Shown here: piece after piece, positions 1-64,000 of the stretch | Layout: each line of letters starts with the position of its first letter | How positions within the stretch are numbered: the first letter of the stretch is position 1 | NCBI GenBank assembly: GCA_029939995.1 | Contig: JAOZRW010000007.1 | Location: 15,329-79,328, forward strand | DNA from: Acidimicrobiia bacterium | GTDB taxonomy: Bacteria > Actinomycetota > Acidimicrobiia > Spongiisociales > UBA5794 | DNA length: 64,000 nt | Direction: 5' to 3' | The notes under the pieces: model-generated | What the model saw: only the letters and a program-made list of their open reading frames with translations | The model's database searches: none | Told to the model about the DNA's origin: nothing | Translations under genes and position numbers: made by a program

Positions 1-656
1 CGGATCAGTGGCGCTTCGTCCCCCAGCTCGACGGCGATGAGCTCGAGTTCCTCAACGTGGCGCAGCACCAACGCTGCACGTTGGATGACCTTCACGGCGT
101 CGCGCATCGTGACGATGTCGTCCACCTCGTACATGGAGAGGCGCTCGACGGCCTCGTCGAGGCGGCGGCGGAGGCGTTCGAGGGATTGCAGCCGCTGATT
201 CGCTTCCGCGAACAGGGCCGTCGGCGACTGGAGCACGAACCGCTGGTCGCCGACGTAGAGGGCTGCGAGATCACGGCCCTCCTCGCTCACAGCGAGCACC
301 GGCAGGCCTGTCTGCGAGGCGAGCCGGTCGGCAGTTCGGAACCTGGTCCCGGTCTCGTCTGTAGGGATCCTCGGATCCGGGATGAAGTGAACGTTCGCCC
401 TCGTGATCGTCTTTGTGCCCTCGTCGATGACGATGCCACCGTCCATCTTGGCCAGCTCTGCGATCCGTTGGGCCGTGAGCGGGACGTCCGCGAACCGGAA
501 GCCTCCCGTGCACAGGTCATCGATCTGGTCGCTCGATCCGAGTACGAGCAGAGCGCCGGTGCCCTGACGGAAGATGAGTTCAGCAGCGTCCCTGAGTGTC
601 GTCCCCGGGGCGAACCGGCGGAGGACGTCGAGCGGAGGTGGTGCTTTCGGAGTCAT
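1..656 (-). CDS. disA: DNA integrity scanning protein DisA-like (diadenylate cyclase domain), partial; C-terminus lies beyond the left edge
   Basis: Absent from the ORF track because it runs off the window. Manual reverse translation from ATG at 656 gives MTPKAPPPLDVLRRFAPGTTLRDAAELIFRQGTGALLVLG...LAKMDGGIVIDE...PDPRIPTDETGTRFRTADRLASQTGLPVLAVSEE..., which is DisA N-terminal (DAC) domain-like. It starts 13 nt after the radA stop, the usual radA-disA arrangement. The listed + ORF 57..788 is its antisense shadow. Confidence 0.8.
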   Translation of the reverse strand, partial: MTPKAPPPLDVLRRFAPGTTLRDAAELIFRQGTGALLVLGSSDQIDDLCTGGFRFADVPLTAQRIAELAKMDGGIVIDEGTKTITRANVHFIPDPRIPTDETGTRFRTADRLASQTGLPVLAVSEEGRDLAALYVGDQRFVLQSPTALFAEANQRLQSLERLRRRLDEAVERLSMYEVDDIVTMRDAVKVIQRAALVLRHVEELELIAVELGDEAPLI

Positions 657-668
657 CCACGCCGCAGG

Positions 669-2039
669 CTAGTCCATGCGACGCCCTGGTGTGGCGGAGC
701 TCGACCGCGACGGTTCGCCAGCCGGAACCGCATGGAGCCGGGCACGGCGATCCGGAACCCTGCGCTGAATCCCGAGATCCCGCAGTAGATCCCCGAGACG
801 CCGACCGTCGCCCGCTTCGATGATTCGCTCGACGCCGAGACGCTCGGCTTCGGCCCGGCGACGATCGGCACGGCCCACCGCCCGTACCTCCCCGGTCAGG
901 CCGACCTCGCCCCACGCGGCGACGGAGCCCAACGGAGTTCCGGTGGCGGCCGACGCGATCGCCATGGCGACCGGCAGGTCGGCCGCCGGCTCTGCGATCG
1001 AGATGCCGCCCATGACCGACACGTAGACCTCCCGTGTGCTCATCCGGAGACCTCCATGACGCTCGATGGCGGCAACGATCTGGTGGACACGCGGCACGGC
1101 CAGCCCCTTGACGCTGCGCCGCGGCTGGGCCGACCGGGTCGGAACGACGAGCGCTTGGATCTCCACGAGCAACGACCTCCGCCCGTCGAGCGATGGGAAC
1201 AGCACGCTGCCGGAAACGCCGTCTTCGCGGCTGCCGGTCAACGCCAGACTCGGATCACGCATCGTTTCCAGACCGCGGTCCGTCATCTCGAAGACACCGA
1301 CCTCGTCGATCGACCCGAATCTGTTCTTCGCCCCTCGCAGGAAGCGGAGGTTCCTGTGCGGGTCGCCGTCGAGCGCGAGCACGACGTCGACCATGTGCTC
1401 GAGGACCTTCGGACCCGCGATCGCCCCGTCCTTCGTGACGTGCCCGATGAGGATGAGCACGACATCGGACTCCTTCGCCGCGGCGATGAGCCGCGCCGCG
1501 GCATCGCGGATCTGGGACATGGCTCCCGATCCACCACCGCTTGCGCCGTCGCGAACGGTCTGGATCGAGTCGATCACGACGAGCGGATAGCTCCCGCCCC
1601 GGATGATTTCGGCCAGATTCCCGGCGTCGGACTCCGCTACGACGTCCAGCCCGTCGACGACGGCGTTCACGCGATGCGCCCGCAAGCCGATCTGGGAGAG
1701 GGATTCCTCACCGGAGGCGATGAGGGCGCTCCTGTTTCGGCGGGCGAGAGCCGCACCGATCTGGAGAACGACGGTCGACTTGCCTACACCGGGCGGCCCG
1801 CCGAGCAGCACGACCGACCCCGGGACCGCACCTCCCCCGAGCACACGGTCGAATTCGGTCATCCCGGTGTCGAGACGGCGCATCCGCTTCCCGGCGCCGG
1901 AGCCGATCGGCTCCGGCGTCGCGGAGGACGCCCCTGCTGCGGGGACCTCCGAGAGCGTTCCGGTGGCCCGGCACTGGGGACAGAACCCCATCCAGCGGCT
2001 CGTCCGGTAGGAGCATTTCGCACACAAGTAGTTGGACAT
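669..2039 (-). CDS. radA: DNA repair protein RadA/Sms
   Basis: N-terminal zinc ribbon CAKC...CPQC, Walker A GGPPGVGKST, KNRFG motif (GAKNRFGSIDE), and a Lon-like C-terminal domain. Confidence 0.95.
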   Translation of the reverse strand: MSNYLCAKCSYRTSRWMGFCPQCRATGTLSEVPAAGASSATPEPIGSGAGKRMRRLDTGMTEFDRVLGGGAVPGSVVLLGGPPGVGKSTVVLQIGAALARRNRSALIASGEESLSQIGLRAHRVNAVVDGLDVVAESDAGNLAEIIRGGSYPLVVIDSIQTVRDGASGGGSGAMSQIRDAAARLIAAAKESDVVLILIGHVTKDGAIAGPKVLEHMVDVVLALDGDPHRNLRFLRGAKNRFGSIDEVGVFEMTDRGLETMRDPSLALTGSREDGVSGSVLFPSLDGRRSLLVEIQALVVPTRSAQPRRSVKGLAVPRVHQIVAAIERHGGLRMSTREVYVSVMGGISIAEPAADLPVAMAIASAATGTPLGSVAAWGEVGLTGEVRAVGRADRRRAEAERLGVERIIEAGDGRRLGDLLRDLGIQRRVPDRRARLHAVPAGEPSRSSSATPGRRMD

Positions 2040-2243
2040 GGTCCGTACCGTACGGGTTGGATGTGACAGAAACCGTCAGCGGCGTCGGATCGCCCAGAAC
2101 GCGACGAGAACCGCTACGAGGACGAGGAACATCGCCCCGAGGATGTTTCCGACGCTCCACGGTTCGGCAACGCGAACCAACGCAAACCACGACATTCGTG
2201 CCACAATACCGGGGAACACACCCCACCGAAAGATTGCAATCGG

Positions 2244-3110
2244 ATGGACCAGGAAAAACCCGAGTTCGACGATCTCTTCGAACCGTTCGAACTCGGAGAA
2301 ACACCACCAGAATCGGACACGCCGCGTCGGCAGCCCGCGCCCCGCGAGCCCGCGCCCGAGACGGCCGCGCAACCACCGGCGACCGTGCCCGCCGGTGTGT
2401 CCACCGTCGCATGCCCATCGTGCGGAGCGACCAACCCGGACTACAACCGGCACTGCGAGCAGTGCGGAGCCCGGCTGAGCCAGGAGCCGCTCCCGGTTGC
2501 CCCGGCACCGACGCTGCGGACGTCGCCCGGCGGCAGAGCCCTCGGGGTGCTCGGAGCCGTCGTGCTGTTCGTCGCGCTCGCTGCCTTGATCTTCAACGTG
2601 TTCAGAGGCGGTGGCGATGAAGTCGCCGACTCGTCGTCCACGACCTCGGTCGCCACGACGGTGCCGGTCGCCACGATCGAGATCTTCCCGGCATCGGTGG
2701 ATGCCAGCTCCTACTCCGACGGGTATGAGCCGGAGCATCTCATCGACGGCGACCCCGAGACCGACTGGAACGACGACGGGGCACGCGGCGTCGACGCCTG
2801 GCTGAAGTTCACGTTCACCGAACCGGTTCGCATCACGGAGATCGAGCTCCAGAACCTGACGGACGAAGAACGGTTCAAACGGAACTACAAGATCCAGGGA
2901 TATCTGATCACGACGGACGACCTCGACATCGAGATCTCAGGGCGGCTCTCGAACACGAACGACCCGCAGCGGGTCCCGATCGCGAGTATCGGCACGACCG
3001 AGCTCACGATCTTCGTGAAGAGCACCTACCCGGCTGAGCCCGCGGGGGACAAACCGCCCTTCAACGAACTCGCACTCCAATCGGTACGGTTCTTCGGCAG
3101 CCGGGGATAG
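2244..3110 (+). CDS. Membrane-anchored protein: N-terminal zinc ribbon, one TM helix, C-terminal discoidin/F5-8 type C-like (galactose-binding-like) domain
   Basis: CPSCGATNPDYNRHCEQCG zinc ribbon. TM segment LGVLGAVVLFVALAALIF. C-terminal HLIDGDPETDWNDDG...AWLKFTF...ITEIELQN pattern typical of discoidin-like domains. Confidence 0.65.
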   Translation: MDQEKPEFDDLFEPFELGETPPESDTPRRQPAPREPAPETAAQPPATVPAGVSTVACPSCGATNPDYNRHCEQCGARLSQEPLPVAPAPTLRTSPGGRALGVLGAVVLFVALAALIFNVFRGGGDEVADSSSTTSVATTVPVATIEIFPASVDASSYSDGYEPEHLIDGDPETDWNDDGARGVDAWLKFTFTEPVRITEIELQNLTDEERFKRNYKIQGYLITTDDLDIEISGRLSNTNDPQRVPIASIGTTELTIFVKSTYPAEPAGDKPPFNELALQSVRFFGSRG

Positions 3111-3311
3111 CCGATCCTCCACCGCCGGTACGACCGTCGACCGGTCGCCCGCGTAGCCGTACGGACGCCGGCCATCCCCTGGAACGTGTAGGACGGTGCC
3201 GTCGGCCCGATCGATGCCACAGCGGGCCGGGCTCACGGACGAGGTTCCGCCGTCCCCGCGTCGGAACAGCGGAGCCGAAGCTGCCTGCGGCGAACGACGC
3301 TTCGCGAATCC

Positions 3312-4604
3312 CTAGACCGCTTCGCCCTTCCGATAGCGGAGACCATCGGCGGCGGGCATCCTCAGACGCTGCGTCGCCAGCGACAGGACCAGCAGCGTCA
3401 CGAGGTACGGCAGTGCGGCGACGACCTGCGTCGGGACCGTGTCGGTCGCGAGATACCAGACCAGGAACACTGCAGCGGCAACACCCTGGATGATCGTGCC
3501 GGCCATCTTCTTCCGCACGAGGGACCAGACGGCGAGTCCGGCGAGCGCGATCGCCGCCACGAGAAGCAGCGCATGCACGGCGGTGCCCTGGCGGAGACTC
3601 AACGCATCCGCGTAGCCGAAGACCGATGCGCCCGCCGCAACGCCGAACGGGTACCAGTTGCCGAAGATCAGCGAGGCGAGGCCGATGAAGCCCCGGCCGG
3701 CCGTCATGCCCTCACGGTAGATGCCGGCCTGCACGACGACGAGATACGCCCCGCCGAGACCGGCGAGCGCACCCGAGATCACCACGCCGTAGTACTTCAT
3801 CACAAGCACCGGGACACCGAGCGACTCAGCGGCGTACGGGTTCTCTCCGCACGACCGCAGGCGCAATCCCCACGCCGTACGCCACAGGGCCCACCAGATG
3901 AGGGGAACGAGGATGAGCGTCACGAGCGTCAGCCACGACATCTTCGTCGTGATGCCGGCGAGGATCCCCCCGAGGTCCGAGAGGAAGAAGATCGCCTGAT
4001 CCTCCACCCAGTTGAACACGTTCGAGAGCAACGGGAAATCGAACGTGCCGATCGAACTCGAGATGCGAGGCGATTGCGTGGCGCCGCCGCCCGACTCCGG
4101 GGTGTACACGACGACGGACAGGAACCGCATCGCCCCTGCAGCGAGGATGTTGATCGCCACACCGGACACGATGTGGTCGACGGCGAAAGTGACCGTAGCG
4201 ATCGCGTGGATCAGGCCGAAGATCGCTCCCCCGACGATGCCCATCGCGACCCCCTGCCACGGCCCCCACGCCCATCCGGCCCAGGCGCCGAACCACGTTC
4301 CGGCGATCATCATGCCCTCGAGGCCGATGTTGACGACACCGGCGCGCTCGGAGAACACGCCGCCGAGACCGGCGAGCATGATCGGGATGGTGAGCCGGAT
4401 GGCGGCGGCCCACGTGCCGGACGAGGTCAGCTCAGATGTGCCGGCGATCGCCTGGACGAGCGAGAGGATGAAGACGCCGACCAGAGCGAGGGCCGTGTAG
4501 CGAAGCGCTCGCGAATCGAGCAGGGACGGCTTGGCGGCGAGATCCGGCTCGTACTCGGCCGAGTCGGGGAGGCGGGTGTTCGAATCGTCGAGACGACCGG
4601 TCAT
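3312..4604 (-). CDS. ABC transporter permease (BMP/nucleoside-type, YufQ/NupQ-like)
   Basis: Polytopic membrane protein. 4-nt overlap with the upstream permease. Last gene of the BMP-lipoprotein/ATPase/permease/permease operon. Confidence 0.88.
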   Translation of the reverse strand: MTGRLDDSNTRLPDSAEYEPDLAAKPSLLDSRALRYTALALVGVFILSLVQAIAGTSELTSSGTWAAAIRLTIPIMLAGLGGVFSERAGVVNIGLEGMMIAGTWFGAWAGWAWGPWQGVAMGIVGGAIFGLIHAIATVTFAVDHIVSGVAINILAAGAMRFLSVVVYTPESGGGATQSPRISSSIGTFDFPLLSNVFNWVEDQAIFFLSDLGGILAGITTKMSWLTLVTLILVPLIWWALWRTAWGLRLRSCGENPYAAESLGVPVLVMKYYGVVISGALAGLGGAYLVVVQAGIYREGMTAGRGFIGLASLIFGNWYPFGVAAGASVFGYADALSLRQGTAVHALLLVAAIALAGLAVWSLVRKKMAGTIIQGVAAAVFLVWYLATDTVPTQVVAALPYLVTLLVLSLATQRLRMPAADGLRYRKGEAV

Positions 4605-5719
4605 GCCGCCACCTCCTCTCCGGCTTCCAGCGATCTCGTCGCCTCGGCGGCGGCCTTGATCTCACGCTTCTCGATCATGCGGTTGACGACCTCGTAGGCC
4701 ACGACGACCGCGAGAACGACGACACCCTGCATGATCTGGACGACCTCTTTCGGTGTGTCCTCGAAGTCCAGGATCAGCGCCGATCGTTCCATGAAGCCGA
4801 ACAGCAGAGCGCCGAGCGCCATGCCGACCGCGCTGTTCCTGCCGAGCAGCGCGACGGCGATCCCGGTGAAACCGAGGCCCCGGGGGAAGTCCTGCGTGTA
4901 GGCGTGGAGGTTGCCGAACATGGTTGCAAGCCCGACCATTCCGGCGACGCCGCCGGAGATGAGCATCGTGACGACGACCATCCTCTTCGGAGCCACACCG
5001 GCCATGCGGGCGGCGCCGGGGTTCATCCCGGAAGCGCGAAGCTCGAAGCCGAACCTCGTCCGCTTGACGAGGATGTAGTAGAAGATGCCGATCGCGATCG
5101 CGACGAACAGGAACCCGTGCATCGAGATGCCGCGGGGCTCGCTGAACCCGAACATCGTGAACACCCAGTTGAGCCCGGGGATCTGCGCCGATGCAGCGAA
5201 GGTCGTCGTCTGGAGGTTCAGGGAAGTCGGGTCGTCGCGGACCCAGGTGAGGAGCAGGTACGCGATCAGGCTGAACGCGATGAAGTTCAACATGATCGTC
5301 GAGATCACCTCGTGGACACCCCGGGTGACCTTGAGGAAGCCTGCGATCCCGGACCAGAGCGCTCCGACGATGACCGCTACGAGGATCACGAGGGCCACGT
5401 GGAGGGGTGCCCAGAGAACGACGTTGCCGCCGATCCATCCGGCGAACAGCGCTCCAAGTAGATACTGCCCCTCGACTCCGATGTTGAACAGTCCCATCTG
5501 GAAACCGATCGCCACGGCGACCGCGGCGATGTACAGCGGGATCGCCCGGTTGACCATGGACGCGATCGATGTCGTCGTGGTTCCGAAGCTCCACATGGAG
5601 CCGAACGCGTCGATCGGATTGCGGCCGACGGCCCAGAGCGCGATCGAAGCCACGAGGAGAGCGAATATCATCGCGGCGGTCGGTGCGAGCAGCGAGAGCA
5701 GCATCTTCTTGAGGTTCAT
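4601..5719 (-). CDS. ABC transporter permease (BMP/nucleoside-type, YufP/NupP-like)
   Basis: Polytopic membrane protein. 4-nt overlaps on both sides with the ATPase and the second permease. Confidence 0.88.
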   Translation of the reverse strand: MNLKKMLLSLLAPTAAMIFALLVASIALWAVGRNPIDAFGSMWSFGTTTTSIASMVNRAIPLYIAAVAVAIGFQMGLFNIGVEGQYLLGALFAGWIGGNVVLWAPLHVALVILVAVIVGALWSGIAGFLKVTRGVHEVISTIMLNFIAFSLIAYLLLTWVRDDPTSLNLQTTTFAASAQIPGLNWVFTMFGFSEPRGISMHGFLFVAIAIGIFYYILVKRTRFGFELRASGMNPGAARMAGVAPKRMVVVTMLISGGVAGMVGLATMFGNLHAYTQDFPRGLGFTGIAVALLGRNSAVGMALGALLFGFMERSALILDFEDTPKEVVQIMQGVVVLAVVVAYEVVNRMIEKREIKAAAEATRSLEAGEEVAA

Positions 5720-7260
5720 GCCGATGCCTCCGCTCCGACGCCGGTCATGTACGAGCCGAGCTCCTCCGGTGTGACGGTCTTCGGATCGAGATCCGCCACG
5801 ATCCGTCCGGTGTAGATGACGAGGAGACGGTCGGAGAGACCGATCAGCTCCTCCAGATCCGCGCTGATGAGCAGCACCGCGAGCCCTTCCTTTCTCGCCG
5901 CACGAAGTTCGTCCCAGATCGCCGCCTGAGCGCCGACGTCGATGCCGCGGGTCGGATGAGCCGCTACGAGTACGTGCGGCTCGGCGATCATCTCCTTGCC
6001 GACGATGAGTTTCTGTTGGTTTCCCCCGGAGAGCGCGATCGCGTGGACGTCGGGTCCCGGAGTCTTCACGTCGAATCGTTCGATGACGGCGCTCGTCCGC
6101 TCCCTGGCACCCTTCCTGTTCACCCAGGGGCCGTTCGCGAACGGCTTGACCGTCTGGTGCCCGAGCATGGTGTTCTCCCAGAGCGGTGACTGGAGCAACA
6201 GCCCCTCCCGGTGCCGATCGGCCGGGATGATGCCGATGCCGGCCTCGCGGCGGCGTTTCGTGGACCAGTTTGCGATGTCCTCGTCCTTGAACCGGATGCT
6301 GCCGGCCGACACCTCGCGGATCCCCAGCAGGGCGTCGATCAGCTCGGCCTGACCGTTTCCTTCGACGCCGGCGATGCCGACGATCTCACCCTGCCGGATG
6401 TCGAAGGTGACGTCGTCGAGAACCGTGCGCCCGTCCGGTGACAGCGCCTCGACGCCGCGGACGGAGAGTTCGACGACATCGGTCACGGTCGACTCCGTCG
6501 TCTCCGGCGTCGGGAGCTCGGAACCGACCATCAGCTCTGCGAGCTGTTTCGCATCGATGCCTTCGGGATCGACCGTGGCGACCGTCCGGCCGCCCCGCAT
6601 CACGGTGATCGAGTCTGCGATCGCGAGCACCTCGTCGAGGTGGTGCGAGATGAAGATGATCGTCTGGCCTTCTTCGACCATCCCCCTGAGGTTCACGAAC
6701 AACTCGTCGACCTCCTGGGGTACGAGTACCGCCGTCGGCTCGTCGAGGATGAGGATGCGGGCCCCGCGGAACAGCACCTTCAGGATCTCGGTCCTCTGTC
6801 GCGCGCCGACGGTGAGCGACTCGACGAGAGCGTCGGGATCGAGTTCCATGCCGTAAGCGGCGCCGATATCGGCGATCTTCTCTTTCCCGGCGGCGAAATC
6901 GAGTTGGAGACCCTTCGTCGGTTCGGATCCGAGAACGACGTTCTCGAAGACGGTGAGGTTGTCGGCGAGCATGAAGTGCTGGTGGACCATCCCGATCCCC
7001 TCGGCGATCGCGTCCTTCGGGGTCTTGAAATCGACTTCCTTGCCGCGGACACGGATCGTTCCCGAATCGGGAGACTGCATTCCGTACAGGATCTTCATCA
7101 GGGTCGACTTGCCGGCGCCGTTCTCCCCCACGATCGCGTGGATCGTCCCCGCGCCGACGGCGAGTTCAACGTCTTCGTTGGCGATGACACCGGGGAAGGT
7201 CTTCGTGATTCCCGTCAATTCGACGGCCAGGGATTCGTCTGCCACCCGTGTTCTCCTCAT
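5716..7260 (-). CDS. ABC transporter ATP-binding protein with two fused nucleotide-binding domains
   Basis: Walker A GENGAGKST. Signature LSVGARQR / LSGGNQQK. Walker B ILILDEPT. Duplicated NBD layout typical of sugar/nucleoside-type importers. Confidence 0.93.
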   Translation of the reverse strand: MRRTRVADESLAVELTGITKTFPGVIANEDVELAVGAGTIHAIVGENGAGKSTLMKILYGMQSPDSGTIRVRGKEVDFKTPKDAIAEGIGMVHQHFMLADNLTVFENVVLGSEPTKGLQLDFAAGKEKIADIGAAYGMELDPDALVESLTVGARQRTEILKVLFRGARILILDEPTAVLVPQEVDELFVNLRGMVEEGQTIIFISHHLDEVLAIADSITVMRGGRTVATVDPEGIDAKQLAELMVGSELPTPETTESTVTDVVELSVRGVEALSPDGRTVLDDVTFDIRQGEIVGIAGVEGNGQAELIDALLGIREVSAGSIRFKDEDIANWSTKRRREAGIGIIPADRHREGLLLQSPLWENTMLGHQTVKPFANGPWVNRKGARERTSAVIERFDVKTPGPDVHAIALSGGNQQKLIVGKEMIAEPHVLVAAHPTRGIDVGAQAAIWDELRAARKEGLAVLLISADLEELIGLSDRLLVIYTGRIVADLDPKTVTPEELGSYMTGVGAEASA

Positions 7261-7337
7261 CTCCGATTCGTCGACCCATATGCAACGGGCCCGAGGCTAG
7301 CGCCTCGGGCCCGTGCTGTGCTACTTGGCCGAACGAA

Positions 7338-8489
7338 TCAGCCGACGGTGTCGGGGACGGTCACATCACCCGTGATGATCTTGGCACGAAGCTCGTCGAT
7401 CTGGTCGACGATGTCATCGACGAATCCACCGGAGGTGGAGTAGCCGACGCCGTCCGCGTCGAGGTTGAACACCAGGACACCGGACTGGTTGCCTTCGTTC
7501 ACGAAGTTGGCCACCGTCGTGTAGACGGCCACGTCAACTCGCTTGAGCATCGACGTCAGGATGTACTCCTTGACGTCGTCGCCTGCGGTCTCGTACTGGT
7601 CCGAGTCCACACCGATCGCCCACACCTTGCTGCCGCTCGTGGTGGAGAATTCCTTCGCAGCCTCGAAGAGACCGCCGCCGGAACCGCCGGCCGCGTGGTA
7701 CACGACATCGGCGCCCTGCTCGTACATGGCGAGCGCGGCTTCCTTGCCCTTGGCCGGGTCGTTGAATCCGGAGAAGTCCGGCGGCTCGGTCAGGTACTGG
7801 GTGAGAACTTCGATGTCCGGGTTGATGTACTCGGCACCGAAGCGATAGCCGGCTTCGAACTTGTTGATGAGCCCGATGTTGACGCCGCCGATGAACCCGA
7901 TCTTGCCGGACTGCGACTTCAACGCGGCCGCAGCACCGACGAGGGCCGAGCCCTCGTGCTCTGCGAACACCAGCGATGCAACGTTCGGTGCATCGACGAC
8001 GGAGTCGACGATGGCGAAGTTCGTCTCGGGGAAGTCGGTGGCCGTGGCAGCGACTGCCTCGGCGAACGCGAACCCGATGGCGAAGTTCAGATCGAACCCG
8101 CTCTCGGCGAGCAGACGGAGGTTCTCCTCACGGTTCTCTCCACCTGCGGTGGGCTCGAGCTCCTGGATCTCGATGCCGAAGTCCTGCACGGCCTTGTCGA
8201 GGCCGGCGGCTGCGGAGTCGTTGAACGACTTGTCGCCGCGCCCGCCGATGTCGTAGGCCATGCCGACCTTGATTCCCTCGCCGGCCATCGAGCCTGCGGT
8301 GGTGGTCGTCTCTTCCGCAGGAGCTGCGGTCGTCGTGGTCTCTTCGTCGCCGGCTGCGGTCGTCGTGGTCTCTTCAGCGCCGGCCGCTGTCGTCGTGGTT
8401 TCATCGCTACTGCTGCTGCATGCTGCAACGATCAGTGCGAACGCGAGGAGCAGGATGAACAAGCCCCCACGTTTCTTCAATCCGGTCAT
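7338..8489 (-). CDS. BMP-family (basic membrane protein / PnrA-like) substrate-binding lipoprotein
   Basis: Start trimmed to ATG 8489 (MTGLKKRGGLFILLLAFALIVAAC, lipobox IVAAC). Thr/Ala/Glu-rich linker, then a BMP-like body (DKSFNDSA..., GFIGGV...). Confidence 0.88.
   Translation of the reverse strand: MTGLKKRGGLFILLLAFALIVAACSSSSDETTTTAAGAEETTTTAAGDEETTTTAAPAEETTTTAGSMAGEGIKVGMAYDIGGRGDKSFNDSAAAGLDKAVQDFGIEIQELEPTAGGENREENLRLLAESGFDLNFAIGFAFAEAVAATATDFPETNFAIVDSVVDAPNVASLVFAEHEGSALVGAAAALKSQSGKIGFIGGVNIGLINKFEAGYRFGAEYINPDIEVLTQYLTEPPDFSGFNDPAKGKEAALAMYEQGADVVYHAAGGSGGGLFEAAKEFSTTSGSKVWAIGVDSDQYETAGDDVKEYILTSMLKRVDVAVYTTVANFVNEGNQSGVLVFNLDADGVGYSTSGGFVDDIVDQIDELRAKIITGDVTVPDTVG
8292..8405 (-). 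repeat. In-frame tandem repeat encoding about 4 copies of (D/E)ETTTTAA(G/P)A in the lipoprotein linker
   Basis: Protein reads SDETTTTAAGAEETTTTAAGDEETTTTAAPAEETTTTAG. The DNA shows near-identical units of about 33 nt (ctgcggtcgtcgtggtctcttc...). Confidence 0.8.
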
Positions 8490-8626
8490 GGATCGGACCC
8501 TTTCTGTCGGTTGAAACTGTTGCGCGCCTACCCGTGGGCGCAACCGAGTTGAGTCTAGGGCGTTTCAGAGCTTGATGTCGCCGGGCGACGAGATCCGGAT
8601 CGCCGGGTAGGCCTCCCGACCGGTGC

Positions 8627-11131
8627 TCAGTGCTCGTTGTCGGCGAGTTCCACCGGAGGCTGATCCGGCGTCTCGATCGACACGAACGCGAGGCGCTCGG
8701 GATCCTCTTCGTCGATATCGACGAGGATGGTCGACCCCGCCGGGAACTCGCGATGGAGCACGCGCTCGGACAACGGGTCCTCCAACAGACGCTGGATCGC
8801 CCTGCGGAGCGGCCTCGCGCCGAGCTGCGGGTCGTACCCCTTCTCCGCGAGTCGCGTCTTCGCCGCGTCGGAGAGCGCCAGGTCGATCGCCTGCGATTCG
8901 AGCTGCGACCGCACACGGGCCACGAGGAGGTCGACGATCGTCTTGACCTCTTCCTGGGTCAGCTCGTGGAAGACGATGACCTCGTCGATACGGTTCAGGA
9001 ACTCCGGGCGGAAGTGCTTCTTGAGCGACTCGACGACCTTCTCACGCATCTTGTCGTAGTCCAGTTCGGCGTCGTCGACGGAGAATCCGATCGCCTTCTT
9101 GCGGAGATCCGCGGTGCCGAGGTTGGACGTCATGATGATCACGGTGTTCTTGAAGTCGACGGCGCGCCCCTGGGCGTCCGTCAGACGCCCGTCCTCGAGG
9201 ATCTGCAACAAGATGTTGAAGACGTCCTGGTGGGCCTTCTCGATCTCGTCGAACAGCACGACGGAGAACGGCTTCCTGCGAACGGCTTCCGTCAGCTGAC
9301 CGCCCTCGTCGTATCCGACGTAGCCGGGTGGGGAACCGACGAGCCGGCTCACTGCGTGCTTCTCCATGTACTCGGACATGTCGATCTGGATCAGTGCATC
9401 CTCGTCGCCGAAGAGGAACTCGGTGAGCGCTTTCGCCGACTCGGTCTTGCCGACCCCGGACGGTCCGAGGAAGATGAAGGACCCCGCCGGCCGCTTCGGA
9501 TCCTTCAACCCGGCACGGGTGCGGCGGATCGCTTTGGAGACCGCCTCGATGGCGTCGTGCTGGCCGATGATGCGCTTGTGGAGCTCGTCCTCCATGCGCA
9601 GCAGCCGCTCCGTCTCCTCCTCGGTGAGGCGATGCACGGGGATGCCGGTCCACTGGGCGAGAACCTCGGCGATCTGCTCCTCGTCGATGATGGACGAGTA
9701 GTCCTCGCCGACCGCCGCACCCTGGGACACGAAGCCGGAGCGCTCCCCCATCAGGTTCAGTTCCTGGTCGCGAAGCTTGGCCGCCCGTTCGTACTGCTGT
9801 GCGTAGACGGCTTCGCGTTTGTCTCCGCGGATCTTGGCCACGCGGTCGTCGATGTCGCGAACCTCGCTCGGGAGATCCTTGCGCTTGAGCCGCATCCGAC
9901 TTCCCGCTTCGTCGATCAGGTCGATGGCCTTGTCCGGCAGGTACCGGTCGGCGATGTACCGGTCGGCGAGGTTCGCAGCGTTGACGAGCGCCTGGTCCGT
10001 GAACCGGACACGGTGATGGTCCTCGTACGAGTCGCGCAGGCCTTCGAGGATCTTGATGGTGTCGGCGACCGTCGGTTCTTCGACCTGGATGGGCTGGAAC
10101 CGGCGTTCGAGGGCCGAGTCCTTCTCGAGGTACTTGCGGTACTCCTCGAGCGTCGTGGCACCGATCGTCTGGAGCTCACCGCGGGCGAGCATCGGCTTCA
10201 GGATGCTGGCCGCGTCGATCGCGCCTTCGGCTGCTCCGGCTCCGACGAGGGTGTGGATCTCGTCGATGAACAGGATGATGTCTCCGCGGGTGCGGATCTC
10301 CTTCAGAACCTTCTTGAGCCGCTCCTCGAAGTCGCCGCGGTACCGGGAGCCGGCGACGAGCGCTCCGAGATCGAGCGTGTAGAGATGTTTGTCGGTGAGG
10401 GTGTCCGGCACGTTCCCCTCCACGATCCGCTGGGCGAGGCCCTCCACGATGGCGGTCTTGCCGACGCCCGGCTCTCCGATCAGCACCGGGTTGTTCTTGG
10501 TGCGTCGGGAGAGGACCTGCATGACCCGTTCGATCTCCGTGGACCGGCCGATCACCGGATCGAGCTTGCGTTCGCGGGCGAGCTGCGTGAGGTTCCTGCC
10601 GAACTGGTCGAGCACGGTCGAGCCGCTGCTCGACGGTCCCGACTCGCTCTTCCCGCTCCCGCCCGGGTGCCCGGATGCGCTCGGTTCCTCGCTCTGGACA
10701 CCGGAGAGGAGCTGGATCACCGTCTGGCGGACCTTGTGCAGTTCGGCGCCGAGCTGCTGGAGAACCTGGGCGGCGACACCCTCCCCCTCGCGGATGAGGC
10801 CGAGCAGGATGTGCTCGGTCCCGATGTAGTTGTGGCCGAGCTGGAGAGCCTCGCGCAGGGACAGTTCGAGGACCTTCTTGGCGCGGGGGGTGAACGGGAT
10901 GTGCCCGCTGGGGGCCTGGGATCCCTGGCCGATGATCTCGACGACCTGGCTGCGAACCGATTCGAGGCTGATGTCCATGCTCTCGAGCGCGCGGGCGGCG
11001 ACACCCTCGCCTTCGTGGATGAGACCGAGAAGGATGTGCTCGGTCCCGATGTAGTTGTGATTGAGGAGCCGCGCCTCTTCCTGGGCGAGAACCACGACCC
11101 TCCGGGCCCTATCGGTGAACCGTTCGAACAA
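8627..11131 (-). CDS. clpC: ATP-dependent Clp protease ATP-binding subunit ClpC
   Basis: [37 protein letters not shown], duplicated Clp-N repeats, two AAA+ modules ([16 protein letters not shown]), and a UVR-like linker. Confidence 0.97.
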
Positions 11132-11249
11132 GGTGACACCTCTTGATGGAACAATGGCGCCGGGATCCCCGAACGCCTCCCCAAGTATAGGAGCGGACGC
11201 CCGATAGACCCCGGTTCTTGAACCGGAGTATCCGGATCATGTTTCGGAA

Positions 11250-11275
11250 AACGCAGGGGCTACCATTCCCATTCC
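11250..11275 (-). promoter_or_regulatory. SigH/SigR-type ECF promoter motif GGAAT-N18-GTT upstream of clpC
   Basis: The minus strand reads GGAATGGGAATGGTAGCCCCTGCGTT. That is GGAAT at 11275-11271, exactly 18 nt of spacer, and GTT at 11252-11250. It lies about 120 nt upstream of the clpC start. Confidence 0.5.
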
Positions 11276-11294
11276 CGAGAGGCCCAGGAGACCC

Positions 11295-12287
11295 GTGGAC
11301 CAGCCGATTCTCAACGATCTCGTCCCGATTCCAAGAGTATGGGACAGGATGAGCGGGGTCGAGCGACGCCTTCTCGAAGTCACGATGTCCGAAGACGTGT
11401 TCCTGACCGATATCGCCCAGCACCTGCTTCGCGCCGGCGGGAAGCGGTACCGTCCGCTCCTCGCGCAGGTCGCTGCGGAGCTCGGCTCGGGGGACGGTGA
11501 CGGCCCGATCGAGGCCGGCGTCTCCGTCGAACTGGTCCACGTCGGATCGCTCTATCACGACGACGTCATCGATGAGGCCGACTCTCGCCGGGGGCAGGTC
11601 TCGGTGAACGAGAACTGGACGAATACGATCGCCATCCTTGCCGGCGACTTCCTTCTCGCCCGCGCCTCGGAGATCGCCGCTCCGCTCGGCGAGGAAGCCG
11701 TGACACTCGTCGCCCAGACGTACGCGCGCCTGTGCGAGGGGCAGGTCGCCGAACTCCGGTTCGCCGGGGCGCTCGACCACGGGCCGGACGGCTATTACCA
11801 GGTCATCGGTGGGAAAACGGCGAGTCTCATCCGCACGTCGGCACGGCTCGGTGCGATCACCGCGAACGCCTCCGACGAGGATGTCGAGGCCATCAGCGAC
11901 TGGGCATGGGAAATGGGCCTCGTCTTTCAGATGACCGACGACGTGCTCGATCTCGTCGCCGACGAAGCGTTCCTCGGCAAACCCTCCGGGTCCGACATCG
12001 GCGAAGGTGTCTACACGCTCCCGGTGCTCTACGCGGCGAGCGGACCCGACGGGCCGAAGATCCGGGATGCTCTCTCCGGCGGCGCTCCGACGGATCGCGC
12101 GACCATCGACCGCGTGATCGAGCTCACCGTCGCCGGCGGCTTCGTCGACCGGGTCATCGACGAATCGATGGCGCACATGCGTCTCGCCGAGGCCGCAACC
12201 GATCGGATCAGCAGCCGGTCCCTGACCCCGGTTCTGCAGAACCTCGACGCGTACATCTTGAACCGCGTCAAGGCCGCCCGCGAATAG
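11295..12287 (+). CDS. Polyprenyl diphosphate synthase (trans-isoprenyl diphosphate synthase family)
   Basis: GGKRYRPLL, first DDxxD (LYHDDVIDEADSRRG), second DDxxD (FQMTDDVLD). Start uncertain: GTG 11295 or ATG 11349. Confidence 0.88.
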   Translation: MDQPILNDLVPIPRVWDRMSGVERRLLEVTMSEDVFLTDIAQHLLRAGGKRYRPLLAQVAAELGSGDGDGPIEAGVSVELVHVGSLYHDDVIDEADSRRGQVSVNENWTNTIAILAGDFLLARASEIAAPLGEEAVTLVAQTYARLCEGQVAELRFAGALDHGPDGYYQVIGGKTASLIRTSARLGAITANASDEDVEAISDWAWEMGLVFQMTDDVLDLVADEAFLGKPSGSDIGEGVYTLPVLYAASGPDGPKIRDALSGGAPTDRATIDRVIELTVAGGFVDRVIDESMAHMRLAEAATDRISSRSLTPVLQNLDAYILNRVKAARE

Positions 12288-12322
12288 CCCGGCCCCCCTG
12301 CGTCGTCGCTGCGCTTCTCCGC

Positions 12323-12439
12323 GTCCCCCCGTCCTCCGGTCGGGGGGACAGGTATGAAAGGGGCCACACCCCTCTTTTTCACGTCTTTCATGTCCCCCCG
12401 GCACGGCCGGGGGGACGCGCACTCGCACGGCGAGTGCGC
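12323..12439. terminator. Cluster of stem-loops in the convergent gap between the polyprenyl synthase and lysS (probable bidirectional terminators)
   Basis: Hairpin 1 at 12323-12349 (GTCCCCCC / GGGGGGAC, 11-nt loop). A short stem AGGGG/CCCCT followed by CTTTTT at about 12359-12379. Hairpin 2 at 12392-12416 with the same 8-bp stem as hairpin 1. Hairpin 3 at 12417-12439 (GCGCACTCG / CGAGTGCGC, 9 bp), 8 nt from the lysS stop. Confidence 0.6.
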
Positions 12440-12446
12440 AGGGGGC

Positions 12447-13937
12447 CTACTGCTCGGGGCGCATCGTGGGGAAGAGGATCACTTCTCTGATGTGCTTGCG
12501 GTCGGTGACGAGCATCACGAGACGATCGACGCCGATCCCGAGCCCACCGGTCGGGGGGAGCCCGTACTCGAGGGCACGGAGATAGTCCTCGTCGACGGGA
12601 TGCGCTTCGTCGTCACCCGCCGCCCGGGCTGCAGCCTGTGCCTCGAATCGCTTCCGCTGGTCGAACGGGTCGTTGAGCTCGGAGAACGCGTTGGCGTACT
12701 CCGACCCGGCGATGACCAGCTCGAATCGCTCGGTGAGCTCGGGATCGTCTCGATGCGCCCGGGCGAGCGGCGACACTTCCTTGGGGTAGTCCGTGACGAA
12801 GGTGGGATCCCACAAGCCGTCTTCGACCAGCTCTTCGTACATCTCGAAGAGAACCCGGCCGGATCCCCACGATGCATCGACGGCCACACCGCGGCGGGAG
12901 GCGAGCGCACGGAGCTGCTCGATCGGCGTGTCCATCGAAACGTCCTCTCCGACGGCCTCGGCCACGAGATCGATGAGACGCGCCCTCCGGAACGGCGGCG
13001 TGAGATCGAGCAGGCGCCCCTGATAGGTGAGGGCCGCCGAACCGGTGGCCGCCACCGCGACGGCGGAGAACACCGCTTCGATCAGATCCATGATGTCGGT
13101 GTAGTCGGCGAACGCCTGATACGCCTCGAGCATCGTGAACTCGGGGTTGTGTGTCGAGTCGACGCCTTCGTTGCGGAAGATGCGACCGATCTCGAATACG
13201 CGTTCGATCCCCCCGACGACGAGCCGCTTGAGGAACAGCTCGGTTGCGATCCGCATCGACAGATCGATGTCCAGCGCGTTGTGATGGGTCGTGAACGGAC
13301 GAGCCGTCGCCCCCGTCGCCTGGGAGAGCAACACGGGCGTCTCGACCTCGATGAACCCGCGGTCCTCGAACTGTCGCCGGAGCTCGGAGATGACCCTTGC
13401 CCGCGTCAGCGCGACCGCCCGTGAGTCCTCGTTGACCATGAGGTCCACGTACCGGCGGCGTGAGCGGGCCTCCACGTCCTTGAGCCCGTGCCACTTGTCC
13501 GGGAGCGGGCGAAGCGCCTTGGCGAGAAGCGTCACCGACGAGACCCGGACGCTCAGCTCCCCCTTCCTGGTCGCGATGACCTCGCCGGTCGCACCGATCC
13601 AGTCCCCCGAGTCGAGGTGGAGGAAGTCGGCGAATCCTTCGTCCCCGAGAACCGCTTTGCTGACGAACAGCTGGATCCGGCCGGACACGTCCTGGAGCAC
13701 GCCGAATGCGAGCCTGCCCATGTCACGCACGTTCATGAGCCGCCCGGCAACGGTCGCCTCGACGCCCGTTTCGGCTCCGGGTTCGAGATCCGCATACCGT
13801 TCGTGAAGCTCTGCTGCGAGGTCCGTGCGGTCGAACCGGTACGGGTAGCCGCCCCGCTCCGCTCCGGCCCGGTACTTCTCGATGCGCGCCGCTACGAGCG
13901 GGTCGTCGATCGGCGTCTCGGCGTGTTCGTCGGTCAT
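12447..13937 (-). CDS. lysS: Lysine--tRNA ligase (class II)
   Basis: Start trimmed to ATG 13937 (MTDEHAETPIDDPLVAARIEKYR...). The listed 713-aa ORF is an Arg-rich read-through into coaX. ATGA overlap with the coaX stop. Class II motifs present (FRNEG, GGLGIGVDRLVM). Confidence 0.95.
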   Translation of the reverse strand: MTDEHAETPIDDPLVAARIEKYRAGAERGGYPYRFDRTDLAAELHERYADLEPGAETGVEATVAGRLMNVRDMGRLAFGVLQDVSGRIQLFVSKAVLGDEGFADFLHLDSGDWIGATGEVIATRKGELSVRVSSVTLLAKALRPLPDKWHGLKDVEARSRRRYVDLMVNEDSRAVALTRARVISELRRQFEDRGFIEVETPVLLSQATGATARPFTTHHNALDIDLSMRIATELFLKRLVVGGIERVFEIGRIFRNEGVDSTHNPEFTMLEAYQAFADYTDIMDLIEAVFSAVAVAATGSAALTYQGRLLDLTPPFRRARLIDLVAEAVGEDVSMDTPIEQLRALASRRGVAVDASWGSGRVLFEMYEELVEDGLWDPTFVTDYPKEVSPLARAHRDDPELTERFELVIAGSEYANAFSELNDPFDQRKRFEAQAAARAAGDDEAHPVDEDYLRALEYGLPPTGGLGIGVDRLVMLVTDRKHIREVILFPTMRPEQ

Positions 13938-14704
13938 TGCTCTTCCTGGTTCCGGTCGAAGATGATGCGCAAGCCCTCGAGGGTCAGATACTCGTCGACG
14001 ACTTCGAGGTTGCGGCAGTGGGGGACGATGGTAGGGGCCAGGCCGCCGGTTGCGACGACCGCCGGATCTCCTCCCACCTCCGCTATCAGCCGCTCGATGA
14101 TGCCGTCGACGAGTCCCGCATGGCCGTAGAGCGCCCCGCTCTGGATGGCTTCGACCGTTCCCTTGCCGATCGGTGAGCGCGGCGGCACGAATTCGACACG
14201 CCGCAGCGCCGCCGTGCCGGAGATCAGAGCCCGGGTCGCGATCTCCAGCCCCGGAGAGATCACACCGCCGATGTACGCGCCGTCGGCATCGACGACGTCG
14301 AAGTTCGTCGACGTGCCGAAATCGACCGCGATCACCGGGTTTCCGTGCCGCTCGCGCGCGCCGACGGCGTTGACGACTCGATCCGCCCCGACCTCCCTCG
14401 GGTTGTCGATGAGGATCGGCATGCCGGTCCTGATACCGGGCCCGACGACGATGACCGGGCCGTGAGACAGATCCGGGGCGACGCAGCGCATCGTCGCGGT
14501 GACCGACGGCACGACGCTCGAGACGGCGACACCTTCGATGTCGCCCGGAGTGAACCCGTCGAGAGCAAGCACACCGAGCAGTTCCCACCGCATCTCGTCC
14601 TTGGTCTGTTCCTTCGTGGAGAAACGCCAGTGGCCGACGAGCTCGTCGTGACGGAACAGTCCGACGGCGACCTGCGTGTTTCCGACGTCGATCGTGAGCA
14701 GCAT
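13934..14704 (-). CDS. coaX: Type III pantothenate kinase
   Basis: MLLTIDVGNTQVAVGLF..., DFGTSTNFD, and GGLA motifs typical of CoaX. Confidence 0.93.
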   Translation of the reverse strand: MLLTIDVGNTQVAVGLFRHDELVGHWRFSTKEQTKDEMRWELLGVLALDGFTPGDIEGVAVSSVVPSVTATMRCVAPDLSHGPVIVVGPGIRTGMPILIDNPREVGADRVVNAVGARERHGNPVIAVDFGTSTNFDVVDADGAYIGGVISPGLEIATRALISGTAALRRVEFVPPRSPIGKGTVEAIQSGALYGHAGLVDGIIERLIAEVGGDPAVVATGGLAPTIVPHCRNLEVVDEYLTLEGLRIIFDRNQEEQ

Positions 14705-15600
14705 CAGGCCTCCCTGTAGAGAATCGAGGTTTCGGCGAGCCGGATCCCCTCGTCAGGAACCCATTCGCCGCCGTCCGGATCGATGTGGACGTTGTCGAGC
14801 AGACGCGTCCTCCCCACCCTGGCGGCGACGGCGAGGAACGCCGGCCGGTCGAGGGCCCCGAGTGGAGCGGCCGTCTCTTGATCGGCGAGCGTCGCGTAGT
14901 CGAGGTCGATCCCGGGCTCCGCGTCGACGGGTCGAGCGGCGATCTCCTCCAGGATCCCTCCCGACCGTTCTCCCCGTCTCACCGCCGCGGCCGCCGCGAG
15001 GACTCCAGTGCTGAGCGCCCGGGCTGCGATCCGCTGCGCCGGGTCGAGGTAGGTGTTGCGCGACGACAGCGCGAGACCGTCTGATTCGCGGACGATCGGG
15101 GATCCGACGACGCGGATCGGGAACGAGAGGTCGGCGGTCATGCGGCGGACGGTCACGAGTTGTTGTGCGTCCTTCCGCCCGAAGTAGGCGACGTCGGGGG
15201 CGACGCCGGCGAAGAGCTTGGCCACGACGGTGGCGACGCCGTCGAAGTGACCGGGCCGGATCGCTCCCTCCATCGTCTCCGTCACGCCGGACACCGTGAC
15301 ACGGGTGAGCGGGTCCGACGGGTACATCTCGGAAAGCGGCGGAGCGAAGACGACGTCGGCGCCGGCGGCTTCGACGAGGGCGACGTCGCGGTCGAGATCG
15401 CGCGGGTACGAGGCCAGATCCTCGGTCGGGGCGAACTGGAGCGGATTGACGAAGATGCTGACGGTGACCGTGTCGCAGTCCCGTCTGGCGGCGTCGACGA
15501 GGCTGATGTGCCCCTCGTGCAGGTACCCCATGGTGGGGACGAAACCGACGCGGCCGCTCGCCAGGTCTCTGGCCTCCGCGAACGTTCGGACGATCTTCAT
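14704..15600 (-). CDS. panC: Pantoate--beta-alanine ligase
   Basis: VPTMGYLHEGHISL (HIGH-like motif) and FVNPLQF. Its TGA shares 1 nt with the coaX ATG (TGATG). Confidence 0.95.
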   Translation of the reverse strand: MKIVRTFAEARDLASGRVGFVPTMGYLHEGHISLVDAARRDCDTVTVSIFVNPLQFAPTEDLASYPRDLDRDVALVEAAGADVVFAPPLSEMYPSDPLTRVTVSGVTETMEGAIRPGHFDGVATVVAKLFAGVAPDVAYFGRKDAQQLVTVRRMTADLSFPIRVVGSPIVRESDGLALSSRNTYLDPAQRIAARALSTGVLAAAAAVRRGERSGGILEEIAARPVDAEPGIDLDYATLADQETAAPLGALDRPAFLAVAARVGRTRLLDNVHIDPDGGEWVPDEGIRLAETSILYREA

Positions 15601-16409
15601 CGGTCCTCCTCCCCCGGCGACGACGCAGCGATCACAGAGGTGGCCTCCACCATGGCATCGAACGCCGGTGCGAGCTCCGGAACGGTCGCCCGGACCGCCG
15701 CTCGCTGCATCTCAACGGTCCCGGCGTCTCCACGAGCGATCGGCCCCGTCAACGATGCGCGCGGCGTGGTGTCGAACGAGTTCGCGATCACGGCCTCGAC
15801 GAGCGGTCGGGCCGCGTCGAACGGAACGCCCGCAACTTCGAAGAGCCGCCGTGCCATGACGAGGGCCGCAACCGGGAAGTTGGCCGCCGCAGCAGCAGCG
15901 GCGTGATAGGCGGCCCGGTCGGAGTCGGCGAGGTCGAACGGGCGGCACCCCATGCTCCGTGCGAATCCGTGCAGCGTGGACCGCAGCGGTTCCTCAGCTG
16001 TGACCCCTACCCACGATCCCGCGAGACGCCGTGCGCCGAGAGTGGGAGTCGGGATGGTCTGAAGCGGATGGAACGAGCCGATGTCGACTCCGTGACCGCC
16101 GAATGCGTCGAGCGCATCGACCGGTACGGCGCCGGAGAGGTGGACGACACCGGCCGCGGCGTTGCGCGCCACCGGTGCGATGCGGCCGGCCACGGTCGCG
16201 ATGGCGTCGTCTCGAACGGCCACGATGACGAGATCCACGGGAGGGATCGGGTCACCGATCGCGAGCGATACGGCATCGAATCGTCCGGCGGCCGCCGTGG
16301 TTCGCCCGGCGTCCCGTCCGGCGACGGCGACGATCTCGTGTCCGGCACCGTTCGCTGCGATGGCAACGGCCTGGCCTGCACGTCCCGGGCCTGCGAGGGC
16401 AAGTCTCAT
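15597..16409 (-). CDS. Rossmann-fold NAD(P)-binding protein with DUF2520-like C-terminal domain
   Basis: Start trimmed to ATG 16409 (MRLALAGPGRAGQAVAIA..., GxGxxG). The 104-codon upstream extension is Arg/Pro-rich and overlaps the folK region. 4-nt overlap with panC. Confidence 0.75.
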   Translation of the reverse strand: MRLALAGPGRAGQAVAIAANGAGHEIVAVAGRDAGRTTAAAGRFDAVSLAIGDPIPPVDLVIVAVRDDAIATVAGRIAPVARNAAAGVVHLSGAVPVDALDAFGGHGVDIGSFHPLQTIPTPTLGARRLAGSWVGVTAEEPLRSTLHGFARSMGCRPFDLADSDRAAYHAAAAAAANFPVAALVMARRLFEVAGVPFDAARPLVEAVIANSFDTTPRASLTGPIARGDAGTVEMQRAAVRATVPELAPAFDAMVEATSVIAASSPGEEDR

Positions 16410-16471
16410 GGGCTCCGATCCTCCCGGTATCGGTCCTGGCCCGCCTCGGGGCCTGTGTGGGGACAAACGTA

Positions 16472-16978
16472 CTACGTCCGGGTCGGCTCGGCACCGCCCG
16501 GTTCCTCTTCGAGTCGTTGCAGCACCTGTTCGGCAACGGCACCGGCGGCCGGCTCGATCGCCGATCCGTCGGGCATGGTCGCATCCGGCCAGACCTCGAG
16601 AAGCGGGTCGAGCACGAATCGGCGATACCGGATCTGCGGGTGGGGAACGGTGAGCTGCGGGAGATCGAGCGACAACCGGTCGTAGAGGAGCAGGTCGAGA
16701 TCGAGCGTTCGCGGACCCCACTTCGCCTCCCTGGTTCGCCCGCGGGCCCGCTCGATGAGGAGCAGATCGCGCAGGAGTGACATCGGAGGGCGCGCTGTGT
16801 CGATGAGAACGACGGCGTTGAGGTACGGCCCCTGATCCGGCCCGCCGACGGGCGCCGACTCGTACAGCGACGAAACGCCCACGATCGCCGAGACGGCCCG
16901 GAGCCCCCGAATCGCAGCACGTACATGGGCGGCCCTGTCGCCCAGGTTCGATCCGACGCCGATCGCGCAGCGGCTCAC
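16472..16978 (-). CDS. folK: 2-amino-4-hydroxy-6-hydroxymethyldihydropteridine diphosphokinase (HPPK)
   Basis: GSNLGDR, WGPRTLDLDLL, and PHPQIRYRRFVLDPL motifs. The GTG start overlaps the upstream stop (GTGA). Confidence 0.93.
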   Translation of the reverse strand: MSRCAIGVGSNLGDRAAHVRAAIRGLRAVSAIVGVSSLYESAPVGGPDQGPYLNAVVLIDTARPPMSLLRDLLLIERARGRTREAKWGPRTLDLDLLLYDRLSLDLPQLTVPHPQIRYRRFVLDPLLEVWPDATMPDGSAIEPAAGAVAEQVLQRLEEEPGGAEPTRT

Positions 16979-17463
16979 CGGATGGGGATGAGTGAGCGTC
17001 CCTCGGGACCGAGGGGGCGCCCGAGGATCTCCTGGATCACCGACGTCGCGATGATCGGGTCGTCCACGAGCCCCGAATAGACGAGATACCCGGCAAGCAA
17101 CCCGCCGACCGTCTCGTCGATCGCATCCCGATGCAACAACACGGACGCCCCGCGAACGCCCAGGGCTTCGTCGATTGCGGCGAAGATGGGCTCGGTGTCG
17201 CCGATCTCATACGGCAAACCGTCGACCGGATGGACGATCACGCGGAACTCCGCCTCGTCGTAGGCTGCGGCGTTCTGGCCGGCGGGCAGGAGGGTGAGAA
17301 TGGTGTTGATCCCTTGCTCCGTGAGCCAGGCGATCTCCTCTTCGCGGCGTACGCGTCGGTGCTGGAACCCCGATCCGCCGATCCGCTCGGATACGGCGAG
17401 CCGTCCGGCGATCACCCACCGGAAGCCCCTCGGCTCGAGTCCTGGTACATCTTTCTTAGCCAT
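16975..17463 (-). CDS. Dual-specificity-phosphatase-fold protein lacking the catalytic Cys and Arg (putative pseudophosphatase), embedded in the folate operon
   Basis: Start trimmed to ATG 17463 (MAKKDVPGLEPRGFRWVIAGRLAV...). The layout follows the DSP pattern (GINTILTLL, HPVDGLP, VLLHRDAIDETVGGLLAGYLV), but the HCx5R loop reads HRDAIDET and the protein has no cysteine at all. Coupled to folP (TGATG) and folK (GTGA). Confidence 0.55.
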   Translation of the reverse strand: MAKKDVPGLEPRGFRWVIAGRLAVSERIGGSGFQHRRVRREEEIAWLTEQGINTILTLLPAGQNAAAYDEAEFRVIVHPVDGLPYEIGDTEPIFAAIDEALGVRGASVLLHRDAIDETVGGLLAGYLVYSGLVDDPIIATSVIQEILGRPLGPEGRSLIPIR

Positions 17464-18320
17464 CAGTGGAACCGCACGATAGCGTCGGCCGTTCGCGCAG
17501 CGGAGATGGCGTCGGCCACGTCGTGGACGCGAACGACGGAGGCGCCCTTCGCCACAGCCAGCGCCACCGTAGCGCCCGTCGCAGCATCCCGATCCTCCGG
17601 GGTCGCCGGCCGTGCCGCCCGTTCGAGGATCGTGCCGAGGAACGCCTTGCGCGACGTCCCGACGAGCAGTAGACGGCCACGCCCGATGCGATCCAACTCG
17701 CTCAACAACGCGAGGTTGTGCTCGAACGTCTTGCCGAATCCGATGCCGGGATCGACCACGATGTGAGACGGCTCGACGCCGGACTCGACGACGGCTCGAA
17801 CACGCTGCTGGAGGAAGTCGGCCACGTCCGCGACGACGTCGTCGTAGGCGGGATCGGCCTGCATCGTCCTGGGGTTCCCCTGCATGTGCATGATGACCAC
17901 CCCGGCACCGCTTCGTGCGCATTCGGCGACCATCTCCGGATCTGTGAGACCGGTGACGTCGTTGACGATCTCGGCCCCTCCGGCGAGCGCCGCGGCGGCA
18001 ACCGCAGGCTTGCTCGTGTCGACGGACACGACGAGACCGGCCCCGGCGAGTGCCCGCACGACGGGCACGACCCGTTCCGTCTCTTCGGCAGTGTCGATCG
18101 GCGAGGCGCCGGGGCGGGTCGACTCTCCTCCTACGTCGACGATGTCGGCTCCGAGATCGGCCAGGTGCAGACCGTGTCGAATCGCCGCGTCACGGTCGAT
18201 CCACCGTCCACCGTCCGAGAACGAGTCGTGCGTGACGTTGACGATCCCCATGACGAGCGTGTGGTCGTCGGTCGTCAGCGAGCGGGTTCTGAGGTCCCAG
18301 GTCGTCGGCTCGAAGGACAC
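17463..18320 (-). CDS. folP: Dihydropteroate synthase
   Basis: LVMGIVNVTHDSFSDGG, DIVDVGGESTRPG, and VDPGIGFGK motifs. Confidence 0.95.
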   Translation of the reverse strand: MSFEPTTWDLRTRSLTTDDHTLVMGIVNVTHDSFSDGGRWIDRDAAIRHGLHLADLGADIVDVGGESTRPGASPIDTAEETERVVPVVRALAGAGLVVSVDTSKPAVAAAALAGGAEIVNDVTGLTDPEMVAECARSGAGVVIMHMQGNPRTMQADPAYDDVVADVADFLQQRVRAVVESGVEPSHIVVDPGIGFGKTFEHNLALLSELDRIGRGRLLLVGTSRKAFLGTILERAARPATPEDRDAATGATVALAVAKGASVVRVHDVADAISAARTADAIVRFH

Positions 18321-18323
18321 CCG

Positions 18324-20243
18324 TCAGTTCACAGGCTCGGTGTCCGAGGGAGCCGCATCCGCCTCGTCGGTCGATCCGGTGCGGTCGGGCTCCCTCAGAC
18401 GGAGGCCGCCGTTGTCGGTGTGCATCCACTTCGGAACGTCATGGAACACGGCGGCCACCTCGTCGGCGTCGAGCGTCTCCTGATCCATCAGGGCTACCGC
18501 GATGCGGTCGAGCGCGTCGCGATGGGTCGTGATGATCATCGTCGCTTCTTCGTGGGCCTGCGTGATGAGCTTGCGGACTTCCTCGTCGATCGCCGCGGCG
18601 ACCTCGTTCGAGAGATCCTGGCCCCGCGTGTAGTCGCGGCCGAGGAAGACCTCCCCCTCGGGCTGTCCGTACTTGAGCGGGCCGAGACGTTCGCTCATCC
18701 CGTACTCCATCACCATCTTGCGAGCCAGCGTGGTCGCCTTCTCGATGTCGTTCGAGGCCCCGGTGGACGGATCCCCGAAGACGATCTCCTCGGCCGTCCT
18801 CCCACCGAGCGCATACGCGAGCTGGTCGACGAGTTCGCTGCGCTTCTCGTAGTACTTGTCTTCGAGCGGAAGCGCCATGGTGTATCCGCCGGCCCTGCCG
18901 CGGGGGATGATCGTGACCTTGTGGATCGGGTCGAGCCGGGGAAGGGCGAAACCGACGAGGGCGTGGCCCCCTTCGTGATAGGCCGTGAGCTTCCGTTCCT
19001 CCTCCGACATGACACGGCTCTTCCGCTCCGGTCCGGCGATGACACGCTCGATCGCTTCTTCGAGCTCGGCGTTCCCGATGTTCGTGCGGTCCCGACGAGC
19101 CGCGAGGAGCGCTCCCTCGTTGATCAGGTTCGCGAGGTCGGCGCCGGTGAACCCCGGCGTTTGACGGGCGAGCGCCCGGATGTCGACGTCGTCTGCCAGC
19201 GGCTTCCCCTTCGCATGCACGTTGAGGATCTGCTCGCGCCCCCTGATGTCGGGCCGATCGACCACGATCTGCCGGTCGAATCGCCCGGGCCGCAGGAGTG
19301 CGGGATCGAGGATGTCGGGCCGGTTCGTCGAGGCGATGACGATGACCCCGGCCTTGACGTCGAACCCGTCCAGTTCGACGAGGAGCTGGTTGAGGGTCTG
19401 CTCCCGCTCGTCGTGCCCGCCGCCGAGACCGGCTCCGCGATGGCGCCCGACGGCATCGATCTCGTCGATGAACACGATCGAAGGTGCGCTCGCCTTGGCC
19501 TGCTCGAAGAGGTCGCGGACCCGGCTGGCCCCGACGCCGACGAACATCTCGACGAACTCCGAGCCGGAGATGGCGTAGAACGGGACGCCCGCCTCGCCGG
19601 CGACCGCCCGGGCGAGCAACGTCTTGCCGGTGCCGGGAGGCCCGTAGAGGAGCACGCCTTTGGGGATCTTCGCCCCCATCGCACGGAACTTCTGCGGCTG
19701 CTGCAGGAACTCCTTGATCTCGTTGAGTTCCTCGATCGCCTCGTCGACACCCGCGACGTCGTCGAACGTCACCTTCGGTGTGTCTTTCGTGACCAGTTTC
19801 GCCTTCGACTTGCCGAACTGCATCACGCGGTTCCCGCCGCCCTGGAGCTGGAACATGATGAAGATGAAGAGCCCGAACAGGAGGAGATAGGGGAACACGT
19901 TCCCGAGGAACCACTGGAAGAAGGACGGTTCCTGGTTGTCGGTGATGCTCTCGACACCTGCGTCGAGGAGGATCTGGGTCATCTCCGGGGAGTACTCCGC
20001 CGGGTACTTCGTGACGAACTCGACCGTCTCACCCGACGCGTCGGTGTACGTGCCCACGACCTCGTTCGTCCGGTCCCGGATCGTGGCGGGATCGTCGATC
20101 TGGCCCGCTGCCAGCTTCTCGTTGAAATCGTTCAGGCTCAGCTCTTCAGGCTGGTTCGACTGGTTGACGAAGACGTTGACGGCCATCACCACGACGAAGA
20201 TCACCGCGAGATATATCAATATGGTTCGTGCAGTCCGGCTCAC
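18324..20243 (-). CDS. ftsH: ATP-dependent zinc metalloprotease FtsH
   Basis: Two N-terminal TM helices, AAA module [11 protein letters not shown], second region of homology, and HEGGHAL zinc site. Confidence 0.97.
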
Positions 20244-20350
20244 ACTGCTCCTCAGGCGACAGCGGGTCTACCCCATCCGTCGCACCATGGTACGCCAGTG
20301 GGTCTCTTAGGAAGACCCGGGATCGGGCCCGCGCGCAGGCGACGTGGCAG

Positions 20351-20872
20351 TCACACCTCGTCGACGACGGCGACGTACGGGAGGTTCCGGTACTTCCCGT
20401 CGAAGTCGAGCCCGTAGCCGATCACGAACTCCGGTCCGATGTGGAATCCCTCGTACGCCACGTCCAACGGCGGTCGCTCGACCCCGTCCTTGATCAACAG
20501 GGCCGCGAGCTTCAACGACGCCGGCTTGCGCACTTCGAGATTCTTGATGAGGTACTGGAGGGTCAGGCCGGTGTCGATGATGTCCTCGACGATCAGGACG
20601 TTGCGGCCCTCGATCTCCTCGTCGAGATCCTTCAAGATGCGCACGACCCCGGTCGACTTCGTCGACGCCCCGTACGACGAGACGGCCATGAAATCGAACT
20701 CGAGCGGCAGGTCGATGTGTCGGGCGAGGTCGGCCATCACGACGAACGCGCCCTTCAGCACGCCCACGAGGAGGAGATCCTGACCTTCATAGTCGCGGGT
20801 GATGGCGGCGCCCATCTCCGTGAGCTTCGCTTCGATCTCCTCGGCGGACACCAGGACTCTTCCGATCTTCAT
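20351..20872 (-). CDS. hpt: Hypoxanthine phosphoribosyltransferase
   Basis: PRPP-binding motif VLIVEDIIDTGLTL. ATGA overlap with the tilS stop. Confidence 0.94.
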   Translation of the reverse strand: MKIGRVLVSAEEIEAKLTEMGAAITRDYEGQDLLLVGVLKGAFVVMADLARHIDLPLEFDFMAVSSYGASTKSTGVVRILKDLDEEIEGRNVLIVEDIIDTGLTLQYLIKNLEVRKPASLKLAALLIKDGVERPPLDVAYEGFHIGPEFVIGYGLDFDGKYRNLPYVAVVDEV

Positions 20873-22155
20873 GTTCGACCTCTCTCATAGACCACGGCGA
20901 CCGACCGGCTCGTCGAAGGCTGCGCCCACGAGGCGACACGGATCCCGACGACCGCTGCGATTCTGCCACCCGAAACGATCAGGGGCCAAGTGGAACGTCT
21001 GCGAACCGGGACGCCGTGCTCCGAGAGCACGGTTCGAACCGATTTCGAGCCACCCGCGATCGCGATCCGATCCCCGGGAGCCGGGACGCGCAGCGTCGCT
21101 CCGCCATCGAGTGCCGCGGGATCGAGCAGGAGCGTCGAGCGACGTCGGACCGGGAGCCCTTCCGCCGGCTCGAACCGGACGGCGCCGGCCCCGAATCGGA
21201 TGGGCCGCCCCTGAACGATCTGGATCTCTTCGGGAACATCGGGCTCGCGTGCGGCGATGACGACGTACGGGCCCTCCAGGGTCACCGCCAGAGCACCCGT
21301 GATCGTCGCCGAATCCGCCCGCCGACCGGCCACCCGGAGCACCGCGTCCACGTCTGCGGCGGCTCCCGGATACGGTGCGAGGAGATGGCGCAGAGCCATC
21401 CTCACCGTCCGCGACGCGACGGCCGTGGGCACCGTTGCGAGCGCCGCAGTCGGGATCATCACGACGTTCCCCTCCCGGATGATGGGGATGTGCGTTGCAA
21501 TCTCGTCGATCAGGAGATCGTCCGCCGCGGCGAGGCTCCCCGCCCTGGCCAGCACTCCGGCGATCCCGGTCCGGTACTCGCGTTCGAGCATGGGCAGCAG
21601 CTCGGAACGGACCCGGTTCCGGAGGTGAGCCCGATCTTCGTTGGCCGGATCGTCGGTGAATGGCAGCCCGAGGTCCTCGGCGACCGTTCGGATCTCCTCT
21701 CGCGTGAACCCCATCAGAGGACGCACGACACCGGGCCGGCTCCTCGACATCCCCGCGATCCCTGCGCTCCCCGACCCTCGCAGGAGGTTCATCAGCACCG
21801 TCTCGGCCTGGTCGTCCCTCGTATGCCCGGTGACGACCGTCTCCCCGTCCCGGATCGCACCATCGATCGCCCTCCACCGCGAGCGGCGGGCGCGATCTTC
21901 GAGCGAAGGCCCCTCCTGTACCGGGGCGTCCAGGATCGTCACGTCGATGCCGAGTTCGGCCGCGACCGCTCGCGCCGTTCGCTCGAGTGCTGCAGAACTC
22001 TCGAGCCCGTGCCGTACGAAGATGCATCGCACCTCGGGATGCCCGGCGACGGACCAGGCTGCGACGGCGGAGTCGGCGCCGCCGCCGAGGGCGACCGCGA
22101 GCGGTCCGGCCGGCACGAGATCGCGCGCTTCGGCCGCGACGCGCTCGGGGTTCAC
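20869..22155 (-). CDS. tilS: tRNA(Ile)-lysidine synthase
   Basis: PP-loop VALGGGADS. Start chosen at GTG 22155 because it forms a GTGA overlap with the upstream stop. The track start at 22227 would overlap the upstream gene by 76 nt. Confidence 0.85.
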   Translation of the reverse strand: MNPERVAAEARDLVPAGPLAVALGGGADSAVAAWSVAGHPEVRCIFVRHGLESSAALERTARAVAAELGIDVTILDAPVQEGPSLEDRARRSRWRAIDGAIRDGETVVTGHTRDDQAETVLMNLLRGSGSAGIAGMSRSRPGVVRPLMGFTREEIRTVAEDLGLPFTDDPANEDRAHLRNRVRSELLPMLEREYRTGIAGVLARAGSLAAADDLLIDEIATHIPIIREGNVVMIPTAALATVPTAVASRTVRMALRHLLAPYPGAAADVDAVLRVAGRRADSATITGALAVTLEGPYVVIAAREPDVPEEIQIVQGRPIRFGAGAVRFEPAEGLPVRRRSTLLLDPAALDGGATLRVPAPGDRIAIAGGSKSVRTVLSEHGVPVRRRSTWPLIVSGGRIAAVVGIRVASWAQPSTSRSVAVVYERGRT

Positions 22156-23183
22156 GCGATTCGGCGCAGCCACTGTTCCGGCTCGGCGATCTCCTCGAGG
22201 GTCGGAAGCGCCTCGGGGCTCTGCCATGCGAGGTCGAGCGTGTCCCAGCTTGAACGCCGTTCGATCTCCTTGATGAATCGCTCGCCCATCTCGTACTGCC
22301 GGAGCTTCATCTCCAGACCGATCAGTCGCATGAGGGCCGCGGTCCGCTTGTTCGCGCGGCGCGCCTTGAGGACCTGGGACATCCGGCGCTGGGTCACCAG
22401 TTCCCGTTCACCGACCCGGTCCATGACGACGTGGCCGTGCCCTTCGAGCAACGCCATCAGCGCCTGCACCCGGTCGAGGATCTCTCGCTGCTCCGGTGTT
22501 GCGAACACACCGAAGATCCCCGCCTCGTCGATGAGGGGCCTGCCTTCGGCCGCGGCCTCACGCATCTCCGCAGCCACCCGTTGGATCCGACCGTGCTCGG
22601 GTTTCGTGGCCGCCGTCAACTCGGTCACGAGTCCGAAGAAGTAGTCGCGCAGCCAGGGCACGCCGGTGAACTGGAGACGATGGGTGCACTCGTGGAGAGC
22701 CACCCAGAAACGGAACTCGTCGGGCCGGAACGCATGATCACGTTCCATCTTCAACAGGTTGGGTCCCACGAAGAGCACCGTGTCGCCGTCGCCGCCGTCC
22801 GACGTCGGGAGCACGAGCTCGTACTGGCCGAGGACCCGCCGTGACAGGAATCCGAGAACGGCGCCCATCTCCGCCCCCATGAACCGGCCGGCCAGACCGG
22901 CGCCGATTCCGTTGTGGCGGGCGAGTCGCTCCTCGACGGGAGCGAGCAGCGTGGAGAACGACGCGACGTTGTTCTCCACCCAGCCGGCGCGTCCGATGAC
23001 GGCGACCTCCGGGTCCCCCGGCCCCACCAGGCCGGTTTCTTCCGAGACGAGAGCGGAGGCACGTTGGACCATGGCAGGCAGATCCCGTTCGAGCCGCTCC
23101 TGGTGGTACGTGCCTTCGAGCGGGTAGGTCCCCGAGAAGCTCGAGGCGACGGAGATCGCTACCGGCCAATCAACGTGTGACAT
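22152..23183 (-). CDS. Zinc-dependent metalloprotease (DUF2342-like, HExxH)
   Basis: HECTHRLQF zinc-binding motif. It sits upstream of tilS, as the conserved actinobacterial hypothetical protein does (from memory). Confidence 0.75.
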   Translation of the reverse strand: MSHVDWPVAISVASSFSGTYPLEGTYHQERLERDLPAMVQRASALVSEETGLVGPGDPEVAVIGRAGWVENNVASFSTLLAPVEERLARHNGIGAGLAGRFMGAEMGAVLGFLSRRVLGQYELVLPTSDGGDGDTVLFVGPNLLKMERDHAFRPDEFRFWVALHECTHRLQFTGVPWLRDYFFGLVTELTAATKPEHGRIQRVAAEMREAAAEGRPLIDEAGIFGVFATPEQREILDRVQALMALLEGHGHVVMDRVGERELVTQRRMSQVLKARRANKRTAALMRLIGLEMKLRQYEMGERFIKEIERRSSWDTLDLAWQSPEALPTLEEIAEPEQWLRRIA

Positions 23184-23231
23184 GGGTGTGAGGGTAGAGG
23201 AGGTGGGTGACGGAACGGCGGCGGGCGGGCA

Positions 23232-24962
23232 TCACCCTCTGCTCGCTCCGGTCGCCGCGTTCCACATCGTCCGATACCGGGCCGACGATTCAAGGAGTTC
23301 CGTGTGCGTGCCGCGGTCCACGATCGTGCCGGCCTCCATCACGATGATCTGGTCCATCCGGTCGAGACCGATCGGGCGGTGGGTGATCAGCACGAGCGAC
23401 CGACCGGCGGTCGCAGCGAGGAGATCGTCCATCACGGCCCGGGCGGTCGCCGGATCGAGACCCGAGATCGGCTCGTCGAGGATCAGCACCGGGAAGTCTG
23501 CGAGGAGTGCCCGGGCCAGCGCCAGCCGTTTGCGTTGACCACCGGAGACCGACTCTCCTGCCTCACCGACGTCGGTCAGTATCCCGTCGGGCAGACCGTC
23601 GACCCAGTCGCCGAGGCGAACGCCGTCGAGCACCGACCGGACGTCGCTCTCGGATGCGTCCTGGGCGCCGATCCGGACGTTCCCGAGGATCGAGCCCCGG
23701 AAGAGGAACGCCCGGTCGTCTTCGTAGCCCACGAAGCCCCGCATGTCGTCGGAGGCCACGTCGCGCACGTCGACGGCCCCCAGCGTCACGTTCCCGTCGG
23801 TCGGATCCAGGAAGCGGCAGAGGATGTGCGCGAGCGTCGTCTTGCCGGCGCCGGTCTCCCCCACCACGCCGACTCTCATGCCCGGGTCGATCTCGAGATC
23901 GACCGGGCCGAGGATCCGATCGCCGCTCGCCACGGTCACGGTGGCCTGCTGTACGGCGAGCGTCGCCTCGGTCGGGATCGGGAGGGGATGCCCGGGTTCC
24001 ACGATCGGGGACTCGCCGTCGATGACTTCGAACAGGCGGTCGGCGGCGCCGAGGGACCTTCCGAGCCGTTCGAACCCCGATGGGAGGGTCGCAACCGACT
24101 CGAACGGGGTGATCGCCAGCATGGCCAGAACAGCGACCATCACGCCGTCCAGGCTCCCGGCGTGGACCGCCGCCGCCGACACCCAGAGGGTCCCGACGAG
24201 CGATGCCCCCACCAGAGCCAGGATGGCGGCGTCGCCGAAACCGTGCATCCATGCGGCTCGTCGCTCCGCCCGTGCCACCCGTTCGGCGGCCTCGTCCGCC
24301 GCGGCCAGGAGCTGGTCCTCCGCACCGAGGGCGACGATGACCGGGGCGCCTTCGATGATCTCGACCGTCTGACCGATCATGCGTCCCCGATCGGCGGAGA
24401 TCGTCCGGCCCGCCGCGTCCCCGGCGCGTCGTGTGAGCCGGGGCACCGCCACCCCCGCCACGAGCAGAGGGATCAGGATCGTGAGCCCGGAGACCGGCAG
24501 CCAGATCAGCGCCAGGACGAGGGTGAGAACGGCGACGACGGCCGCGATGAGCGGCGGGGCGATCACCCGCACGAACACGTGTTGGATCTCGTCGACGTCG
24601 CCGAGGACCCGGCCGACGAGATCGCCGGCACGGAACGATGCCACACCGGCGGGACCGAGCCGATGCATCGCGCGGGTCACCCGGGTCCTCAGATCCGTGA
24701 GCAGGCGCAGGCTCAGATCGTGCGATGAGAGCCGTTCCACGTATCGCAGCACGGCGCGGGAGATGCCGAAGAACCGGACGCCCACGATCGCGATCGACAG
24801 TTCGAACAGCGGCGGATGGAGCGCCGCCAGCGAGATCAGGTAGGCGGAGACGGTCAGCAGGCCGATGGACGACGCGATCGATGCGGCTCCCGCGGCGATC
24901 GACCCTGCGAAACGCCACGGGTATTCCCGTAGCGAATCCGCGAGACGCCGGAAGCCGCTCAT
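23232..24962 (-). CDS. cydC: Thiol reductant ABC exporter subunit CydC
   Basis: Six-TM domain plus NBD (GETGAGKTT, LSGGQRKRLALARA, ILDEP). ATGA overlap with cydD. Last gene of cydABDC. Confidence 0.85.
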   Translation of the reverse strand: MSGFRRLADSLREYPWRFAGSIAAGAASIASSIGLLTVSAYLISLAALHPPLFELSIAIVGVRFFGISRAVLRYVERLSSHDLSLRLLTDLRTRVTRAMHRLGPAGVASFRAGDLVGRVLGDVDEIQHVFVRVIAPPLIAAVVAVLTLVLALIWLPVSGLTILIPLLVAGVAVPRLTRRAGDAAGRTISADRGRMIGQTVEIIEGAPVIVALGAEDQLLAAADEAAERVARAERRAAWMHGFGDAAILALVGASLVGTLWVSAAAVHAGSLDGVMVAVLAMLAITPFESVATLPSGFERLGRSLGAADRLFEVIDGESPIVEPGHPLPIPTEATLAVQQATVTVASGDRILGPVDLEIDPGMRVGVVGETGAGKTTLAHILCRFLDPTDGNVTLGAVDVRDVASDDMRGFVGYEDDRAFLFRGSILGNVRIGAQDASESDVRSVLDGVRLGDWVDGLPDGILTDVGEAGESVSGGQRKRLALARALLADFPVLILDEPISGLDPATARAVMDDLLAATAGRSLVLITHRPIGLDRMDQIIVMEAGTIVDRGTHTELLESSARYRTMWNAATGASRG

Positions 24963-26749
24963 CGCCGGCCGCGCCCCGAAGAGGTCACGATGCGCCCGCC
25001 GTCGATCGTGACCACACGGTCGGCGAGGTCGACGAGGATCCGCTGGTGAGCGACGGTGATCACCGTTCTCCCTCGAGCGATCCGGTCGAACGCGGCGGCG
25101 ATCCGGAGCTGCGTATCGCTGTCGATGCCCGCGGTCGGTTCGTCGAGGAGCAGGAGAACCGGGTCGGGGAGGATGGCGCGGGCGAGCGTCACCATGCGCC
25201 GCTGTCCGTGGCTGAGGCCGCGCCCCTGCTCGCCGATGGTCTCGGTGAGCCGTGGGATCAGGTCCTCGGCTCCCACCAACCGGAGCGCCGCCGCGACCTC
25301 ATCCGTCGTCGAGTCCGGTTGGCCGAGCCGTACGTTGTCGAGGACGGTACCGGCGATGAGGAAGGGCTCCTGCCGGACCCACCCGATCATCGATCGCCAC
25401 GATGCCGCATCCACCCGTTCCAGCGGGACACCGCCGACGTCGACCGTCCCCCCGGTCGGTCGGCCGAAGCCGAGGATGAGGCGGATCAGCGTCGACTTGC
25501 CGGCTCCCGAGGGCCCGATCAGCGCCACGTGCTCGCCTCGATCGACGCTCAGGTCGATGCCGTCGAGCACCGGTACGGAGCGGGCATCGCCGGAAGCCGG
25601 ATAGGCGAACGACACGTCGGAAAGGGTCACGAGCGGTGCGCCGACCGGCGTCTCCGGCACGGGCAGGCGGTCGGCTGCCTCTCGCTCGTCCGCGTCGGCG
25701 ACCTCCAGGACCGCGAACATGCTTCTCGCCGCTTCCATCCCGTCCATCGCGGCGTGGAACTCGCTCCCGGCCTTCCTCATGGGTGCGTACACCTCGGGAG
25801 CGAGGATGAGGATCGCCATCGCCGGCTCGAAGTCGAGGCTGCCCTGGACGACGCGGAGCCCGATCGCGACGGCGATCACCGCGACCGAGATCGTGGCGAC
25901 GAGTTCGAGAACGAACGCGGAGAGGAACGCGACCCGCAGCGTGGCCATCGTCTGGCGCCGGTACTCGTCGGAGAGGCGCCTGACCCGATCGAGCCGCTCG
26001 CCGCCGGCCCGGTACACCTCGAGCGTGAGGAGCCCGCGGAGCGTCTCGATGAGCCCGTCGCCGAGACGGCGCATCGTGAGCCATCGCGAACGCGTCGCGC
26101 GGTCGGCGTACGTGCCGATGAGCCACATGAAGACCGGGATGAGCGGCACCGTCAGCACGATGATCACCACGCTCACCGGATCCACGGTGGCGATCCAAAC
26201 GACGGCGAACAGCGGGACCAGGGCTCCGAGGACGAGTTGGGGCAGGTAGTGGGAGAAGTACGCGTCGAGCGAGTCGATCCCGGTCGACGCGGTCAGCGCC
26301 AGGTCGCCGCTCCCGGCGGAGCGACCGCGAGCGGTCTGTGCGAGGACGGCACGCATGACGCGCTCGCGTAACGATCGCTTCACCGTCGCCGACGCGTGAT
26401 GTGCCGAGACGGAGCGCCCCCATTCGAGCGCTCCCCGCGCCAGATAGACGACGCCGAGCGCGACGAACGCTCCCGTCAACGACCGTGGTGCGGCATCGCC
26501 CAGGAAGACGTCGTTGATGATCCCGGCGAGGACGACGGCGCCGACGATCACGGCGGCAGCCGACGCGAGTCCGAATCCGACCGTCACCCACAGATACCGA
26601 CGCGCCCCCTCCGCAAGGGCGAACAGGCGCCGGTCGATCGGTTTGGCCCCGTCGGTCGCGGTCTCCTCTCGCTCAGTGGGGAGCGGTCGTGACCTCCTCA
26701 CGACCGATCCGCTTCCTGAACACCCAGTAGCTCCATGTCTGGTAGCCAA
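24959..26749 (-). CDS. cydD: Thiol reductant ABC exporter subunit CydD
   Basis: TM domain plus NBD (GPSGAGKST, LSHGQRRMVTLARA, LLLDEPT). Start uncertain: 26749 overlaps cydB by 77 nt, and GTG 26701 is an alternative. Confidence 0.83.
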   Translation of the reverse strand: MATRHGATGCSGSGSVVRRSRPLPTEREETATDGAKPIDRRLFALAEGARRYLWVTVGFGLASAAAVIVGAVVLAGIINDVFLGDAAPRSLTGAFVALGVVYLARGALEWGRSVSAHHASATVKRSLRERVMRAVLAQTARGRSAGSGDLALTASTGIDSLDAYFSHYLPQLVLGALVPLFAVVWIATVDPVSVVIIVLTVPLIPVFMWLIGTYADRATRSRWLTMRRLGDGLIETLRGLLTLEVYRAGGERLDRVRRLSDEYRRQTMATLRVAFLSAFVLELVATISVAVIAVAIGLRVVQGSLDFEPAMAILILAPEVYAPMRKAGSEFHAAMDGMEAARSMFAVLEVADADEREAADRLPVPETPVGAPLVTLSDVSFAYPASGDARSVPVLDGIDLSVDRGEHVALIGPSGAGKSTLIRLILGFGRPTGGTVDVGGVPLERVDAASWRSMIGWVRQEPFLIAGTVLDNVRLGQPDSTTDEVAAALRLVGAEDLIPRLTETIGEQGRGLSHGQRRMVTLARAILPDPVLLLLDEPTAGIDSDTQLRIAAAFDRIARGRTVITVAHQRILVDLADRVVTIDGGRIVTSSGRGRR

Positions 26750-27695
26750 GCACGATCGGGACGAATATGAGAGCGACGACGGACATGATCTGCAGCGTCA
26801 TCGTCGAAGACGATGCGTTGAACACCGTCAGGCTGTACGCAGGATCGATGGTCGACGTCATCACGTTCGGGTACATCCCGATGAAGATGGCCGCCACGAT
26901 GGCCGCGATCGTCAGCCCGGTGAGGGCGAAGGCCCACGCGAAGATCTTCGACCGGACGAGCCAGATGGATGCGGCGAGCAGCGCGACCGCCAGGATCGGC
27001 AGCAGCCCGGGGACGACGCCCCCGTCGCCCTGGATGTACGACCAGACCATGACGCCGGCGAGGATCACCGTCGCGGCGATCGACATCGATCCGGCCACCG
27101 AAACCGCGCGGTCGTACACGACGCCTTTCGACTTCAACGTGAGGAACAGCGCTCCGTGGAACGTGAAGACGGCGACGGCGGCGACGCCCATGGCGAGGGA
27201 GTAGGGGTTCAGAAGCGCCCAGAAGCCCCCGACGTACTCGCCCGCCGCGTCGATCTCGAGGCCCCGTACGAGGTTCCCGAACGCGACGCCGAACAGGAGC
27301 GCCGGCAGGAAGCTGCCGACGAAGATCGCCCAATCCCACATGGACCGCCACGCGGCGTTCGGGTTCTTGCTCCGGTACTCGAACGCGACGCCGCGCACGA
27401 TGAGCCCGACCAGCACCAGGAGGAGCGCCAGGTAGAAGCCGCTGAACATCGTTGCGTACCACTCGGGGAACGCCGCGAACATGGCCCCGCCGGCGGTGAG
27501 CAGCCACACCTCGTTGCCGTCCCACGTCGGACCGATCGTGTTGATCATGACGCGGCGGTCCTCATCGGTCTTGCCGATGAACGGCAACAGGATGCCGACA
27601 CCGAAATCGAACCCCTCCAGGAAGAAGAACCCGGTCCAGAGGACTGCGATGAGGACGAACCAGAGTGTCTCCAGGTTCAGAATTCCTTGATCCAT
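26673..27695 (-). CDS. cydB: Cytochrome bd ubiquinol oxidase subunit II
   Basis: Start trimmed to ATG 27695 (MDQGILNLETLWFVLIAVLW...). It is preceded by GAGGAGG, 10 nt after the cydA stop. Confidence 0.92.
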   Translation of the reverse strand: MDQGILNLETLWFVLIAVLWTGFFFLEGFDFGVGILLPFIGKTDEDRRVMINTIGPTWDGNEVWLLTAGGAMFAAFPEWYATMFSGFYLALLLVLVGLIVRGVAFEYRSKNPNAAWRSMWDWAIFVGSFLPALLFGVAFGNLVRGLEIDAAGEYVGGFWALLNPYSLAMGVAAVAVFTFHGALFLTLKSKGVVYDRAVSVAGSMSIAATVILAGVMVWSYIQGDGGVVPGLLPILAVALLAASIWLVRSKIFAWAFALTGLTIAAIVAAIFIGMYPNVMTSTIDPAYSLTVFNASSSTMTLQIMSVVALIFVPIVLGYQTWSYWVFRKRIGREEVTTAPH

Positions 27696-27705
27696 GGTCG
27701 CCTCC

Positions 27706-29091
27706 TCAATACACCATCGACGCCGCGACGTCTTCGTTCTCGGACTCTTCACCCGGTCCGGCCTTCGCGAACTTCACGAACAGGTACACGGCCGGGATGG
27801 CGAGTAGCCCATAGAGCAGCGAGAGCCCGATGAGGCTGGTCGCCACCCACGCCGCCGGCACGGTCGGAGAGTTCGTCCCCTCCGTCAGGAGGACCTCGTA
27901 CACGACCCAGGGTTGTCGGCCCATCTCGGTGAAGATCCATCCGGTCGCGTTCCCGATGAACGCCGCGGCGATGCCGACCCAGAGCGCCAGTTTCAGGAAC
28001 CACCAGTGCTCGTCGAGCTTCCCCCGCAGGTAGAACCACACGCCGAGGGCGCCGATGAGGATCATCAGCATCCCGGATCCGACCATGAGCCGGAACCCCC
28101 AGTAGGTGACGAACAGGTTGGGGATGTAGTCGCCGGGACCGTGGTTCTCGACCATCTCGGCCTGCAGGTCGTTGATGCCCCGAACCTCGCAGTCCAGGTT
28201 GTTGCAGGACAGGAGGCTCAGCGCCCTCGGGATGACCACGTTCACGGCGTTCCTGCTGTTCTCCTTGTCTCCGACGGCGAACAACGAGAACGACGCCGGC
28301 TGCTCGGTCTCCCAGAGCGCTTCGGCGGCCGCCATCTTCATCGGCTGGACTTCGACCATGACCTGACCGAGGAAGTGGCCGGTGAGGGCGACGCCGGACG
28401 CTCCGACCAGGAGCGCCACGCTTGCGAACGCAGCGGATTTGCGCATCACTTCGAGATGGTTCTTGCGGGCCAGATGCCATGCCGAGACGCCGAGCATCAC
28501 CGCCCCGGCCGTCGCGAAGCCCACGAAGATGGTGTGCGGGAACTGAGACCACAGCATCTTGCTCGTCACGATCTCCAGGAAGTTGGCCATCTCCGCCCGG
28601 CCCGTTGCCGGGTTGATCACGTACCCGATCGGGTACTGCATCCAGGACCCGGCGACGAGGATCCAGAACGCGGACGCCATGGTTCCGAACGCGACCATCC
28701 AGAGCGTGAACACGTGCACCTTCGGACTGAGCTTCTTCCAGCCGAAGATCCAGAGCCCGAGGAACGTCGACTCGATGAAGAAAGCGAGCAGCGCCTCGAT
28801 CGCGAGCGGAGCGCCGAAGATGTCCCCGACGAAACGCGAGTACGTCGACCAGTTCATGCCGAACTGGAACTCCTGGACGATCCCGGTCACGACGCCGATG
28901 GCGAAGTTGATCAGCATCAATTTCCCCCAGAACTTCGTCATGCGGAGATACACCGGGTTCTTCGTACGCACCCAGGCGGTCTCCATGATGGCGACCATCC
29001 ACGTGATGCCGAGCGTGATCGGCACGAAGAGCCAGTGGTAGACCGTCACGATGCCGAACTGCCATCGCGCCAATAGCAACGCTGCGTCCAT
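27706..29091 (-). CDS. cydA: Cytochrome bd ubiquinol oxidase subunit I
   Basis: MDAALLLARWQFGIVTVYHWLFVPITLG... and a Q-loop region, typical of CydA. Confidence 0.95.
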   Translation of the reverse strand: MDAALLLARWQFGIVTVYHWLFVPITLGITWMVAIMETAWVRTKNPVYLRMTKFWGKLMLINFAIGVVTGIVQEFQFGMNWSTYSRFVGDIFGAPLAIEALLAFFIESTFLGLWIFGWKKLSPKVHVFTLWMVAFGTMASAFWILVAGSWMQYPIGYVINPATGRAEMANFLEIVTSKMLWSQFPHTIFVGFATAGAVMLGVSAWHLARKNHLEVMRKSAAFASVALLVGASGVALTGHFLGQVMVEVQPMKMAAAEALWETEQPASFSLFAVGDKENSRNAVNVVIPRALSLLSCNNLDCEVRGINDLQAEMVENHGPGDYIPNLFVTYWGFRLMVGSGMLMILIGALGVWFYLRGKLDEHWWFLKLALWVGIAAAFIGNATGWIFTEMGRQPWVVYEVLLTEGTNSPTVPAAWVATSLIGLSLLYGLLAIPAVYLFVKFAKAGPGEESENEDVAASMVY

Positions 29092-29242
29092 GAGTCCTCC
29101 CGGGGTGTGGCCAAGTCCTGGGCCAGTCTCGTACCGGGCCCTGAACGGTCGTAGGGCAATTCGACCCGATTCTCAGCGGGCAACCGGACGGGGAGGAGGA
29201 GATCCGGCGCGCTGCGTCGGGCAGCGGGTCCTCGGCGACGCG

Positions 29243-29271
29243 GAGGAGCGCCCGACAAGCGGGCGCTCCTC
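29243..29271 (-). terminator. Perfect 12-bp stem-loop downstream of the sigH-rshA-small ORF unit
   Basis: GAGGAGCGCCCG-acaag-CGGGCGCTCCTC, about 30 nt after the stop at 29301. There is no U-tract on the minus strand, so it would be a non-canonical terminator. Confidence 0.5.
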
Positions 29272-29300
29272 ATTTCGTCTCACGATGGAACGGTGGGAGG

Positions 29301-29498
29301 TCAGACCTCGCTCGTGACCACGCGTCCGCGAAGACGCGGGTACTTGGTCGGGGCGTGGGCGAAGCACCACTCCCTCCGGTTGTAGCGGGAGAGTTTCGTG
29401 TTGCAGCCTTCGTGGGCGCAGAGGCGCTCCGTCGAATAGGTCTTCGGAGCGCGGGACCCTCCGTCGAGCCGGCGGCCTCTGAGTACGTTGTCGTTCAT
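29301..29498 (-). CDS. Small (65 aa) basic protein with a putative C-x4-C...C-x2-H zinc-binding motif
   Basis: RLCAHEGCNTKLSRYNRREWCFAH. It starts 30 nt downstream of the anti-sigma gene on the same strand. G/C-rich third codon positions. Family not recognised. Confidence 0.55.
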   Translation of the reverse strand: MNDNVLRGRRLDGGSRAPKTYSTERLCAHEGCNTKLSRYNRREWCFAHAPTKYPRLRGRVVTSEV

Positions 29499-29528
29499 TC
29501 GTTTTCCCTCCAGTCGAGCCGGAGGAAA

Positions 29529-29780
29529 TCAGATCCCCGACTCGTCCTTTTCTCGTTCCTCTTGTATTAACGCTCGGAGGGTGTCGAAAAGTTCCGGGGG
29601 TGGGTCGGATGCGCCGCGATCGTGGATCACTCCTTTGAGCTTCGCCTCGAACTGGTAGGCGCTCATGCACTGGGAGCAGTGCCGTAGATGCATCCTGATC
29701 CGCGTCTTCTTGAGGAACGAGATCTCCTCGTCGAGATACTCGTAGATGTACTCGATCGCGTTTTCGCAGCCACTGTTCAT
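29529..29780 (-). CDS. rshA: Zinc-associated anti-sigma factor (ZAS family, RsrA/RshA-like)
   Basis: Start trimmed to ATG 29780 ([17 protein letters not shown]...). HxxxCxxC motif as [12 protein letters not shown] overlap with the sigma-factor stop. Confidence 0.85.
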
Positions 29781-30343
29781 GAGCCAGCCCGTCCTGTGAT
29801 GCCGTGTTGCTCTGCGATCTCCCACAGTTTCTTCTGGAGCGCCTTGCGCCCGCGATGGAGCCGCGACATGACGGTCCCGATCGGGATGTCCAGTGCTTCA
29901 GCGATCTCCTTGTAGGAGAGACCTTCGACGTCGGCGTAGATGACCGGGAGCCGGAACGTCTCCGGGAGCGCATCGAGCGCGTCGGTGATGTCCGTGTCGA
30001 CGAACGCATCGAGCATGTCGGCCTCTGCGCTCTGGCTCGCACCCGACACCTCACCGAGGCGCTTGTACAGGTAGAGGTCCTGCAACTCGCCGAGCTCGAT
30101 CTCCGACGGGCGGCGCTGCTGCTTCCGATAGCTGTTGATGTACGTGTTCGTGAGGATCCGGTAGAGCCACGCTTTGAGGTTCGTGCCTTCGGTGTAGGAG
30201 TGGTAGGCCCGATACGCCTTGAGGAACGTCTCCTGAACGATGTCCTCCGCGTCGGCGGGGTTCCTGGTCATCCGGAGCGCGGCCGAGTACAGCTGGGGTG
30301 CGTACTGCATCGCGTCTCTCTCGAAATCGGCCTGCTCCGCCAC
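29777..30343 (-). CDS. sigH: ECF RNA polymerase sigma factor, SigH/SigR-like
   Basis: Region 2 ([20 protein letters not shown]) and region 4 ([25 protein letters not shown]). Paired with a ZAS anti-sigma factor. Consensus autoregulatory promoter upstream. Confidence 0.9.
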
Positions 30344-30385
30344 GGGGCTCCCTATCGGTCGAATAACATCCTACGACGGTGCGTC

Positions 30386-30411
30386 AACCAGCGAAGCCGC
30401 ACTAGGATTCC
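30386..30411 (-). promoter_or_regulatory. SigH/SigR-type promoter GGAAT-N18-GTT upstream of the sigma gene (probable autoregulation)
   Basis: The minus strand reads GGAAT cctagtgcggcttcgctg GTT. That is GGAAT at 30411-30407, 18 nt of spacer, and GTT at 30388-30386. The GTT is 43 nt (42 intervening) upstream of the ATG at 30343. Confidence 0.7.
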
Positions 30412-30420
30412 CGCTCCCCC

Positions 30421-30497
30421 GCCGGGGTAGCTCAGTCCGGTAGAGCAACGCACTCGTAATGCGTAGGTCTCGGGTTCGAATCCCGACCTCGGCTCCA
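30421..30497 (+). tRNA. tRNA-Thr (anticodon CGT), CCA encoded
   Basis: Cloverleaf folded by hand. Acceptor GCCGGGG/CCTCGGC (one G-U pair), D arm GCTC/GAGC, anticodon arm ACGCA-CTCGTAA-TGCGT, T arm TCGGG-TTCGAAT-CCCGA, discriminator T, then CCA. Confidence 0.9.
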
Positions 30498-30566
30498 GCG
30501 AACCCGCCGACCGCTCCCGCGGCCGGATCTCCGCTCTCCCCGCCCGTTCGGGGAGTACGACAGCTC

Positions 30567-31727
30567 TCAGCCGACGATGGCTTCCGCGATGGTGAGACCG
30601 ATCTCGCGATGGCCTTCCACGCTCGGATGCGGCCACCCCGCCCACATCTGGGTCGGAACGTGCATGGCGTCCAGGTCGACCCACGTCACCTCGCCGTCGA
30701 GACCGGCCTGAATCGCGCCGTGGAGCTCCCCGAGGGCGTAGCGCATCTCGTCTTCGCACTCGGGCCCGATCGGAGACCAGCCGGGGGCGAGCAGCGAGCC
30801 GTCGATCGCGAAGTAGCTCGCCCAGTACACGGAGGCGTTCGTGCGGGTCTCGATCGCATCGACGATCGCCGCCGTCCCGGCCGTGATGTCGCTTCGTCGG
30901 CTATCGAGGTTCCAACGCCGGGTCACCGCGACTTCGCATGCTTCCTTGTCCCCCGAGTCTTTGAGCGAGAACGCCGTGTCCCGGGTCAGGTCCTTCACGA
31001 CGTCGACCCAGTTGGTCGAGTTGATGCCGGCCGTCATGACCACGATGTTCCAGGTCGTCGGGGCCGCCGCCTGAGCGATAGCCTCGATCTGGCTCCCGTG
31101 TGTGGCCGAGCAGGAGTCCGAACCGCCGTTGAGGACCGCGCCGACTCCCGCTCCCGGGAACGCGACGTTCGCGTATCGCGGGGCCCACGCAACGGGAAGT
31201 TCCGCCGCGACGGCATCTCGCACGGTGCTCCCGAACGAGTACGCGGCGTCGGTACAGGTCGCATCGCCGGTGAACCACATCCGGCTGTACCCGGAAGCGA
31301 TGGAGTCGCCGGCGACGAAGATCGTCGGCGGGGAGGGCGTCACCCCGGTCCATGCCGGATACCACTCGGATTCCCAGCCGTTCACGTCGACGGCCCGGAC
31401 CTGGAGGCCGTACCGCGTGTCCGGCAGGACGGCGTCGTAGGACACGACCGGGTCCTCAACCGGCATCGCCTCGATCGCCGTGGGGGCCGCCCCGTTCCAT
31501 CGGTACTCGTAGCGTTCGATGCCGTCGTTGTCGTCGGCTTCGATCAACAGATCGGCTTCGAGCAGCACATTGTGGGAGGCCGGTTGGAGCAGTTCGACGG
31601 ACCTGATCACGGGACGCACGTCCCCGTCGGGAAGTTGCTCGCCGGGAGGAGCAACGGCGAACGCGGGAACCGCGCCGACCAGAAGGCCGACGAGCATGAG
31701 GCTCACGATTCCGGTACGTCGCGACAT
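30567..31727 (-). CDS. Secreted SGNH/GDSL-family hydrolase with an N-terminal Ig/FN3-like domain
   Basis: Signal peptide MSRRTGIVSLMLVGLLVGAVPAFA. Block I FVAGDSIASG. Remaining layout is SGNH-like. Confidence 0.7.
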   Translation of the reverse strand: MSRRTGIVSLMLVGLLVGAVPAFAVAPPGEQLPDGDVRPVIRSVELLQPASHNVLLEADLLIEADDNDGIERYEYRWNGAAPTAIEAMPVEDPVVSYDAVLPDTRYGLQVRAVDVNGWESEWYPAWTGVTPSPPTIFVAGDSIASGYSRMWFTGDATCTDAAYSFGSTVRDAVAAELPVAWAPRYANVAFPGAGVGAVLNGGSDSCSATHGSQIEAIAQAAAPTTWNIVVMTAGINSTNWVDVVKDLTRDTAFSLKDSGDKEACEVAVTRRWNLDSRRSDITAGTAAIVDAIETRTNASVYWASYFAIDGSLLAPGWSPIGPECEDEMRYALGELHGAIQAGLDGEVTWVDLDAMHVPTQMWAGWPHPSVEGHREIGLTIAEAIVG

Positions 31728-31829
31728 GGGGCCAAACCTAACCGTCGGGGGCAGTACTCATATGACGCCGCAGGTCCCGGATTGGTTCCCGGGCTGCGAA
31801 CTCTGGGCCGAAAACGCGCCTATGTACGC

Positions 31830-31850
31830 CTGCGAACCCTGGGTTCGCAG
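31830..31850. promoter_or_regulatory. Perfect 10+1+10 palindrome CTGCGAACCC-T-GGGTTCGCAG in the divergent intergenic region (candidate operator)
   Basis: Read directly from the sequence. A near-copy of the left arm plus centre (CTGCGAACTCTGGG) occurs at 31794-31807. Confidence 0.4.
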
Positions 31851-31966
31851 TGTCGTGGTCCACCTCCCGTCGGGGGTAGGATGCCGAACGGCGATGAGGC
31901 CCACCGCAACGGCTCCGTGCATCGACGGCTTCTCCCCAACGAACCGATCGATGGAAACCACCGAGC

Positions 31967-33562
31967 ATGCCGGAACACACCCCCACCCCCGTCTCGAGCG
32001 CCGGGGAACCCGTCGACGAATCGGGAGGAACCCCGGAACCCACGGGCGGCATCCTCGGTGATCGGCACACAGCGTCATCCGACGGGCCCGCCGACGCCGA
32101 AGCGTTCGCCGACCTTCACCTGGATCAGATCGTCACCGCGATCCTCGGTCGATCCGGAGACGACCTGGAACCGCTGTTCCGAACACCGCTCTCGACGGCC
32201 GACGACATCGAGCTGCGACACGAGGTGTTCCGCGATCTCCAGAGAGCCGAGGTGCTCGACGCCGTCCGGGGATTCGTCTCGGAGATGCGCTCCGTCCTGG
32301 GTCGCACCCAGGCGAGCACGGACCTCGTCGGCCGATACGCCGCTGAAGGAGCGTTCATCGAAACCGTGGAGGCGTACACGACGGCCGTCGCGTCGTTCGC
32401 CGAGATCCTCCCCCGCCTCGACATCACGTCGCGCGGCCTGTCGGCCCTTCGCGAGCACATGGCCGGCTACGTCGCCTCCGATCGGTTCCTGAACCTCGTC
32501 TCGGAGACCCGGGCCATGGCCGACGAACTCGCCGGTGTCCGATACACGATGGCCATCAACGGCCGCCGGGTCCGGGTCGGCCGCTTCCGCGGCGAACCGG
32601 ACTACGGCGCCGAGGTCGAGGAGACGTTCAGCCGGTTCAGCCGGGGAGACAGCAAGCGCTACACGAACAAGCTGAGTGCCGGGACCGACATCGGCCACGT
32701 CGAGGAACGGATCCTCGGACTCGTCGCTCGTCTCTATCCGGATACGTTCGCCGCCCTCGACGCGTACGTCGAACGGAACGGCGCCTACCTCGACGAGACG
32801 CTCGTCGCTTTCATCCGCGACGTCCGCTTCTACCTCGCGGTGCTCGCCTTCATCGAACCGATGGAGCGCGCGGGCCTCCCGTTCTGCTACCCGACCATCA
32901 CCGGGACCAGGGGCGGGGTCGACGTGAGCGAGGGCTTCGATCTGACGCTCGCAACCCGGCTCGTGTCGTCGCGAACGGAAGTCGTGACCAACGACTTCTC
33001 GCTCGACCCCGATGAGCGGATCGTCGTCATCACCGGCCCGAACCAGGGAGGGAAGACCACGTTCGCCAGGATGTTCGGGCAGATCCACCATCTCGCCGCC
33101 ATCGGGTGCCCGGTGCCGGGCAGGAACGTGTCCCTGCCCCTCGCCGACCGGATCTTCACGCACTTCGAGCGGGAGGAGCACGTGGAGAACCTGCGGGGCA
33201 AGCTCGCCGACGACCTGATCCGGGTGCGCTCGATGCTCACCAGGGCCACACCCGACACGGTGCTGATCATGAACGAGACGTTGAATTCCACGACGCTCAC
33301 CGATGCGCGGTTCCTCGGCGAGCAGCTCCTGGATCGCATCTCGCAGATCGACGCGCGGTGCGTATACGTGACCTTCGTCGACGAACTGGCATCCCTCGAC
33401 GACACCATCGTCAGCATGGTGGGCGGGATCGATACCGGGTCGGATGCGGTCCGGACTTTCAAGATCGTCCGCCGGCCGGCGGACGGGCGCGCCTACGCGA
33501 CGGCGCTCGCCGAGCGGTACGGGCTCACCTACGAGCAGCTGAAGGGGCGGATCGGATGCTGA
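31967..33562 (+). CDS. MutS-family ATPase paralogue (core/clamp-like plus ATPase domain; no mismatch-recognition domain), subunit A
   Basis: Walker A ITGPNQGGKTTFARM. MutS-like stretch NVSLPLADRIFTHF and LRGKLADDL. Walker B reads VLIMNE (Asn where MutS has Asp). 531 aa is too short for canonical MutS. Confidence 0.8.
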   Translation: MPEHTPTPVSSAGEPVDESGGTPEPTGGILGDRHTASSDGPADAEAFADLHLDQIVTAILGRSGDDLEPLFRTPLSTADDIELRHEVFRDLQRAEVLDAVRGFVSEMRSVLGRTQASTDLVGRYAAEGAFIETVEAYTTAVASFAEILPRLDITSRGLSALREHMAGYVASDRFLNLVSETRAMADELAGVRYTMAINGRRVRVGRFRGEPDYGAEVEETFSRFSRGDSKRYTNKLSAGTDIGHVEERILGLVARLYPDTFAALDAYVERNGAYLDETLVAFIRDVRFYLAVLAFIEPMERAGLPFCYPTITGTRGGVDVSEGFDLTLATRLVSSRTEVVTNDFSLDPDERIVVITGPNQGGKTTFARMFGQIHHLAAIGCPVPGRNVSLPLADRIFTHFEREEHVENLRGKLADDLIRVRSMLTRATPDTVLIMNETLNSTTLTDARFLGEQLLDRISQIDARCVYVTFVDELASLDDTIVSMVGGIDTGSDAVRTFKIVRRPADGRAYATALAERYGLTYEQLKGRIGC

Positions 33563-35049
33563 GCGCCCACCTCCTGCATCCGGACCGGGACGTCGACTTG
33601 TCCGCCCCGCTTCCGGGCAACGCTCCCGCCCTGGTGGACGACCTCGAGCTGACGACCCTGTTCGCCGCGATGGGCGACGGGGACGCGTACATCGAGCAGG
33701 TCGCGAGCCACACCGTGCTCTCGAGCTTGACCGACCTCGATCGGATCGAGTACCGCCGCGCCGTCGTCGACGACGCGCTCGCCCACGCCCCCGTCGTCCG
33801 TGAGATGTACGGCGTCGTCTCGGCTGCGATCGAACACGAGAGCAAGATCTTCCACAGCCGCCTCGCCAGGGCGCCCGAAGCCGTTCTGGGCGAGGCGCGA
33901 CGGTCGCTCCGCTGCTTCGTCGACCCGCTGAAGCGACTCCGGCAGATCGCCGACGAGCAGTCGTCCGCGTTCGCATCCGATGGATTCCGGAACTTCCTCT
34001 CCATGCTCGTAGCCGAGATCGACGAGGACTACATCGGAACGATCGAAGATCATCTGCGAGGGCTCGGACTCCGCCACGGCCCCCTGATCGGCGTCCGGTT
34101 GGGGCCGGGCAACCGGGGGATCGAGCACACCCTGCTCGCCCCGAAGACGCCGAACTGGGTCCGCTGGGCGGCCGTCGGCTCACGCCGAACGTACGGTTTC
34201 GAGATCGCCCAGCGCGACATGGCCGGCGCCGACGAGCTCGAGCGGCTCCGCTCCCGCGGCCTCGACCGGGCGGCGAACGCGGTGGCCGCAGCCGCCGAGC
34301 ACGTGCGGTCGTTCTTCGTGACCCTGCGCGCAGAACTGGCCTTCTGCGTCGGGTGCGTCAACCTCCACGATCGGCTCACGGCGAAGGGCGAACCGATCTG
34401 CTTCCCCGTGCCGACCGCGCCCGGCGAGCCGCGCCTCGCCGCTTCCGGCCTCTACGACGTCGGCCTGTCGCTGAACCTCGAGGAGCGGACGGTCGGGAAC
34501 GACGTCGATGCCGATGGGAAACGCCTGATACTGATCACCGGCGCCAACCAGGGAGGGAAGTCCACGTTCCTGAGGGCCCTCGGAAACGCGCAACTCATGA
34601 TGCAGAGCGGCATGTTCGCTCCCGCCGAATCGTTCACGGCCGATGTGCGCGTCGGCCTCTTCACGCACTTCAAGCGAGAAGAGGACGAGGCGATGGAGAG
34701 CGGCAAACTGGACGAGGAACTCGCCAGGATGGACGACATCGTCCGTTCCATGGGCGCGGAGTCGATGATCCTCCTCAACGAGTCGTTCTCATCGACGAAC
34801 GAGCGGGAGGGATCGGAGATCGCCAGACAGATCCTCCGGGCCTTCGCCGACACCGGCGTGAAAGTGGTCTTCGTCACCCATCTGTTCGATCTCGCCGACG
34901 GCCTCTACCGGTCGGACGACGGCTCGACGGTGTTGCTCCGGGCCGAGCGCGGACCGGACGGCGAGCGAACGTACCGGCTCGCCGAGGCACCGCCGCTGTC
35001 GACGAGTTTCGGAGAAGACGTCTACCGGCGGATCTTCCGGGACGATTGA
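33556..35049 (+). CDS. MutS-family ATPase paralogue, subunit B
   Basis: Start trimmed to ATG 33556 (MLSAHLLHPDRDVDL...), which overlaps the stop of subunit A by 7 nt (ATGCTGA). Walker A ITGANQGGKSTFLRAL. Walker B MILLNE. Confidence 0.8.
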   Translation: MLSAHLLHPDRDVDLSAPLPGNAPALVDDLELTTLFAAMGDGDAYIEQVASHTVLSSLTDLDRIEYRRAVVDDALAHAPVVREMYGVVSAAIEHESKIFHSRLARAPEAVLGEARRSLRCFVDPLKRLRQIADEQSSAFASDGFRNFLSMLVAEIDEDYIGTIEDHLRGLGLRHGPLIGVRLGPGNRGIEHTLLAPKTPNWVRWAAVGSRRTYGFEIAQRDMAGADELERLRSRGLDRAANAVAAAAEHVRSFFVTLRAELAFCVGCVNLHDRLTAKGEPICFPVPTAPGEPRLAASGLYDVGLSLNLEERTVGNDVDADGKRLILITGANQGGKSTFLRALGNAQLMMQSGMFAPAESFTADVRVGLFTHFKREEDEAMESGKLDEELARMDDIVRSMGAESMILLNESFSSTNEREGSEIARQILRAFADTGVKVVFVTHLFDLADGLYRSDDGSTVLLRAERGPDGERTYRLAEAPPLSTSFGEDVYRRIFRDD

Positions 35050-35056
35050 CGCTGCG

Positions 35057-35716
35057 TCAGCGTTCCGATCCGGCGTCGGCCCACCACGGGCCGAGGTGGG
35101 CGTCGATCGCATCGCGCCATGCTTCCGTCATGGCCCCGATCGGATCGACCCGGTCGGCGAAGTCGTGCCACATGAGGGGCTCGCAGAACCAGAGTCGCAC
35201 CGACGTGCGATGCAGGCCGCGGTTGACGGGCCCGAGTGTGCGTTGGGTTCCGTGGATCGCGACGGGGAGCAGCGGGGCACCCGTCATCCAGGCGAGCCAT
35301 GCAGCCCCCCGTTTCGGGTCCGTCTCGCCCCAATAGTCGACGCGTCGACCCTCCGGGAAGACACCGACGGCGCCTCCCGATCGCGCGTAGTCCACCGCTT
35401 CCTCGAGCGCCCTGACAGGGACGCCGTCGCGGTCGGTCGGGATGGCGCCGAAGAATCCGGTGACGATGTCGAACCCGAGGTGATTCCCGAAGAGCTCGTC
35501 GACGGCGATGAACCGGATCAGGCGGCCCAGCGCGTTCACGACGAGGGGCGGGTCCAGGTGCGACAGATGGTTCGATGCGACGATCAGCGGTCCGCCGTGC
35601 GGGATCTTGTCGGTTCCTGTGACGTCGAAGTCCAGCAGGCCGTTCGCAAGCGCCCGCAGGGGAACGTTGATCACACGCGCCACGGCGGCCGGCGGGAGGT
35701 ACCGGAACCTAGCCAT
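35057..35716 (-). CDS. 1-acyl-sn-glycerol-3-phosphate acyltransferase-like (PlsC family)
   Basis: Start trimmed to ATG 35716 (MARFRYLPPAAV...). Acyltransferase motifs NHLSHLDP and FPEGRR. Confidence 0.8.
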   Translation of the reverse strand: MARFRYLPPAAVARVINVPLRALANGLLDFDVTGTDKIPHGGPLIVASNHLSHLDPPLVVNALGRLIRFIAVDELFGNHLGFDIVTGFFGAIPTDRDGVPVRALEEAVDYARSGGAVGVFPEGRRVDYWGETDPKRGAAWLAWMTGAPLLPVAIHGTQRTLGPVNRGLHRTSVRLWFCEPLMWHDFADRVDPIGAMTEAWRDAIDAHLGPWWADAGSER

Positions 35717-36767
35717 GGCCGGCGAGGTCGGAGAACAGGTTGGCGAAGGCGAGCTTCGGCCGCTGGTTGGCTGCGAGGTCGCCGATCGCGGAGAGCGTCC
35801 GATCGGCTGCGGCGACGGCCCGTCGGGGAGTGACCGATGAGAGGGCCGCCACGGGGACGTCGGTGTTGCGGATCGGAGCGCCGAGCTGTGCTGCGGCCAC
35901 ATCCCGGTAGAACGAGGCCAGGATCTCGAGACCCGTGACGTAGAGGGCGTCCGTCGCCCGTTTCAGCTCCCGGGCCTGACGGTCGCGCAGCGCCTTCGAC
36001 GCGTCCTCGCCGAGGACGTCCCGCTCTTCTTTCTGGCGCTGCTTCAGGGCCTCCAGCAGCGGATCCGCCGCAGCGATCGTCTCGTCTGCGAGTCGGAACG
36101 CGTCGCCCGGGTGCTCGCCGAGCCGCATCGGGATGCTCAACCAGTGGCGCCGGTAGTCCGCGACCTGTGGCTCCGTGGCGAGCGCGAGGGCGAGCCCCGG
36201 CCGGCCTCCTGCGATGCGCGCTGCCTCGGCCGCCTGGTCGGTCTCGATGCCGAGCGCCGCCAACCCGTCGGACACCTCTTGCTCGGGAACCCGTCCGATC
36301 GCGACGGTTCGGCAGCGGCTTGCCACCGTGTCGGGCAGATCGTCCTCCGTCTCGGTCACGATGATGAACACGGCGGCCCTCGTCGGCTCCTCGAGCGTCT
36401 TCAGGAGGGCGTTCGCCGCCTCGTCGTTCATCATGCCCCCCTCTTCGAAGAGGAAGACCTTGCGATCGGATTCGAGCGGCGACCGGGTCGACTGGGAGAC
36501 GACCCTTCGAGCTTGATCGACCGTGATCGACGCCCGGCCTTCGGGCTCTATGAGGATGAGGTCCGGGTGGATCCCCGAGGTCACCCGCCGGAAGCACTCG
36601 CCGTCGTCCCCGCAGAGAAGCGCCGCGGCGAATCGGCGGGCGATCGTCGACTTCCCCACGTTCGATGGGCCGGCGAAGAGGTACGACTGAGCGGGCGTCG
36701 CGATCTCCCGTGTCAGGAACTCGATCACACCGCTGTGCCCGACGACACCATCGAAGGGCTTCACCAT
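35709..36767 (-). CDS. holB: DNA polymerase III subunit delta'
   Basis: AYLFAGPSNVGKST-type P-loop (SYLFAGPSNVGKST), clamp-loader-like layout, and position downstream of tmk. Confidence 0.85.
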   Translation of the reverse strand: MVKPFDGVVGHSGVIEFLTREIATPAQSYLFAGPSNVGKSTIARRFAAALLCGDDGECFRRVTSGIHPDLILIEPEGRASITVDQARRVVSQSTRSPLESDRKVFLFEEGGMMNDEAANALLKTLEEPTRAAVFIIVTETEDDLPDTVASRCRTVAIGRVPEQEVSDGLAALGIETDQAAEAARIAGGRPGLALALATEPQVADYRRHWLSIPMRLGEHPGDAFRLADETIAAADPLLEALKQRQKEERDVLGEDASKALRDRQARELKRATDALYVTGLEILASFYRDVAAAQLGAPIRNTDVPVAALSSVTPRRAVAAADRTLSAIGDLAANQRPKLAFANLFSDLAGHG

Positions 36768-37366
36768 CGGCTCCGGATCGCGCGGTAGGCGGCTTCGACG
36801 ACTTCGTCGAGCGGCGCATGCGTGTCGATGACGACGAACCGGTCGGGATCGTCGGCTGCGAGGCGCTCGAAGCCGTCCGCAACGGTCCGCTGGAAGTCGA
36901 TGCCCTCATCGCCGATGCGGTCGCCGATCTCCTGACGGGCCAGTCCCCGCTCCGGATCGACGGTGAGGAGAACCACGAGGCTGGGCCACACGCCGAGCAG
37001 CCCGGGTTCGTTGACGGCGCGTACCGCGGCGATGCCGAGCCGCCGTCCCGCGCCCTGGTACGCAAGCGACGAGTACACGGAGCGATCGCTGAGCACCCAG
37101 GACCCTCCGGCCAGCGCCGGGCCGACGACCTCGGCGGCGAGCTGGGCCCGTGCGGCGGCGAACAGCAACGCCTCCGTCCACGGCTCCGGGGCGAGATCGT
37201 GTCCGAGAAGGATCGAGCGGATCCGTTCCCCCACCGCCGTTCCGCCGGGCTCTCGCACCTGCGCCACGCTGCGGCCGTCTGATTCGAGCAGGGAGCGGAC
37301 GCGATCGGACACGGTGGACTTGCCGGCGCCTTCGATCCCTTCGAACGCGACGTACGGGAGACTCAT
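36761..37366 (-). CDS. tmk: Thymidylate kinase
   Basis: FEGIEGAGKST P-loop and the DRSVYSSLAYQG motif. Confidence 0.92.
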   Translation of the reverse strand: MSLPYVAFEGIEGAGKSTVSDRVRSLLESDGRSVAQVREPGGTAVGERIRSILLGHDLAPEPWTEALLFAAARAQLAAEVVGPALAGGSWVLSDRSVYSSLAYQGAGRRLGIAAVRAVNEPGLLGVWPSLVVLLTVDPERGLARQEIGDRIGDEGIDFQRTVADGFERLAADDPDRFVVIDTHAPLDEVVEAAYRAIRSRW

Positions 37367-37433
37367 CGGCTCATGTCCTGCTGCTCACGGTCACACCACC
37401 AGTTTCGCAGACTCGGAAGCCCGGCGAGACCTC

Positions 37434-40115
37434 TCAGGTCCGCTTCTTCCCCGGCTTCTTCTTCGCAGGCTTCTTGGCCGCTCGTTTCTTCGCCGGCTTC
37501 TTCTTCGCCGGGCCCTTCGCGCGCTTCTCGGCGAGCAGCTCGGCCGCCCGTTCCGTGGTCATCGCTTCGACCGAGTCGGCGACTCTGAGCGACGCGTTCG
37601 TCTCGCCGTCCGTCACGTACGGCCCGAATCGGCCGTCTCTCATCACGATCGGCTTTCCGCTGTTGGGATCGGTGCCCAGTTCCTTCAGCGGTGGAGCGGC
37701 CGCCCTCCGGCCCCGCTTCTTCGGCTGGGAGAGGAGGGACAGAGCGGTTTCGAGGTCGACGGTGAAGATCTCCTCCTCGTCGGTGAGGCTGCGGCTCTCC
37801 TTCCCCCACTTCACGTAGGGGCCGTAGCGTCCGTTCTGGGCGGTGATCGGCTTCCCGTCCTCCGGATGTTCGCCGACGACGCGGGGCTGCGTGAGCAGGC
37901 GGAGCGCATCGTCGAGCGTGACGGTGTCGAGGCCCATGGTCTTGAAGAGCGACGCCGTCTTCGGCTTCGGCCCGGACCCCTCGCCGCGCTCGCCGAGCTG
38001 CACGTACGGCCCGAACCGGCCGGCCTTCGCGAGAACCGGTAGGCCGGTGACGGGATCTTCACCGAGGACCCGATCACCGGACGGGGCGTCGAGCAGCTCG
38101 AGGGCCTTCTCCAGGGTGAGCTCGTCGAGCGGAAGGTCCTCGGGGAGGGAGGCCGTCTTCGGCTTCGGCCCGTCGCCGCCGTTGCGGTCACCGAGCTGCA
38201 CGTACGGCCCGAACCGGCCGGGCTTGGCGAGGACGGTCAACCCCGTTTCGGGATCTTCACCGATCGCGACGGAGTTCACTTCTCTCGGGTCGATCGCCTC
38301 GAGCGCATCATCTGCGACGAGGTCCTTCAGCCCCACGTGCCCGTCTCCACCGCGGTAGAACCGTTCGAGATACGGCACCTTCTCCTCTTCGCCGCGGGCG
38401 ATCCGATCCAGGTCGGCCTCCATGCGGGCGGTGAATCCGTAGTCGACGTAGTCGCCGAAATGCTTCTCGAGGAGGCCGACGACGGCGAACGCTTTGAGCG
38501 TCGGGACGAGCGCCGAACCTTGCTTGCGGACGTAGCCGCGGTCCTGGATCGTCGAGATGATCGATGCGTACGTCGATGGGCGTCCGATGCCGAGCTCTTC
38601 CATCTTCTTGACGAGGCTCGCCTCGGTGTAGCGGGCGGGCGGTTTCGTCTCGTGCGACGTCGCAACGAGATCGACGACGTCGACCGGTTCGCCCTCGGCC
38701 ACGTTCGGCAGCGGGGTCTCCTGATCGTCGCGGGCGGCATCCGGATCGTCGATGTCCTCCACGTAGGCCTTGAGGAATCCTGCGAAGGTGATCGTTCGCC
38801 CGGTCGCGGAGAACTCGCAGACCCGGCCGGTTCCAGTGCCGACGCCCTGAAGCCTGATCTGAAGGCTCTCGCCCTTGGCGTCTTTCATCTGGCTGGCGAC
38901 CGTCCGTTTCCAGATCAGGTCGTACAGGCGTGCTTCGTCCGATGTCGCCCCGAACGAGCGAGCGATCGTCGCCGGGTCCTGGAACCGTTCACCGGCGGGG
39001 CGGATCGCTTCATGGGCCTCTTGCGCCCCCTTCGCCTGCTTTCCGTAGAACCGTGGATTGTCCGGGAGATACTGCTCACCGAACCGTCCCGCCACGAGCG
39101 ACCGGGCAGCCTTCAGGGCCGTCCCCGAGAGGTTCGTCGAATCGGTCCGCATGTAGGTGATGAACCCGCCCTCGTAGAGGCGTTGGGCTGCGGACATGGT
39201 GCGTCGTGCACCGAACCGGAACTTGCGGCCCGCCTCCTGCTGGAGCGTGGCCGTGCGGAACGGCGCGTACGGTCTGCGGGTGTAGGGCTTGCGCTCGACT
39301 GACGAGACTTCGAACGCGGCCCCGGAGAGCTCGTCGACCAGCGCTGCGGCTGCCGCCGTATCGAGCACGAGCCGATCGGTCCGGGGCTCGCCCGTGAGGT
39401 CGAAGTCCTTCCCGGTGGCGAGTCGCTCCCCATCGACGGTGACGAGCGTTGCCTGGAACGGTGCGCTCGCGTCGGCGTGGGCGAACGTTCCGGTCACACC
39501 GGCGTATGCAGCCGCCACGAATGCGAGCCGCTCCCGCTCCCGGTCGACGATGATCCGTGTGGCCGGTGACTGCACCCTGCCCGCCGAGAGTCCCGGCTGG
39601 ACCTTCCTCCACAGAACCGGCGACACCTCGTACCCGAACAGCCGGTCGAGGATCCTCCGTGCTTCCTGGGCCGCGACGACCTGATAGTCGATCTCGCGAG
39701 GATGCTCGACGGCTTCGCGGATGGCGCCTTCCGTGATCTCGTGGAACACCATGCGGTGGACCGGCACCTTCGGCTTGAGCGCCTCGAGGAGGTGCCAGGC
39801 GATCGCCTCCCCCTCGCGATCCTCATCGGTGGCGAGGTAGAGCGAGTCGGCCCCCTGCAGTTCCTTGCGAAGCATCGCCACCTGCTTCCTGGAATCCGGC
39901 GTCACGATGTACATCGGTTTGAAGTCGTGGTCGACGTCCACCCCGAACCGGGTCGCCTTCCACGCGGCCTTCTTCGACTCCGTCACCTCACCGACCTTCG
40001 ATGGGATGTCCCGGATGTGCCCGACCGATGATTCCACGACGAAGTCGTCTCCGAGGTACCGGCCGATGGTCTTGGCTTTCGCCGGTGACTCGACGATGAC
40101 GAGATGTTTGGGCAT
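37434..40115 (-). CDS. topA: DNA topoisomerase I
   Basis: TOPRIM start MPKHLVIVESPAKAKTIGRYLG. Four C-terminal GRFGPYVQLG-type repeats. Lys-rich tail (KKKPAKKRAAKKPAKKKPGKKRT), typical of actinobacterial TopA. Confidence 0.97.
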   Translation of the reverse strand: MPKHLVIVESPAKAKTIGRYLGDDFVVESSVGHIRDIPSKVGEVTESKKAAWKATRFGVDVDHDFKPMYIVTPDSRKQVAMLRKELQGADSLYLATDEDREGEAIAWHLLEALKPKVPVHRMVFHEITEGAIREAVEHPREIDYQVVAAQEARRILDRLFGYEVSPVLWRKVQPGLSAGRVQSPATRIIVDRERERLAFVAAAYAGVTGTFAHADASAPFQATLVTVDGERLATGKDFDLTGEPRTDRLVLDTAAAAALVDELSGAAFEVSSVERKPYTRRPYAPFRTATLQQEAGRKFRFGARRTMSAAQRLYEGGFITYMRTDSTNLSGTALKAARSLVAGRFGEQYLPDNPRFYGKQAKGAQEAHEAIRPAGERFQDPATIARSFGATSDEARLYDLIWKRTVASQMKDAKGESLQIRLQGVGTGTGRVCEFSATGRTITFAGFLKAYVEDIDDPDAARDDQETPLPNVAEGEPVDVVDLVATSHETKPPARYTEASLVKKMEELGIGRPSTYASIISTIQDRGYVRKQGSALVPTLKAFAVVGLLEKHFGDYVDYGFTARMEADLDRIARGEEEKVPYLERFYRGGDGHVGLKDLVADDALEAIDPREVNSVAIGEDPETGLTVLAKPGRFGPYVQLGDRNGGDGPKPKTASLPEDLPLDELTLEKALELLDAPSGDRVLGEDPVTGLPVLAKAGRFGPYVQLGERGEGSGPKPKTASLFKTMGLDTVTLDDALRLLTQPRVVGEHPEDGKPITAQNGRYGPYVKWGKESRSLTDEEEIFTVDLETALSLLSQPKKRGRRAAAPPLKELGTDPNSGKPIVMRDGRFGPYVTDGETNASLRVADSVEAMTTERAAELLAEKRAKGPAKKKPAKKRAAKKPAKKKPGKKRT

Positions 40116-40210
40116 GGGTGAAGCACGTTCCGATGGTCGGGGAAGGACTCAACGATCCGGGAGTATGGCCGGTTTGTCGAGACAATGACTGCCGCGAGCC
40201 GAATACGAGG

Positions 40211-41269
40211 TCAAATCCGGAAGCCCGCCTGGAACCGCTCGACGACCTTCGGCCAGGTGAAAACGTCCTCGACGAACTTGCGGCCGGCCATCCCCATCTC
40301 TCGTGATCGAGTCGCATCGCCCAGCAGGATCTCGAGGCCTTCGACGATGTCGTCGACGGAGTGAACGACGTACCCGGTCTCGCCCGGGATCACCGTCTCG
40401 GGTGAGCCCCCGGAGTCTCCGGCGAGTACCGGGAGCCCGGTCGCAGCGGCCTCGAGGAACACGAGACCGAGGCCCTCGACCTCCAGACCGCCCCATCGCG
40501 ATCTGCAGGGCATGCAGAAGACGTCCATCGACCGGTAGAGGTCGGGGAGGTCGCCCCACGGAACGTCCACGGCGAACCGGGCACGGACCCCGAGCCGTTC
40601 GGCGGTCTTGCGCAGGCCGGCTTCCTTCCTCCCCTTGCCGACGAGTAACACCTCGACGGGACGATCGAGGCGCGCGGCCGCCTCGAGCAGCCGGTGCTGG
40701 CCTTTCCTCGGCACGAAACGGGACACGCATCCCACGACGGGGATCTCGTTGTCGCCGTCGGGCGGCGGTGTGAACGTGTCGACGTCGACTCCCGCTCCGA
40801 CGAACACGACGTCCTTGCCGGTGAGTCGCTTGACGCGATCCGCCGTGAACCGGCTCACGGCGAAGCGCACGTCGGCGTCGGCCAGTGCCCGAGCGATCAC
40901 CTGCCGTCCTCCGGGGACCGCCGCCGGGAGCGTGACTTCGGCGCCGTGGCTCAGCACGCCGAACGGGACGCCGAAGCGCTCCCTCAGCCGCGGCCCGAGG
41001 AACGGAAGCGGGTGGGGAGCGCCGAAGAGGATGACGTCGGGGCCGAATGCCTTCGCCTGCGACTCGATCCACGCCGCGACGCCCTTCGTCGGCCACATGA
41101 ACGTCGAGGTGTGGCGGCTGATCCGCTCGTCGGAGTCGGCGGACGGATCGGCCGGGGCGATGACGTGATACTCGTCCGGATATGCGGCGATCACGTTCCC
41201 CAGGTACTGCTGGATGCCGCCGGGTTTCGGTGGATAGTCGTTGGTGATCAGCAGCAGCCGCACGGTCAC
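40211..41269 (-). CDS. GT4-family glycosyltransferase, PimB'-like (mannosyltransferase-type N-terminus)
   Basis: LLITNDYPPKPGGIQQYL N-terminus and a C-terminal EGLGLVFLEAAATGLPVLAGDSGG (E-x7-E region). The specific acceptor is not determinable. Confidence 0.8.
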   Translation of the reverse strand: MTVRLLLITNDYPPKPGGIQQYLGNVIAAYPDEYHVIAPADPSADSDERISRHTSTFMWPTKGVAAWIESQAKAFGPDVILFGAPHPLPFLGPRLRERFGVPFGVLSHGAEVTLPAAVPGGRQVIARALADADVRFAVSRFTADRVKRLTGKDVVFVGAGVDVDTFTPPPDGDNEIPVVGCVSRFVPRKGQHRLLEAAARLDRPVEVLLVGKGRKEAGLRKTAERLGVRARFAVDVPWGDLPDLYRSMDVFCMPCRSRWGGLEVEGLGLVFLEAAATGLPVLAGDSGGSPETVIPGETGYVVHSVDDIVEGLEILLGDATRSREMGMAGRKFVEDVFTWPKVVERFQAGFRI

Positions 41270-42480
41270 GCCCCGGAGTGGGTCACGACGTTGTACGACG
41301 AGATCTGCGGGCCCTGGTCGCCCACGATGATCTCCGTGAGGGAGGTGTTGCGCGGCACGGGGAGCACGGATCGCCGCGAGAACGGGAGATCGAGGAGGCC
41401 GGCCACATACGCCCGTGTGACACCGCCGTGGGTGAATGCCCCGATGTCTCCGCTCCCCGACGCTGCGATCTCCGCGACGACGCCGGCAAGCCGCTCACCC
41501 GCGCCGGCGAAACTCTCCCCGGTCGTGCCTTTCGGATCGTCGATCCCCAGCACGAAGATGCGTTCGAACGTCACGGGATCGGTCTCCTTGATCTGATCGG
41601 GGGTCAGCCCCTCCCACGATCCGAACGAGATCTCGATGAGGTCCTCGTGCACGTCGACCCGGCGGTGTTGTGTCTCGGCGACCGGTCTCGCCGTGTCGAG
41701 TGCGCGGGAGAGCGGGGATGAAACGAGGGCGTCGAACTCCCGGACCGTGGCGGCCAGCTCCGCGGCCTGGGCCCGGCCTCTCTCGGTGAGCGGCGTCTCA
41801 CCTCTCCCCCACCACCGGTGCTGGAGGTTCGCTTCGGTCTCGCCGTGGCGGATGAGGTGGACTCGGGTTCCGTCCGGACGGGTCGCGTTCCCGTCGAGGT
41901 GGAGATCGTCGTTGTAGATCTGGAGACGCGGCCCGTGCTCGTCGACGACGATCGTGGTCAGCGACGTGTTCGACGGGATCGCCATCGCCGGTTGGTTCCC
42001 GGTGCCGATGATGCCGGCGACGAGGGTCTGGATGACCCCGCCGTGGGTCACGACGACGGCGTTCTGGCCGTCTTCGATCCGATCGGCCACCGCTGCGAAC
42101 GCGGCTTCGACCCGGCTCAGGAACTCGGTGAAGCTCTCCCCGCCGTCCGGGTGGAAGTCCTGGATCCGGAACCCCTCGTCCCCCAGTTCCGGATACCGGG
42201 CCCTCACGTCGGCGCTGGTGCGACCCTCCCAGTCCCCGATGTGGAACTCCCGCCATTCGGAAGAGAACTCCGGCGCACCGAACGCTTCAGCCGTCGTGGC
42301 CGCACGTCCGAGATCGGAGGAGATGAGGAGATCGATCGGCACGCCCCCCATCCTCAAGGCGAGCCGGTTCACCTGGTCGAGGCCGCGCTCGGTCAGCGGC
42401 GAGTCGGTGTGACCCTGCCAGGTCCCCGAGATGTTGCTGAGCGTCTCGCCGTGACGAACGAGGGTGATGGTGCGAGCCAG
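41266..42480 (-). CDS. Protein with two tandem histidine-phosphatase (phosphoglycerate mutase family) domains; probable non-canonical CTG start
   Basis: Domain 2 has RVHLIRHGETEAN...AFTHGG. Domain 1 has VVVTHGG, but its RHG motif (ITLVRHGETLSN) lies upstream of the track start (GTG 42372). The frame is open back to the stop at 42517-42519 with no in-frame ATG/GTG/TTG. CTG at 42480 follows GGAGG. Confidence 0.7.
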   Translation of the reverse strand: MARTITLVRHGETLSNISGTWQGHTDSPLTERGLDQVNRLALRMGGVPIDLLISSDLGRAATTAEAFGAPEFSSEWREFHIGDWEGRTSADVRARYPELGDEGFRIQDFHPDGGESFTEFLSRVEAAFAAVADRIEDGQNAVVVTHGGVIQTLVAGIIGTGNQPAMAIPSNTSLTTIVVDEHGPRLQIYNDDLHLDGNATRPDGTRVHLIRHGETEANLQHRWWGRGETPLTERGRAQAAELAATVREFDALVSSPLSRALDTARPVAETQHRRVDVHEDLIEISFGSWEGLTPDQIKETDPVTFERIFVLGIDDPKGTTGESFAGAGERLAGVVAEIAASGSGDIGAFTHGGVTRAYVAGLLDLPFSRRSVLPVPRNTSLTEIIVGDQGPQISSYNVVTHSGA

Positions 42481-42587
42481 GATGCCTCCGGGTGGGTCAC
42501 CGTAGGGTAGGGACGCTCACCGCTCACCACGAGAGACCGTCTCCACCATCTACGCAGGAACGTCTGGGGATGGGGTAGGTTGAGTGG

Positions 42588-42791
42588 ATGTTCGCCCTCT
42601 TCGCCCAGACGAGCTCGCCCCTTCCGAGCGGCTTCGCCGAGGTGATCGTGTGGCTGCTCGTCGCAGCCGTCATCGTCGGCCTCTACCTGGTGCTGCGCCG
42701 CACGAGGATCAGGAGCAGGCGCCACTACCTCGATCGAGCCGAACGCGAAGAGCAGCAGCGCCGCAACGACCCGGACATGAAACGGGACTAG
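42588..42791 (+). CDS. Small membrane protein (67 aa, one TM helix, charged C-terminal tail)
   Basis: FAEVIVWLLVAAVIVGLYLVL TM helix, then RRTRIRSRRHY. Strong G/C third-position bias. Confidence 0.5.
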   Translation: MFALFAQTSSPLPSGFAEVIVWLLVAAVIVGLYLVLRRTRIRSRRHYLDRAEREEQQRRNDPDMKRD

Positions 42792-42815
42792 CCGACCGGC
42801 CAGCGTCGGCTCGCT

Positions 42816-44894
42816 CTAGAACAGGCTGTTCGAGACGAACGCCGAGGCGAAGATCAGCGACACCATGGTCATCACCTTGATGACGATGTTCATCGACGGA
42901 CCGGCCGTGTCCTTGAACGGGTCCCCGATCGTGTCGCCGACGACCGCCGCCTTGTGGGCGTCCGATCCCTTGCCGCCGAACGCACCGGCCTCGACGAACT
43001 TCTTCGCGTTGTCCCAGGCGCCGCCCGCGTTCGCCATGTAGATGGCGAGGAGGAACCCGGAGAGCAGCGCACCGGCGAGGAACCCGCCGAGCATCTCGAG
43101 GTTGATGAATCCGATGATGAGCGGCAGCGCGATGGCGAGCGATCCGGGCAGGATCATCTCACGCAGCGACGCCGCGGTGGAGATCTCCACGCACTTGGCG
43201 TAATCCGGCTTGGCATCCGGATCGCCCTCGCGCAACCCGGGGATCTCCCGGAACTGCCTCCGGACCTCTTCGATCATCTGATTGGCGGCCCTGCCGACCG
43301 CCTGGATCGTCTGCGCGGCGAAGAAGTACGGGAACATGGACCCGAGGAACAGGCCGACGACGACCCAGATGTCGAGGATGTCGAGGCCCTGGATGTCGAC
43401 GGCGGTCGTGAAGGCGAAGAACAAGGCCAGCGCCGTGACGGCGGCCGAAGCGATCGCGAAACCTTTCGCGACGGCGGCGGTGGTGTTGCCGAGAGAGTCC
43501 AGCGCGTCGGTGGCTTCACGGACGTCGGCGGGCAGATGTGCCATCTCTGCGATCCCGCCCGCGTTGTCGGCGATCGGCCCGTACGCATCGACCGACACGG
43601 TGATGCCGAGCGTTGCGAGCACGCCGATCGCTGCGATCGCGACACCGTAGATGCCACCGCCGTCGACGGCGAGATCACCGGCCCAATACGCACCGCCCAT
43701 CCCGAAGGCGACGACGATCACCGAGAACGCGGCCGACTTCATCCCCTCCGCTATGCCCGCGAGCACGACCGTCGCCGGTCCGGTTTGTGTCTGCCGGGCG
43801 ATCTCCTTCACGATCTTGTAGTGATCCGACGTGTACCACATCGAGATCCGGCCGATGAGCACTCCCACCAGGAGGCCGACGACCACAGCCATGAAGAACC
43901 CCCATGGGTTCTTGACCCCTTCAACACCGCCGAACATGAGCGGTGTGAGCGCCGCCACGCCGACAACGGTGATCGCCGCGGCGACCCACGTACCCCGTTC
44001 CAGGGTTGCCGCCAGGCTCGCCTTGCCCGGTTTGACGAGGAACGATCCGATGATCGATCCGAGCATGCCGATCGCGGCGATCATCAGCGGGAAGAAGACG
44101 GTTTGCATGGTGAACGCTTTGCCCTGCGCGCCGAAGACGAGCATCGAGAACGCGATCGGGGCGACGAGCGAACCGACGTACGACTCGAACAGGTCGGCGC
44201 CCATCCCCGCGACGTCACCGACGTTGTCGCCGACGTTGTCTGCGATCGTTGCCGGGTTCCGAGGGTCGTCTTCCGGGATGCCGGCTTCGACCTTGCCGAC
44301 CAGGTCGGCACCGACGTCGGCGGCTTTCGTGTAGATCCCGCCGCCGACGCGGGCGAACAGCGCGATCGACGATCCGCCGAGGCCGATGGCTGTGACGATC
44401 GACACCCAATCCTCCAGGCCGAGGATCTCCTTGAAGACGATGATGCCGACGGAGAAGCCGAGCAATCCGAGACCGGCGACGGTGAACCCCATGACGGCTC
44501 CGCCTCTGAACGCGACCGGCAGCGCCTCGGCGGTCCCACCCCGACGGGCCGCTTCTGCCGTCCGGGCGTTGGCGGCGGTCGCGATGCGCATCCCGATGAA
44601 CCCCGCCGTGGCTGACAGCAACGCTCCGAACACGTAGGCGATCGCTCCCCATGGACGGCCCCACGGGAGGAACACGGCGATCAGCACCGTGAGCACGCCG
44701 ACGAAGATCGCGATCGCCCGGTACTCCCGCTTGAGGAATGCCATGGCCCCTTGTCGTATGGCGTCCATCAGTTCGACCATCCGGGCGTTCCCGGGGTCGG
44801 CCGCCATCACCTGGCGAGCATAGAAGAATGCGAGGATCAGGCTTGCAATGCCCATCGCCGCAGCGATGTAGAGCCAGAGCTCCGGTTGGTTCAC
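42816..44894 (-). CDS. hppA: Membrane-bound proton-translocating pyrophosphatase
   Basis: Start trimmed to GTG 44894 (VNQPELWLYIAAAMG...). Motifs GIYTKAADVGADLVGKVE, DNVGDNVGD and GGAWDNAKK. Confidence 0.93.
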   Translation of the reverse strand: MNQPELWLYIAAAMGIASLILAFFYARQVMAADPGNARMVELMDAIRQGAMAFLKREYRAIAIFVGVLTVLIAVFLPWGRPWGAIAYVFGALLSATAGFIGMRIATAANARTAEAARRGGTAEALPVAFRGGAVMGFTVAGLGLLGFSVGIIVFKEILGLEDWVSIVTAIGLGGSSIALFARVGGGIYTKAADVGADLVGKVEAGIPEDDPRNPATIADNVGDNVGDVAGMGADLFESYVGSLVAPIAFSMLVFGAQGKAFTMQTVFFPLMIAAIGMLGSIIGSFLVKPGKASLAATLERGTWVAAAITVVGVAALTPLMFGGVEGVKNPWGFFMAVVVGLLVGVLIGRISMWYTSDHYKIVKEIARQTQTGPATVVLAGIAEGMKSAAFSVIVVAFGMGGAYWAGDLAVDGGGIYGVAIAAIGVLATLGITVSVDAYGPIADNAGGIAEMAHLPADVREATDALDSLGNTTAAVAKGFAIASAAVTALALFFAFTTAVDIQGLDILDIWVVVGLFLGSMFPYFFAAQTIQAVGRAANQMIEEVRRQFREIPGLREGDPDAKPDYAKCVEISTAASLREMILPGSLAIALPLIIGFINLEMLGGFLAGALLSGFLLAIYMANAGGAWDNAKKFVEAGAFGGKGSDAHKAAVVGDTIGDPFKDTAGPSMNIVIKVMTMVSLIFASAFVSNSLF

Positions 44895-44949
44895 GAACAA
44901 CTCCAATGATCGGAAACGACGCAACGGGGCAAGTATAGATTCCCGCCCG

Positions 44950-45558
44950 TCACGCCCGCATCCGCGCGTACCTGCGCTGTGCCAGCGTCGCACCGGCCGC
45001 CAACACGAGCACGGCGCCGAGGATCACCGCCAGCCCGTTCGGACCCTCCTCGAGCTGTTTCCCCGACTCGATCACCTCGAGGGAGGCAACGTCCAGGTAG
45101 GTCTCTCCCTGACGGTTCGGGTCGTGGAACCTCCACTGGCCGGTCGCTCGAACGATCGGTCCGCGAATCCGGTACCCCCCGGGTGGGCTGAGCCCGTTCA
45201 TCTCGGCCGCCGGTATGCGCAGGCCGACGCCCGTGTTCGCACCGGTCAGCGCTCCCCCCTCGACGAGCGGGGCCCTGACGTACGAATCGTCGTTGAGTTG
45301 CGTCCACACGATGCCCGAGGCCCGGTAGCCGTAGTCGCCGACGAGTTCCCCTTCGATCGTGATCACGGCGCCGTCGTATCGGGCGGGCGCCGTCAGGAGC
45401 TCGGTCACGGGGACGGTTTGCTCCTGAGCCGCGGCCGGGGCGGTTCCGGCCCACACGATCAGCGCCGGCATGATCGCCGCCAGGAGCAGTGTGATCGCGA
45501 TGGTCCGCCCACGGTGGGAGGGCCGTGCAAGTCGCGACTCGCGGGATGGTCGTGTCAC
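44950..45558 (-). CDS. Exported protein with N-terminal signal/TM and C-terminal TM anchor, unknown function
   Basis: AITLLLAAIMPALIVWAGTAPAAA near the N-terminus and LAVILGAVLVLAAGATLA near the C-terminus. The GTG start is 1 nt after the trkH stop (TGACGTG). Confidence 0.6.
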   Translation of the reverse strand: MTRPSRESRLARPSHRGRTIAITLLLAAIMPALIVWAGTAPAAAQEQTVPVTELLTAPARYDGAVITIEGELVGDYGYRASGIVWTQLNDDSYVRAPLVEGGALTGANTGVGLRIPAAEMNGLSPPGGYRIRGPIVRATGQWRFHDPNRQGETYLDVASLEVIESGKQLEEGPNGLAVILGAVLVLAAGATLAQRRYARMRA

Positions 45559-45559
45559 G

Positions 45560-47086
45560 TCACTTCCCCCTCACGATGGAGTAGAGGAATCCGATGAACG
45601 CGAACGCCGCGACGAATTCGAGCCTTCCGAGCCACATCTGGATGATGTACGTGATCTCCAGGAGAACCGGCATCGACGAGTCGGTGACGCCGACCGACAG
45701 CCCGACGTTCGCACCGGCGCTCACGGACTCGAACAGTGCCGCCTGGAGCGGGATGCCGTACGCAAGACCGATGACGGCCCCGACGATGTACAGGGTCACG
45801 TAGAGCAGCGACATCATGAGCACGGTCCGGGCGAGCGCGGGCGTCAACTCCTTGGTCCGGAACTGATGGTACGAGCGGTCGACGATCGCACCGTGCGGGA
45901 GCAGAACCGACTGGATCTCCTGGCGCATCGAGGTCGCAGTCAAGCCCACCCGCATCGCCTTGATGCCCCCGGCCGTCGACGAGGCCATGCCGCCGAGACC
46001 CATCGCGATGGCCATGCCGGCGAAAGCCAGGCCGCTCCACCGGACCATCTCGGTTGGGGGAACCGTCGCGAACCCGGTGCCGGTGTGCGCGGAGAGCACC
46101 TGGAAAAACCCCTGACGGCTCAGACCCGTGATCTCGCCGTAGGCGTTCATGACCACGAGACCGAACAGCACGAGTGTGAGCGTGAGCAGGAACGTGCCGA
46201 TGATCGTTCTGGCTTCGAGGTTCTTCAGGAGGAGGAGGCGTCGTCGTTCGCCACCCCGGCCCGCCGGGCGGGACCGGCCCCAGAGCGTGTAGTGAACGGC
46301 GAACGACATCGCGCCGGCGACCATCAGGATGGAGACGATGAACTCGAACACGGCGGAGTGGTAGTAGCCGATGCTCGTGCTCTGGGGGGCGAACCCGCCG
46401 GTGTCGAACCCGGCGAAGAAGATCATGAGGCCGTGGAAGAGCGACCGGGTCCACCCGAAGCCGAGAACGAAGTAGGCGACGATCCCGAGCGCAAGGACGC
46501 CGAAGACGAGATGCGCGACGGCCACGGTCCAGATGTACCTCGCCGTGGACTGCACCGAAGGGAGGATGTGGTCGTCGCGTCCCTCGCCGTAGTAGAGCGT
46601 CATCGCTCCCCCGCCCGCGATGAGGACGAGCACAGCGATGATGATGCCCTGGCCGCCGAGGAAGTGCAGGAGGTGGCGCCAGAAGTTCAGAGACGGCGCC
46701 AGATGGTCGAGGTCCTGAACGAGCGCGAGGCCCGTGGTGGACAGACCGGACATGGCGTCGAAGTAGGCGTCGAGCGGACTAGCGAAGTGCCCGGAGAGCA
46801 TGAACGGAATCGCCCCGATGAGCGGGACGACGAGCCAGGTGACGGCGACGACGACCATGCCGTGTCCCCAATCGAGCCGTTGGTCATCGCTGCCGACCAC
46901 GGTCATGGTGGCGCCGAGCGCGCCGAATACGCCGATCATCAGCAGGAACGAACTGAACGGGCCCCACTCGCGCCCGGCCACCGACCAGGCGAGCGGGAGC
47001 AGGCCGGACGCCGCCACGACGAGGAACACCCGGCCCAGGTAGAACCCGATGATCCGGAAGTCCGAGCCGGCGGGACGGATGAGCAC
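45560..47086 (-). CDS. trkH: TrkH/KtrB-family potassium uptake membrane subunit
   Basis: Polytopic, with repeated selectivity-filter-like segments (SGLSTTG, FDTGGF, HTGTGF, GANVGLS). Confidence 0.9.
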   Translation of the reverse strand: MLIRPAGSDFRIIGFYLGRVFLVVAASGLLPLAWSVAGREWGPFSSFLLMIGVFGALGATMTVVGSDDQRLDWGHGMVVVAVTWLVVPLIGAIPFMLSGHFASPLDAYFDAMSGLSTTGLALVQDLDHLAPSLNFWRHLLHFLGGQGIIIAVLVLIAGGGAMTLYYGEGRDDHILPSVQSTARYIWTVAVAHLVFGVLALGIVAYFVLGFGWTRSLFHGLMIFFAGFDTGGFAPQSTSIGYYHSAVFEFIVSILMVAGAMSFAVHYTLWGRSRPAGRGGERRRLLLLKNLEARTIIGTFLLTLTLVLFGLVVMNAYGEITGLSRQGFFQVLSAHTGTGFATVPPTEMVRWSGLAFAGMAIAMGLGGMASSTAGGIKAMRVGLTATSMRQEIQSVLLPHGAIVDRSYHQFRTKELTPALARTVLMMSLLYVTLYIVGAVIGLAYGIPLQAALFESVSAGANVGLSVGVTDSSMPVLLEITYIIQMWLGRLEFVAAFAFIGFLYSIVRGK

Positions 47087-47087
47087 G

Positions 47088-47234
47088 TCAGGCCACCCAG
47101 AGGGCGACGACGGCGATCACGATCGCGATGAAGGCCAGAGCGAGCACGACGGACGCTTCGACGGCGAACGACAGGATCGCGCCGACCACATCGCGGCGGA
47201 ATCGGGCGCCGGCGTTCTGTGATCGGCCGGTCAC
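47088..47234 (-). CDS. Unlisted 48-codon ORF encoding a single-TM peptide between trkA and trkH
   Basis: Manual translation gives (V)TGRSQNAGARFRRDVVGAILSFAVEASVVLALAFIAIVIAVVALWVA. The GTG overlaps the trkA stop (GTGA). Its TGA is 1 nt before the trkH GTG. Third codon positions are almost all G/C. It is below the apparent length cut-off of the ORF track (no listed ORF is shorter than 60 aa). Confidence 0.4.
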   Translation of the reverse strand: MTGRSQNAGARFRRDVVGAILSFAVEASVVLALAFIAIVIAVVALWVA

Positions 47235-47890
47235 GGCTTCGGCCCGTCGACACCGAGGGCGATGCAGACGTCGGCCGCTGCGCTGATCGTCGATGCGACG
47301 AGGACGTGATCGCCCGGTTTGACCTTCGTGGTCCCGCGCACGATGAACACGTCATCGCCGCGCATCACCGTGACCAGCAGCGAATCCGGTGGTATGTCGA
47401 GCTCGGAGACGAGCCGGGCCTCGAACGTGGCGGGGATCTCGAGTTCCTGGACGGCGACTCTCCCGCCTCCGAACAGGTCCGACGACGCGAGGTCGGGGAT
47501 CTTGACCTCCTTCGAGATGACCTGAGCGATCAGGTGGGTCACGCTGACCACCTGGATCTCGAGAGCCTCGAACGTCGCCTGGTTGGACGGGTCGTTGAGC
47601 CGAGCCATCACCCGCTTCGCCCCGAGGGTTTTCCCGAGTTGCGTGGCGACGAGGTTGTCCTCGTCCTGGCCGGTCACGGCGATGAGCCAATCGGCCCGAT
47701 CGACGTCGGCGGCTTTCAAGAGATCCGGATCCGTGCCGTCCCCTTCGAACACCAGCACCTTGACGGCATGGACGATCGCACGAGCCCGGCCGGGCTTCTC
47801 CTCGACCACGGCGACGAAGTGCCCGGCCTGGGAGAGCATCCGGGCGAGGTAGGAGCCGATCTTTCCCCCGCCGACGATCACGACTCTCAT
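47231..47890 (-). CDS. trkA: Trk system NAD-binding (RCK) protein TrkA, second copy
   Basis: MRVVIVGGGKIGSYLARML Rossmann motif followed by a TrkA-C-like domain. 4-nt overlap with the first copy. Confidence 0.9.
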   Translation of the reverse strand: MRVVIVGGGKIGSYLARMLSQAGHFVAVVEEKPGRARAIVHAVKVLVFEGDGTDPDLLKAADVDRADWLIAVTGQDEDNLVATQLGKTLGAKRVMARLNDPSNQATFEALEIQVVSVTHLIAQVISKEVKIPDLASSDLFGGGRVAVQELEIPATFEARLVSELDIPPDSLLVTVMRGDDVFIVRGTTKVKPGDHVLVASTISAAADVCIALGVDGPKP

Positions 47891-48552
47891 GCGAGTTCGG
47901 GCCTTTCATCCACCAGGTACTTCTTCACCCTGCCGAGCACACCGTGTTTGGCGGCAGCGGTCACGACGTCGCCCGGTTTGAGTTTGAAGTCGTCGTCGGG
48001 TACGAGCGTCCGGTCGTCTCTGCTCACGGCGGCGACCCGCAGTTGCCCGCGCACCTCGAGGTCCGAAACGACGAGACCGGTGGCCTTGTCGTTGAGCACC
48101 ATGTCGATGACTTCGACGTTGCCGGTCGAGAACGTGATGTGATAGTCGAACTCTTCGTCGACGATCTGTTCGTGAAGGATCCGCGAGGTCAACCGGGACG
48201 CCGCGACGTACCGGATGTCGAGGGCGCGGTAGGCCTCGATTCGCGCCGGATCGTCCAGTCTGGCGATCGTCTCGTGCACGCCGAACACCGATCGGGCGAC
48301 TTGCACGGCCATGGCGTTCGCGTTGTCGCCGTTCGTGACCGCCACGAAAGCGTCGGCGAACTCGATGCCCGCTTCCTTCAGCACCTGCACGTCGTAGGCA
48401 CGACCGACGTGGACCGTTCCGTTGAACGTTCCGCCGAGCATCTGGAAGCTGTCGGCGTCGGCGTCGATGACCGACACGTCGTGCCCCTCCTCGGAGAGGG
48501 TGTCTGCGAGATCACTCCCGACCCGTCCACACCCGGCGATCACGATGCGCAT
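47887..48552 (-). CDS. trkA: Trk system NAD-binding (RCK) protein TrkA, first copy
   Basis: MRIVIAGCGRVGSDLADTL Rossmann motif followed by a TrkA-C-like domain. Confidence 0.9.
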   Translation of the reverse strand: MRIVIAGCGRVGSDLADTLSEEGHDVSVIDADADSFQMLGGTFNGTVHVGRAYDVQVLKEAGIEFADAFVAVTNGDNANAMAVQVARSVFGVHETIARLDDPARIEAYRALDIRYVAASRLTSRILHEQIVDEEFDYHITFSTGNVEVIDMVLNDKATGLVVSDLEVRGQLRVAAVSRDDRTLVPDDDFKLKPGDVVTAAAKHGVLGRVKKYLVDERPELA

Positions 48553-48644
48553 AGGCAGAGGTTAGAGGTGTCTGCGTCGCCCGGGCGTCGATCGGTCCCG
48601 TCGATCCGTCGGGTTTCCCGTCCGATCACGTACGCTTCCTGGTC

Positions 48645-49886
48645 GTGAAACAGATTCTCCGTCCGCTCGCCATCCTCGCCGCCGCCGCGCTCGTCGCCGG
48701 AGCGTGCACTTCGACGCCCGCGTCCACGGCAGAGTCGTCCGTGACGTCTCCGCCGACCACCGCTAACCCCACAACCACCGAAGGATCGACTTCGACCATG
48801 ACTCCTTCGACCACGACCACGGAACCCGCGGTCGTGCCGGAAGTCACCGCGACCGGTGACCTTCCGCCGGGGCTCCTCGACGCTGTGAGCTCCGTGCTCA
48901 CATGGCAGCAGGAACCTCAGGCGCCGAATCCGGACATCCCCGAAGGGCTCGCCGACCATCTCCGGTCCTACCCGATCGAGACGACGGACACGATGACGGT
49001 GACCGGGTCGACGGCGACGCTCGACGACGGTTGGGTCGCCGTCGTCGAAACCGGGAACGGTGACATCCTGCTCGGAGCGGACGAGGGCGATGGATGGGCG
49101 ATCGTCGGCGCCCGGCCGGCCAACGGACCGGCCTGGTACGGAGACGAGCCGCGCATGGTCATGGTCATCGGTTCGGACGCCCGCCCCGGAGAGAATCAAC
49201 AGACCCTGCGTGCCGACAGCATCCACATCCTGACGGCGAATCCGTCGACCGGCTCCGGGACGATATTGGGGTTCCCGAGAGACAGCTACGTGACGACGCC
49301 GTTCGGATCCATGAAGTTCTCGTCGGTGATGGCCGGACGCGGGCCCCAGGTGATGGTCGACACCGTCGTGAACACCTGGGATCTGCCGGTCGAGGGATAC
49401 GTCGTCACCGGCTTCCGGGGGTTCGAAGACCTGATGGGTGCAGTCGGGAACCTTCCCATCGTCCTCCCGCTCGCCGTCCCCGAACAGGCCGAGTGGACGG
49501 GGTTCCGCGCCGGACGGCAGACCCTGACCCCGCAGCGAACGCTCGAGTACTCCCGCACCAGGAAGAAGATCCCCGGCGGAGACTTCACGCGCTCCGCCAA
49601 TCAGGGGCTCGTGATGCTCGCCGTTCTCGATCTCCTCCAGATGAACGACGTCGTCGACTCGCCGGAGATCATCGACGTCCTCCTCGATCACACGTGGACG
49701 AGCCTGACGCCGACCGACCTGATCCAGTTGGCGGCGACCGTGCACACGCTCGACCCCGCCGCGATCGAGAACGTGGTCCTGCCGGGGAAACTCGGGCGAG
49801 CGGGAACTGCCTCGGTCGTTCGGCTCACGCCTCAAGCCGACGCGATGCTCGCGGATCTCGCCGACGACGGCGTCCTCAATCGGTAG
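48645..49886 (+). CDS. LCP (LytR-CpsA-Psr) family cell-envelope phosphotransferase, lipoprotein
   Basis: Lipobox LVAGAC, Thr/Ser/Pro-rich linker, and LCP core (VIGSDARPGE...RADSIHILT...GFPRDSYV...). Confidence 0.82.
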   Translation: MKQILRPLAILAAAALVAGACTSTPASTAESSVTSPPTTANPTTTEGSTSTMTPSTTTTEPAVVPEVTATGDLPPGLLDAVSSVLTWQQEPQAPNPDIPEGLADHLRSYPIETTDTMTVTGSTATLDDGWVAVVETGNGDILLGADEGDGWAIVGARPANGPAWYGDEPRMVMVIGSDARPGENQQTLRADSIHILTANPSTGSGTILGFPRDSYVTTPFGSMKFSSVMAGRGPQVMVDTVVNTWDLPVEGYVVTGFRGFEDLMGAVGNLPIVLPLAVPEQAEWTGFRAGRQTLTPQRTLEYSRTRKKIPGGDFTRSANQGLVMLAVLDLLQMNDVVDSPEIIDVLLDHTWTSLTPTDLIQLAATVHTLDPAAIENVVLPGKLGRAGTASVVRLTPQADAMLADLADDGVLNR

Positions 49887-49920
49887 CTGCACGCTCCATC
49901 GCCCGTCGGGACGTGGCGGC

Positions 49921-51408
49921 CTACTGTTCCCCTGGACCGGAGGAAACACCGGCGTTCGGAAGTCGTATGGCTTCAGGGGACTTGGCCGCCTCGTGGGAAA
50001 TCGGCCCACCAGAAGTCACCTCAAGACCCCGACGCTCCATGGCCCCCCACTCCAGATCCCCCCGGGCCGCCGAAACCAGGCCACGGAGGCGCCACCACGA
50101 GGATAGTTGCCGGTACCCGAAGTTCTCGATGAGTGCTGTACCGAGGAGCGTAAGCAGATCTCTGGACCGTCGATACCTCCGGAAGGAAATCTCTTCAAGA
50201 GCGACTGCCGCAACCGACAGGGCAGAACCGAGGAACACTGCAACGGCGAGGAACGCGACGATGTACCCGAAAGATGCCACTCCGATGACGACCGCCAGCG
50301 CGAACGCGAAGTACCCGAGAAGCTCCACGATGGGCCCGAGCGTTTCGAAGAGGAGGTAGTGCGGGAGAGCCACGAGTCCGGGAACGCCGTATTTCGGATT
50401 CGCGATCATCTTCCGGTGACGAACCATCACCTGCGCCAGCCCTCGCTGCCACCGATCGCGTTGACGCCCCAGTTCGGCAACTCGCTCCGGCGCTTCAGTC
50501 CATGCAACCGGATCCGGGATGAATTCGATTCGATAGGGCGTGCCCCGATCGCGGCAGTGACGATGGAGCCGAACGATGAGCTCCATGTCCTCTCCGACGG
50601 TATCGGGGTCGAACCCGCCCGCTTCCGCGACAACCGATCGCCGGAATGCCCCGAATGCTCCCGAGATGATCAAGGTGCCGCCGATCGAGTTCCATCCGAC
50701 CCGGGCGGCAAGGAACGCTCGCAAGTATTCGAGCACCTGGAACCGAGCGAGCATGTTCCGCGGAAGGCGGATGTCCTCGACCGAGCCGCCGCTGACGCGA
50801 CATCCGTTGGCGATGCGGACGATTCCGCCGACCGCCACCGTCGATCCGTCCTCCAAGAACGGCCGAACGACTCGCGCAAGCGCATCCGGCTCGAGGATTG
50901 TGTCCGCATCCATTGCGCAGAACAGGGCGCTGCGGGAGTAGTTCAAGCCTGCGTTCAACGCGTCGGCCTTTCCCCCGTTTGCTTTGTCGATCACCGTCAG
51001 GTTCTGATGTCGGACACCGTGATAGACGGCAGAAACCGGCGCGCATGGAATCGAGCTCGTCGGCACGCGTGTGACTTCCTCCAAGTCGAACGCGTCGATG
51101 AGGGAACGAAGCGTGTCGTCGTTCGAACCATCGTTCACGACCACGATCTCATAGTCGGCATAGGTGAGCGTCAACAGTGACCGGACCGAAGGGACGATCG
51201 AGGCTGACTCGTTGAACGCGGGGACGACGAGAGAAATGGGAAGGCCTCCGCTCGATGCCAGGAGATCATCGATTTGTAGCGAGTCGAGCCGATCCATGTA
51301 TCTCCGGAGGCTCCTGAAGGCCGTGAAACTCAGTAGCAGGTACGTTCCGTTGAGCACGACGAAGTAGATGATGATGAAGATGTTGAAGGCTGTGAGCGCG
51401 CTCGTCAT
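49921..51408 (-). CDS. Processive family-2 glycosyltransferase (PgaC/IcaA/cellulose-synthase-like polysaccharide synthase)
   Basis: Start trimmed to ATG 51408 (MTSALTAFNIFIIIYFVVLNG...). Motifs VVVNDGSNDDT, AMDADT, GEDMEL and QRDRWQRG (QxxRW). N- and C-terminal TM helices. ATGA overlap with the HEAT gene. Confidence 0.88.
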   Translation of the reverse strand: MTSALTAFNIFIIIYFVVLNGTYLLLSFTAFRSLRRYMDRLDSLQIDDLLASSGGLPISLVVPAFNESASIVPSVRSLLTLTYADYEIVVVNDGSNDDTLRSLIDAFDLEEVTRVPTSSIPCAPVSAVYHGVRHQNLTVIDKANGGKADALNAGLNYSRSALFCAMDADTILEPDALARVVRPFLEDGSTVAVGGIVRIANGCRVSGGSVEDIRLPRNMLARFQVLEYLRAFLAARVGWNSIGGTLIISGAFGAFRRSVVAEAGGFDPDTVGEDMELIVRLHRHCRDRGTPYRIEFIPDPVAWTEAPERVAELGRQRDRWQRGLAQVMVRHRKMIANPKYGVPGLVALPHYLLFETLGPIVELLGYFAFALAVVIGVASFGYIVAFLAVAVFLGSALSVAAVALEEISFRRYRRSRDLLTLLGTALIENFGYRQLSSWWRLRGLVSAARGDLEWGAMERRGLEVTSGGPISHEAAKSPEAIRLPNAGVSSGPGEQ

Positions 51409-52427
51409 GCAGCTCCTCCGTACAAGGTCTCGATCGCCGCATCCCGAAGGAGCCCGCCGCGCTCGGTGAGCAGTGCAAGTTCGTCGGACGCGTGAAGGTC
51501 GGCGAGCGCCTGAGCCGACCGTATCGCCACCCATGGAGATTCGTCGTCGGCCATCTCGAAGATCAATCGAGCGTCCTCTCTGCTTCCGATCCGCCCCAAC
51601 GTCGTGATCGCGGCCGAGCGCACGAAGAACCTCTCATCCTCGATGAGCGGTCGGACGGCGGCAGCATGTTTCGCGCGGCCAACCACGGAGAGCAATCGAA
51701 GACATGCCGCGATCAAGTTCGGGTCCGCTCCGGGTATCTGCGCCGCGGCCACATCGGATGCCTCGGGATCCCTCAGAAGTCCCAGAGCTCGAGCGACGGC
51801 AACACGCCCCCCAACGGGGTTGCGAGCGTCGGCGAGGTAGGTCCTCATGCTCGCAGCCGCGCCGATACCGACACCTGCCAGCATCGAGGACAAGAGAGCG
51901 ACGCTCCACGATGAGTACCGATCAAGTCGAAGCAGGACTTCGCCAATCCACCGTTCGCGCTGCGGTTGGCACAGAGCGCGGGCTGCCACCAGCGACACCA
52001 GGGGCGACGAGTCGTCGAGAAAGGTGGAGATCGTCGCCTCTCCGTCGGTATCACCGAGGCAGCTGACGATTTGGAGGGCTCTTGCTCGAGTCTCGGGGCG
52101 ACCCGAGGCAAGGTCCGGCGCGACGACATCGAGCAGCGGAGCCGCGAAGGCCCGAATCCTCTCGCGATCGGCACCGCGGAGTCTCCGGGCGATGCTCCAA
52201 GCGATTTCTATGACATCGCGCTGCTCGGCGGAATCCACGTCGTCGGCCAATGCGGCCGGATCCGAGTCACCGGATATGAGCCCGATGAGGAGCGGTTGCC
52301 ACTGCTCGCTCCGCCGGTCGCGTCTCGACGCGCGCCGTCCGTGGAGCACCCGGAGGACAAGAACAAGACCGGCAAACAGGAGGTTGAGGGCTGCAAGTCC
52401 CGCGATCGCGACCGCGAGACCGGTCAT
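51405..52427 (-). CDS. Membrane-anchored HEAT-repeat protein
   Basis: N-terminal TM helix LAVAIAGLAALNLLFAGLVLVL, then repeated HEAT/PBS-lyase-like units (e.g. FFVRSAAITTLGRIGSREDA, SPWVAIRSAQALADL). ATGA overlaps on both sides. Confidence 0.7.
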   Translation of the reverse strand: MTGLAVAIAGLAALNLLFAGLVLVLRVLHGRRASRRDRRSEQWQPLLIGLISGDSDPAALADDVDSAEQRDVIEIAWSIARRLRGADRERIRAFAAPLLDVVAPDLASGRPETRARALQIVSCLGDTDGEATISTFLDDSSPLVSLVAARALCQPQRERWIGEVLLRLDRYSSWSVALLSSMLAGVGIGAAASMRTYLADARNPVGGRVAVARALGLLRDPEASDVAAAQIPGADPNLIAACLRLLSVVGRAKHAAAVRPLIEDERFFVRSAAITTLGRIGSREDARLIFEMADDESPWVAIRSAQALADLHASDELALLTERGGLLRDAAIETLYGGAA

Positions 52428-53497
52428 GTCGCCGCAAGGTGTCGACGAACTCGCACCGCGACCTCTGCTGGAGAGAAGGGTTTGACGATGTAGTCGGTGG
52501 CCCCCAGATCGAACCCATGGACCACGTCCTCTTCACGGGCCCGTCCGGTGAGCATGATGACGGGCAGCTTCGCCGTGGCCGAGGAAGAACGCAGCCGTTC
52601 GAGAACCTCGAACCCATTCATCCGCGGCATCATCACGTCGAGGATCACGAGGTCCGGAGGGGAAGCAAGTGCATCGGCCAAGGCGCTCTCTCCATCCGCG
52701 TGGCGCCGTACGACGTACCCATCTCGAGAGAGCCGATCCTCAATGAGCGCAACCACGAGATCGTCATCTTCAACCAGGAGGATGTCACGAGGCCGTGGGG
52801 GCGCCTCTTCGACGGGAGCCGAAATCGCCGAACCGGCCGAGATCTCGGAAGCGTTCGACTCTCCCGACGTCACCAGTGCGTTCACGGTGTCGACGAGAGC
52901 CGCGGCGTCAAACGGTTTCGTGAAGAACGCGTCGGCGCCGGCGTCCAGGACACCCCGACGTGTCTCCTCGTCGTCCAACCCCGACAAGACGACCACGGGA
53001 ATCGCGGGTGTAGAGATGCCAGTACGGATCTCTTTGAGCAGGTCGAGGCCCGACCCATCGGGCAGTAGACAGTCGAGTAAGACGAGCGCAATAGCGGGAC
53101 TGATGCGCCCCCGGGCCTCGGCGAGAGACGCTGCGGAGACGAACGACCGGCCCGGTGCGGCAAGAGTCCTCTCGAGGATCGCCCGCATCAGAGGATCGTC
53201 GTCCACCATGAGGATTTGGGACACGGTCGCGTTCGTCACAACGATCTCATCCAGAATCGACACCAAGGTGACGACCACTTCGCCGAGTTCGCCATCGGCT
53301 GCGTGATTGGCTTCGGTCGCGACCGCGGTGACTTCAGGATGTCCGTAGCTACTCCCTGAACCCTTCAGACGATGGCAGATCCCCCGGCTCTCCACGATTG
53401 CGGTGGCATCGCCCGCAGCAACATGGGGGGCCAGTTCGCGCAGCCGCTCGAGATCCGGCTCCACTCCCTTTCGATATGCGTCTTCGAGGCTCTGCAA
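52424..53497 (-). CDS. HPt domain fused to two receiver (REC) domains
   Basis: HPt motif CHRLKGSGSSYG. REC1 ILMVDDD...LVLLDCLLPDGSG...TKPF. REC2 ILLVEDDD...LVILDVMMPRMNG...IVKPF. No output domain. Confidence 0.85.
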   Translation of the reverse strand: MQSLEDAYRKGVEPDLERLRELAPHVAAGDATAIVESRGICHRLKGSGSSYGHPEVTAVATEANHAADGELGEVVVTLVSILDEIVVTNATVSQILMVDDDPLMRAILERTLAAPGRSFVSAASLAEARGRISPAIALVLLDCLLPDGSGLDLLKEIRTGISTPAIPVVVLSGLDDEETRRGVLDAGADAFFTKPFDAAALVDTVNALVTSGESNASEISAGSAISAPVEEAPPRPRDILLVEDDDLVVALIEDRLSRDGYVVRRHADGESALADALASPPDLVILDVMMPRMNGFEVLERLRSSSATAKLPVIMLTGRAREEDVVHGFDLGATDYIVKPFSPAEVAVRVRRHLAAT

Positions 53498-53686
53498 CTC
53501 GGCTACTCCTGGGTTGTATCCACATCAACCGACCTCATCCGTCCGATCGATGGAAACGAGTCGGTGGACTCGATCGGGCTCGGCCAATACTGACTCTTCG
53601 GCAGGATCACATGGGCACTTCAGCCGTATGAACCGGCGGAAGCGCTCGACTCTCAAGCACACCTTCCGCTGTGCCGATGAATCCGA

Positions 53687-54007
53687 ATGGAACGGATACT
53701 GGAGCGAACAGCGCTTGTCCACGCAACCCTGATCATCACCGTGGCGGCGATCATGACCGGTTGTGCCGGCACGGCTTCCTACGAGCGAGAGATTCCTCTC
53801 GAGGCGCACTGGAAGTGTGACGTTCAACATCGCACGTACACCGACCTGGACACGATGGCCGACGATCTTGCCGGCCGTCTTGCAGGGGAGGGAATCTCGG
53901 ACGAGCGCTATGCGAGGTTCAAGGCGGACATGGAGTCCTCTCCCGACCTGCGATCCGCAGTGCTCACGGAATACACCGCCTATTGCGGGGACGCCGGTGA
54001 TGACTAG
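53687..54007 (+). CDS. Small lipoprotein, unknown function
   Basis: Lipobox in ATLIITVAAIMTGC. Located in the AT-richer segment, divergent from the HPt-REC-REC operon. Confidence 0.5.
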   Translation: MERILERTALVHATLIITVAAIMTGCAGTASYEREIPLEAHWKCDVQHRTYTDLDTMADDLAGRLAGEGISDERYARFKADMESSPDLRSAVLTEYTAYCGDAGDD

Positions 54008-54079
54008 CCCGTTCACGCCCTGGGAGAATGGCCACTTCGTGGGTTTCAGGAACCGCGCTGCAGAGCCGATGGTCTTCTC

Positions 54080-54898
54080 ATGAAACGTCGAGCAACAGTC
54101 GTCCTCATCATCGCTACCGCCTTGTTCACCGTGCTCGCTGCCCCCGCATCTGCGAAGGGCCCGGCCGGCGGAACTGCAAAGGTGAAGCTCGAGACGAGGA
54201 AGACTCCGGCTGTTGTCCAAGGCGGTCAGGCATGGGTTGCCCTCAACTGGCGAGGATCCGGCGCCGATGCATCCGACTTCCGGGTCACCGCAACAACGAA
54301 AGCCGCCGGGGTGGAGATCTCCTACCCGGAGACCATGGGGGGCGCATACAGCAGCCTCATGGACGACAATGTCCTGTCCGCCGACGATATCGATTTCACG
54401 GCACTCCACCTGTCCGTTCCCTATGGAACGAAGAAGTTCACGATGGCCGTGACGGCATCGTGGAATGACGGGCACAGAATCGTCAAGAAGAACTTCAAGG
54501 TGCAAGTCCCCACGTTCGCGTACTCAGGCGACGACGTCGCCCTCGTCACCGACGATGCGACCACTAACTCGAAGACGCTCCAGGACGGGTCGTCCCAGAT
54601 CTGGGTCGACGTTGCATGGAGCGGTCTCGCGCCATCCCTCGGCGACGTTCGAATGACTGTGAACAGCCCAGATGGCATTGAGATCGGCTATCCGGACCCA
54701 AACGGGAATGGGCAAGCCTGGTCGGGCCTCGCCCGCGACGATCGTCTCGTTCAAGGGGAAACAGATGTCGCCCGGTTCCGCCTCGACCCCGCAACCATGG
54801 ATCCGGGGGTCTACGAGATTGCCGTTCTCCTGTCATACACCCGGGACGGTTCGACACGCACCACACCCGGGACGATCACAGTCTCGGTCGGCAAGTAG
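54080..54898 (+). CDS. Secreted protein with two tandem homologous beta-rich domains of about 110 aa, unknown function
   Basis: Signal peptide MKRRATVVLIIATALFTVLAAPASA. Internal duplication: AWVALNWRGSGADASDFRVTATTKAAGVEISYPE versus IWVDVAWSGLAPSLGDVRMTVNSPDGIEIGYPD. Confidence 0.62.
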   Translation: MKRRATVVLIIATALFTVLAAPASAKGPAGGTAKVKLETRKTPAVVQGGQAWVALNWRGSGADASDFRVTATTKAAGVEISYPETMGGAYSSLMDDNVLSADDIDFTALHLSVPYGTKKFTMAVTASWNDGHRIVKKNFKVQVPTFAYSGDDVALVTDDATTNSKTLQDGSSQIWVDVAWSGLAPSLGDVRMTVNSPDGIEIGYPDPNGNGQAWSGLARDDRLVQGETDVARFRLDPATMDPGVYEIAVLLSYTRDGSTRTTPGTITVSVGK

Positions 54899-54950
54899 CG
54901 ATCCGCCGCAACACATCATCCATCCCGACACGAGGTCGCACGCGGCAGGC

Positions 54951-55358
54951 TCACGATCTGGCCTCTCCGGCCTCGTCGAGCAGCTTCATCGGAGCGAACT
55001 CGGCTCGGCTCGACGCCCGCACGGTGATCGTTCCGATGCCGAACAGCGCGACGTGCCGCTCGACCTCCACGACGACGATCCTCGGCCTCCAGGTGCGGTC
55101 GATCGGGCAGGTGCAGCGGGTGACGACCGCTCCGTTCGCATGCGCCAGCCGACGCGCCTCCGCCGTCGGGCTTCCACCGCCTCCGAAAGGGAGGAACGTC
55201 ACGGGCGCTGCGGCGAGCGCAGCGGCGTCGGCGGCGGCGGCCGCTTGCAACCGGGCGCTGAGAGCAAGCCCTGCGTCGGCCACGCCGAGCGTCAGGACGA
55301 CGACGAGACCGGCGACCGCCAGGAGGAGCAGAGACGCCGAGCCGGCCGTTCGCCTCAT
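54951..55358 (-). CDS. TadE-like / pilus-cluster-associated membrane protein
   Basis: N-terminal hydrophobic segment GSASLLLLAVAGLVVVLTLGV. ATGA overlap with the upstream TadE-like gene. Last gene of the Flp cluster. Confidence 0.55.
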   Translation of the reverse strand: MRRTAGSASLLLLAVAGLVVVLTLGVADAGLALSARLQAAAAADAAALAAAPVTFLPFGGGGSPTAEARRLAHANGAVVTRCTCPIDRTWRPRIVVVEVERHVALFGIGTITVRASSRAEFAPMKLLDEAGEARS

Positions 55359-55714
55359 CGCTCGACCCGCATCACGGCCCGGGCCGTGACGTCGACGGAC
55401 ACACCGCCGAACAGCGGCGCCGCTACCCGGTACGGCAGCGAGACCCGGACTTCGGCGAGACGTCCGACGACGTCCGGACGCCTCACCGAGACCCTCGCCG
55501 CCGACCCGGCCTCGCCGAGCGCCGCCCGGGCGGCGCGAACGGCGTCGGCCGGATCCGGAGACGCGGCGGCCTCTCTCGCCCCCTCCCGGGCGGCGTTGAC
55601 GACTTCCATCTGGGTCCGCGCCACGAGGGCCACTTCGACGAGCCCGAGGATGAGCGCGAGCACGAGCGGCACGACGAGAGCGAACTCGACGACGGCGCTC
55701 CCCCGCTGGCTCAT
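55355..55714 (-). CDS. TadE-family pilus assembly protein
   Basis: Start trimmed to ATG 55714. RGSAVVEFALVVPLVLALILG is the TadE N-terminal signature. ATGA overlap with the pilin gene. Confidence 0.7.
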   Translation of the reverse strand: MSQRGSAVVEFALVVPLVLALILGLVEVALVARTQMEVVNAAREGAREAAASPDPADAVRAARAALGEAGSAARVSVRRPDVVGRLAEVRVSLPYRVAAPLFGGVSVDVTARAVMRVER

Positions 55715-55896
55715 CCGAGCGGCGCGCCCTTCGCCACGGACGTGACCTTCTTGAGCACCGTCGAGAAGAACGCCGGAAGGAGATCGGTGGATGTGGCCCA
55801 GATGATCAGCGCCAGCGCGATCGCTGCGGCGGCGACGATCACCAGCGCATATTCGGCGGTCGCCTGGCCCCGTTCGTCGGCTTCGAAGAGTTTCAT
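55711..55896 (-). CDS. flp: Flp-type pilin-like protein
   Basis: MKLFEADERGQATAEYALVIVAAAAIALALII: the G/xxxxEY processing motif followed by a hydrophobic helix. 61 aa. Confidence 0.72.
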   Translation of the reverse strand: MKLFEADERGQATAEYALVIVAAAAIALALIIWATSTDLLPAFFSTVLKKVTSVAKGAPLG

Positions 55897-55950
55897 GATG
55901 TTCCTTTCGGTCGCCGGCGTCCGGCCGGTGCGGCGGGAAGTGAGAACACG

Positions 55951-56529
55951 TCAGAGCCCGAGACGCTCGAGGCTTCCGAGGACGGCCGGGCCGATCGTCA
56001 AGACGAGGAACCCCGGCAGGATCAGGAGCGCCAGGGGGAAGAGCAGCTTCACCGGAAGTCGCCGCGCCGCCGTCAGGTGTCGCGCCCGCTCCTCGCTCCT
56101 GAGCGTCGCGGCGTACCCCGAGATCGCGGGAATCAACGGCGCTCCGGTGGACAGCGCCCGGCGCGCGACGACCATGAGCACCGGATCGTCTTCCTCCACG
56201 GAACCGTCGCCGCGAAATCGGATCGCCCGAACGAGTCGCGACGCGGCGTCGCCGCCGACCGAGTCGGCCGCTGCCGCGGCGGCCGGGGGGAACCTGAGGC
56301 CGGCGCTCAGGCCGAGAACGGTCAGGGCGGCCCGCAGGGCTTCGCCATCGCCGTCGCGTGCCCGGCTTCCGTATCGAACGATCAGGGCACGTGCGACCAC
56401 GCCGACTGCCAGTGCGGCTCCGAGAAGGGGGCTCACCGTCCACGTTGCGACGACTGCGGCGCCGATGATCAGCGGGCGTCGACCATCCAGGATCGTCGCG
56501 GACAACGCAAGAGCGATCACCACGCTCAT
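55951..56529 (-). CDS. TadC-like (type II secretion system F family) membrane protein
   Basis: Start trimmed to ATG 56529. Short T2SS-F-like protein with a C-terminal LLFPLALLILPGFLVLTIGP segment. ATGA overlap with the upstream gene. Confidence 0.65.
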   Translation of the reverse strand: MSVVIALALSATILDGRRPLIIGAAVVATWTVSPLLGAALAVGVVARALIVRYGSRARDGDGEALRAALTVLGLSAGLRFPPAAAAAADSVGGDAASRLVRAIRFRGDGSVEEDDPVLMVVARRALSTGAPLIPAISGYAATLRSEERARHLTAARRLPVKLLFPLALLILPGFLVLTIGPAVLGSLERLGL

Positions 56530-57203
56530 CGCTCGGCCCGGCGAACGATGACGGCGACGAGGAGCAGTCCGGCCGCTTCGAGAGCGACGCCGATGATCAG
56601 CACGATCCATCCGAGGTTCCCGTGGGCGAGGAGACCGCTCGTTCGGCCCGTGGCAAGAAGGAGCGCCGTGAACGCCAGCGGCGCGACGCCGACGATCAGT
56701 GCGGAGACCCTGGCCTGAGCGGTGGCGGCCCGCCGTTCCCTGGCCATCTCCGCTGCGTCGGCGGCGCGATCTGCGAGATCCTCGAACGCGTCGGCAACCC
56801 GCGCTCCCGACCAGTCGCTGAGCCGGAACGCCGCGGCAGCCAGCGGGCCGTTCTCGGGGAATCGTTCCTCCACCTCGTTGGCGACGTCGACCATGGGGAG
56901 ACCTGCAGCGGCGAGACGCACGGTGCGGTCGAGCGGCAACCCGGGAACACGGTTGGCCGCGGCTCCGAGCGCACCACGCAGGGAGTTTCCCGAGCGGAGC
57001 TCCGCGGCGAGCGCCCGGAAGTAGGTCGCTTCGTCATCCGGGGTGACGCGGCTCGCTCGACGGCGGAAGGCGGACATCCCCGCCCAGACGGCCGCGCCGA
57101 CCAGAACGATCCTGGGTTCGACGGCGGCAACGGCGCCGACGGCGATGAACGCCGGCGGGACGCCGAGCAGAACGCCGATCGCGAGGATGACCGCCGTCAG
57201 CAC
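56526..57203 (-). CDS. TadB-like (type II secretion system F family) membrane protein
   Basis: Start set at GTG 57203 (VLTAVILAIGVLLGVPPAF...), which overlaps the ATPase stop. The listed 607-aa ORF is an Arg-rich read-through of the ATPase gene. Confidence 0.65.
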   Translation of the reverse strand: MLTAVILAIGVLLGVPPAFIAVGAVAAVEPRIVLVGAAVWAGMSAFRRRASRVTPDDEATYFRALAAELRSGNSLRGALGAAANRVPGLPLDRTVRLAAAGLPMVDVANEVEERFPENGPLAAAAFRLSDWSGARVADAFEDLADRAADAAEMARERRAATAQARVSALIVGVAPLAFTALLLATGRTSGLLAHGNLGWIVLIIGVALEAAGLLLVAVIVRRAER

Positions 57204-58252
57204 GGGTACACCTCGACCACGCCGGACGGCCCGACGTCCGAGATGGAGGAGACGAGCCTCGTTCCGCGGCGACGTGTCACGAACACGATGCGATCCACCG
57301 ACGATCTGATCTGTCGGCGCAACGTGTCGGTCGAGACTCCGACGTCGGCCGTTGCCGCGAGGCTCTCGAGCCGCCACAGCGCCTCCTCCGATCCGTTGGC
57401 GTGGATCGTCGACATCGACCCGTCGTGGCCCGTGCTCATCGCCTGGATCATGTCGAGCGCCTCGGGTCCGCGGACCTCTCCGACCACGATCCGATCCGGG
57501 CGGAGACGCAGGGCGTGGCGGAGCAGCGTCCGCAGGGAGATCTCGCCGGCACCCTCCGCGTTGGGTGGCCGCGCTTCGAGACGAACGACGTGTCCGACCA
57601 GCCTCAGCTCGGCGGCGTCCTCGACGGTGACCGTGCGTTCGTCGGACCCGATCTCCTTCGAGAGGACGTTGAGGAGCGTGGTCTTCCCCGAGCCGGTTCC
57701 TCCCGCGATCAGCAGGTTCATCCGGTTCGTGACCGAGGAACGAAGCATCTCCGCCCCGGCCGAGTCGATCCCGCCGACCTCGACGAGTTGGTCGAGGTCG
57801 GTCACGGCTTCGGAGAAGCGTCGGACGGCGACGATCGGGCCGTCCACCGACGCCGGGGGGATCACCGCGTGCAGGCGCGACCCGTCCGGGAGCCGGGCGT
57901 CGACGGCCGGGCTCGCACGGTCGATCCGCAATCCCAACGGAGCGATGACCCGTTCGACGGCCGCGACGACCGCGCGATCGTCGGCGTACACGATCCCGGT
58001 TCGTTCCAGCTCCCCGCGACGCTCGACCCACACGTCCGACGGCCCGTTGATGAGCACGTCCGTGATGTCCGGGTCGCGGAGCAACCGCTCCACCGGACCC
58101 AGACCGGCGAGTGCGTCGACTGCGTTGACGATCACGTCCGGGCCGGCGAGCGGCGCCACGTCGGGGGCCAGAGCGGCGGCCGCAGCCGTCAACGGGCCGC
58201 GTTCGAGCGGTACGTCGGACTCCAGAAGACGGCGAACCAGCCGATCGGTCAC
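57197..58252 (-). CDS. TadA/CpaF-family secretion ATPase
   Basis: Walker A LIAGGTGSGKTTLLN, Asp box VTVEDAAEL, Walker B RIVVGEVRG, His box GHDGSMSTIHA. Start at GTG 58252 (GTGA overlap) or ATG 58270. Confidence 0.88.
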   Translation of the reverse strand: MTDRLVRRLLESDVPLERGPLTAAAAALAPDVAPLAGPDVIVNAVDALAGLGPVERLLRDPDITDVLINGPSDVWVERRGELERTGIVYADDRAVVAAVERVIAPLGLRIDRASPAVDARLPDGSRLHAVIPPASVDGPIVAVRRFSEAVTDLDQLVEVGGIDSAGAEMLRSSVTNRMNLLIAGGTGSGKTTLLNVLSKEIGSDERTVTVEDAAELRLVGHVVRLEARPPNAEGAGEISLRTLLRHALRLRPDRIVVGEVRGPEALDMIQAMSTGHDGSMSTIHANGSEEALWRLESLAATADVGVSTDTLRRQIRSSVDRIVFVTRRRGTRLVSSISDVGPSGVVEVYPC

Positions 58253-58800
58253 ACCCACGGCTGCTCCCATACCCGTCCCCACGAGCGGATCCACCGATCG
58301 CGCCGCCCCGGCATCCTGCCGGCGAGGAGCGCTCCGATCGTCGCCCCACTCGGCCGCGGAAGGACGACGGCTCCGGCGGGAACGTCGACCCGCCATGCCG
58401 ATCGCTGGTACACGGCGGGACCCGGCGAGCGACGAAAGGCCCCGCCCGGGATCAGCGGCAGAATCGGGATCGCCCCATCGCCTCCGGGATGCCGCGAAGG
58501 CAGGCGCATGACGACCGCGGGCCATCCGGCGACGAGCGCGTGGAGGATCTCCTCCGCCGCATCCGCAGCGATGCCGCCGTTGCGGAGCACCGCGACGCCG
58601 CGCCGGGACGGTGAGAGATCATCTTTCGTGGGACCATCGGCTACCAGGGTCGCGAGGCTGACGTCCCCCCGGTACCGGGGCCCGTCGGGGTCGAGATCGA
58701 CGACGAGCGCCGTTCCCGCCGCCACCGCCAGCGCCAACGGCGCGACGGTGCCGAGAACCTCGTCCTCCGGCGACCAGATGGCAACCGCCGGCATCTCCAA
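58249..58800 (-). CDS. Short CpaE/Ssd-like (ParA/MinD-fold) protein with no recognisable P-loop
   Basis: LALAVAAGTALVVDLDPDG resembles the ParA-type switch region. The expected GGxGxGKS/T position reads AIWSPEDEVLGT. Only 183 aa. First gene of the cluster. Confidence 0.45.
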   Translation of the reverse strand: MEMPAVAIWSPEDEVLGTVAPLALAVAAGTALVVDLDPDGPRYRGDVSLATLVADGPTKDDLSPSRRGVAVLRNGGIAADAAEEILHALVAGWPAVVMRLPSRHPGGDGAIPILPLIPGGAFRRSPGPAVYQRSAWRVDVPAGAVVLPRPSGATIGALLAGRMPGRRDRWIRSWGRVWEQPWV

Positions 58801-58903
58801 CTCCGTGAGGGGCTGGCGGCACCGTATGACATCGCGGTGATCGTTTCAAGACCTTCGATTCGTGTCATGTCTGCAACCGCCGGTGCCGATACAATCGGCA
58901 CTG

Positions 58904-59689
58904 ATGCAACAAGCAGCTTTCTTCGATCTGGACAAGACCGTCATCGCGAAGTCGTCGACGCTCGCGTTCGGCAAGCCGCTCTACAAAGCCGGTTTCGTGG
59001 GTCGCAAGGCTCTGGCCAGGATGGGCCTCGCTCAGGTCTTCTACCGCTTGTTCGGCGCCGACGAGGATCAGCTCGAGCGTGCCCGCGACGAACTGCTCCA
59101 ACTGATCGCCGGCTGGCAACGCGACGAAGTCGAGCAACTGGTCCGGGAGACGCTCGGCGACGTGGCCGAGCCGCTGGTGTACGCGGAGGCGCTCTTCCTC
59201 ATCGACGAGCACCTGCGCAGCGGCAGGCGGGTCATCATCATCTCGGCGAGCCCCGAGGAGATCGTCAAGCCGATCGCCGAGCACATCGGCGTGAGCGAGG
59301 TCATCGCGACGAAGATCAAGACCGATTCCCACGGCCGGTATCTGCCCGAGATCGACGTGTACGCGATGGGACCGGGCAAGGCCGAGGCGATGCAGGATCT
59401 CGCCGATCGCGACGGCATCGATCTCGCCGGCTCCTACGCCTACTCCGACTCGATCACCGATCTCCCGATGCTGGAGGTGGTCGGGAATCCCGTAGCGGTC
59501 AATCCCGAGAAGGAACTGCGGGCGATCGCCGAAGAGCGCGAGTGGCCGATTCTGGAGTTCCAACGTCCCGTCAGCGTCTCGCCGGCGATCCCGAGGCCGT
59601 CGCCGTTCACCGGTGCCGCCGTCGCGCTCTCGGCCGCAGCGCTCGCCGTTGCGATCGTGCTCCTCAAGCGCCGTTCGAGCGGGTCCTAA
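58904..59689 (+). CDS. HAD-superfamily hydrolase, subfamily IB (SerB-like)
   Basis: AAFFDLDKTVI (DxDxT motif), IIISASPEE, KAEAM...AYSDSITDLPML. Start ATG 58904 preferred over 58862. C-terminal TM segment. Confidence 0.83.
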   Translation: MQQAAFFDLDKTVIAKSSTLAFGKPLYKAGFVGRKALARMGLAQVFYRLFGADEDQLERARDELLQLIAGWQRDEVEQLVRETLGDVAEPLVYAEALFLIDEHLRSGRRVIIISASPEEIVKPIAEHIGVSEVIATKIKTDSHGRYLPEIDVYAMGPGKAEAMQDLADRDGIDLAGSYAYSDSITDLPMLEVVGNPVAVNPEKELRAIAEEREWPILEFQRPVSVSPAIPRPSPFTGAAVALSAAALAVAIVLLKRRSSGS

Positions 59690-61134
59690 CGGTCTTCGTC
59701 CATCTCCGGAGGAACCGCCCCGGCGATGCCGGTCTCGGCGACCGCTTCCTGTTCGATCTCCGCGGTGTCGGTCGACTCGGCCCCGGAGCCCCCCTTGTCG
59801 GCGATCCCCTTCGCCCGCGCCGTCTCGATCTTGTGCGTCGTCAACCTCGGCGCCGCGTAGGCGAGAAGGAGGAGATATCCGACGGCGGAGACGAACCACG
59901 GCACCTGGAGGGCGAGATGACGCGAGCCGCCGGCCGCCTCGACTCCGGACACGAGCAGGCCGCCGAGGACGATCCCGACGGGCATCATCCCCCATGCGAA
60001 GAAGCGGTAGACCGAGTTGACGCGGCCGAGGAGGTGGTCGGGGATGATCGTCTGCCGCAGCGACACCGTGATGACGTTCCACAGCACACCGAAGAACGAC
60101 GAGACGGCGAACATGACGAACGCCAGGATCCAGTTGGTGGTGAAGCCGATCGCGAGAGACGTTCCGGCCATGGCGACGAACGTCGTGTAGAGGGACGGGC
60201 CGCTTCCCAGTCGCTTCGAGATCCGCGGCGCCAGGACGCTGCCGAGGACGCCGCCGACCGCCCCGGCCGCTCCGATGATCGCGAAGACGAACGCCGACAC
60301 GCCCAGGACCTCCTGGGCGAAGAGCACGAACGTCGCGAAGACGAGCGCGTTGAAGGCGTTCAGCAGGCCGAGGATGATCGCCATGGGGCGCAACAGCGGG
60401 TGATGCCACAGCCACGCGACGCCTTCTTTGATCTCCGCCCACCAGTCACGGGCGGCTTCGGGATCCGCCGCAGAGCGATCCACGCCGAACGATCCCGCGA
60501 CGAGGAGCAGCAACGCGGCCGACACCGCGAAGGACCCGGCGTCGAAGAAGAACGGCAGCGCGAATGCCACGCCGATGAGCACGCTTCCGAGCGGCGGGCC
60601 GATGAAGCTGTTCATCACCATCTCGGCGCCCCAGAGGTTGCCGTTGGCCCGTTCGAGACCCTCCGGTTCGACGATCGCGGGAAGGATCGTCTGAGCGGCG
60701 TTGTCGTAGAGCACCTCGGCCATGCCGAAGAGCAGGGCGGCGACGAGGAGGGTCGTGTAAACCAGCCAGTTCGTGGTGACGTCGATGCCGCCGACGATCT
60801 CGTTGGGGGCAGGCAGGGTCGAGGACTGGGAGAACACGACGGCGGCGACGATGACCGTGACGAATGTTCGGAACACGTTCATCGAGAGCATCAGCTTGCG
60901 CCGGTCCACGCGGTCGGTGATCACACCGGCCGGGAGCGTGAACAGGAGCCAGGGGAGTTTCTGGACCACGGCGATCATGGCGATGAGGATCGGGTTGCGG
61001 GTGATCCCGGAGGCGAGCCACGGGTAGGCGACCATGGCGACGCCGTCCCCGAGGTTCGAGACGACCGACGACGACCAGAGCTTCCAGTAGTTCGCACCCA
61101 ACCGGGTCTTGATCTTGTCCTTCGGTGCGGTCAT
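59686..61134 (-). CDS. MFS transporter
   Basis: Start trimmed to ATG 61134 (MTAPKDKIKTRLGANYWKLW...). About 12 TM helices. ATGA overlap with the upstream regulator gene. Confidence 0.87.
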   Translation of the reverse strand: MTAPKDKIKTRLGANYWKLWSSSVVSNLGDGVAMVAYPWLASGITRNPILIAMIAVVQKLPWLLFTLPAGVITDRVDRRKLMLSMNVFRTFVTVIVAAVVFSQSSTLPAPNEIVGGIDVTTNWLVYTTLLVAALLFGMAEVLYDNAAQTILPAIVEPEGLERANGNLWGAEMVMNSFIGPPLGSVLIGVAFALPFFFDAGSFAVSAALLLLVAGSFGVDRSAADPEAARDWWAEIKEGVAWLWHHPLLRPMAIILGLLNAFNALVFATFVLFAQEVLGVSAFVFAIIGAAGAVGGVLGSVLAPRISKRLGSGPSLYTTFVAMAGTSLAIGFTTNWILAFVMFAVSSFFGVLWNVITVSLRQTIIPDHLLGRVNSVYRFFAWGMMPVGIVLGGLLVSGVEAAGGSRHLALQVPWFVSAVGYLLLLAYAAPRLTTHKIETARAKGIADKGGSGAESTDTAEIEQEAVAETGIAGAVPPEMDEDR

Positions 61135-61721
61135 GCGTCTCCGCTCGGGTCCAGCGTCGGGAGGTTCGTGGGGTAGACGCCGGCGATCATCCCGTAGACC
61201 CGATCCCCGTCCCGGGGCTCCGATGCGAACTCGGCCGCCAGTTCGGCGAGGCGTGATGCGTACTCGACGGCCCGCTGCTCGGAGATGCGTGCGCGGCGTG
61301 CGGTGAACATCGGCAACGGGTCTCCGTCGACGATTCGCACGTCGCGAAGCGCATCGCGGATGATGAAGAGAGGGTCCTCGACCTTCCCCGGCCCCGACAG
61401 GATGATCGTGCGCCCCGTCCGCCCGTAGTACTTCTCGGTCATGGCCCGGACCTGACGCGTTCGCACGATCCGGATCAGACCGCACTTCTCGAGGACCTTG
61501 AGGTGGTAGCCGACGGTTCCCTTCGGCTTCCCGAGCGCGGCGGCGAGCTGGCTCGTCGTTGCCCCACGCTCGAGCAGGAGATCGAGGAGCTCGAGCCGGG
61601 TGCCGTCGGCGAGCGCTTTGAACGCCTCGGGCGTGTCGGCGATGACCTCGTCGGCGATGTCGTAGTCGAGGGCGTGTGTTTCAAGCTTCGTCGGCGGGTT
61701 CGGTCCCTGTTTGGTCGACAT
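61131..61721 (-). CDS. ArsR-type winged-helix transcriptional regulator
   Basis: LADGTRLELLDLLLERGATTSQLAAALGKPKGTVGYHLKVLEKCGLI. Start ATG 61721 or 61766. Confidence 0.8.
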   Translation of the reverse strand: MSTKQGPNPPTKLETHALDYDIADEVIADTPEAFKALADGTRLELLDLLLERGATTSQLAAALGKPKGTVGYHLKVLEKCGLIRIVRTRQVRAMTEKYYGRTGRTIILSGPGKVEDPLFIIRDALRDVRIVDGDPLPMFTARRARISEQRAVEYASRLAELAAEFASEPRDGDRVYGMIAGVYPTNLPTLDPSGDA

Positions 61722-62220
61722 CTTTCGAATTGTCGAGGTTATTCGACCGTTTGTCAACCCCGGCACCCGCCACCCAGACCGCCGTCAGGGCGAGCGCGGC
61801 GAGACCCGCGACGACGGCGCCGATCAGCCACCAGTTGGGACCCGGGTCCGGCGCGGGCGGCCGGGTCGGGAGGGACGGGGCGATCACCGCGGGATCGACC
61901 CCGAGGTCGGTGAGCGACGACAGCGCCGAGATGTCGCTCGCACCGGCGGCATCGATCGCTTCGAACGCCACCTGCACGTCCTCCCTGCCGGAGAGCCGGA
62001 GGATTCCCACCCATCGCCCGTCTCCCTGATCGGCGAGCGCAACGGGCGGCAGCTCCCCCGCCGCTGATACGGGTCGCGCGAGGACCGCAGCCCGGCCGTC
62101 GTCGACGGCGACGGAGACCTCGACCGTCAGCCCCCCGTCGGCCGTGAGCGCCCGCGCTTCGGCCCTCCCGAAGGGTGAGCCGAGCGTGACGGCGAGCAGG
62201 AGTGCAAGGAGAACCGGCAT
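61681..62220 (-). CDS. Exported protein with C-terminal TM anchor, unknown function
   Basis: Start trimmed to ATG 62220 ([22 protein letters not shown] signal peptide). C-terminal [21 protein letters not shown]. Overlaps the regulator start by about 41 nt. Confidence 0.5.
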
Positions 62221-62312
62221 CGACCAGAAGCGTAGAAGACACGTGCCCCCGACCGGCGGATCGGCACGCGGCCCCGGGTTGGTTCGCCGGGCACACCTAT
62301 GCTCGGATCTCC

Positions 62313-63719
62313 ATGGAGTCGCCACGCACCCTCTTCGACAAAGTATGGGACGACCACGTCGTCCTCACCGATGACGACGGCGTCGATCTGCTGTTCATCG
62401 ACCTGCACCTCGTTCACGAGGTCACGTCGCCCCAGGCGTTCGAAGCACTCGACATCGCCGGCCGGGCCGTCCACCGGCCGGATCTGACGCTGGCGACGAT
62501 CGATCACGGCGTCCCGACCGCCGACCGTGAACTCGGCATCCTCGACCCTCTCTCGAAGAAGCAGATCGACACGCTGATCGCGAACTGCGAGCGCACCGGC
62601 ATCGAGCTCTTCGACATCAGCGACCCCAGATCCGGGATCGTTCACGTCATCGGCCCCGAGCAGGGGCTGACACAGCCGGGCATGACGATCGTGTGCGGCG
62701 ACTCGCACACCGCTACCCATGGAGCCTTCGGGGCGCTGGCGATCGGTATCGGAACGTCGCAGGTCGAGCACGTGCTCGCCACGCAGACGCTGTCGCAGCC
62801 CAAACCGAAGTCGATGTCGATCACCGTCGACGGCACGCTCCCCGCGGGCGTGACCCCGAAGGACGTGATCCTGGGGATCATCGCACGGATCGGGTTCAAC
62901 GGCGGTGGCGGCCATGTGATCGAGTACCGGGGCAGCGTGTTCGAAGACATGTCGATGGAAGGCCGGATGACGGTCTGCAACATGTCGATCGAGGCCGGGG
63001 CGCGGGCCGGGATGATCGCTCCGGACGAAACGACGTTCGACTACCTCCGGGGACGGCCGCACGCACCGACGGGGCCGGATTGGGACGCCGCCGTCGAGTA
63101 CTGGCGAACGCTCGCCACCGATCCGGGAGCGACCTTCGACATCGAAGTGGTGATCGACGCGGCCGATCTCGCCCCCTACGTCTCGTGGGGAACGAACCCG
63201 TCGCAGACGATCCGGATCACCGACATGATCCCGGATCCGGAGTCGTTCGACGATCCCCACGACCGGGACGCCGCACGCCGCGCCCTTGCATACATGGATC
63301 TCGAGGCGGGAACGCCGATCACGGACGTCCCCGTGGACGTCGTGTTCCTCGGATCATGCACGAACGCGAGGATCGAAGATCTCCGGGCCGCCGCAGCCGT
63401 CGTCGACGGGCATCGGGTCGCCGACGGTGTGCGGGCACTCGTCGTGCCCGGCTCGGGCCTCGTGAAGCTCCAGGCGGAAGAGGAGGGACTCGACGAGATC
63501 TTCCTCGATGCGGGATTCGAATGGCGCGACGCCGGCTGCTCGATGTGCCTCGGGATGAACCCCGACATCCTCCAGCCGGGAGAGCGGTGCGCCTCGACGT
63601 CCAACCGGAACTTCGAGGGACGGCAGGGACGCGACGGGCGCACCCACCTGGTCAGCCCCGCGATGGCAGCCGCTGCGGCGATCGAAGGCCGCTTCGTCGA
63701 CATCCGGGGGTGGTCCTGA
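62313..63719 (+). CDS. leuC: 3-isopropylmalate dehydratase large subunit
   Basis: Start trimmed to ATG 62313 ([17 protein letters not shown]). Motifs [18 protein letters not shown] and CSMCLGMN (Fe-S ligands). Confidence 0.95.
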
Positions 63720-64000
63720 TGCAACCCGTCACCGTCATCACCGGGCAGATGGCCCCCTTGCCGCGCGCCAACGTCGACACCGATCAGATCATCCCGAAGC
63801 AGTTCCTCAAACGGGTCGAGCGCTCCGGTTTCGGGCCGTTCCTGTTCTGGGATTGGGCACAGGATGCAGAGGGGGAGCTCGATCCGGAGTTCATCCTCAA
63901 CCGCCCCGAGTATGCGAACGCCGTCGTGCTCGTCTCCGGACCGAACTTCGGATCCGGATCGTCGCGGGAGCACGCACCGTGGGCGATCGAGGACCGCGGG
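63719..64000 (+). CDS. leuD: 3-isopropylmalate dehydratase small subunit, partial (runs off the right edge)
   Basis: [39 protein letters not shown]...[16 protein letters not shown]. The ATG shares 1 nt with the leuC TGA. Confidence 0.9.

What the first reader, a model, noticed from the sequence alone, without database searches (positions are those of the whole stretch)
31967..35049. Translationally coupled pair of short MutS-family ATPases with Walker B Asp-to-Asn in both
Two adjacent paralogues of 531 and 497 aa overlap by 7 nt (ATGCTGA). Each has a MutS-type P-loop (GPNQGGKTT / GANQGGKST) and the MutS ATPase-domain layout. They are too short to contain the mismatch-binding and connector domains. 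Both read hhhhNE (VLIMNE / MILLNE) where canonical MutS has hhhhDE. High-GC actinobacteria generally lack MutS/MutL and use NucS (established knowledge), so a heterodimer-like MutS pair here is unlikely to be classical mismatch repair. From memory, orphan paired MutS paralogues have been noted in phylogenetic surveys without an assigned function. The locus sits in an accessory-looking block next to a tRNA gene.
Basis: partly seen in the sequence, partly recalled or inferred. Interest (0 to 1): 0.62.

Follow-up and report, generated by a model that had tools for sequence, protein, structure and literature searches.

The report
MutS4A/MutS4B pair with decayed fluoride switch
These two overlapping genes are a copy of the already named but functionally unexplained MutS4A/MutS4B pair of stripped-down MutS-like ATPases, which most bacteria switch on with a fluoride-sensing RNA; here that RNA switch has decayed while the genes are still kept.

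Summary
Genes of 531 aa (31967-33562) and 497 aa (33556-35049) overlap by ATGCTGA. Pfam finds only MutS domain V in each.

**Walker B Asn.** Both read hhhhNE. The Asn aligns on E. coli MutS D693 and is kept in about 97% of 240 homologues.

**Family.** A tree places them in the MutS4A and MutS4B clades (100/99), apart from MutS1 and MutS2. Lin, Nei and Ma named this pair in 2007, noting its stop/start overlap. So it is a known family of unknown function.

- AlphaFold models match the MutS lever, clamp and ATPase domains (III-V). Only domains I-II and any nuclease are absent.
- The ATP site is rebuilt family-wide: Walker B D to N, signature S-T to G-K, and H-loop His to Phe in A only.
- In 53 of 80 loci from many phyla a fluoride riboswitch lies directly upstream.
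- Syntenic orthologues (67-70% identity) carry an intact aptamer. The window and its one sister genome carry the same leader with P3 destroyed and invariant bases changed.
- The genes remain under purifying selection (dN/dS 0.15-0.21).

**Distribution.** The pair occurs in 2 of 21 genomes of the genus, with no mobility marks.

Most likely it is an asymmetric heterodimeric MutS-like nucleic-acid clamp from the fluoride-stress regulon. Its biochemical role is inferred, not shown.

The parts
31877..31882 (+). -10-like hexamer TAGGAT directly upstream of the leader RNA
   Evidence: GGGTAGGAT is conserved in the orthologous leaders of the window, G002, L097, L098 and L099. Its role as a promoter is inferred, not shown.
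31881..31941 (+). Decayed (relic) fluoride-riboswitch aptamer, 26 nt upstream of the MutS4A start
   Evidence: My covariance model R1 scores it 26.1 bits, against 59.2 bits for the syntenic orthologous leaders. Rfam RF01734 scores those orthologues 47.8 bits (cut-off 34) but gives no match here even at E<=10. The alignment shows P3 GCUC-CGA-GAGC changed to GCUC-CGU-GCAU, CUGAUGG changed to UCGACGG, and CUAC changed to CUCC.
31967..33562 (+). MutS4A, 531 aa: disordered N-terminus, lever and clamp domains, ABC-type ATPase domain V
   Evidence: In the S4A clade at 100/99. AlphaFold pLDDT 83, pTM 0.81. Foldseek E about 1e-17 to MutS, MSH2 and MutS2 cores.
33035..33061 (+). MutS4A Walker A, GPNQGGKTT
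33194..33217 (+). MutS4A signature-motif equivalent RGKLADDL (G411-K412 in place of MutS S668-T669)
   Evidence: K412 is invariant in 120 homologues
33260..33277 (+). MutS4A Walker B VLIMNE (N436 at the position of E. coli D693)
33368..33385 (+). MutS4A H-loop position VTFVDE: invariant Phe470 where MutS has His728
33556..33562 (+). ATGCTGA overlap of the MutS4A stop and the MutS4B start
   Evidence: The same 7-nt overlap occurs in L097-L099. A 4-nt overlap occurs in 40 of 50 other pairs.
33556..35049 (+). MutS4B, 497 aa: lever and clamp domains, ABC-type ATPase domain V
   Evidence: In the S4B clade at 100/99. AlphaFold pLDDT 81.5, pTM 0.81.
34540..34566 (+). MutS4B Walker A, GANQGGKST
34699..34722 (+). 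MutS4B signature-motif equivalent SGKLDEEL (G383-K384)
34765..34782 (+). MutS4B Walker B MILLNE (N408-E409)
34873..34890 (+). MutS4B H-loop VTHLFD: His442 retained (invariant)

Best explanation
**Identity (shown).** The two genes are the MutS4A/MutS4B pair. It is an ancient, co-inherited pair of MutS paralogues. They keep the MutS lever, clamp and ATPase domains (III-V). They lack the mismatch-reading domain I, the connector domain II and any nuclease.

**ATP site (sequence features shown; consequences inferred).** The site is rebuilt in the whole family.
- The Mg-holding Walker B Asp is Asn in both proteins. The catalytic Glu is kept.
- The signature Ser-Thr is Gly-Lys in both.
- The H-loop His is Phe in A only.

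From this I infer an obligate A/B heterodimer with two unequal composite ATP sites. It would work as a slow ATP-driven switch or clamp on a nucleic acid, not as a mismatch sensor.

**Regulation (shown).** In most carriers the operon is turned on by a fluoride riboswitch and sits among fluoride-stress genes. The window's copy descends from such an operon at this same chromosomal site. Its aptamer has since decayed, in the common ancestor of this genome and one sister species.

**Present state.** Both genes are still under purifying selection (shown). So the pair is still used here, but can no longer be controlled by fluoride sensing through this RNA (inferred). How it is now regulated, and what its substrate is, are unknown.

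**My odds**
- Identity as MutS4A/B plus a relic riboswitch: about 0.9.
- Heterodimeric nucleic-acid clamp serving fluoride stress: about 0.4.
For: **Family**
- The tree puts A in the S4A clade and B in the S4B clade. The two clades are sisters, and each of these three branches has 100/99 support. They are separate from MutS1, MutS2 and a third paralogue group.
- The S4 clades include the pair of a Thermoanaerobacter genome, a genus Lin et al. list as a MutS4 carrier.

**Gene structure**
- The adjacent genes with stop/start overlap match the published MutS4 signature.

**Fold**
- Both AlphaFold models (pTM 0.81) align over 500-580 columns to MutS, MSH2, MSH3 and the MutS2 core.

**ATP site**
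- N-E, G-K and TF/TH are invariant or nearly so in 120 + 120 homologues. They are absent from MutS1, MutS2 and the third group.

**Fluoride link**
- RF01734 is present in 10 of 11 sampled loci.
- By my reading, 53 of 80 loci have an aptamer within 700 nt upstream on the same strand. About 8 more have one 0.9-2 kb upstream.
- Neighbouring genes are enolase, CrcB, DUF190-CBS, CLC, Na/H and Mrp antiporters and dynamin-like GTPases. No nuclease is among them.
- The crcB motif upstream of 'mutS' genes was published in 2010.

**Relic**
- Syntenic loci L097-L099 have the same order: sigma, A, B, acyltransferase, holB, tmk, topA. They carry an intact aptamer (47.8 bits in Rfam).
- The window and G002 have the orthologous leader with shared disabling changes.

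**Selection**
- dN/dS between the window and G002 is 0.205 for A and 0.148 for B. This is within the range of flanking genes, 0.04-0.21.
Against: **Evidence gaps**
- No experiment or expression data bears on this copy.
- Heterodimer formation is inferred from co-inheritance and complementary motif asymmetry. No complex was modelled.
- Nucleic-acid binding is inferred from fold only.
- The only published functional test is an overexpression assay in M. smegmatis showing more recombinants. It points to DNA transactions, not fluoride, and is weak.

**Points that weaken the relic or fluoride reading**
- The mutated aptamer could conceivably still fold or sense something. Only two sequences carry it, so conservation cannot be judged.
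- The window's clade departs from the family consensus at 11-14 of about 140-155 highly conserved positions, against a median of 2. Orthologues with an intact switch do the same.
- About 17 of 80 loci show no aptamer, so fluoride control is common but not universal.
Confidence: 0.7

Rival explanations
1. The pair is a DNA-transaction factor unrelated to fluoride. It would be a MutS-like clamp that promotes or edits homologous recombination, or substitutes for missing MutS/MutL functions in a NucS organism. On this reading the riboswitch association elsewhere is only one of several ways to regulate it.
For: - Kim et al. 2017 reported more frequent and longer rpoB recombination tracts in M. smegmatis carrying a MutS4 operon.
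- The fold keeps the MutS lever and clamp domains that encircle DNA.
- In this genome the pair sits beside holB, tmk and topA, and has lost its fluoride switch while staying under selection.
- The clamp segments are rich in basic residues: 11 K+R of 56 residues in A and 7 of 51 in B.
Against: - There is no domain I and no MutL or nuclease partner in any of about 93 neighbouring genes.
- The mycobacterial assay is a single overexpression experiment.
- The position next to holB, tmk and topA is specific to this lineage. Other phyla place the pair among fluoride-stress genes.
- The pair is absent from 19 of 20 other genomes of the genus, so it is not a core repair function.
Confidence: 0.2
2. The pair does not act on DNA at all. 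Like MutS2 on collided ribosomes, or the MutS-like KamC reactivase on an enzyme, it would use the MutS ATPase core to rescue a fluoride-poisoned machine. Candidates are stalled ribosomes, or Mg-dependent enzymes trapped by metal-fluoride complexes.
For: - The MutS2 core (7vuk) and the B. subtilis MutS2-disome complex (7qv3) are among the top structural matches.
- NCBIfam KamC, a MutS-like reactivase ATPase, is the second-best hit of protein B (63.9 bits).
- Neighbours in other genomes include enolase, dynamin-like or translation-type GTPases, and pyruvate kinase rather than DNA enzymes.
Against: - The KamC score is far below its cut-off of 300.
- There is no KOW or Smr domain, and no ribosome-binding element was identified.
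- The structural matches to MutS2 are no better than those to MutS1 and MSH proteins.
- There is no direct evidence of any kind.
Confidence: 0.12
3. In this genome the pair is a functionless leftover. After the riboswitch decayed, the operon would be silent and on its way to becoming a pseudogene.
For: - The aptamer is disabled.
- The anti-Shine-Dalgarno pairing GGCUUCU/GGAA(A/G)CC is still largely possible. Without ligand control it could lock translation off (my reading).
- Most of the genus has no pair.
- The lineage departs from the family consensus more than typical members.
Against: - Both frames are intact in both genomes that share the decayed leader.
- dN/dS since their split is 0.21 and 0.15, like flanking housekeeping genes.
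- All family-invariant catalytic residues are kept.
- Orthologues with an intact switch show the same number of departures from consensus.
Confidence: 0.05
4. The pair is an anti-phage defence or mobile-element module, as many orphan P-loop ATPase pairs next to tRNA genes are.
For: - Distribution in the genus is patchy.
- A tRNA-Thr lies 1.5 kb away.
- There are weak PADLOC hits (mad8, E 5.8e-5).
Against: - The PADLOC hits cover only the P-loop region and are marginal.
- There is no integrase, nuclease or flanking repeat.
- The tRNA and the GDSL gene are conserved in genomes without the pair.
- Neighbours elsewhere are fluoride-stress genes, not defence genes.
Confidence: 0.03

Closest known systems
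MutS4A/MutS4B subfamily (Lin, Nei and Ma 2007, PMC2190696; mycobacterial examples in Kim et al. 2017, PMC5742357)
   Same: - Two adjacent paralogues with stop/start overlap.
- Only the MutS ATPase domain is recognisable by sequence.
- Sporadic distribution across distant phyla and archaea.
- The tree places the window's proteins inside the A and B clades.
   Different: - The overlap is 7 nt (ATGCTGA) rather than the usual 4 nt.
- This copy belongs to a fast-evolving sub-lineage.
- It has lost the functional fluoride aptamer.
- The N-E, G-K and TF/TH site changes and the lever and clamp domains were not found in the passages of the two papers I read with term searches.
Fluoride-riboswitch (crcB motif, RF01734) regulon 'mutS' genes (Weinberg et al. 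2010, PMC2864571; the fluoride ligand from Baker et al. 2012, recalled from memory because the paper was not held)
   Same: - Same protein family.
- 53 of 80 related loci, and the syntenic orthologues L097-L099, carry the aptamer directly upstream.
   Different: - In the window the aptamer fails the Rfam model entirely. It is recognisable only as an orthologous, mutated remnant.
- No RF01734 match exists anywhere in this genome or in three others of the genus.
MutS2 core (Thermus thermophilus 7vuk/7vuf; Bacillus subtilis MutS2 on collided ribosomes, 7qv3)
   Same: Lever, clamp and ATPase domains without domains I and II, and of similar size. Foldseek E about 1e-17, TM 0.5-0.56 on the target.
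   Different: - There is no Smr nuclease or KOW domain.
- It is a heterodimer of two paralogues rather than a homodimer (inferred).
- Walker B is N-E, not D-E.
- The tree separates it from MutS2.
E. coli MutS D693N mutant (PDB 3k0s)
   Same: It has the same Asp-to-Asn change at the Walker B Mg site, and is the best PDB sequence hit of protein A. From memory of Lebbink et al. 2010, the mutant binds Mg poorly, switches slowly and is repair-defective.
   Different: - In MutS4 the Asn is the natural, conserved state.
- It comes with a compensating-looking Lys in the signature motif and an asymmetric H-loop.
KamC, the MutS-like reactivase ATPase of lysine 5,6-aminomutase (NCBIfam NF052383)
   Same: A MutS domain V ATPase of about 500 aa without mismatch-binding domains. 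It shows that this core can serve non-DNA functions.
   Different: Scores of 42 and 63.9 bits fall far below the cut-off of 300, so the window's proteins are not members.

Membership tests
MutS4A/MutS4B | Two adjacent paralogous genes, with the stop of A overlapping the start of B | tested here: met
   ATGCTGA at 33556-33562. The definition is in Lin et al. 2007.
MutS4A/MutS4B | Only the MutS ATPase (MutSac, domain V) is recognisable by sequence; no MutS-I, MutS-II or Smr | tested here: met
   Pfam finds MutS_V only. NCBIfam MutS1 and MutS2 scores are far below their cut-offs.
MutS4A/MutS4B | Phylogenetic placement of each protein in the A or B clade, with a pair from a named MutS4 genus | tested here: met
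   S4A 100/99, S4B 100/99 and S4A+S4B 100/99. The clades include the Thermoanaerobacter pair. The published accessions themselves were not fetched.
MutS4A/MutS4B | Family-wide site signature derived here: Walker B N-E, signature G-K, H-loop TF in A and TH in B | tested here: met
MutS1 (mismatch repair MutS) | N-terminal mismatch-recognition domain I and connector domain II | tested here: not met
   No PF01624 or PF05188 hit. TIGR01070 scores 67 and 56 bits against a cut-off of 641.7. The models begin at the lever domain.
MutS2 | C-terminal Smr endonuclease (and KOW) domain | tested here: not met
   No Smr hit. TIGR01069 scores 49 and 64 bits against a cut-off of 400. Both proteins end shortly after domain V.
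KamC reactivase | Score above the NF052383 cut-off | tested here: not met
   42 and 63.9 bits against a cut-off of 300
Fluoride-riboswitch-controlled operon | An RF01734 aptamer above the gathering score in the 5' leader | tested here: not met
   No match in the window at the gathering threshold, or at E<=10 on 701 or 111 bases. The feature is met in syntenic orthologues L097 and L099 at 47.8 bits.
Fluoride-riboswitch-controlled operon | Fluoride-dependent expression | not testable with these tools
   This needs a reporter assay or in-line probing.
Known anti-phage defence systems (PADLOC) | A significant full-length match to a defence protein model | tested here: not met
   The best hit is mad8 at E 5.8e-5, limited to the P-loop region.

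The most novel reading that the evidence does not exclude
MutS4AB would be a 'fluoride-proof' MutS-type machine. Replacing the Mg-holding Walker B Asp by Asn, and inserting a Lys from the partner's signature motif, would let its ATP sites work with little dependence on carboxylate-bound Mg2+. They would then not be trapped by Mg-fluoride transition-state mimics when fluoride floods the cell. In the window's lineage the fluoride switch has rotted while both genes stay under selection beside holB, tmk and topA. There the machine would have been taken over for a constitutive, fluoride-independent housekeeping role on DNA.
Probability: 0.12. Interest if true: 0.75.

Novelty: new member of a known kind. 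Interest (0 to 1): 0.38.

Why it matters
**The open question**
- MutS4A/B is one of the most widespread gene pairs of the fluoride-riboswitch regulon, and has no known biochemical job.
- More than 6,800 A-type and nearly 8,000 B-type homologues passed E 0.001 among the 8,000 candidates scored in each search.
- They occur from Chloroflexota and Actinomycetota to Bathyarchaeota.
- Working out what a mismatch-blind MutS clamp does under fluoride stress would fill a gap of about fifteen years.

**What this window adds**
- It is a natural experiment. At one conserved chromosomal site, sister lineages carry the same operon either with an intact aptamer or with a decayed one, and the genes are maintained in both.
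- This gives ready-made matched leaders for reporter assays.
- It also suggests that the pair has value beyond acute fluoride induction.

**A concrete biochemical hypothesis**
- The rebuilt, asymmetric ATP site (N-E, G-K, TF/TH) can be tested directly by mutagenesis.

Tried and rejected
- **PADLOC scan.** It gave only marginal P-loop hits, so I rejected a defence reading.
- **Rfam on the window.** The whole window at gathering, and the leader at E<=10, gave no fluoride match. The relic surfaced only with my own model built from 19 Rfam-confirmed aptamers.
- **LexA/SOS-box idea.** I considered the palindrome CTGCGAACCCTGGGTTCGCAG (31830-31850). The half-sites CGAAC/GTTCG are 5 nt apart rather than 4. 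The palindrome and its distance to the -10 are not conserved in G002. I dropped it as a conserved operator.
- **Insertion scars.** No flanking direct or inverted repeats were found. The longest direct repeats are the paralogous motifs of A and B.
- **Remnants in genomes lacking the pair.** tblastn at E<=1 found no MutS4 remnant in the empty slot of five such same-genus genomes. So gain versus loss at this site is unresolved.
- **Leader folding.** RNA folding of intact and decayed leaders did not decide whether the decayed leader is locked on or off.
- **Tools and papers not available.**
  - Baker et al. 2012 was not held under the id I tried.
  - Text searches for fluoride plus MutS found no functional study.
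- **Naming the organism.** I could not name it. The nearest named homologue is from an Acidimicrobiia MAG at 55% identity.


Full report
**1.

- The + strand carries two ORFs: 31967-33562 (531 aa) and 33556-35049 (497 aa).
- The sequence at 33556-33562 is ATGCTGA, so start and stop overlap by 7 nt.
- Third-position GC of the first frame is 0.86, like the surrounding genes.
- The quoted P-loops and hhhhNE motifs are present.
- Pfam sees only MutS_V in each protein.
- NCBIfam models for MutS1, MutS2 and the MutS-like reactivase KamC match only the ATPase region, far below their cut-offs.
- PADLOC gives nothing beyond P-loop noise.

**2. The Asn is real and is a family trait**

- phmmer against PDB aligns the query's 'vlimNE' with E. 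coli MutS 'lvlmDE' (D693-E694).
- The best-scoring PDB sequence for protein A is the engineered D693N mutant, 3k0s.
- Among the 120 best homologues of each protein, N-E is present in 119 (A) and about 115 (B).
- I aligned domain V of MutS1, MutS2, a third paralogue group (P-loop GSNMSGKS) and MutS4 pairs from the same six genomes. Only the MutS4 proteins read N-E.
- The same alignment shows further MutS4-specific changes (invariance):

| Motif | Other MutS groups | MutS4A | MutS4B |
|---|---|---|---|
| Walker B | D-E | N-E | N-E |
| Signature | S-T-F | G-K-L (invariant Lys) | G-K-L (nearly invariant Lys) |
| After Walker B | G-R-G-T | lost | lost |
| H-loop | T-H | T-F | T-H |

**3. What the proteins are**

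- AlphaFold models built on 120-sequence alignments are confident: pLDDT 83 and 81.5, pTM 0.81 for both.
- Foldseek aligns each over 500-580 columns with E. coli MutS, human MSH2/MSH3 and the MutS2 core, at E about 1e-17 to 1e-18.
- So the roughly 300 N-terminal residues that Pfam leaves blank are the MutS lever (III) and clamp (IV) domains. Only domains I and II and any C-terminal nuclease are missing.
- I built a maximum-likelihood tree of the III-V core.
  - The window's A falls in an S4A clade and B in an S4B clade.
  - The two clades are sisters, apart from MutS1, MutS2 and the third group.
  - Each of these three branches has 100/99 support.
  - The S4 clades include the pair of a Thermoanaerobacter genome.
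- Lin, Nei and Ma (2007) named exactly this pair: MutS4A/MutS4B, adjacent, stop overlapping start, function unknown. They list Thermoanaerobacter tengcongensis as a carrier.
- Kim et al. (2017) found the pair in 17 mycobacterial strains. They reported more recombinants when it was overexpressed in M. smegmatis.
- Text searches found no later functional work.

**4. Distribution**

- More than 6,800 (A) and nearly 8,000 (B) proteins passed E 0.001 among the 8,000 candidates scored in each search. Most are about 50% identical over the full length.
- Eighty genome loci span these groups, all at 44-50% identity to the window's A:
  - Chloroflexota, Desulfobacterota, Actinomycetota (including a Streptomyces and a Cellulomonas) and Bacillota;
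  - Verrucomicrobiota, Acidobacteriota and Paraburkholderia;
  - Bathyarchaeota and Woesearchaeota.
- Within the window's own genus only 1 of 20 other species genomes has the pair (G002, 80% and 87.5% identity). One genome of the family and one of the order also have it.

**5. The fluoride link**

Earlier notes of this scan pointed to fluoride riboswitches, so I tested this myself.

- Rfam RF01734 is present in 10 of 11 sampled loci, mostly 50-350 nt upstream of A.
- A covariance model built from those 19 aptamers gave 151 matches over 89 sources.
- By my reading of that table:
  - 53 of 80 loci have an aptamer on the same strand within 700 nt upstream of the A match;
  - about 8 more have one 0.9-2 kb upstream;
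  - about 17 have none.
- I scanned the genes directly flanking the pair in 47 + 46 loci against Pfam. The recurrent families were:
  - enolase (6);
  - dynamin-like GTPases (9);
  - DUF190, often with CBS (4);
  - MFS transporters (6);
  - CrcB (2);
  - Na/H and Mrp antiporters (4);
  - HAD hydrolases (2);
  - CLC (1) and pyruvate kinase (1).
- No nuclease recurs among these neighbours.
- The crcB motif upstream of 'mutS' genes was reported by Weinberg et al. 2010. That its ligand is fluoride is from my memory of Baker et al. 2012.

**6. This copy has a decayed switch**

- Rfam finds no fluoride aptamer in the window.
- My model finds a weak match at 31881-31941 (26.1 bits), 26 nt before the A start. 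It finds the same in G002 (24.3 bits).
- Three metagenome contigs carry A proteins 67-70% identical to the window's (L097-L099). They have the same gene order: ECF sigma, A, B, acyltransferase, holB, tmk, topA.
- At the same position these contigs carry an aptamer scoring 59.2 bits with my model and 47.8 bits with Rfam, whose cut-off is 34.
- Aligning the leaders shows that they are orthologous, including a conserved GGGTAGGAT just upstream.
- In the window and G002 the leader has shared changes:
  - the P3 helix GCUC-CGA-GAGC has become GCUC-CGU-GCAU;
  - CUGAUGG has become UCGACGG, where two U's invariant in my 19-aptamer alignment are now C;
  - CUAC has become CUCC.
- A fourth syntenic contig (L100, 63% identity) has an aptamer eroded at its 5' half. 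It also fails the Rfam cut-off.
- No RF01734 match exists anywhere in G000, G002 or two other genomes of the genus, although all have a tandem crcB pair.
- dN/dS between the window and G002 is 0.205 (A) and 0.148 (B). Flanking genes range from 0.04 to 0.21.
- All family-invariant residues are kept.
- So the genes have been maintained since the aptamer decayed.
- Folding did not tell whether the decayed leader is locked on or off.

**7. Genomic setting**

- The neighbours in order are: cydDC, cydAB, an ECF sigma, tRNA-Thr (30421-30497), a GDSL-family gene (30567-31727, minus strand), the pair, an acyltransferase, holB, tmk and topA.
- G002 is collinear across the whole region at about 85% DNA identity.
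- Five same-genus genomes without the pair keep all these flanks. Between the GDSL gene and the acyltransferase they hold 2.3-4 kb of other DNA, partly shared among them.
- No MutS4 remnant is detectable in that DNA.
- There are no flanking repeats and no integrase.
- The pair is therefore a variable cargo of a core-gene slot, not a tRNA-integrated island.
- The genome has NucS and no other MutS_V gene.

**8. How it most likely works**

Shown:
- the identity as MutS4A/B;
- the domain layout;
- the site substitutions;
- the riboswitch association in relatives;
- the decayed leader here;
- purifying selection on both genes.

Inferred:
- A and B form an obligate heterodimer. The grounds are that they are always adjacent, coupled and co-inherited, and that they have complementary asymmetry.
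- Its two composite ATP sites differ. The site built on A's Walker motifs lacks the H-loop His.
- Both sites hold Mg2+ weakly (Asn for Asp, as in the D693N mutant) and receive a Lys in trans.
- The lever and clamp domains would close on a nucleic acid.
- In the ancestor the operon was induced by fluoride. In this lineage that control was lost.
- The substrate and the benefit under fluoride stress remain unknown.

Rivals:
- a fluoride-independent recombination factor;
- a non-DNA rescue ATPase like MutS2 or KamC;
- a silent remnant;
- a defence module.

**9. Verdict**

This is a known family of unknown function, seen repeatedly in this scan. It missed the retained lever and clamp domains and the fluoride connection. 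The element specific to this window is the relic riboswitch with maintained genes. Interest is moderate.

Noticed in passing
window 31830-31850 (partial copy near 31791-31806): A perfect 21-nt palindrome, CTGCGAACCCTGGGTTCGCAG, lies in the divergent promoter region between the GDSL gene and MutS4A, just upstream of the -35 zone. A partial copy, CTGCGAACTCTGGGCC, lies about 40 nt before it. The palindrome is degraded in G002, where its spacing to the -10 also differs. So it is not a conserved operator, and it does not fit the N4 spacing of a LexA box.
   Followed up: partly
L092-L096 (same-genus genomes G016, G018, G009, G005, G012), between the GDSL gene and the acyltransferase: Genomes without the MutS4 pair hold 2.3-4 kb of other DNA in the same slot. 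It includes a shared minus-strand ORF of about 166-230 aa with a Thr-rich N-terminus next to the GDSL gene. In G009 it also includes a threonine-synthase-like 603-aa ORF. I did not identify the content, and the direction of the event (gain or loss of the pair) is unresolved.
   Followed up: partly
L100:294-335: A second syntenic lineage (A 63% identical) has a fluoride aptamer eroded in its 5' half (GAUCA for GAUGA). It lies about 155 nt from the called start and fails the Rfam cut-off. Erosion of this switch may have happened more than once in this group.
   Followed up: partly
G000, G002, G016, G009 (whole genomes): No fluoride riboswitch is detectable anywhere in four genomes of this genus, yet each has a tandem pair of crcB (Fluc) genes. 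The genus seems to have given up riboswitch control of fluoride export altogether.
   Followed up: partly
L098:5770-5822 and 5925-5985: The aptamer appears twice on this scaffold, once cut off by a run of N. This is most likely a scaffolding artefact, not a tandem riboswitch.
   Followed up: no
window 35057-35902 and 35709-36767 (minus strand): The longest ORFs of the acyltransferase and holB overlap by 194 nt. Orthologues are called at 208-219 aa, so the real acyltransferase start is probably near 35716 and the two genes overlap by only a few bases.
   Followed up: no
L001-L080, genes flanking the pair: Dynamin-like GTPases flank the MutS4 pair in 9 of 93 neighbour genes scanned. They are the most frequent single neighbour family besides enolase and MFS transporters.
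   Followed up: partly
L068 (Paraburkholderia phenazinium), 5645-12911: Four fluoride aptamers lie within 7.3 kb around the MutS4 pair, so this is a dense fluoride-response island.
   Followed up: no

What the first reader, a model, noticed from the sequence alone, without database searches (positions are those of the whole stretch)
49921..53497. Tightly coupled HPt-REC-REC / TM-HEAT / processive GT2 synthase operon: candidate phosphorelay-gated polysaccharide synthase
Three minus-strand genes are joined by ATGA overlaps at 52424-52427 and 51405-51408. The first encodes an HPt domain fused to two receiver domains with no output domain. The second encodes a single-pass membrane protein made of HEAT repeats. 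The third encodes a multi-TM GT2 with DxD and QxxRW, the hallmarks of processive beta-glycan synthases such as PgaC, IcaA and BcsA. The synthase systems I know use PilZ/c-di-GMP, PgaD or BcsB-type partners, not a HEAT-repeat partner plus an HPt-REC-REC protein. No deacetylase, porin, PilZ or GGDEF gene is adjacent. I cannot name a characterised system with this layout. The inference is that phosphorylation state controls the synthase through the HEAT scaffold.
Basis: partly seen in the sequence, partly recalled or inferred. Interest (0 to 1): 0.72.

Follow-up and report, generated by a model that had tools for sequence, protein, structure and literature searches.

The report
Receiver–HEAT–GT2 polysaccharide synthase operon
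Three overlapping genes encode a membrane sugar-polymer synthase, a membrane-anchored HEAT-repeat partner and a phosphorelay receiver protein; the same cassette recurs across many bacterial phyla and a haloarchaeon, and I found no description of it, so it looks like an unstudied polysaccharide synthase system, possibly controlled by phosphorylation.

Summary
Three minus-strand genes, joined by ATGA overlaps at 52424-52427 and 51405-51408, encode:
- an HPt-REC-REC protein;
- a protein with one N-terminal TM helix followed by HEAT repeats;
- a membrane GT2 with DAD, GED and QRDRW motifs. Its AlphaFold model (pLDDT 86) aligns over its full length with hyaluronan, cellulose and chitin synthases.

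The layout is strongly conserved.
- The order REC protein, then HEAT, then GT2 holds in all 22 metagenome/MAG loci that contain all three genes. These come from Acidimicrobiia, Gemmatimonadota-like and Gammaproteobacteria genomes.
- All three loci picked by the GT2 alone also carry an upstream HEAT gene.
- The HEAT-GT2 pair, overlapping or at most 7 nt apart, also occurs in Mesorhizobium, Erythrobacter, Legionella, Deinococcus, Bacteroides, Planococcus and the haloarchaeon Halosolutus.
- Several two-membrane (diderm) versions add a TPR/YaiO outer-membrane barrel, which points to polymer export.

The conserved regulatory element is the C-terminal receiver (REC2). Its upstream modules vary.

The GT2 is PgaC-like (29% identity) but scores far below the PgaC/IcaA cut-off. 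The HEAT partner matches no specific Pfam or NCBIfam family. Eight literature searches found no description of the system.

The conserved three-part system is well supported. Phosphorylation control acting through the HEAT protein is plausible but untested. The polymer is unknown.

The parts
52424..53497 (-). Gene 1: HPt-REC1-REC2 protein of 357 aa with a TTG start and no output domain
   Evidence: AGGAG lies 7 nt upstream of the TTG. The stop codon overlaps the start of gene 2 (ATGA at 52424-52427).
53225..53497 (-). HPt-like four-helix domain (residues 1-91). The candidate phospho-His is H42, codon 53372-53374, in the motif HRLKGSGSSYG.
   Evidence: Pfam Hpt is weak: 18.1 bits against a cut-off of 24.6. 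H42, K45, G46, S47 and G48 are invariant in 10 relatives. Precomputed Hpt hits exist in the homologues of L001 (weak) and L002 (unmarked). A family profile gives weak PDB hits to LuxU, CheA P1 and AHPs.
52883..53218 (-). REC1 (about residues 94-205). The acceptor Asp is D142, codon 53072-53074. D99/D100, S172 and K194 are also present.
   Evidence: REC1 is conserved in Acidimicrobiia and Gemmatimonadota-type regulators. It is absent from loci that carry only a single-domain receiver.
52433..52789 (-). REC2 (about residues 237-355). The acceptor Asp is D287, codon 52637-52639. D244/D245, T317 and K339 are also present. This is the receiver type that travels with HEAT-GT2 across phyla.
   Evidence: REC2 scores 79-123 bits against cassette-linked receivers. 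Examples are the Halosolutus RR at 100 bits, Mesorhizobium RR2 at 100 bits and Erythrobacter at 88 bits. Other receivers in the same clusters score 58-76 bits, and E. coli CusR scores 66 bits.
51405..52427 (-). Gene 2: membrane-anchored HEAT-repeat protein of 340 aa. The N-terminal TM helix is residues 6-24 (52356-52412). The rest is a predicted cytoplasmic alpha-solenoid.
   Evidence: The family profile finds 869 50%-identity clusters at E<=1e-30 (some are long multi-repeat HEAT proteins), and most of the 150 best hits (all E<1e-88) are full-length proteins of about 340-365 aa. There is no specific Pfam or NCBIfam family. The stop codon overlaps the start of gene 3 (ATGA at 51405-51408).
49921..51408 (-). 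Gene 3: membrane-integrated GT2 synthase of 495 aa. The DAD motif (residues 167-169) is at 50902-50910, and QRDRW (residues 316-320) is at 50449-50463. There is a conserved cytoplasmic C-terminal region at about residues 405-462 and a disordered tail from residue 464 to 495.
   Evidence: The AlphaFold2 model has pLDDT 86.1 and pTM 0.85. The top Foldseek matches are Chlorella virus and Xenopus hyaluronan synthases (TM about 0.6 over about 480 columns), BcsA and chitin synthases.

Best explanation
The three genes form one translationally coupled operon. I propose that it encodes a synthase-dependent polysaccharide system of a conserved but uncharacterised type.

Proposed parts:
- The GT2 (PgaC-like, with a hyaluronan/cellulose/chitin-synthase fold) would polymerise a nucleotide sugar at the cytoplasmic face and thread the chain through its own membrane domain.
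- The HEAT protein would be its obligatory partner. Its single TM helix would pack against the rather small TM bundle of the synthase. Its cytoplasmic HEAT solenoid would sit beside the catalytic domain.
- The receiver protein would be the dedicated switch. A kinase encoded elsewhere would phosphorylate REC1. The phosphoryl group would pass to H42 of the HPt domain and then to D287 of REC2. Phosphorylated REC2 would then bind the HEAT solenoid, or the conserved cytoplasmic C-terminal helices of the GT2, and turn polymerisation on or off after translation. In this scheme phosphorylation takes the place that c-di-GMP/PilZ or PgaD has in the known systems.

What is shown: the domain content, the catalytic motifs, the fold class, the translational coupling, the cross-phylum conservation of HEAT-GT2 and of the REC2-type receiver, and the outer-membrane TPR/YaiO barrel in several two-membrane (diderm) versions.

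What is inferred: physical HEAT-GT2 and REC-HEAT contacts, the direction of control, the route of phosphotransfer, and the polymer. The polymer is possibly a HexNAc-containing beta-glycan, judged from the PgaC/NodC/chitin-synthase similarity and from glmS plus a sugar-phosphate nucleotidyltransferase next to the haloarchaeal copy.
For: 1. Domains, motifs and overlaps are confirmed.
2. Fold class: the model (pLDDT 86) aligns full-length with processive membrane synthases. phmmer aligns residues 58-400 to BcsA. Identity to E. coli PgaC is 29% over 275 aa, E 3e-29.
3. Neighbourhood: the order REC protein, HEAT, GT2 holds in all 22 metagenome/MAG loci that contain all three genes, and HEAT then GT2 holds in all 25 found through the HEAT protein. 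All three loci chosen by the GT2 alone have a HEAT gene upstream.
4. The HEAT-GT2 pair is also found in cultured Mesorhizobium, Erythrobacter, Legionella, Deinococcus, Bacteroides, Planococcus and Halosolutus, and in Emticicia with only a weak HEAT_2 match.
5. The HEAT-GT2 junction overlaps or is at most 7 nt wide in 16 of 16 loci.
6. HEAT and GT2 identities to the window fall in parallel: HEAT from 90% to 25%, GT2 from 96% to 50%.
7. Two-membrane versions carry a TPR and/or YaiO outer-membrane barrel gene inside the cassette. This is the PgaA-like arrangement expected for polymer export.
8. The REC2-type receiver is specifically linked to the cassette, with scores of 79-123 bits against 58-76 for other receivers. 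Many loci add a hybrid kinase, and some a separate Hpt gene.
9. Topology: the Arg-rich segment after the HEAT TM helix places the solenoid in the cytoplasm (positive-inside rule). The GT domain and the receivers are also cytoplasmic.
Against: - No protein-protein contact was tested or modelled.
- The window has no histidine kinase, so the input signal is unknown.
- Four of the eight plasmid-borne HEAT-GT2 loci examined from cultured organisms (Deinococcus, Legionella, Bacteroides, Planococcus) have no adjacent receiver. The receiver is therefore not obligatory for the core.
- The Pfam Hpt score is below threshold in the window protein.
- Gemmatimonadota-type regulators carry a GGDEF-like insert between the receivers. 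A nucleotide ligand could therefore matter in some lineages, although the GG[DE]EF motif is missing.
- QxxRW and this fold also occur in enzymes that make short oligomers, such as NodC. High polymer length is therefore not proven.
- GC3 of the trio is lower than in the flanking genes (0.70-0.73 against 0.84-0.90). This is unexplained.
Confidence: 0.55

Rival explanations
1. HEAT+GT2 is the functional synthase complex, but the receiver protein does not act on it directly. It would be co-transcribed as part of a wider signalling circuit, for example a phosphate sink or relay feeding a transcription factor, or a regulator of the neighbouring Tad pilus. It would affect the polymer only indirectly, if at all.
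For: HEAT-GT2 occurs without any adjacent receiver in Deinococcus, Legionella, Bacteroides and Planococcus. HPt-REC-REC proteins without an output domain are classic relay or sink modules (general knowledge of two-component systems). Tad genes lie just upstream in the window and in L001.
Against: A specific REC2-type receiver stays next to HEAT-GT2 from Acidimicrobiia to Alphaproteobacteria and a haloarchaeon, while the rest of the neighbourhood changes completely. In the window the receiver gene is translationally coupled to the HEAT gene. Tad genes are absent from most other loci.
Confidence: 0.2
2. The GT2 is not a processive exopolysaccharide synthase. It would instead make a glycolipid, a lipid-linked monosaccharide or a short oligosaccharide, for example a polyprenyl-phosphate sugar, a glucosyl-diacylglycerol-type lipid or a Nod-factor-like oligomer. 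Its products could feed cell-envelope glycosylation, perhaps handed on by the adjacent LCP enzyme.
For: GT2 membrane enzymes with similar motifs include NodC and lipid glycosyltransferases. NCBIfam gives weak sub-threshold matches to NodC, HpnB, GT21-like and ArnC-like families. PcManGT, an archaeal membrane mannosyltransferase, is among the structural hits (ranks 12 and 16). An LCP gene is convergent with the GT2 here and in L001.
Against: The best and full-length structural matches are hyaluronan, cellulose and chitin synthases. QRDRW and the C-terminal TM block are invariant. Two-membrane homologues carry TPR/YaiO outer-membrane barrels in the cassette, and a lipid product would not need these. 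The LCP neighbour is not conserved outside the closest clade.
Confidence: 0.12
3. Control is by a nucleotide second messenger rather than by phosphorylation. The HEAT protein or the GT2 C-terminal Arg-rich helices would bind c-di-GMP or a related ligand. The receiver protein would be a remnant of a REC-GGDEF-REC regulator that only localises or modulates that signal.
For: Gemmatimonadota-type cassettes encode REC, a GGDEF-like domain and REC in the same position. All well-studied bacterial synthase-dependent systems (Bcs, Pga, Alg, Pel, Nfr) are c-di-GMP controlled (general knowledge; PMC8669469 for Nfr). The conserved segment SFRRYRRSRD follows the last TM helix of the GT2.
Against: The GGDEF-like inserts lack the GG[DE]EF motif. 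The window protein has no such insert at all. No PilZ, MshEN or GIL domain was detected in any of the three proteins. Both receivers keep every phospho-acceptor residue, and an HPt His is conserved. This argues for real phosphotransfer.
Confidence: 0.1

Closest known systems
PgaCD / IcaAD poly-beta-1,6-GlcNAc synthase, with the PgaA TPR plus beta-barrel porin
   Same: PgaC_IcaA is the closest curated sequence family. E. coli PgaC is 29% identical over 275 aa and shares the DxD, xED and QRxRW motifs. The synthase needs a small membrane partner. Two-membrane relatives of this cassette carry a TPR/beta-barrel outer-membrane protein, like PgaA.
   Different: The TIGR03937 score is 133 bits against a cut-off of 422. 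There is no PgaD/IcaD and no PgaB/IcaB deacetylase. The partner is a 340-aa protein with one TM helix and a HEAT solenoid. The barrel belongs to the YaiO family, not to PgaA. The regulatory input is a receiver or phosphorelay, not c-di-GMP.
Bacterial cellulose synthase BcsA-BcsB, with the E. coli cytosolic regulators BcsE, BcsF and BcsRQ
   Same: It has the same fold class of membrane-integrated processive GT2. A single-TM partner helix (BcsB anchor, BcsF) associates with the synthase. BcsE contains degenerate REC and GGDEF-like domains, a parallel to the REC/GGDEF*/REC regulators of the Gemmatimonadota-type cassettes (the BcsE architecture is from my own knowledge, not tested here).
   Different: There is no PilZ domain and no BcsB. 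The receivers here keep intact phospho-acceptor sites. The scaffold is made of HEAT repeats.
Class I hyaluronan synthases (Chlorella virus and Xenopus HAS)
   Same: These are the best structural matches, with TM-score about 0.6 over about 480 aligned columns. They are of similar size and compactness.
   Different: Identity is only 17-18%. HAS works alone, without a dedicated partner or receiver. There is no evidence here for an alternating GlcA/GlcNAc product.
NfrB-NfrA-YbcH of E. coli (c-di-GMP-activated GT2 with a TPR-containing outer-membrane NfrA)
   Same: It is a synthase-dependent system built from a GT2 plus a TPR-containing outer-membrane protein. RefSeq annotates NfrA as an exopolysaccharide secretion outer-membrane protein (PMC8669469).
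   Different: NfrB is only 27% identical over 131 aa and is annotated as c-di-GMP-activated. The TPR/YaiO protein of L020 shows only a weak TPR-region match to NfrA. Nfr has no HEAT partner.
Alpha-solenoid activators or scaffolds of polysaccharide synthases: yeast Chs4/Skt5 (Sel1 repeats) for chitin synthase Chs3, and PelE (TPR-like) in Pel
   Same: A membrane-associated alpha-helical repeat protein is needed beside a polysaccharide synthase. This is a functional analogy recalled from knowledge and was not tested here.
   Different: The repeat type is different and there is no sequence relationship. Neither is coupled to a receiver domain.

Membership tests
PgaC/IcaA poly-beta-1,6-GlcNAc synthase (NCBIfam TIGR03937 equivalog) | Score at or above the curated whole-protein cut-off of 422.3 bits | tested here: not met
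   The score is 133.1 bits. Identity to E. coli PgaC is 29%.
PgaC/IcaA poly-beta-1,6-GlcNAc synthase (NCBIfam TIGR03937 equivalog) | Operon partners PgaD/IcaD and a PgaB/IcaB-type deacetylase | tested here: not met
   No Polysacc_deac domain and no PgaD-like gene were found among the neighbours scanned. The partner is a HEAT protein.
Membrane-integrated processive GT2 synthases (BcsA/HAS/CHS class) | GT-A catalytic domain with DxD, a (T/G)ED catalytic base and Q(R/Q)xRW | tested here: met
   D167-A-D169, G272-E273-D274 and Q316-R-D-R-W320 are present. The Asp, Glu, Gln, Arg and Trp residues are invariant in 52 homologues.
Membrane-integrated processive GT2 synthases (BcsA/HAS/CHS class) | Catalytic domain fused to a TM bundle and interface helices that form the translocation channel | tested here: met
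   The model (pLDDT 86) aligns over about 470-490 columns with hyaluronan synthases, and also with BcsA and Chs1/Chs2. The channel itself was not inspected.
Membrane-integrated processive GT2 synthases (BcsA/HAS/CHS class) | Makes and translocates a long polymer | not testable with these tools
   This needs biochemistry. Indirect support comes from the TPR/YaiO outer-membrane barrels in two-membrane cassettes.
BcsA-type c-di-GMP-gated cellulose synthase | C-terminal PilZ domain and a BcsB partner | tested here: not met
   There is no PilZ or BcsB hit in the GT2 or in the neighbours.
His-Asp phosphorelay components | Receiver domains with the acid pocket, acceptor Asp, Ser/Thr and Lys | tested here: met
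   REC1 has D99/D100, D142, S172 and K194. REC2 has D244/D245, D287, T317 and K339. These positions are conserved in the full-length homologues aligned.
His-Asp phosphorelay components | HPt domain with the phospho-His in an HxxKG motif | tested here: inconclusive
   Pfam Hpt scores 18.1 bits, below the 24.6 cut-off. The motif H42-R-L-K-G-S-G is invariant in its clade. The homologue in L002 has an unmarked precomputed Hpt hit. The His is lost in Gemmatimonadota-type proteins.
His-Asp phosphorelay components | A cognate histidine kinase | tested here: not met
   None was found in the 64-kb window. Hybrid kinases are adjacent in L022, L023, L028 and L030, and probably L035.
HEAT-repeat proteins (Pfam HEAT_2 / PBS-lyase type) | Tandem HEAT-like helical hairpins | tested here: met
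   HEAT_2 scores 54.5 bits against a cut-off of 27.7. The family profile matches alphaRep proteins at E 3e-51. No structure was predicted for this protein.

The most novel reading that the evidence does not exclude
This is a widespread polysaccharide synthase system, found in bacteria and archaea, that is gated directly by His-Asp phosphotransfer and not by c-di-GMP. A dedicated receiver domain (REC2 type), once phosphorylated, would dock on a membrane-anchored HEAT-repeat subunit that completes and allosterically opens a compact GT2 synthase. That would make it a distinct, so far unnamed class of synthase-dependent exopolysaccharide system.
Probability: 0.3. Interest if true: 0.8.

Novelty: new variant of a known kind. 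Interest (0 to 1): 0.62.

Why it matters
The well-studied bacterial synthase-dependent polysaccharide systems (cellulose, PNAG, alginate, Pel, Nfr) are switched on after translation by c-di-GMP. This cassette has a different obligatory partner, a TM-anchored HEAT solenoid, and a dedicated phosphorylatable receiver. It is present in several hundred sequence clusters, including cultured Mesorhizobium, Erythrobacter, Legionella, Deinococcus, Bacteroides, Planococcus and a haloarchaeon.

If it works as proposed:
- it would add a new regulatory logic for matrix and cell-surface glycan production, namely direct two-component control of a synthase;
- it would give a function to a large family of generically annotated 'HEAT repeat domain-containing' proteins;
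- it would point to an unknown polymer that may matter for biofilms, symbiosis or desiccation tolerance in many environmental lineages.

The cultured carriers make it directly testable.

Tried and rejected
- Single-sequence AlphaFold of the GT2 gave an unusable model (pLDDT 41). It was replaced by a run with a 52-sequence alignment.
- I built a HEAT-linker-GT2 fusion from paired loci to model the complex, using 15 pairs. No interface prediction exists.
- The first genome scan, with a 16-sequence HEAT alignment, failed for lack of a conserved stretch. It was repeated with 8 closer sequences.
- NfrB-like hypothesis: rejected. Identity is 27% over 131 aa, and the TPR/YaiO protein of L020 shows only a weak TPR match to NfrA.
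- Xanthomonas xagABC as the known counterpart: nothing in the papers links it to a HEAT partner.
- Search for REC-HEAT or HEAT-GT2 fusion proteins: the longer HEAT-family hits carry only an SH3 domain or extra HEAT repeats. The 1117-aa Bacillus mycoides relative is a GH18-deacetylase-GT2 fusion outside this family.
- Active diguanylate cyclase in the REC/GGDEF/REC variants: rejected, because the GG[DE]EF motif is absent.
- The promoter and terminator scan of 49600-54100 found nothing.
- The ORF at 53525-54505 (-) is probably not a gene. It has low GC3 and no family hit. The opposite strand holds two conserved genes.
- Eight literature searches found no description of the system. The search was poorly designed, because the word 'heat' swamped it.

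Full report

Yes. Three minus-strand ORFs occupy 49921-53497. Reading the reverse strand shows 'gacATGAccgg' at 52427-52424 and 'gcATGAcgag' at 51408-51405. Each stop codon therefore overlaps the next start codon.

Gene 1 (52424-53497, 357 aa) starts at TTG, 7 nt after AGGAG.
- Pfam finds two receiver domains, 171 bits in total, and a weak Hpt match of 18.1 bits, below the 24.6 cut-off.
- NCBIfam gives only partial matches to the receiver halves of PhoB/OmpR-type regulators. There is no DNA-binding or other output domain.
- Counting residues in the translation, REC1 has D99/D100, D142, S172 and K194. REC2 has D244/D245, D287, T317 and K339.
- The N-terminal domain carries H42 in the motif HRLKGSGSSYG. 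H42, K45, G46, S47 and G48 are invariant in ten relatives.
- A profile of this domain gives weak PDB matches to LuxU, CheA-P1 and plant HPt proteins.
- The homologue in L002 has an unmarked precomputed Pfam Hpt hit, meaning E of at most 1e-5.
- I treat the HPt call as probable.

Gene 2 (51405-52427, 340 aa) has one strongly hydrophobic helix at residues 6-24, followed by RVLHGRRASRRDRR.
- By the positive-inside rule the rest of the protein is cytoplasmic.
- It matches Pfam HEAT_2 at 54.5 bits.
- As a family profile it matches designed HEAT-like alphaRep proteins at E 3e-51.

Gene 3 (49921-51408, 495 aa from the ATG of the overlap) matches the GT2 families.
- D93, D167-A-D169, E273-D274 and Q316-R-D-R-W320 are invariant in 52 homologues.

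Pfam scans of the flanking genes and a sequence search of all window ORFs found none of the following:
- deacetylase;
- PilZ domain;
- GGDEF domain;
- porin;
- histidine kinase;
- further receiver.

**2. What is the GT2?**

- The best curated family is PgaC/IcaA, but the score of 133 bits is far below the 422-bit cut-off.
- E. coli PgaC is 29% identical over 275 aa, E 3e-29.
- NfrB is much more distant, at 27% over 131 aa.
- phmmer aligns residues 58-400 with BcsA.
- A single-sequence AlphaFold run failed (pLDDT 41).
- With a 52-sequence alignment the model reached pLDDT 86.1 and pTM 0.85.
- Foldseek against the PDB ranks Chlorella virus and Xenopus hyaluronan synthases first, with TM about 0.6 over about 480 columns. 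BcsA and fungal and oomycete chitin synthases are also prominent among the top matches.
- The protein therefore belongs to the membrane-integrated processive GT2 class.
- It is compact: one N-terminal TM helix, a C-terminal hydrophobic block at about residues 343-405, and then two conserved amphipathic helices.

**3. Is the trio conserved?**

Searching with the HEAT protein found 44 relatives, nearly all from metagenomes and assigned to Acidimicrobiia or Actinomycetota where named.

The contexts examined were these:
- L001 repeats HPt-REC-REC, HEAT, GT2 and even the Tad and LCP neighbours.
- L002 and L003 carry an extra single-domain receiver and a further REC protein after the GT2.
- L004, L022 and L023 are Gemmatimonadota-like. 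They carry REC-REC or REC/GGDEF-like/REC, then HEAT, then GT2. In L022 and L023 a PAS hybrid histidine kinase follows the GT2; L004 ends inside the GT2 gene.
- L021 has a 510-aa REC protein, then HEAT, then GT2.

A scan of one genome per species returned 16 loci. They were mainly Acidimicrobiia MAGs, plus one Gammaproteobacteria MAG at 29% identity.

A uniform ORF and phmmer pass over all these loci found HEAT then GT2 on one strand in all 25 loci that came from the HEAT searches. A REC protein gene lay upstream in 24 of them. The exception, L019, is a 2.2-kb fragment that starts at the HEAT gene.

The converse test also holds. The GT2 search returned thousands of close relatives, about 60% identical between Acidimicrobiia and Gemmatimonadota. 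The three long contigs I opened, chosen by the GT2 alone, all have a HEAT_2 gene immediately upstream and a receiver gene.

The HEAT profile finds 869 50%-identity clusters at E<=1e-30 among 1.84 billion representatives; some of these are long multi-repeat HEAT proteins. Most of the 150 best hits (all E<1e-88) are full-length proteins of about 340-365 aa.

**4. Cultured organisms and breadth**

tblastn of the GT2 against PLSDB plasmids, followed by inspection of the annotation, gave these contexts:

| Organism | Gene order |
|---|---|
| Mesorhizobium ciceri pMESCI01 | ATP-binding protein (likely kinase), RR, RR, YaiO outer-membrane barrel, HEAT, GT2, Hpt on the opposite strand |
| Erythrobacter aureus | RR, TPR, HEAT, GT2, convergent 1298-aa PAS protein |
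| Legionella adelaidensis | nucleotide-sugar dehydrogenase, epimerase, YaiO, HEAT, GT2, epimerase |
| Deinococcus radiophilus | TPR protein, HEAT, GT2 |
| Bacteroides finegoldii | HEAT, GT2, TPR+YaiO protein |
| Planococcus maritimus | HEAT, GT2 |
| Emticicia oligotrophica | RR, weak-HEAT protein, GT2, hypothetical, YaiO, LTA-synthase-family enzyme |
| Halosolutus gelatinilyticus (haloarchaeon) | REC-like protein, RR, small ORF, HEAT, GT2, sugar-phosphate nucleotidyltransferase, glmS |

- The Gammaproteobacteria MAG L020 has REC, TPR+YaiO, HEAT and GT2.
- At 28% GT2 identity the association ends. The Bacillus mycoides relative is a GH18-deacetylase-GT2 fusion.
- The A1 HEAT profile aligns collinearly, TM anchor included, with the Mesorhizobium, Erythrobacter, L020 and L028 proteins. 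The Legionella, Planococcus and Bacteroides partners match only in parts. The Deinococcus, Halosolutus and Emticicia partners did not match the profile at all and are recognised only through Pfam HEAT_2: 48.8 and 51.4 bits for the first two, and a sub-threshold 25.0 bits for Emticicia.
- The HEAT-GT2 junction overlaps or is at most 7 nt wide in 16 of 16 loci.
- The identities of the two proteins to the window fall in parallel across loci.

**5. Which part of the regulator is conserved?**

I split the window protein and scored each receiver against the receivers of the other loci.
- REC2 scores 79-123 bits against the C-terminal receiver of every multi-domain regulator and against the single-domain RR next to the cassette. 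Scores: L027 112, Halosolutus 100, Mesorhizobium RR2 100, Erythrobacter 88, L020 79.
- REC1 scores only 27-50 bits against the same proteins.
- Other receivers in the same clusters score 58-76 bits with REC2.
- The unrelated E. coli CusR scores 66 bits with REC2.

So a particular receiver lineage travels with HEAT-GT2, and its N-terminal additions vary:
- none;
- HPt-REC1, as in the window;
- a helical domain, REC1 and a GGDEF-like insert.

The GGDEF-like inserts lack GG[DE]EF, so c-di-GMP synthesis is unlikely. In Gemmatimonadota-type proteins the HPt His is also lost.

**6. Mechanism**

The following points are shown:
- a translationally coupled operon;
- a processive-type GT2;
- an invariably adjacent, TM-anchored cytoplasmic HEAT solenoid;
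- a dedicated, phosphorylatable receiver;
- outer-membrane TPR/YaiO barrels in several two-membrane versions, as expected for polymer export;
- frequent linkage to hybrid kinases, and in some loci to separate Hpt genes.

The following points are inferred:
- The HEAT protein is a stoichiometric subunit. Its TM helix supplements the small TM bundle of the synthase, in the way that PgaD, the BcsB anchor or BcsF do.
- The HEAT solenoid presents a docking surface.
- In the window protein the phosphoryl group travels from a kinase to REC1 D142, then to H42, then to REC2 D287.
- Phosphorylated REC2 binds the solenoid, or the conserved GT2 C-terminal helices, and switches polymerisation.

The polymer is unknown.
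- The PgaC, NodC and chitin-synthase affinities, together with glmS and a nucleotidyltransferase beside the archaeal copy, hint at a HexNAc-containing glycan.
- The Legionella copy sits among a nucleotide-sugar dehydrogenase and epimerases.
- The window copy has no precursor genes, which fits a housekeeping donor.

**7. Rival explanations**

Four alternatives were considered, and they are detailed in the rivals section of this report:
- The receiver acts elsewhere and only HEAT-GT2 is the machine. This is favoured by the four receiver-less loci. It is disfavoured by the REC2 lineage linkage.
- The GT2 makes a lipid-linked sugar or a short oligomer. This is disfavoured by the fold matches and the outer-membrane barrels.
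- Control is by a nucleotide ligand. This is disfavoured by the degenerate or absent GGDEF domains and the intact phospho-sites.
- Linkage by chance. This is excluded by the recurrence of the arrangement.

**8. Comparison with known systems and novelty**

- The system works like a synthase-dependent exopolysaccharide system of the Pga, Bcs and Nfr kind.
- It is not a member of PgaC/IcaA, because both the score and the partner tests fail.
- It is not a BcsA-type synthase, because it has no PilZ domain and no BcsB.
- No Pfam-A or NCBIfam model specific to the HEAT partner or to this GT2 clade exists in the libraries searched.
- Eight full-text searches found no paper describing a HEAT partner of a GT2 synthase.
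- The library lacks most subscription journals, so a prior description cannot be excluded.
- I rate it a new variant of a known kind: a known enzyme class and secretion logic, with a new obligatory partner and a new regulatory input.

**9. Verdict**

The gating mechanism is a reasonable hypothesis and was not demonstrated.
- Interest: 0.62.
- Confidence in the full best explanation: 0.55. That figure is my overall judgement. It is about 0.85 for 'a conserved HEAT-GT2 synthase module with a dedicated receiver' and about 0.35 for 'phospho-REC2 gates the synthase via HEAT'.

Noticed in passing
window 49921-53497 compared with its flanks: The three genes have clearly lower third-position GC (0.70-0.73) than the flanking genes (0.84-0.90). 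Regional GC also dips to about 0.63, against about 0.67 elsewhere. This could reflect horizontal acquisition or weak codon adaptation. However, the same neighbourhood is kept in a 60%-identical relative (L001).
   Followed up: partly
window 53687-54007 (+) and 54080-54898 (+): Two genes without any Pfam match are transcribed divergently from the trio. One is a 106-aa protein with a lipoprotein-like N-terminus. The other is a 272-aa protein with a signal-peptide-like N-terminus that looks like two similar halves by eye. Both are conserved in L001 (45% and 50% identity). The long minus-strand ORF 53525-54505 that overlaps them is probably spurious.
   Followed up: partly
window 48645-49886 (+): An LCP (LytR-CpsA-Psr) glycopolymer transferase gene converges on the GT2. 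The same adjacency is seen in L001 but not in the more distant clades. It might attach a polymer to the wall in this lineage.
   Followed up: partly
window 54951-58525 (-): Tad/Flp pilus genes lie just upstream of the locus: a Tad (TadE/G-like) protein at 54951-55358, an ORF at 55355-56443 whose C-terminal part matches TadE, and a CpaF-type ATPase at 57197-58525. They are also present in L001. Pilus and polymer genes may be co-located for surface attachment.
   Followed up: no
window 42816-48552 (-): Housekeeping ion-transport genes: an H+-pyrophosphatase (42816-44993), TrkH (45560-47086) and two TrkA genes (47231-47890 and 47887-48552).
   Followed up: no
L021, L022, L026 and L028 (regulator genes upstream of HEAT): Gemmatimonadota-type, and some actinobacterial, regulators carry a GGDEF-like domain between the N-terminal part and REC2. 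It lacks the GG[DE]EF motif. This is a degenerate cyclase domain of unknown role, reminiscent of BcsE.
   Followed up: partly
L032 (Halosolutus gelatinilyticus plasmid, NZ_CP095493.1 81489-88551): An archaeal copy of the cassette (REC-like protein, RR, small ORF, HEAT, GT2) is followed by a sugar-phosphate nucleotidyltransferase and glmS. This is a hint that the donor is a UDP-HexNAc.
   Followed up: no
L034 (Emticicia oligotrophica pEMTOL05) and L037 (Planococcus maritimus plasmid): Accessory genes differ between lineages. Emticicia has an LTA-synthase-family (phospho-substituent transferase-like) gene after YaiO. Planococcus has a CotH kinase and a DUF4956 gene upstream. These are possible lineage-specific polymer modifications.
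   Followed up: no
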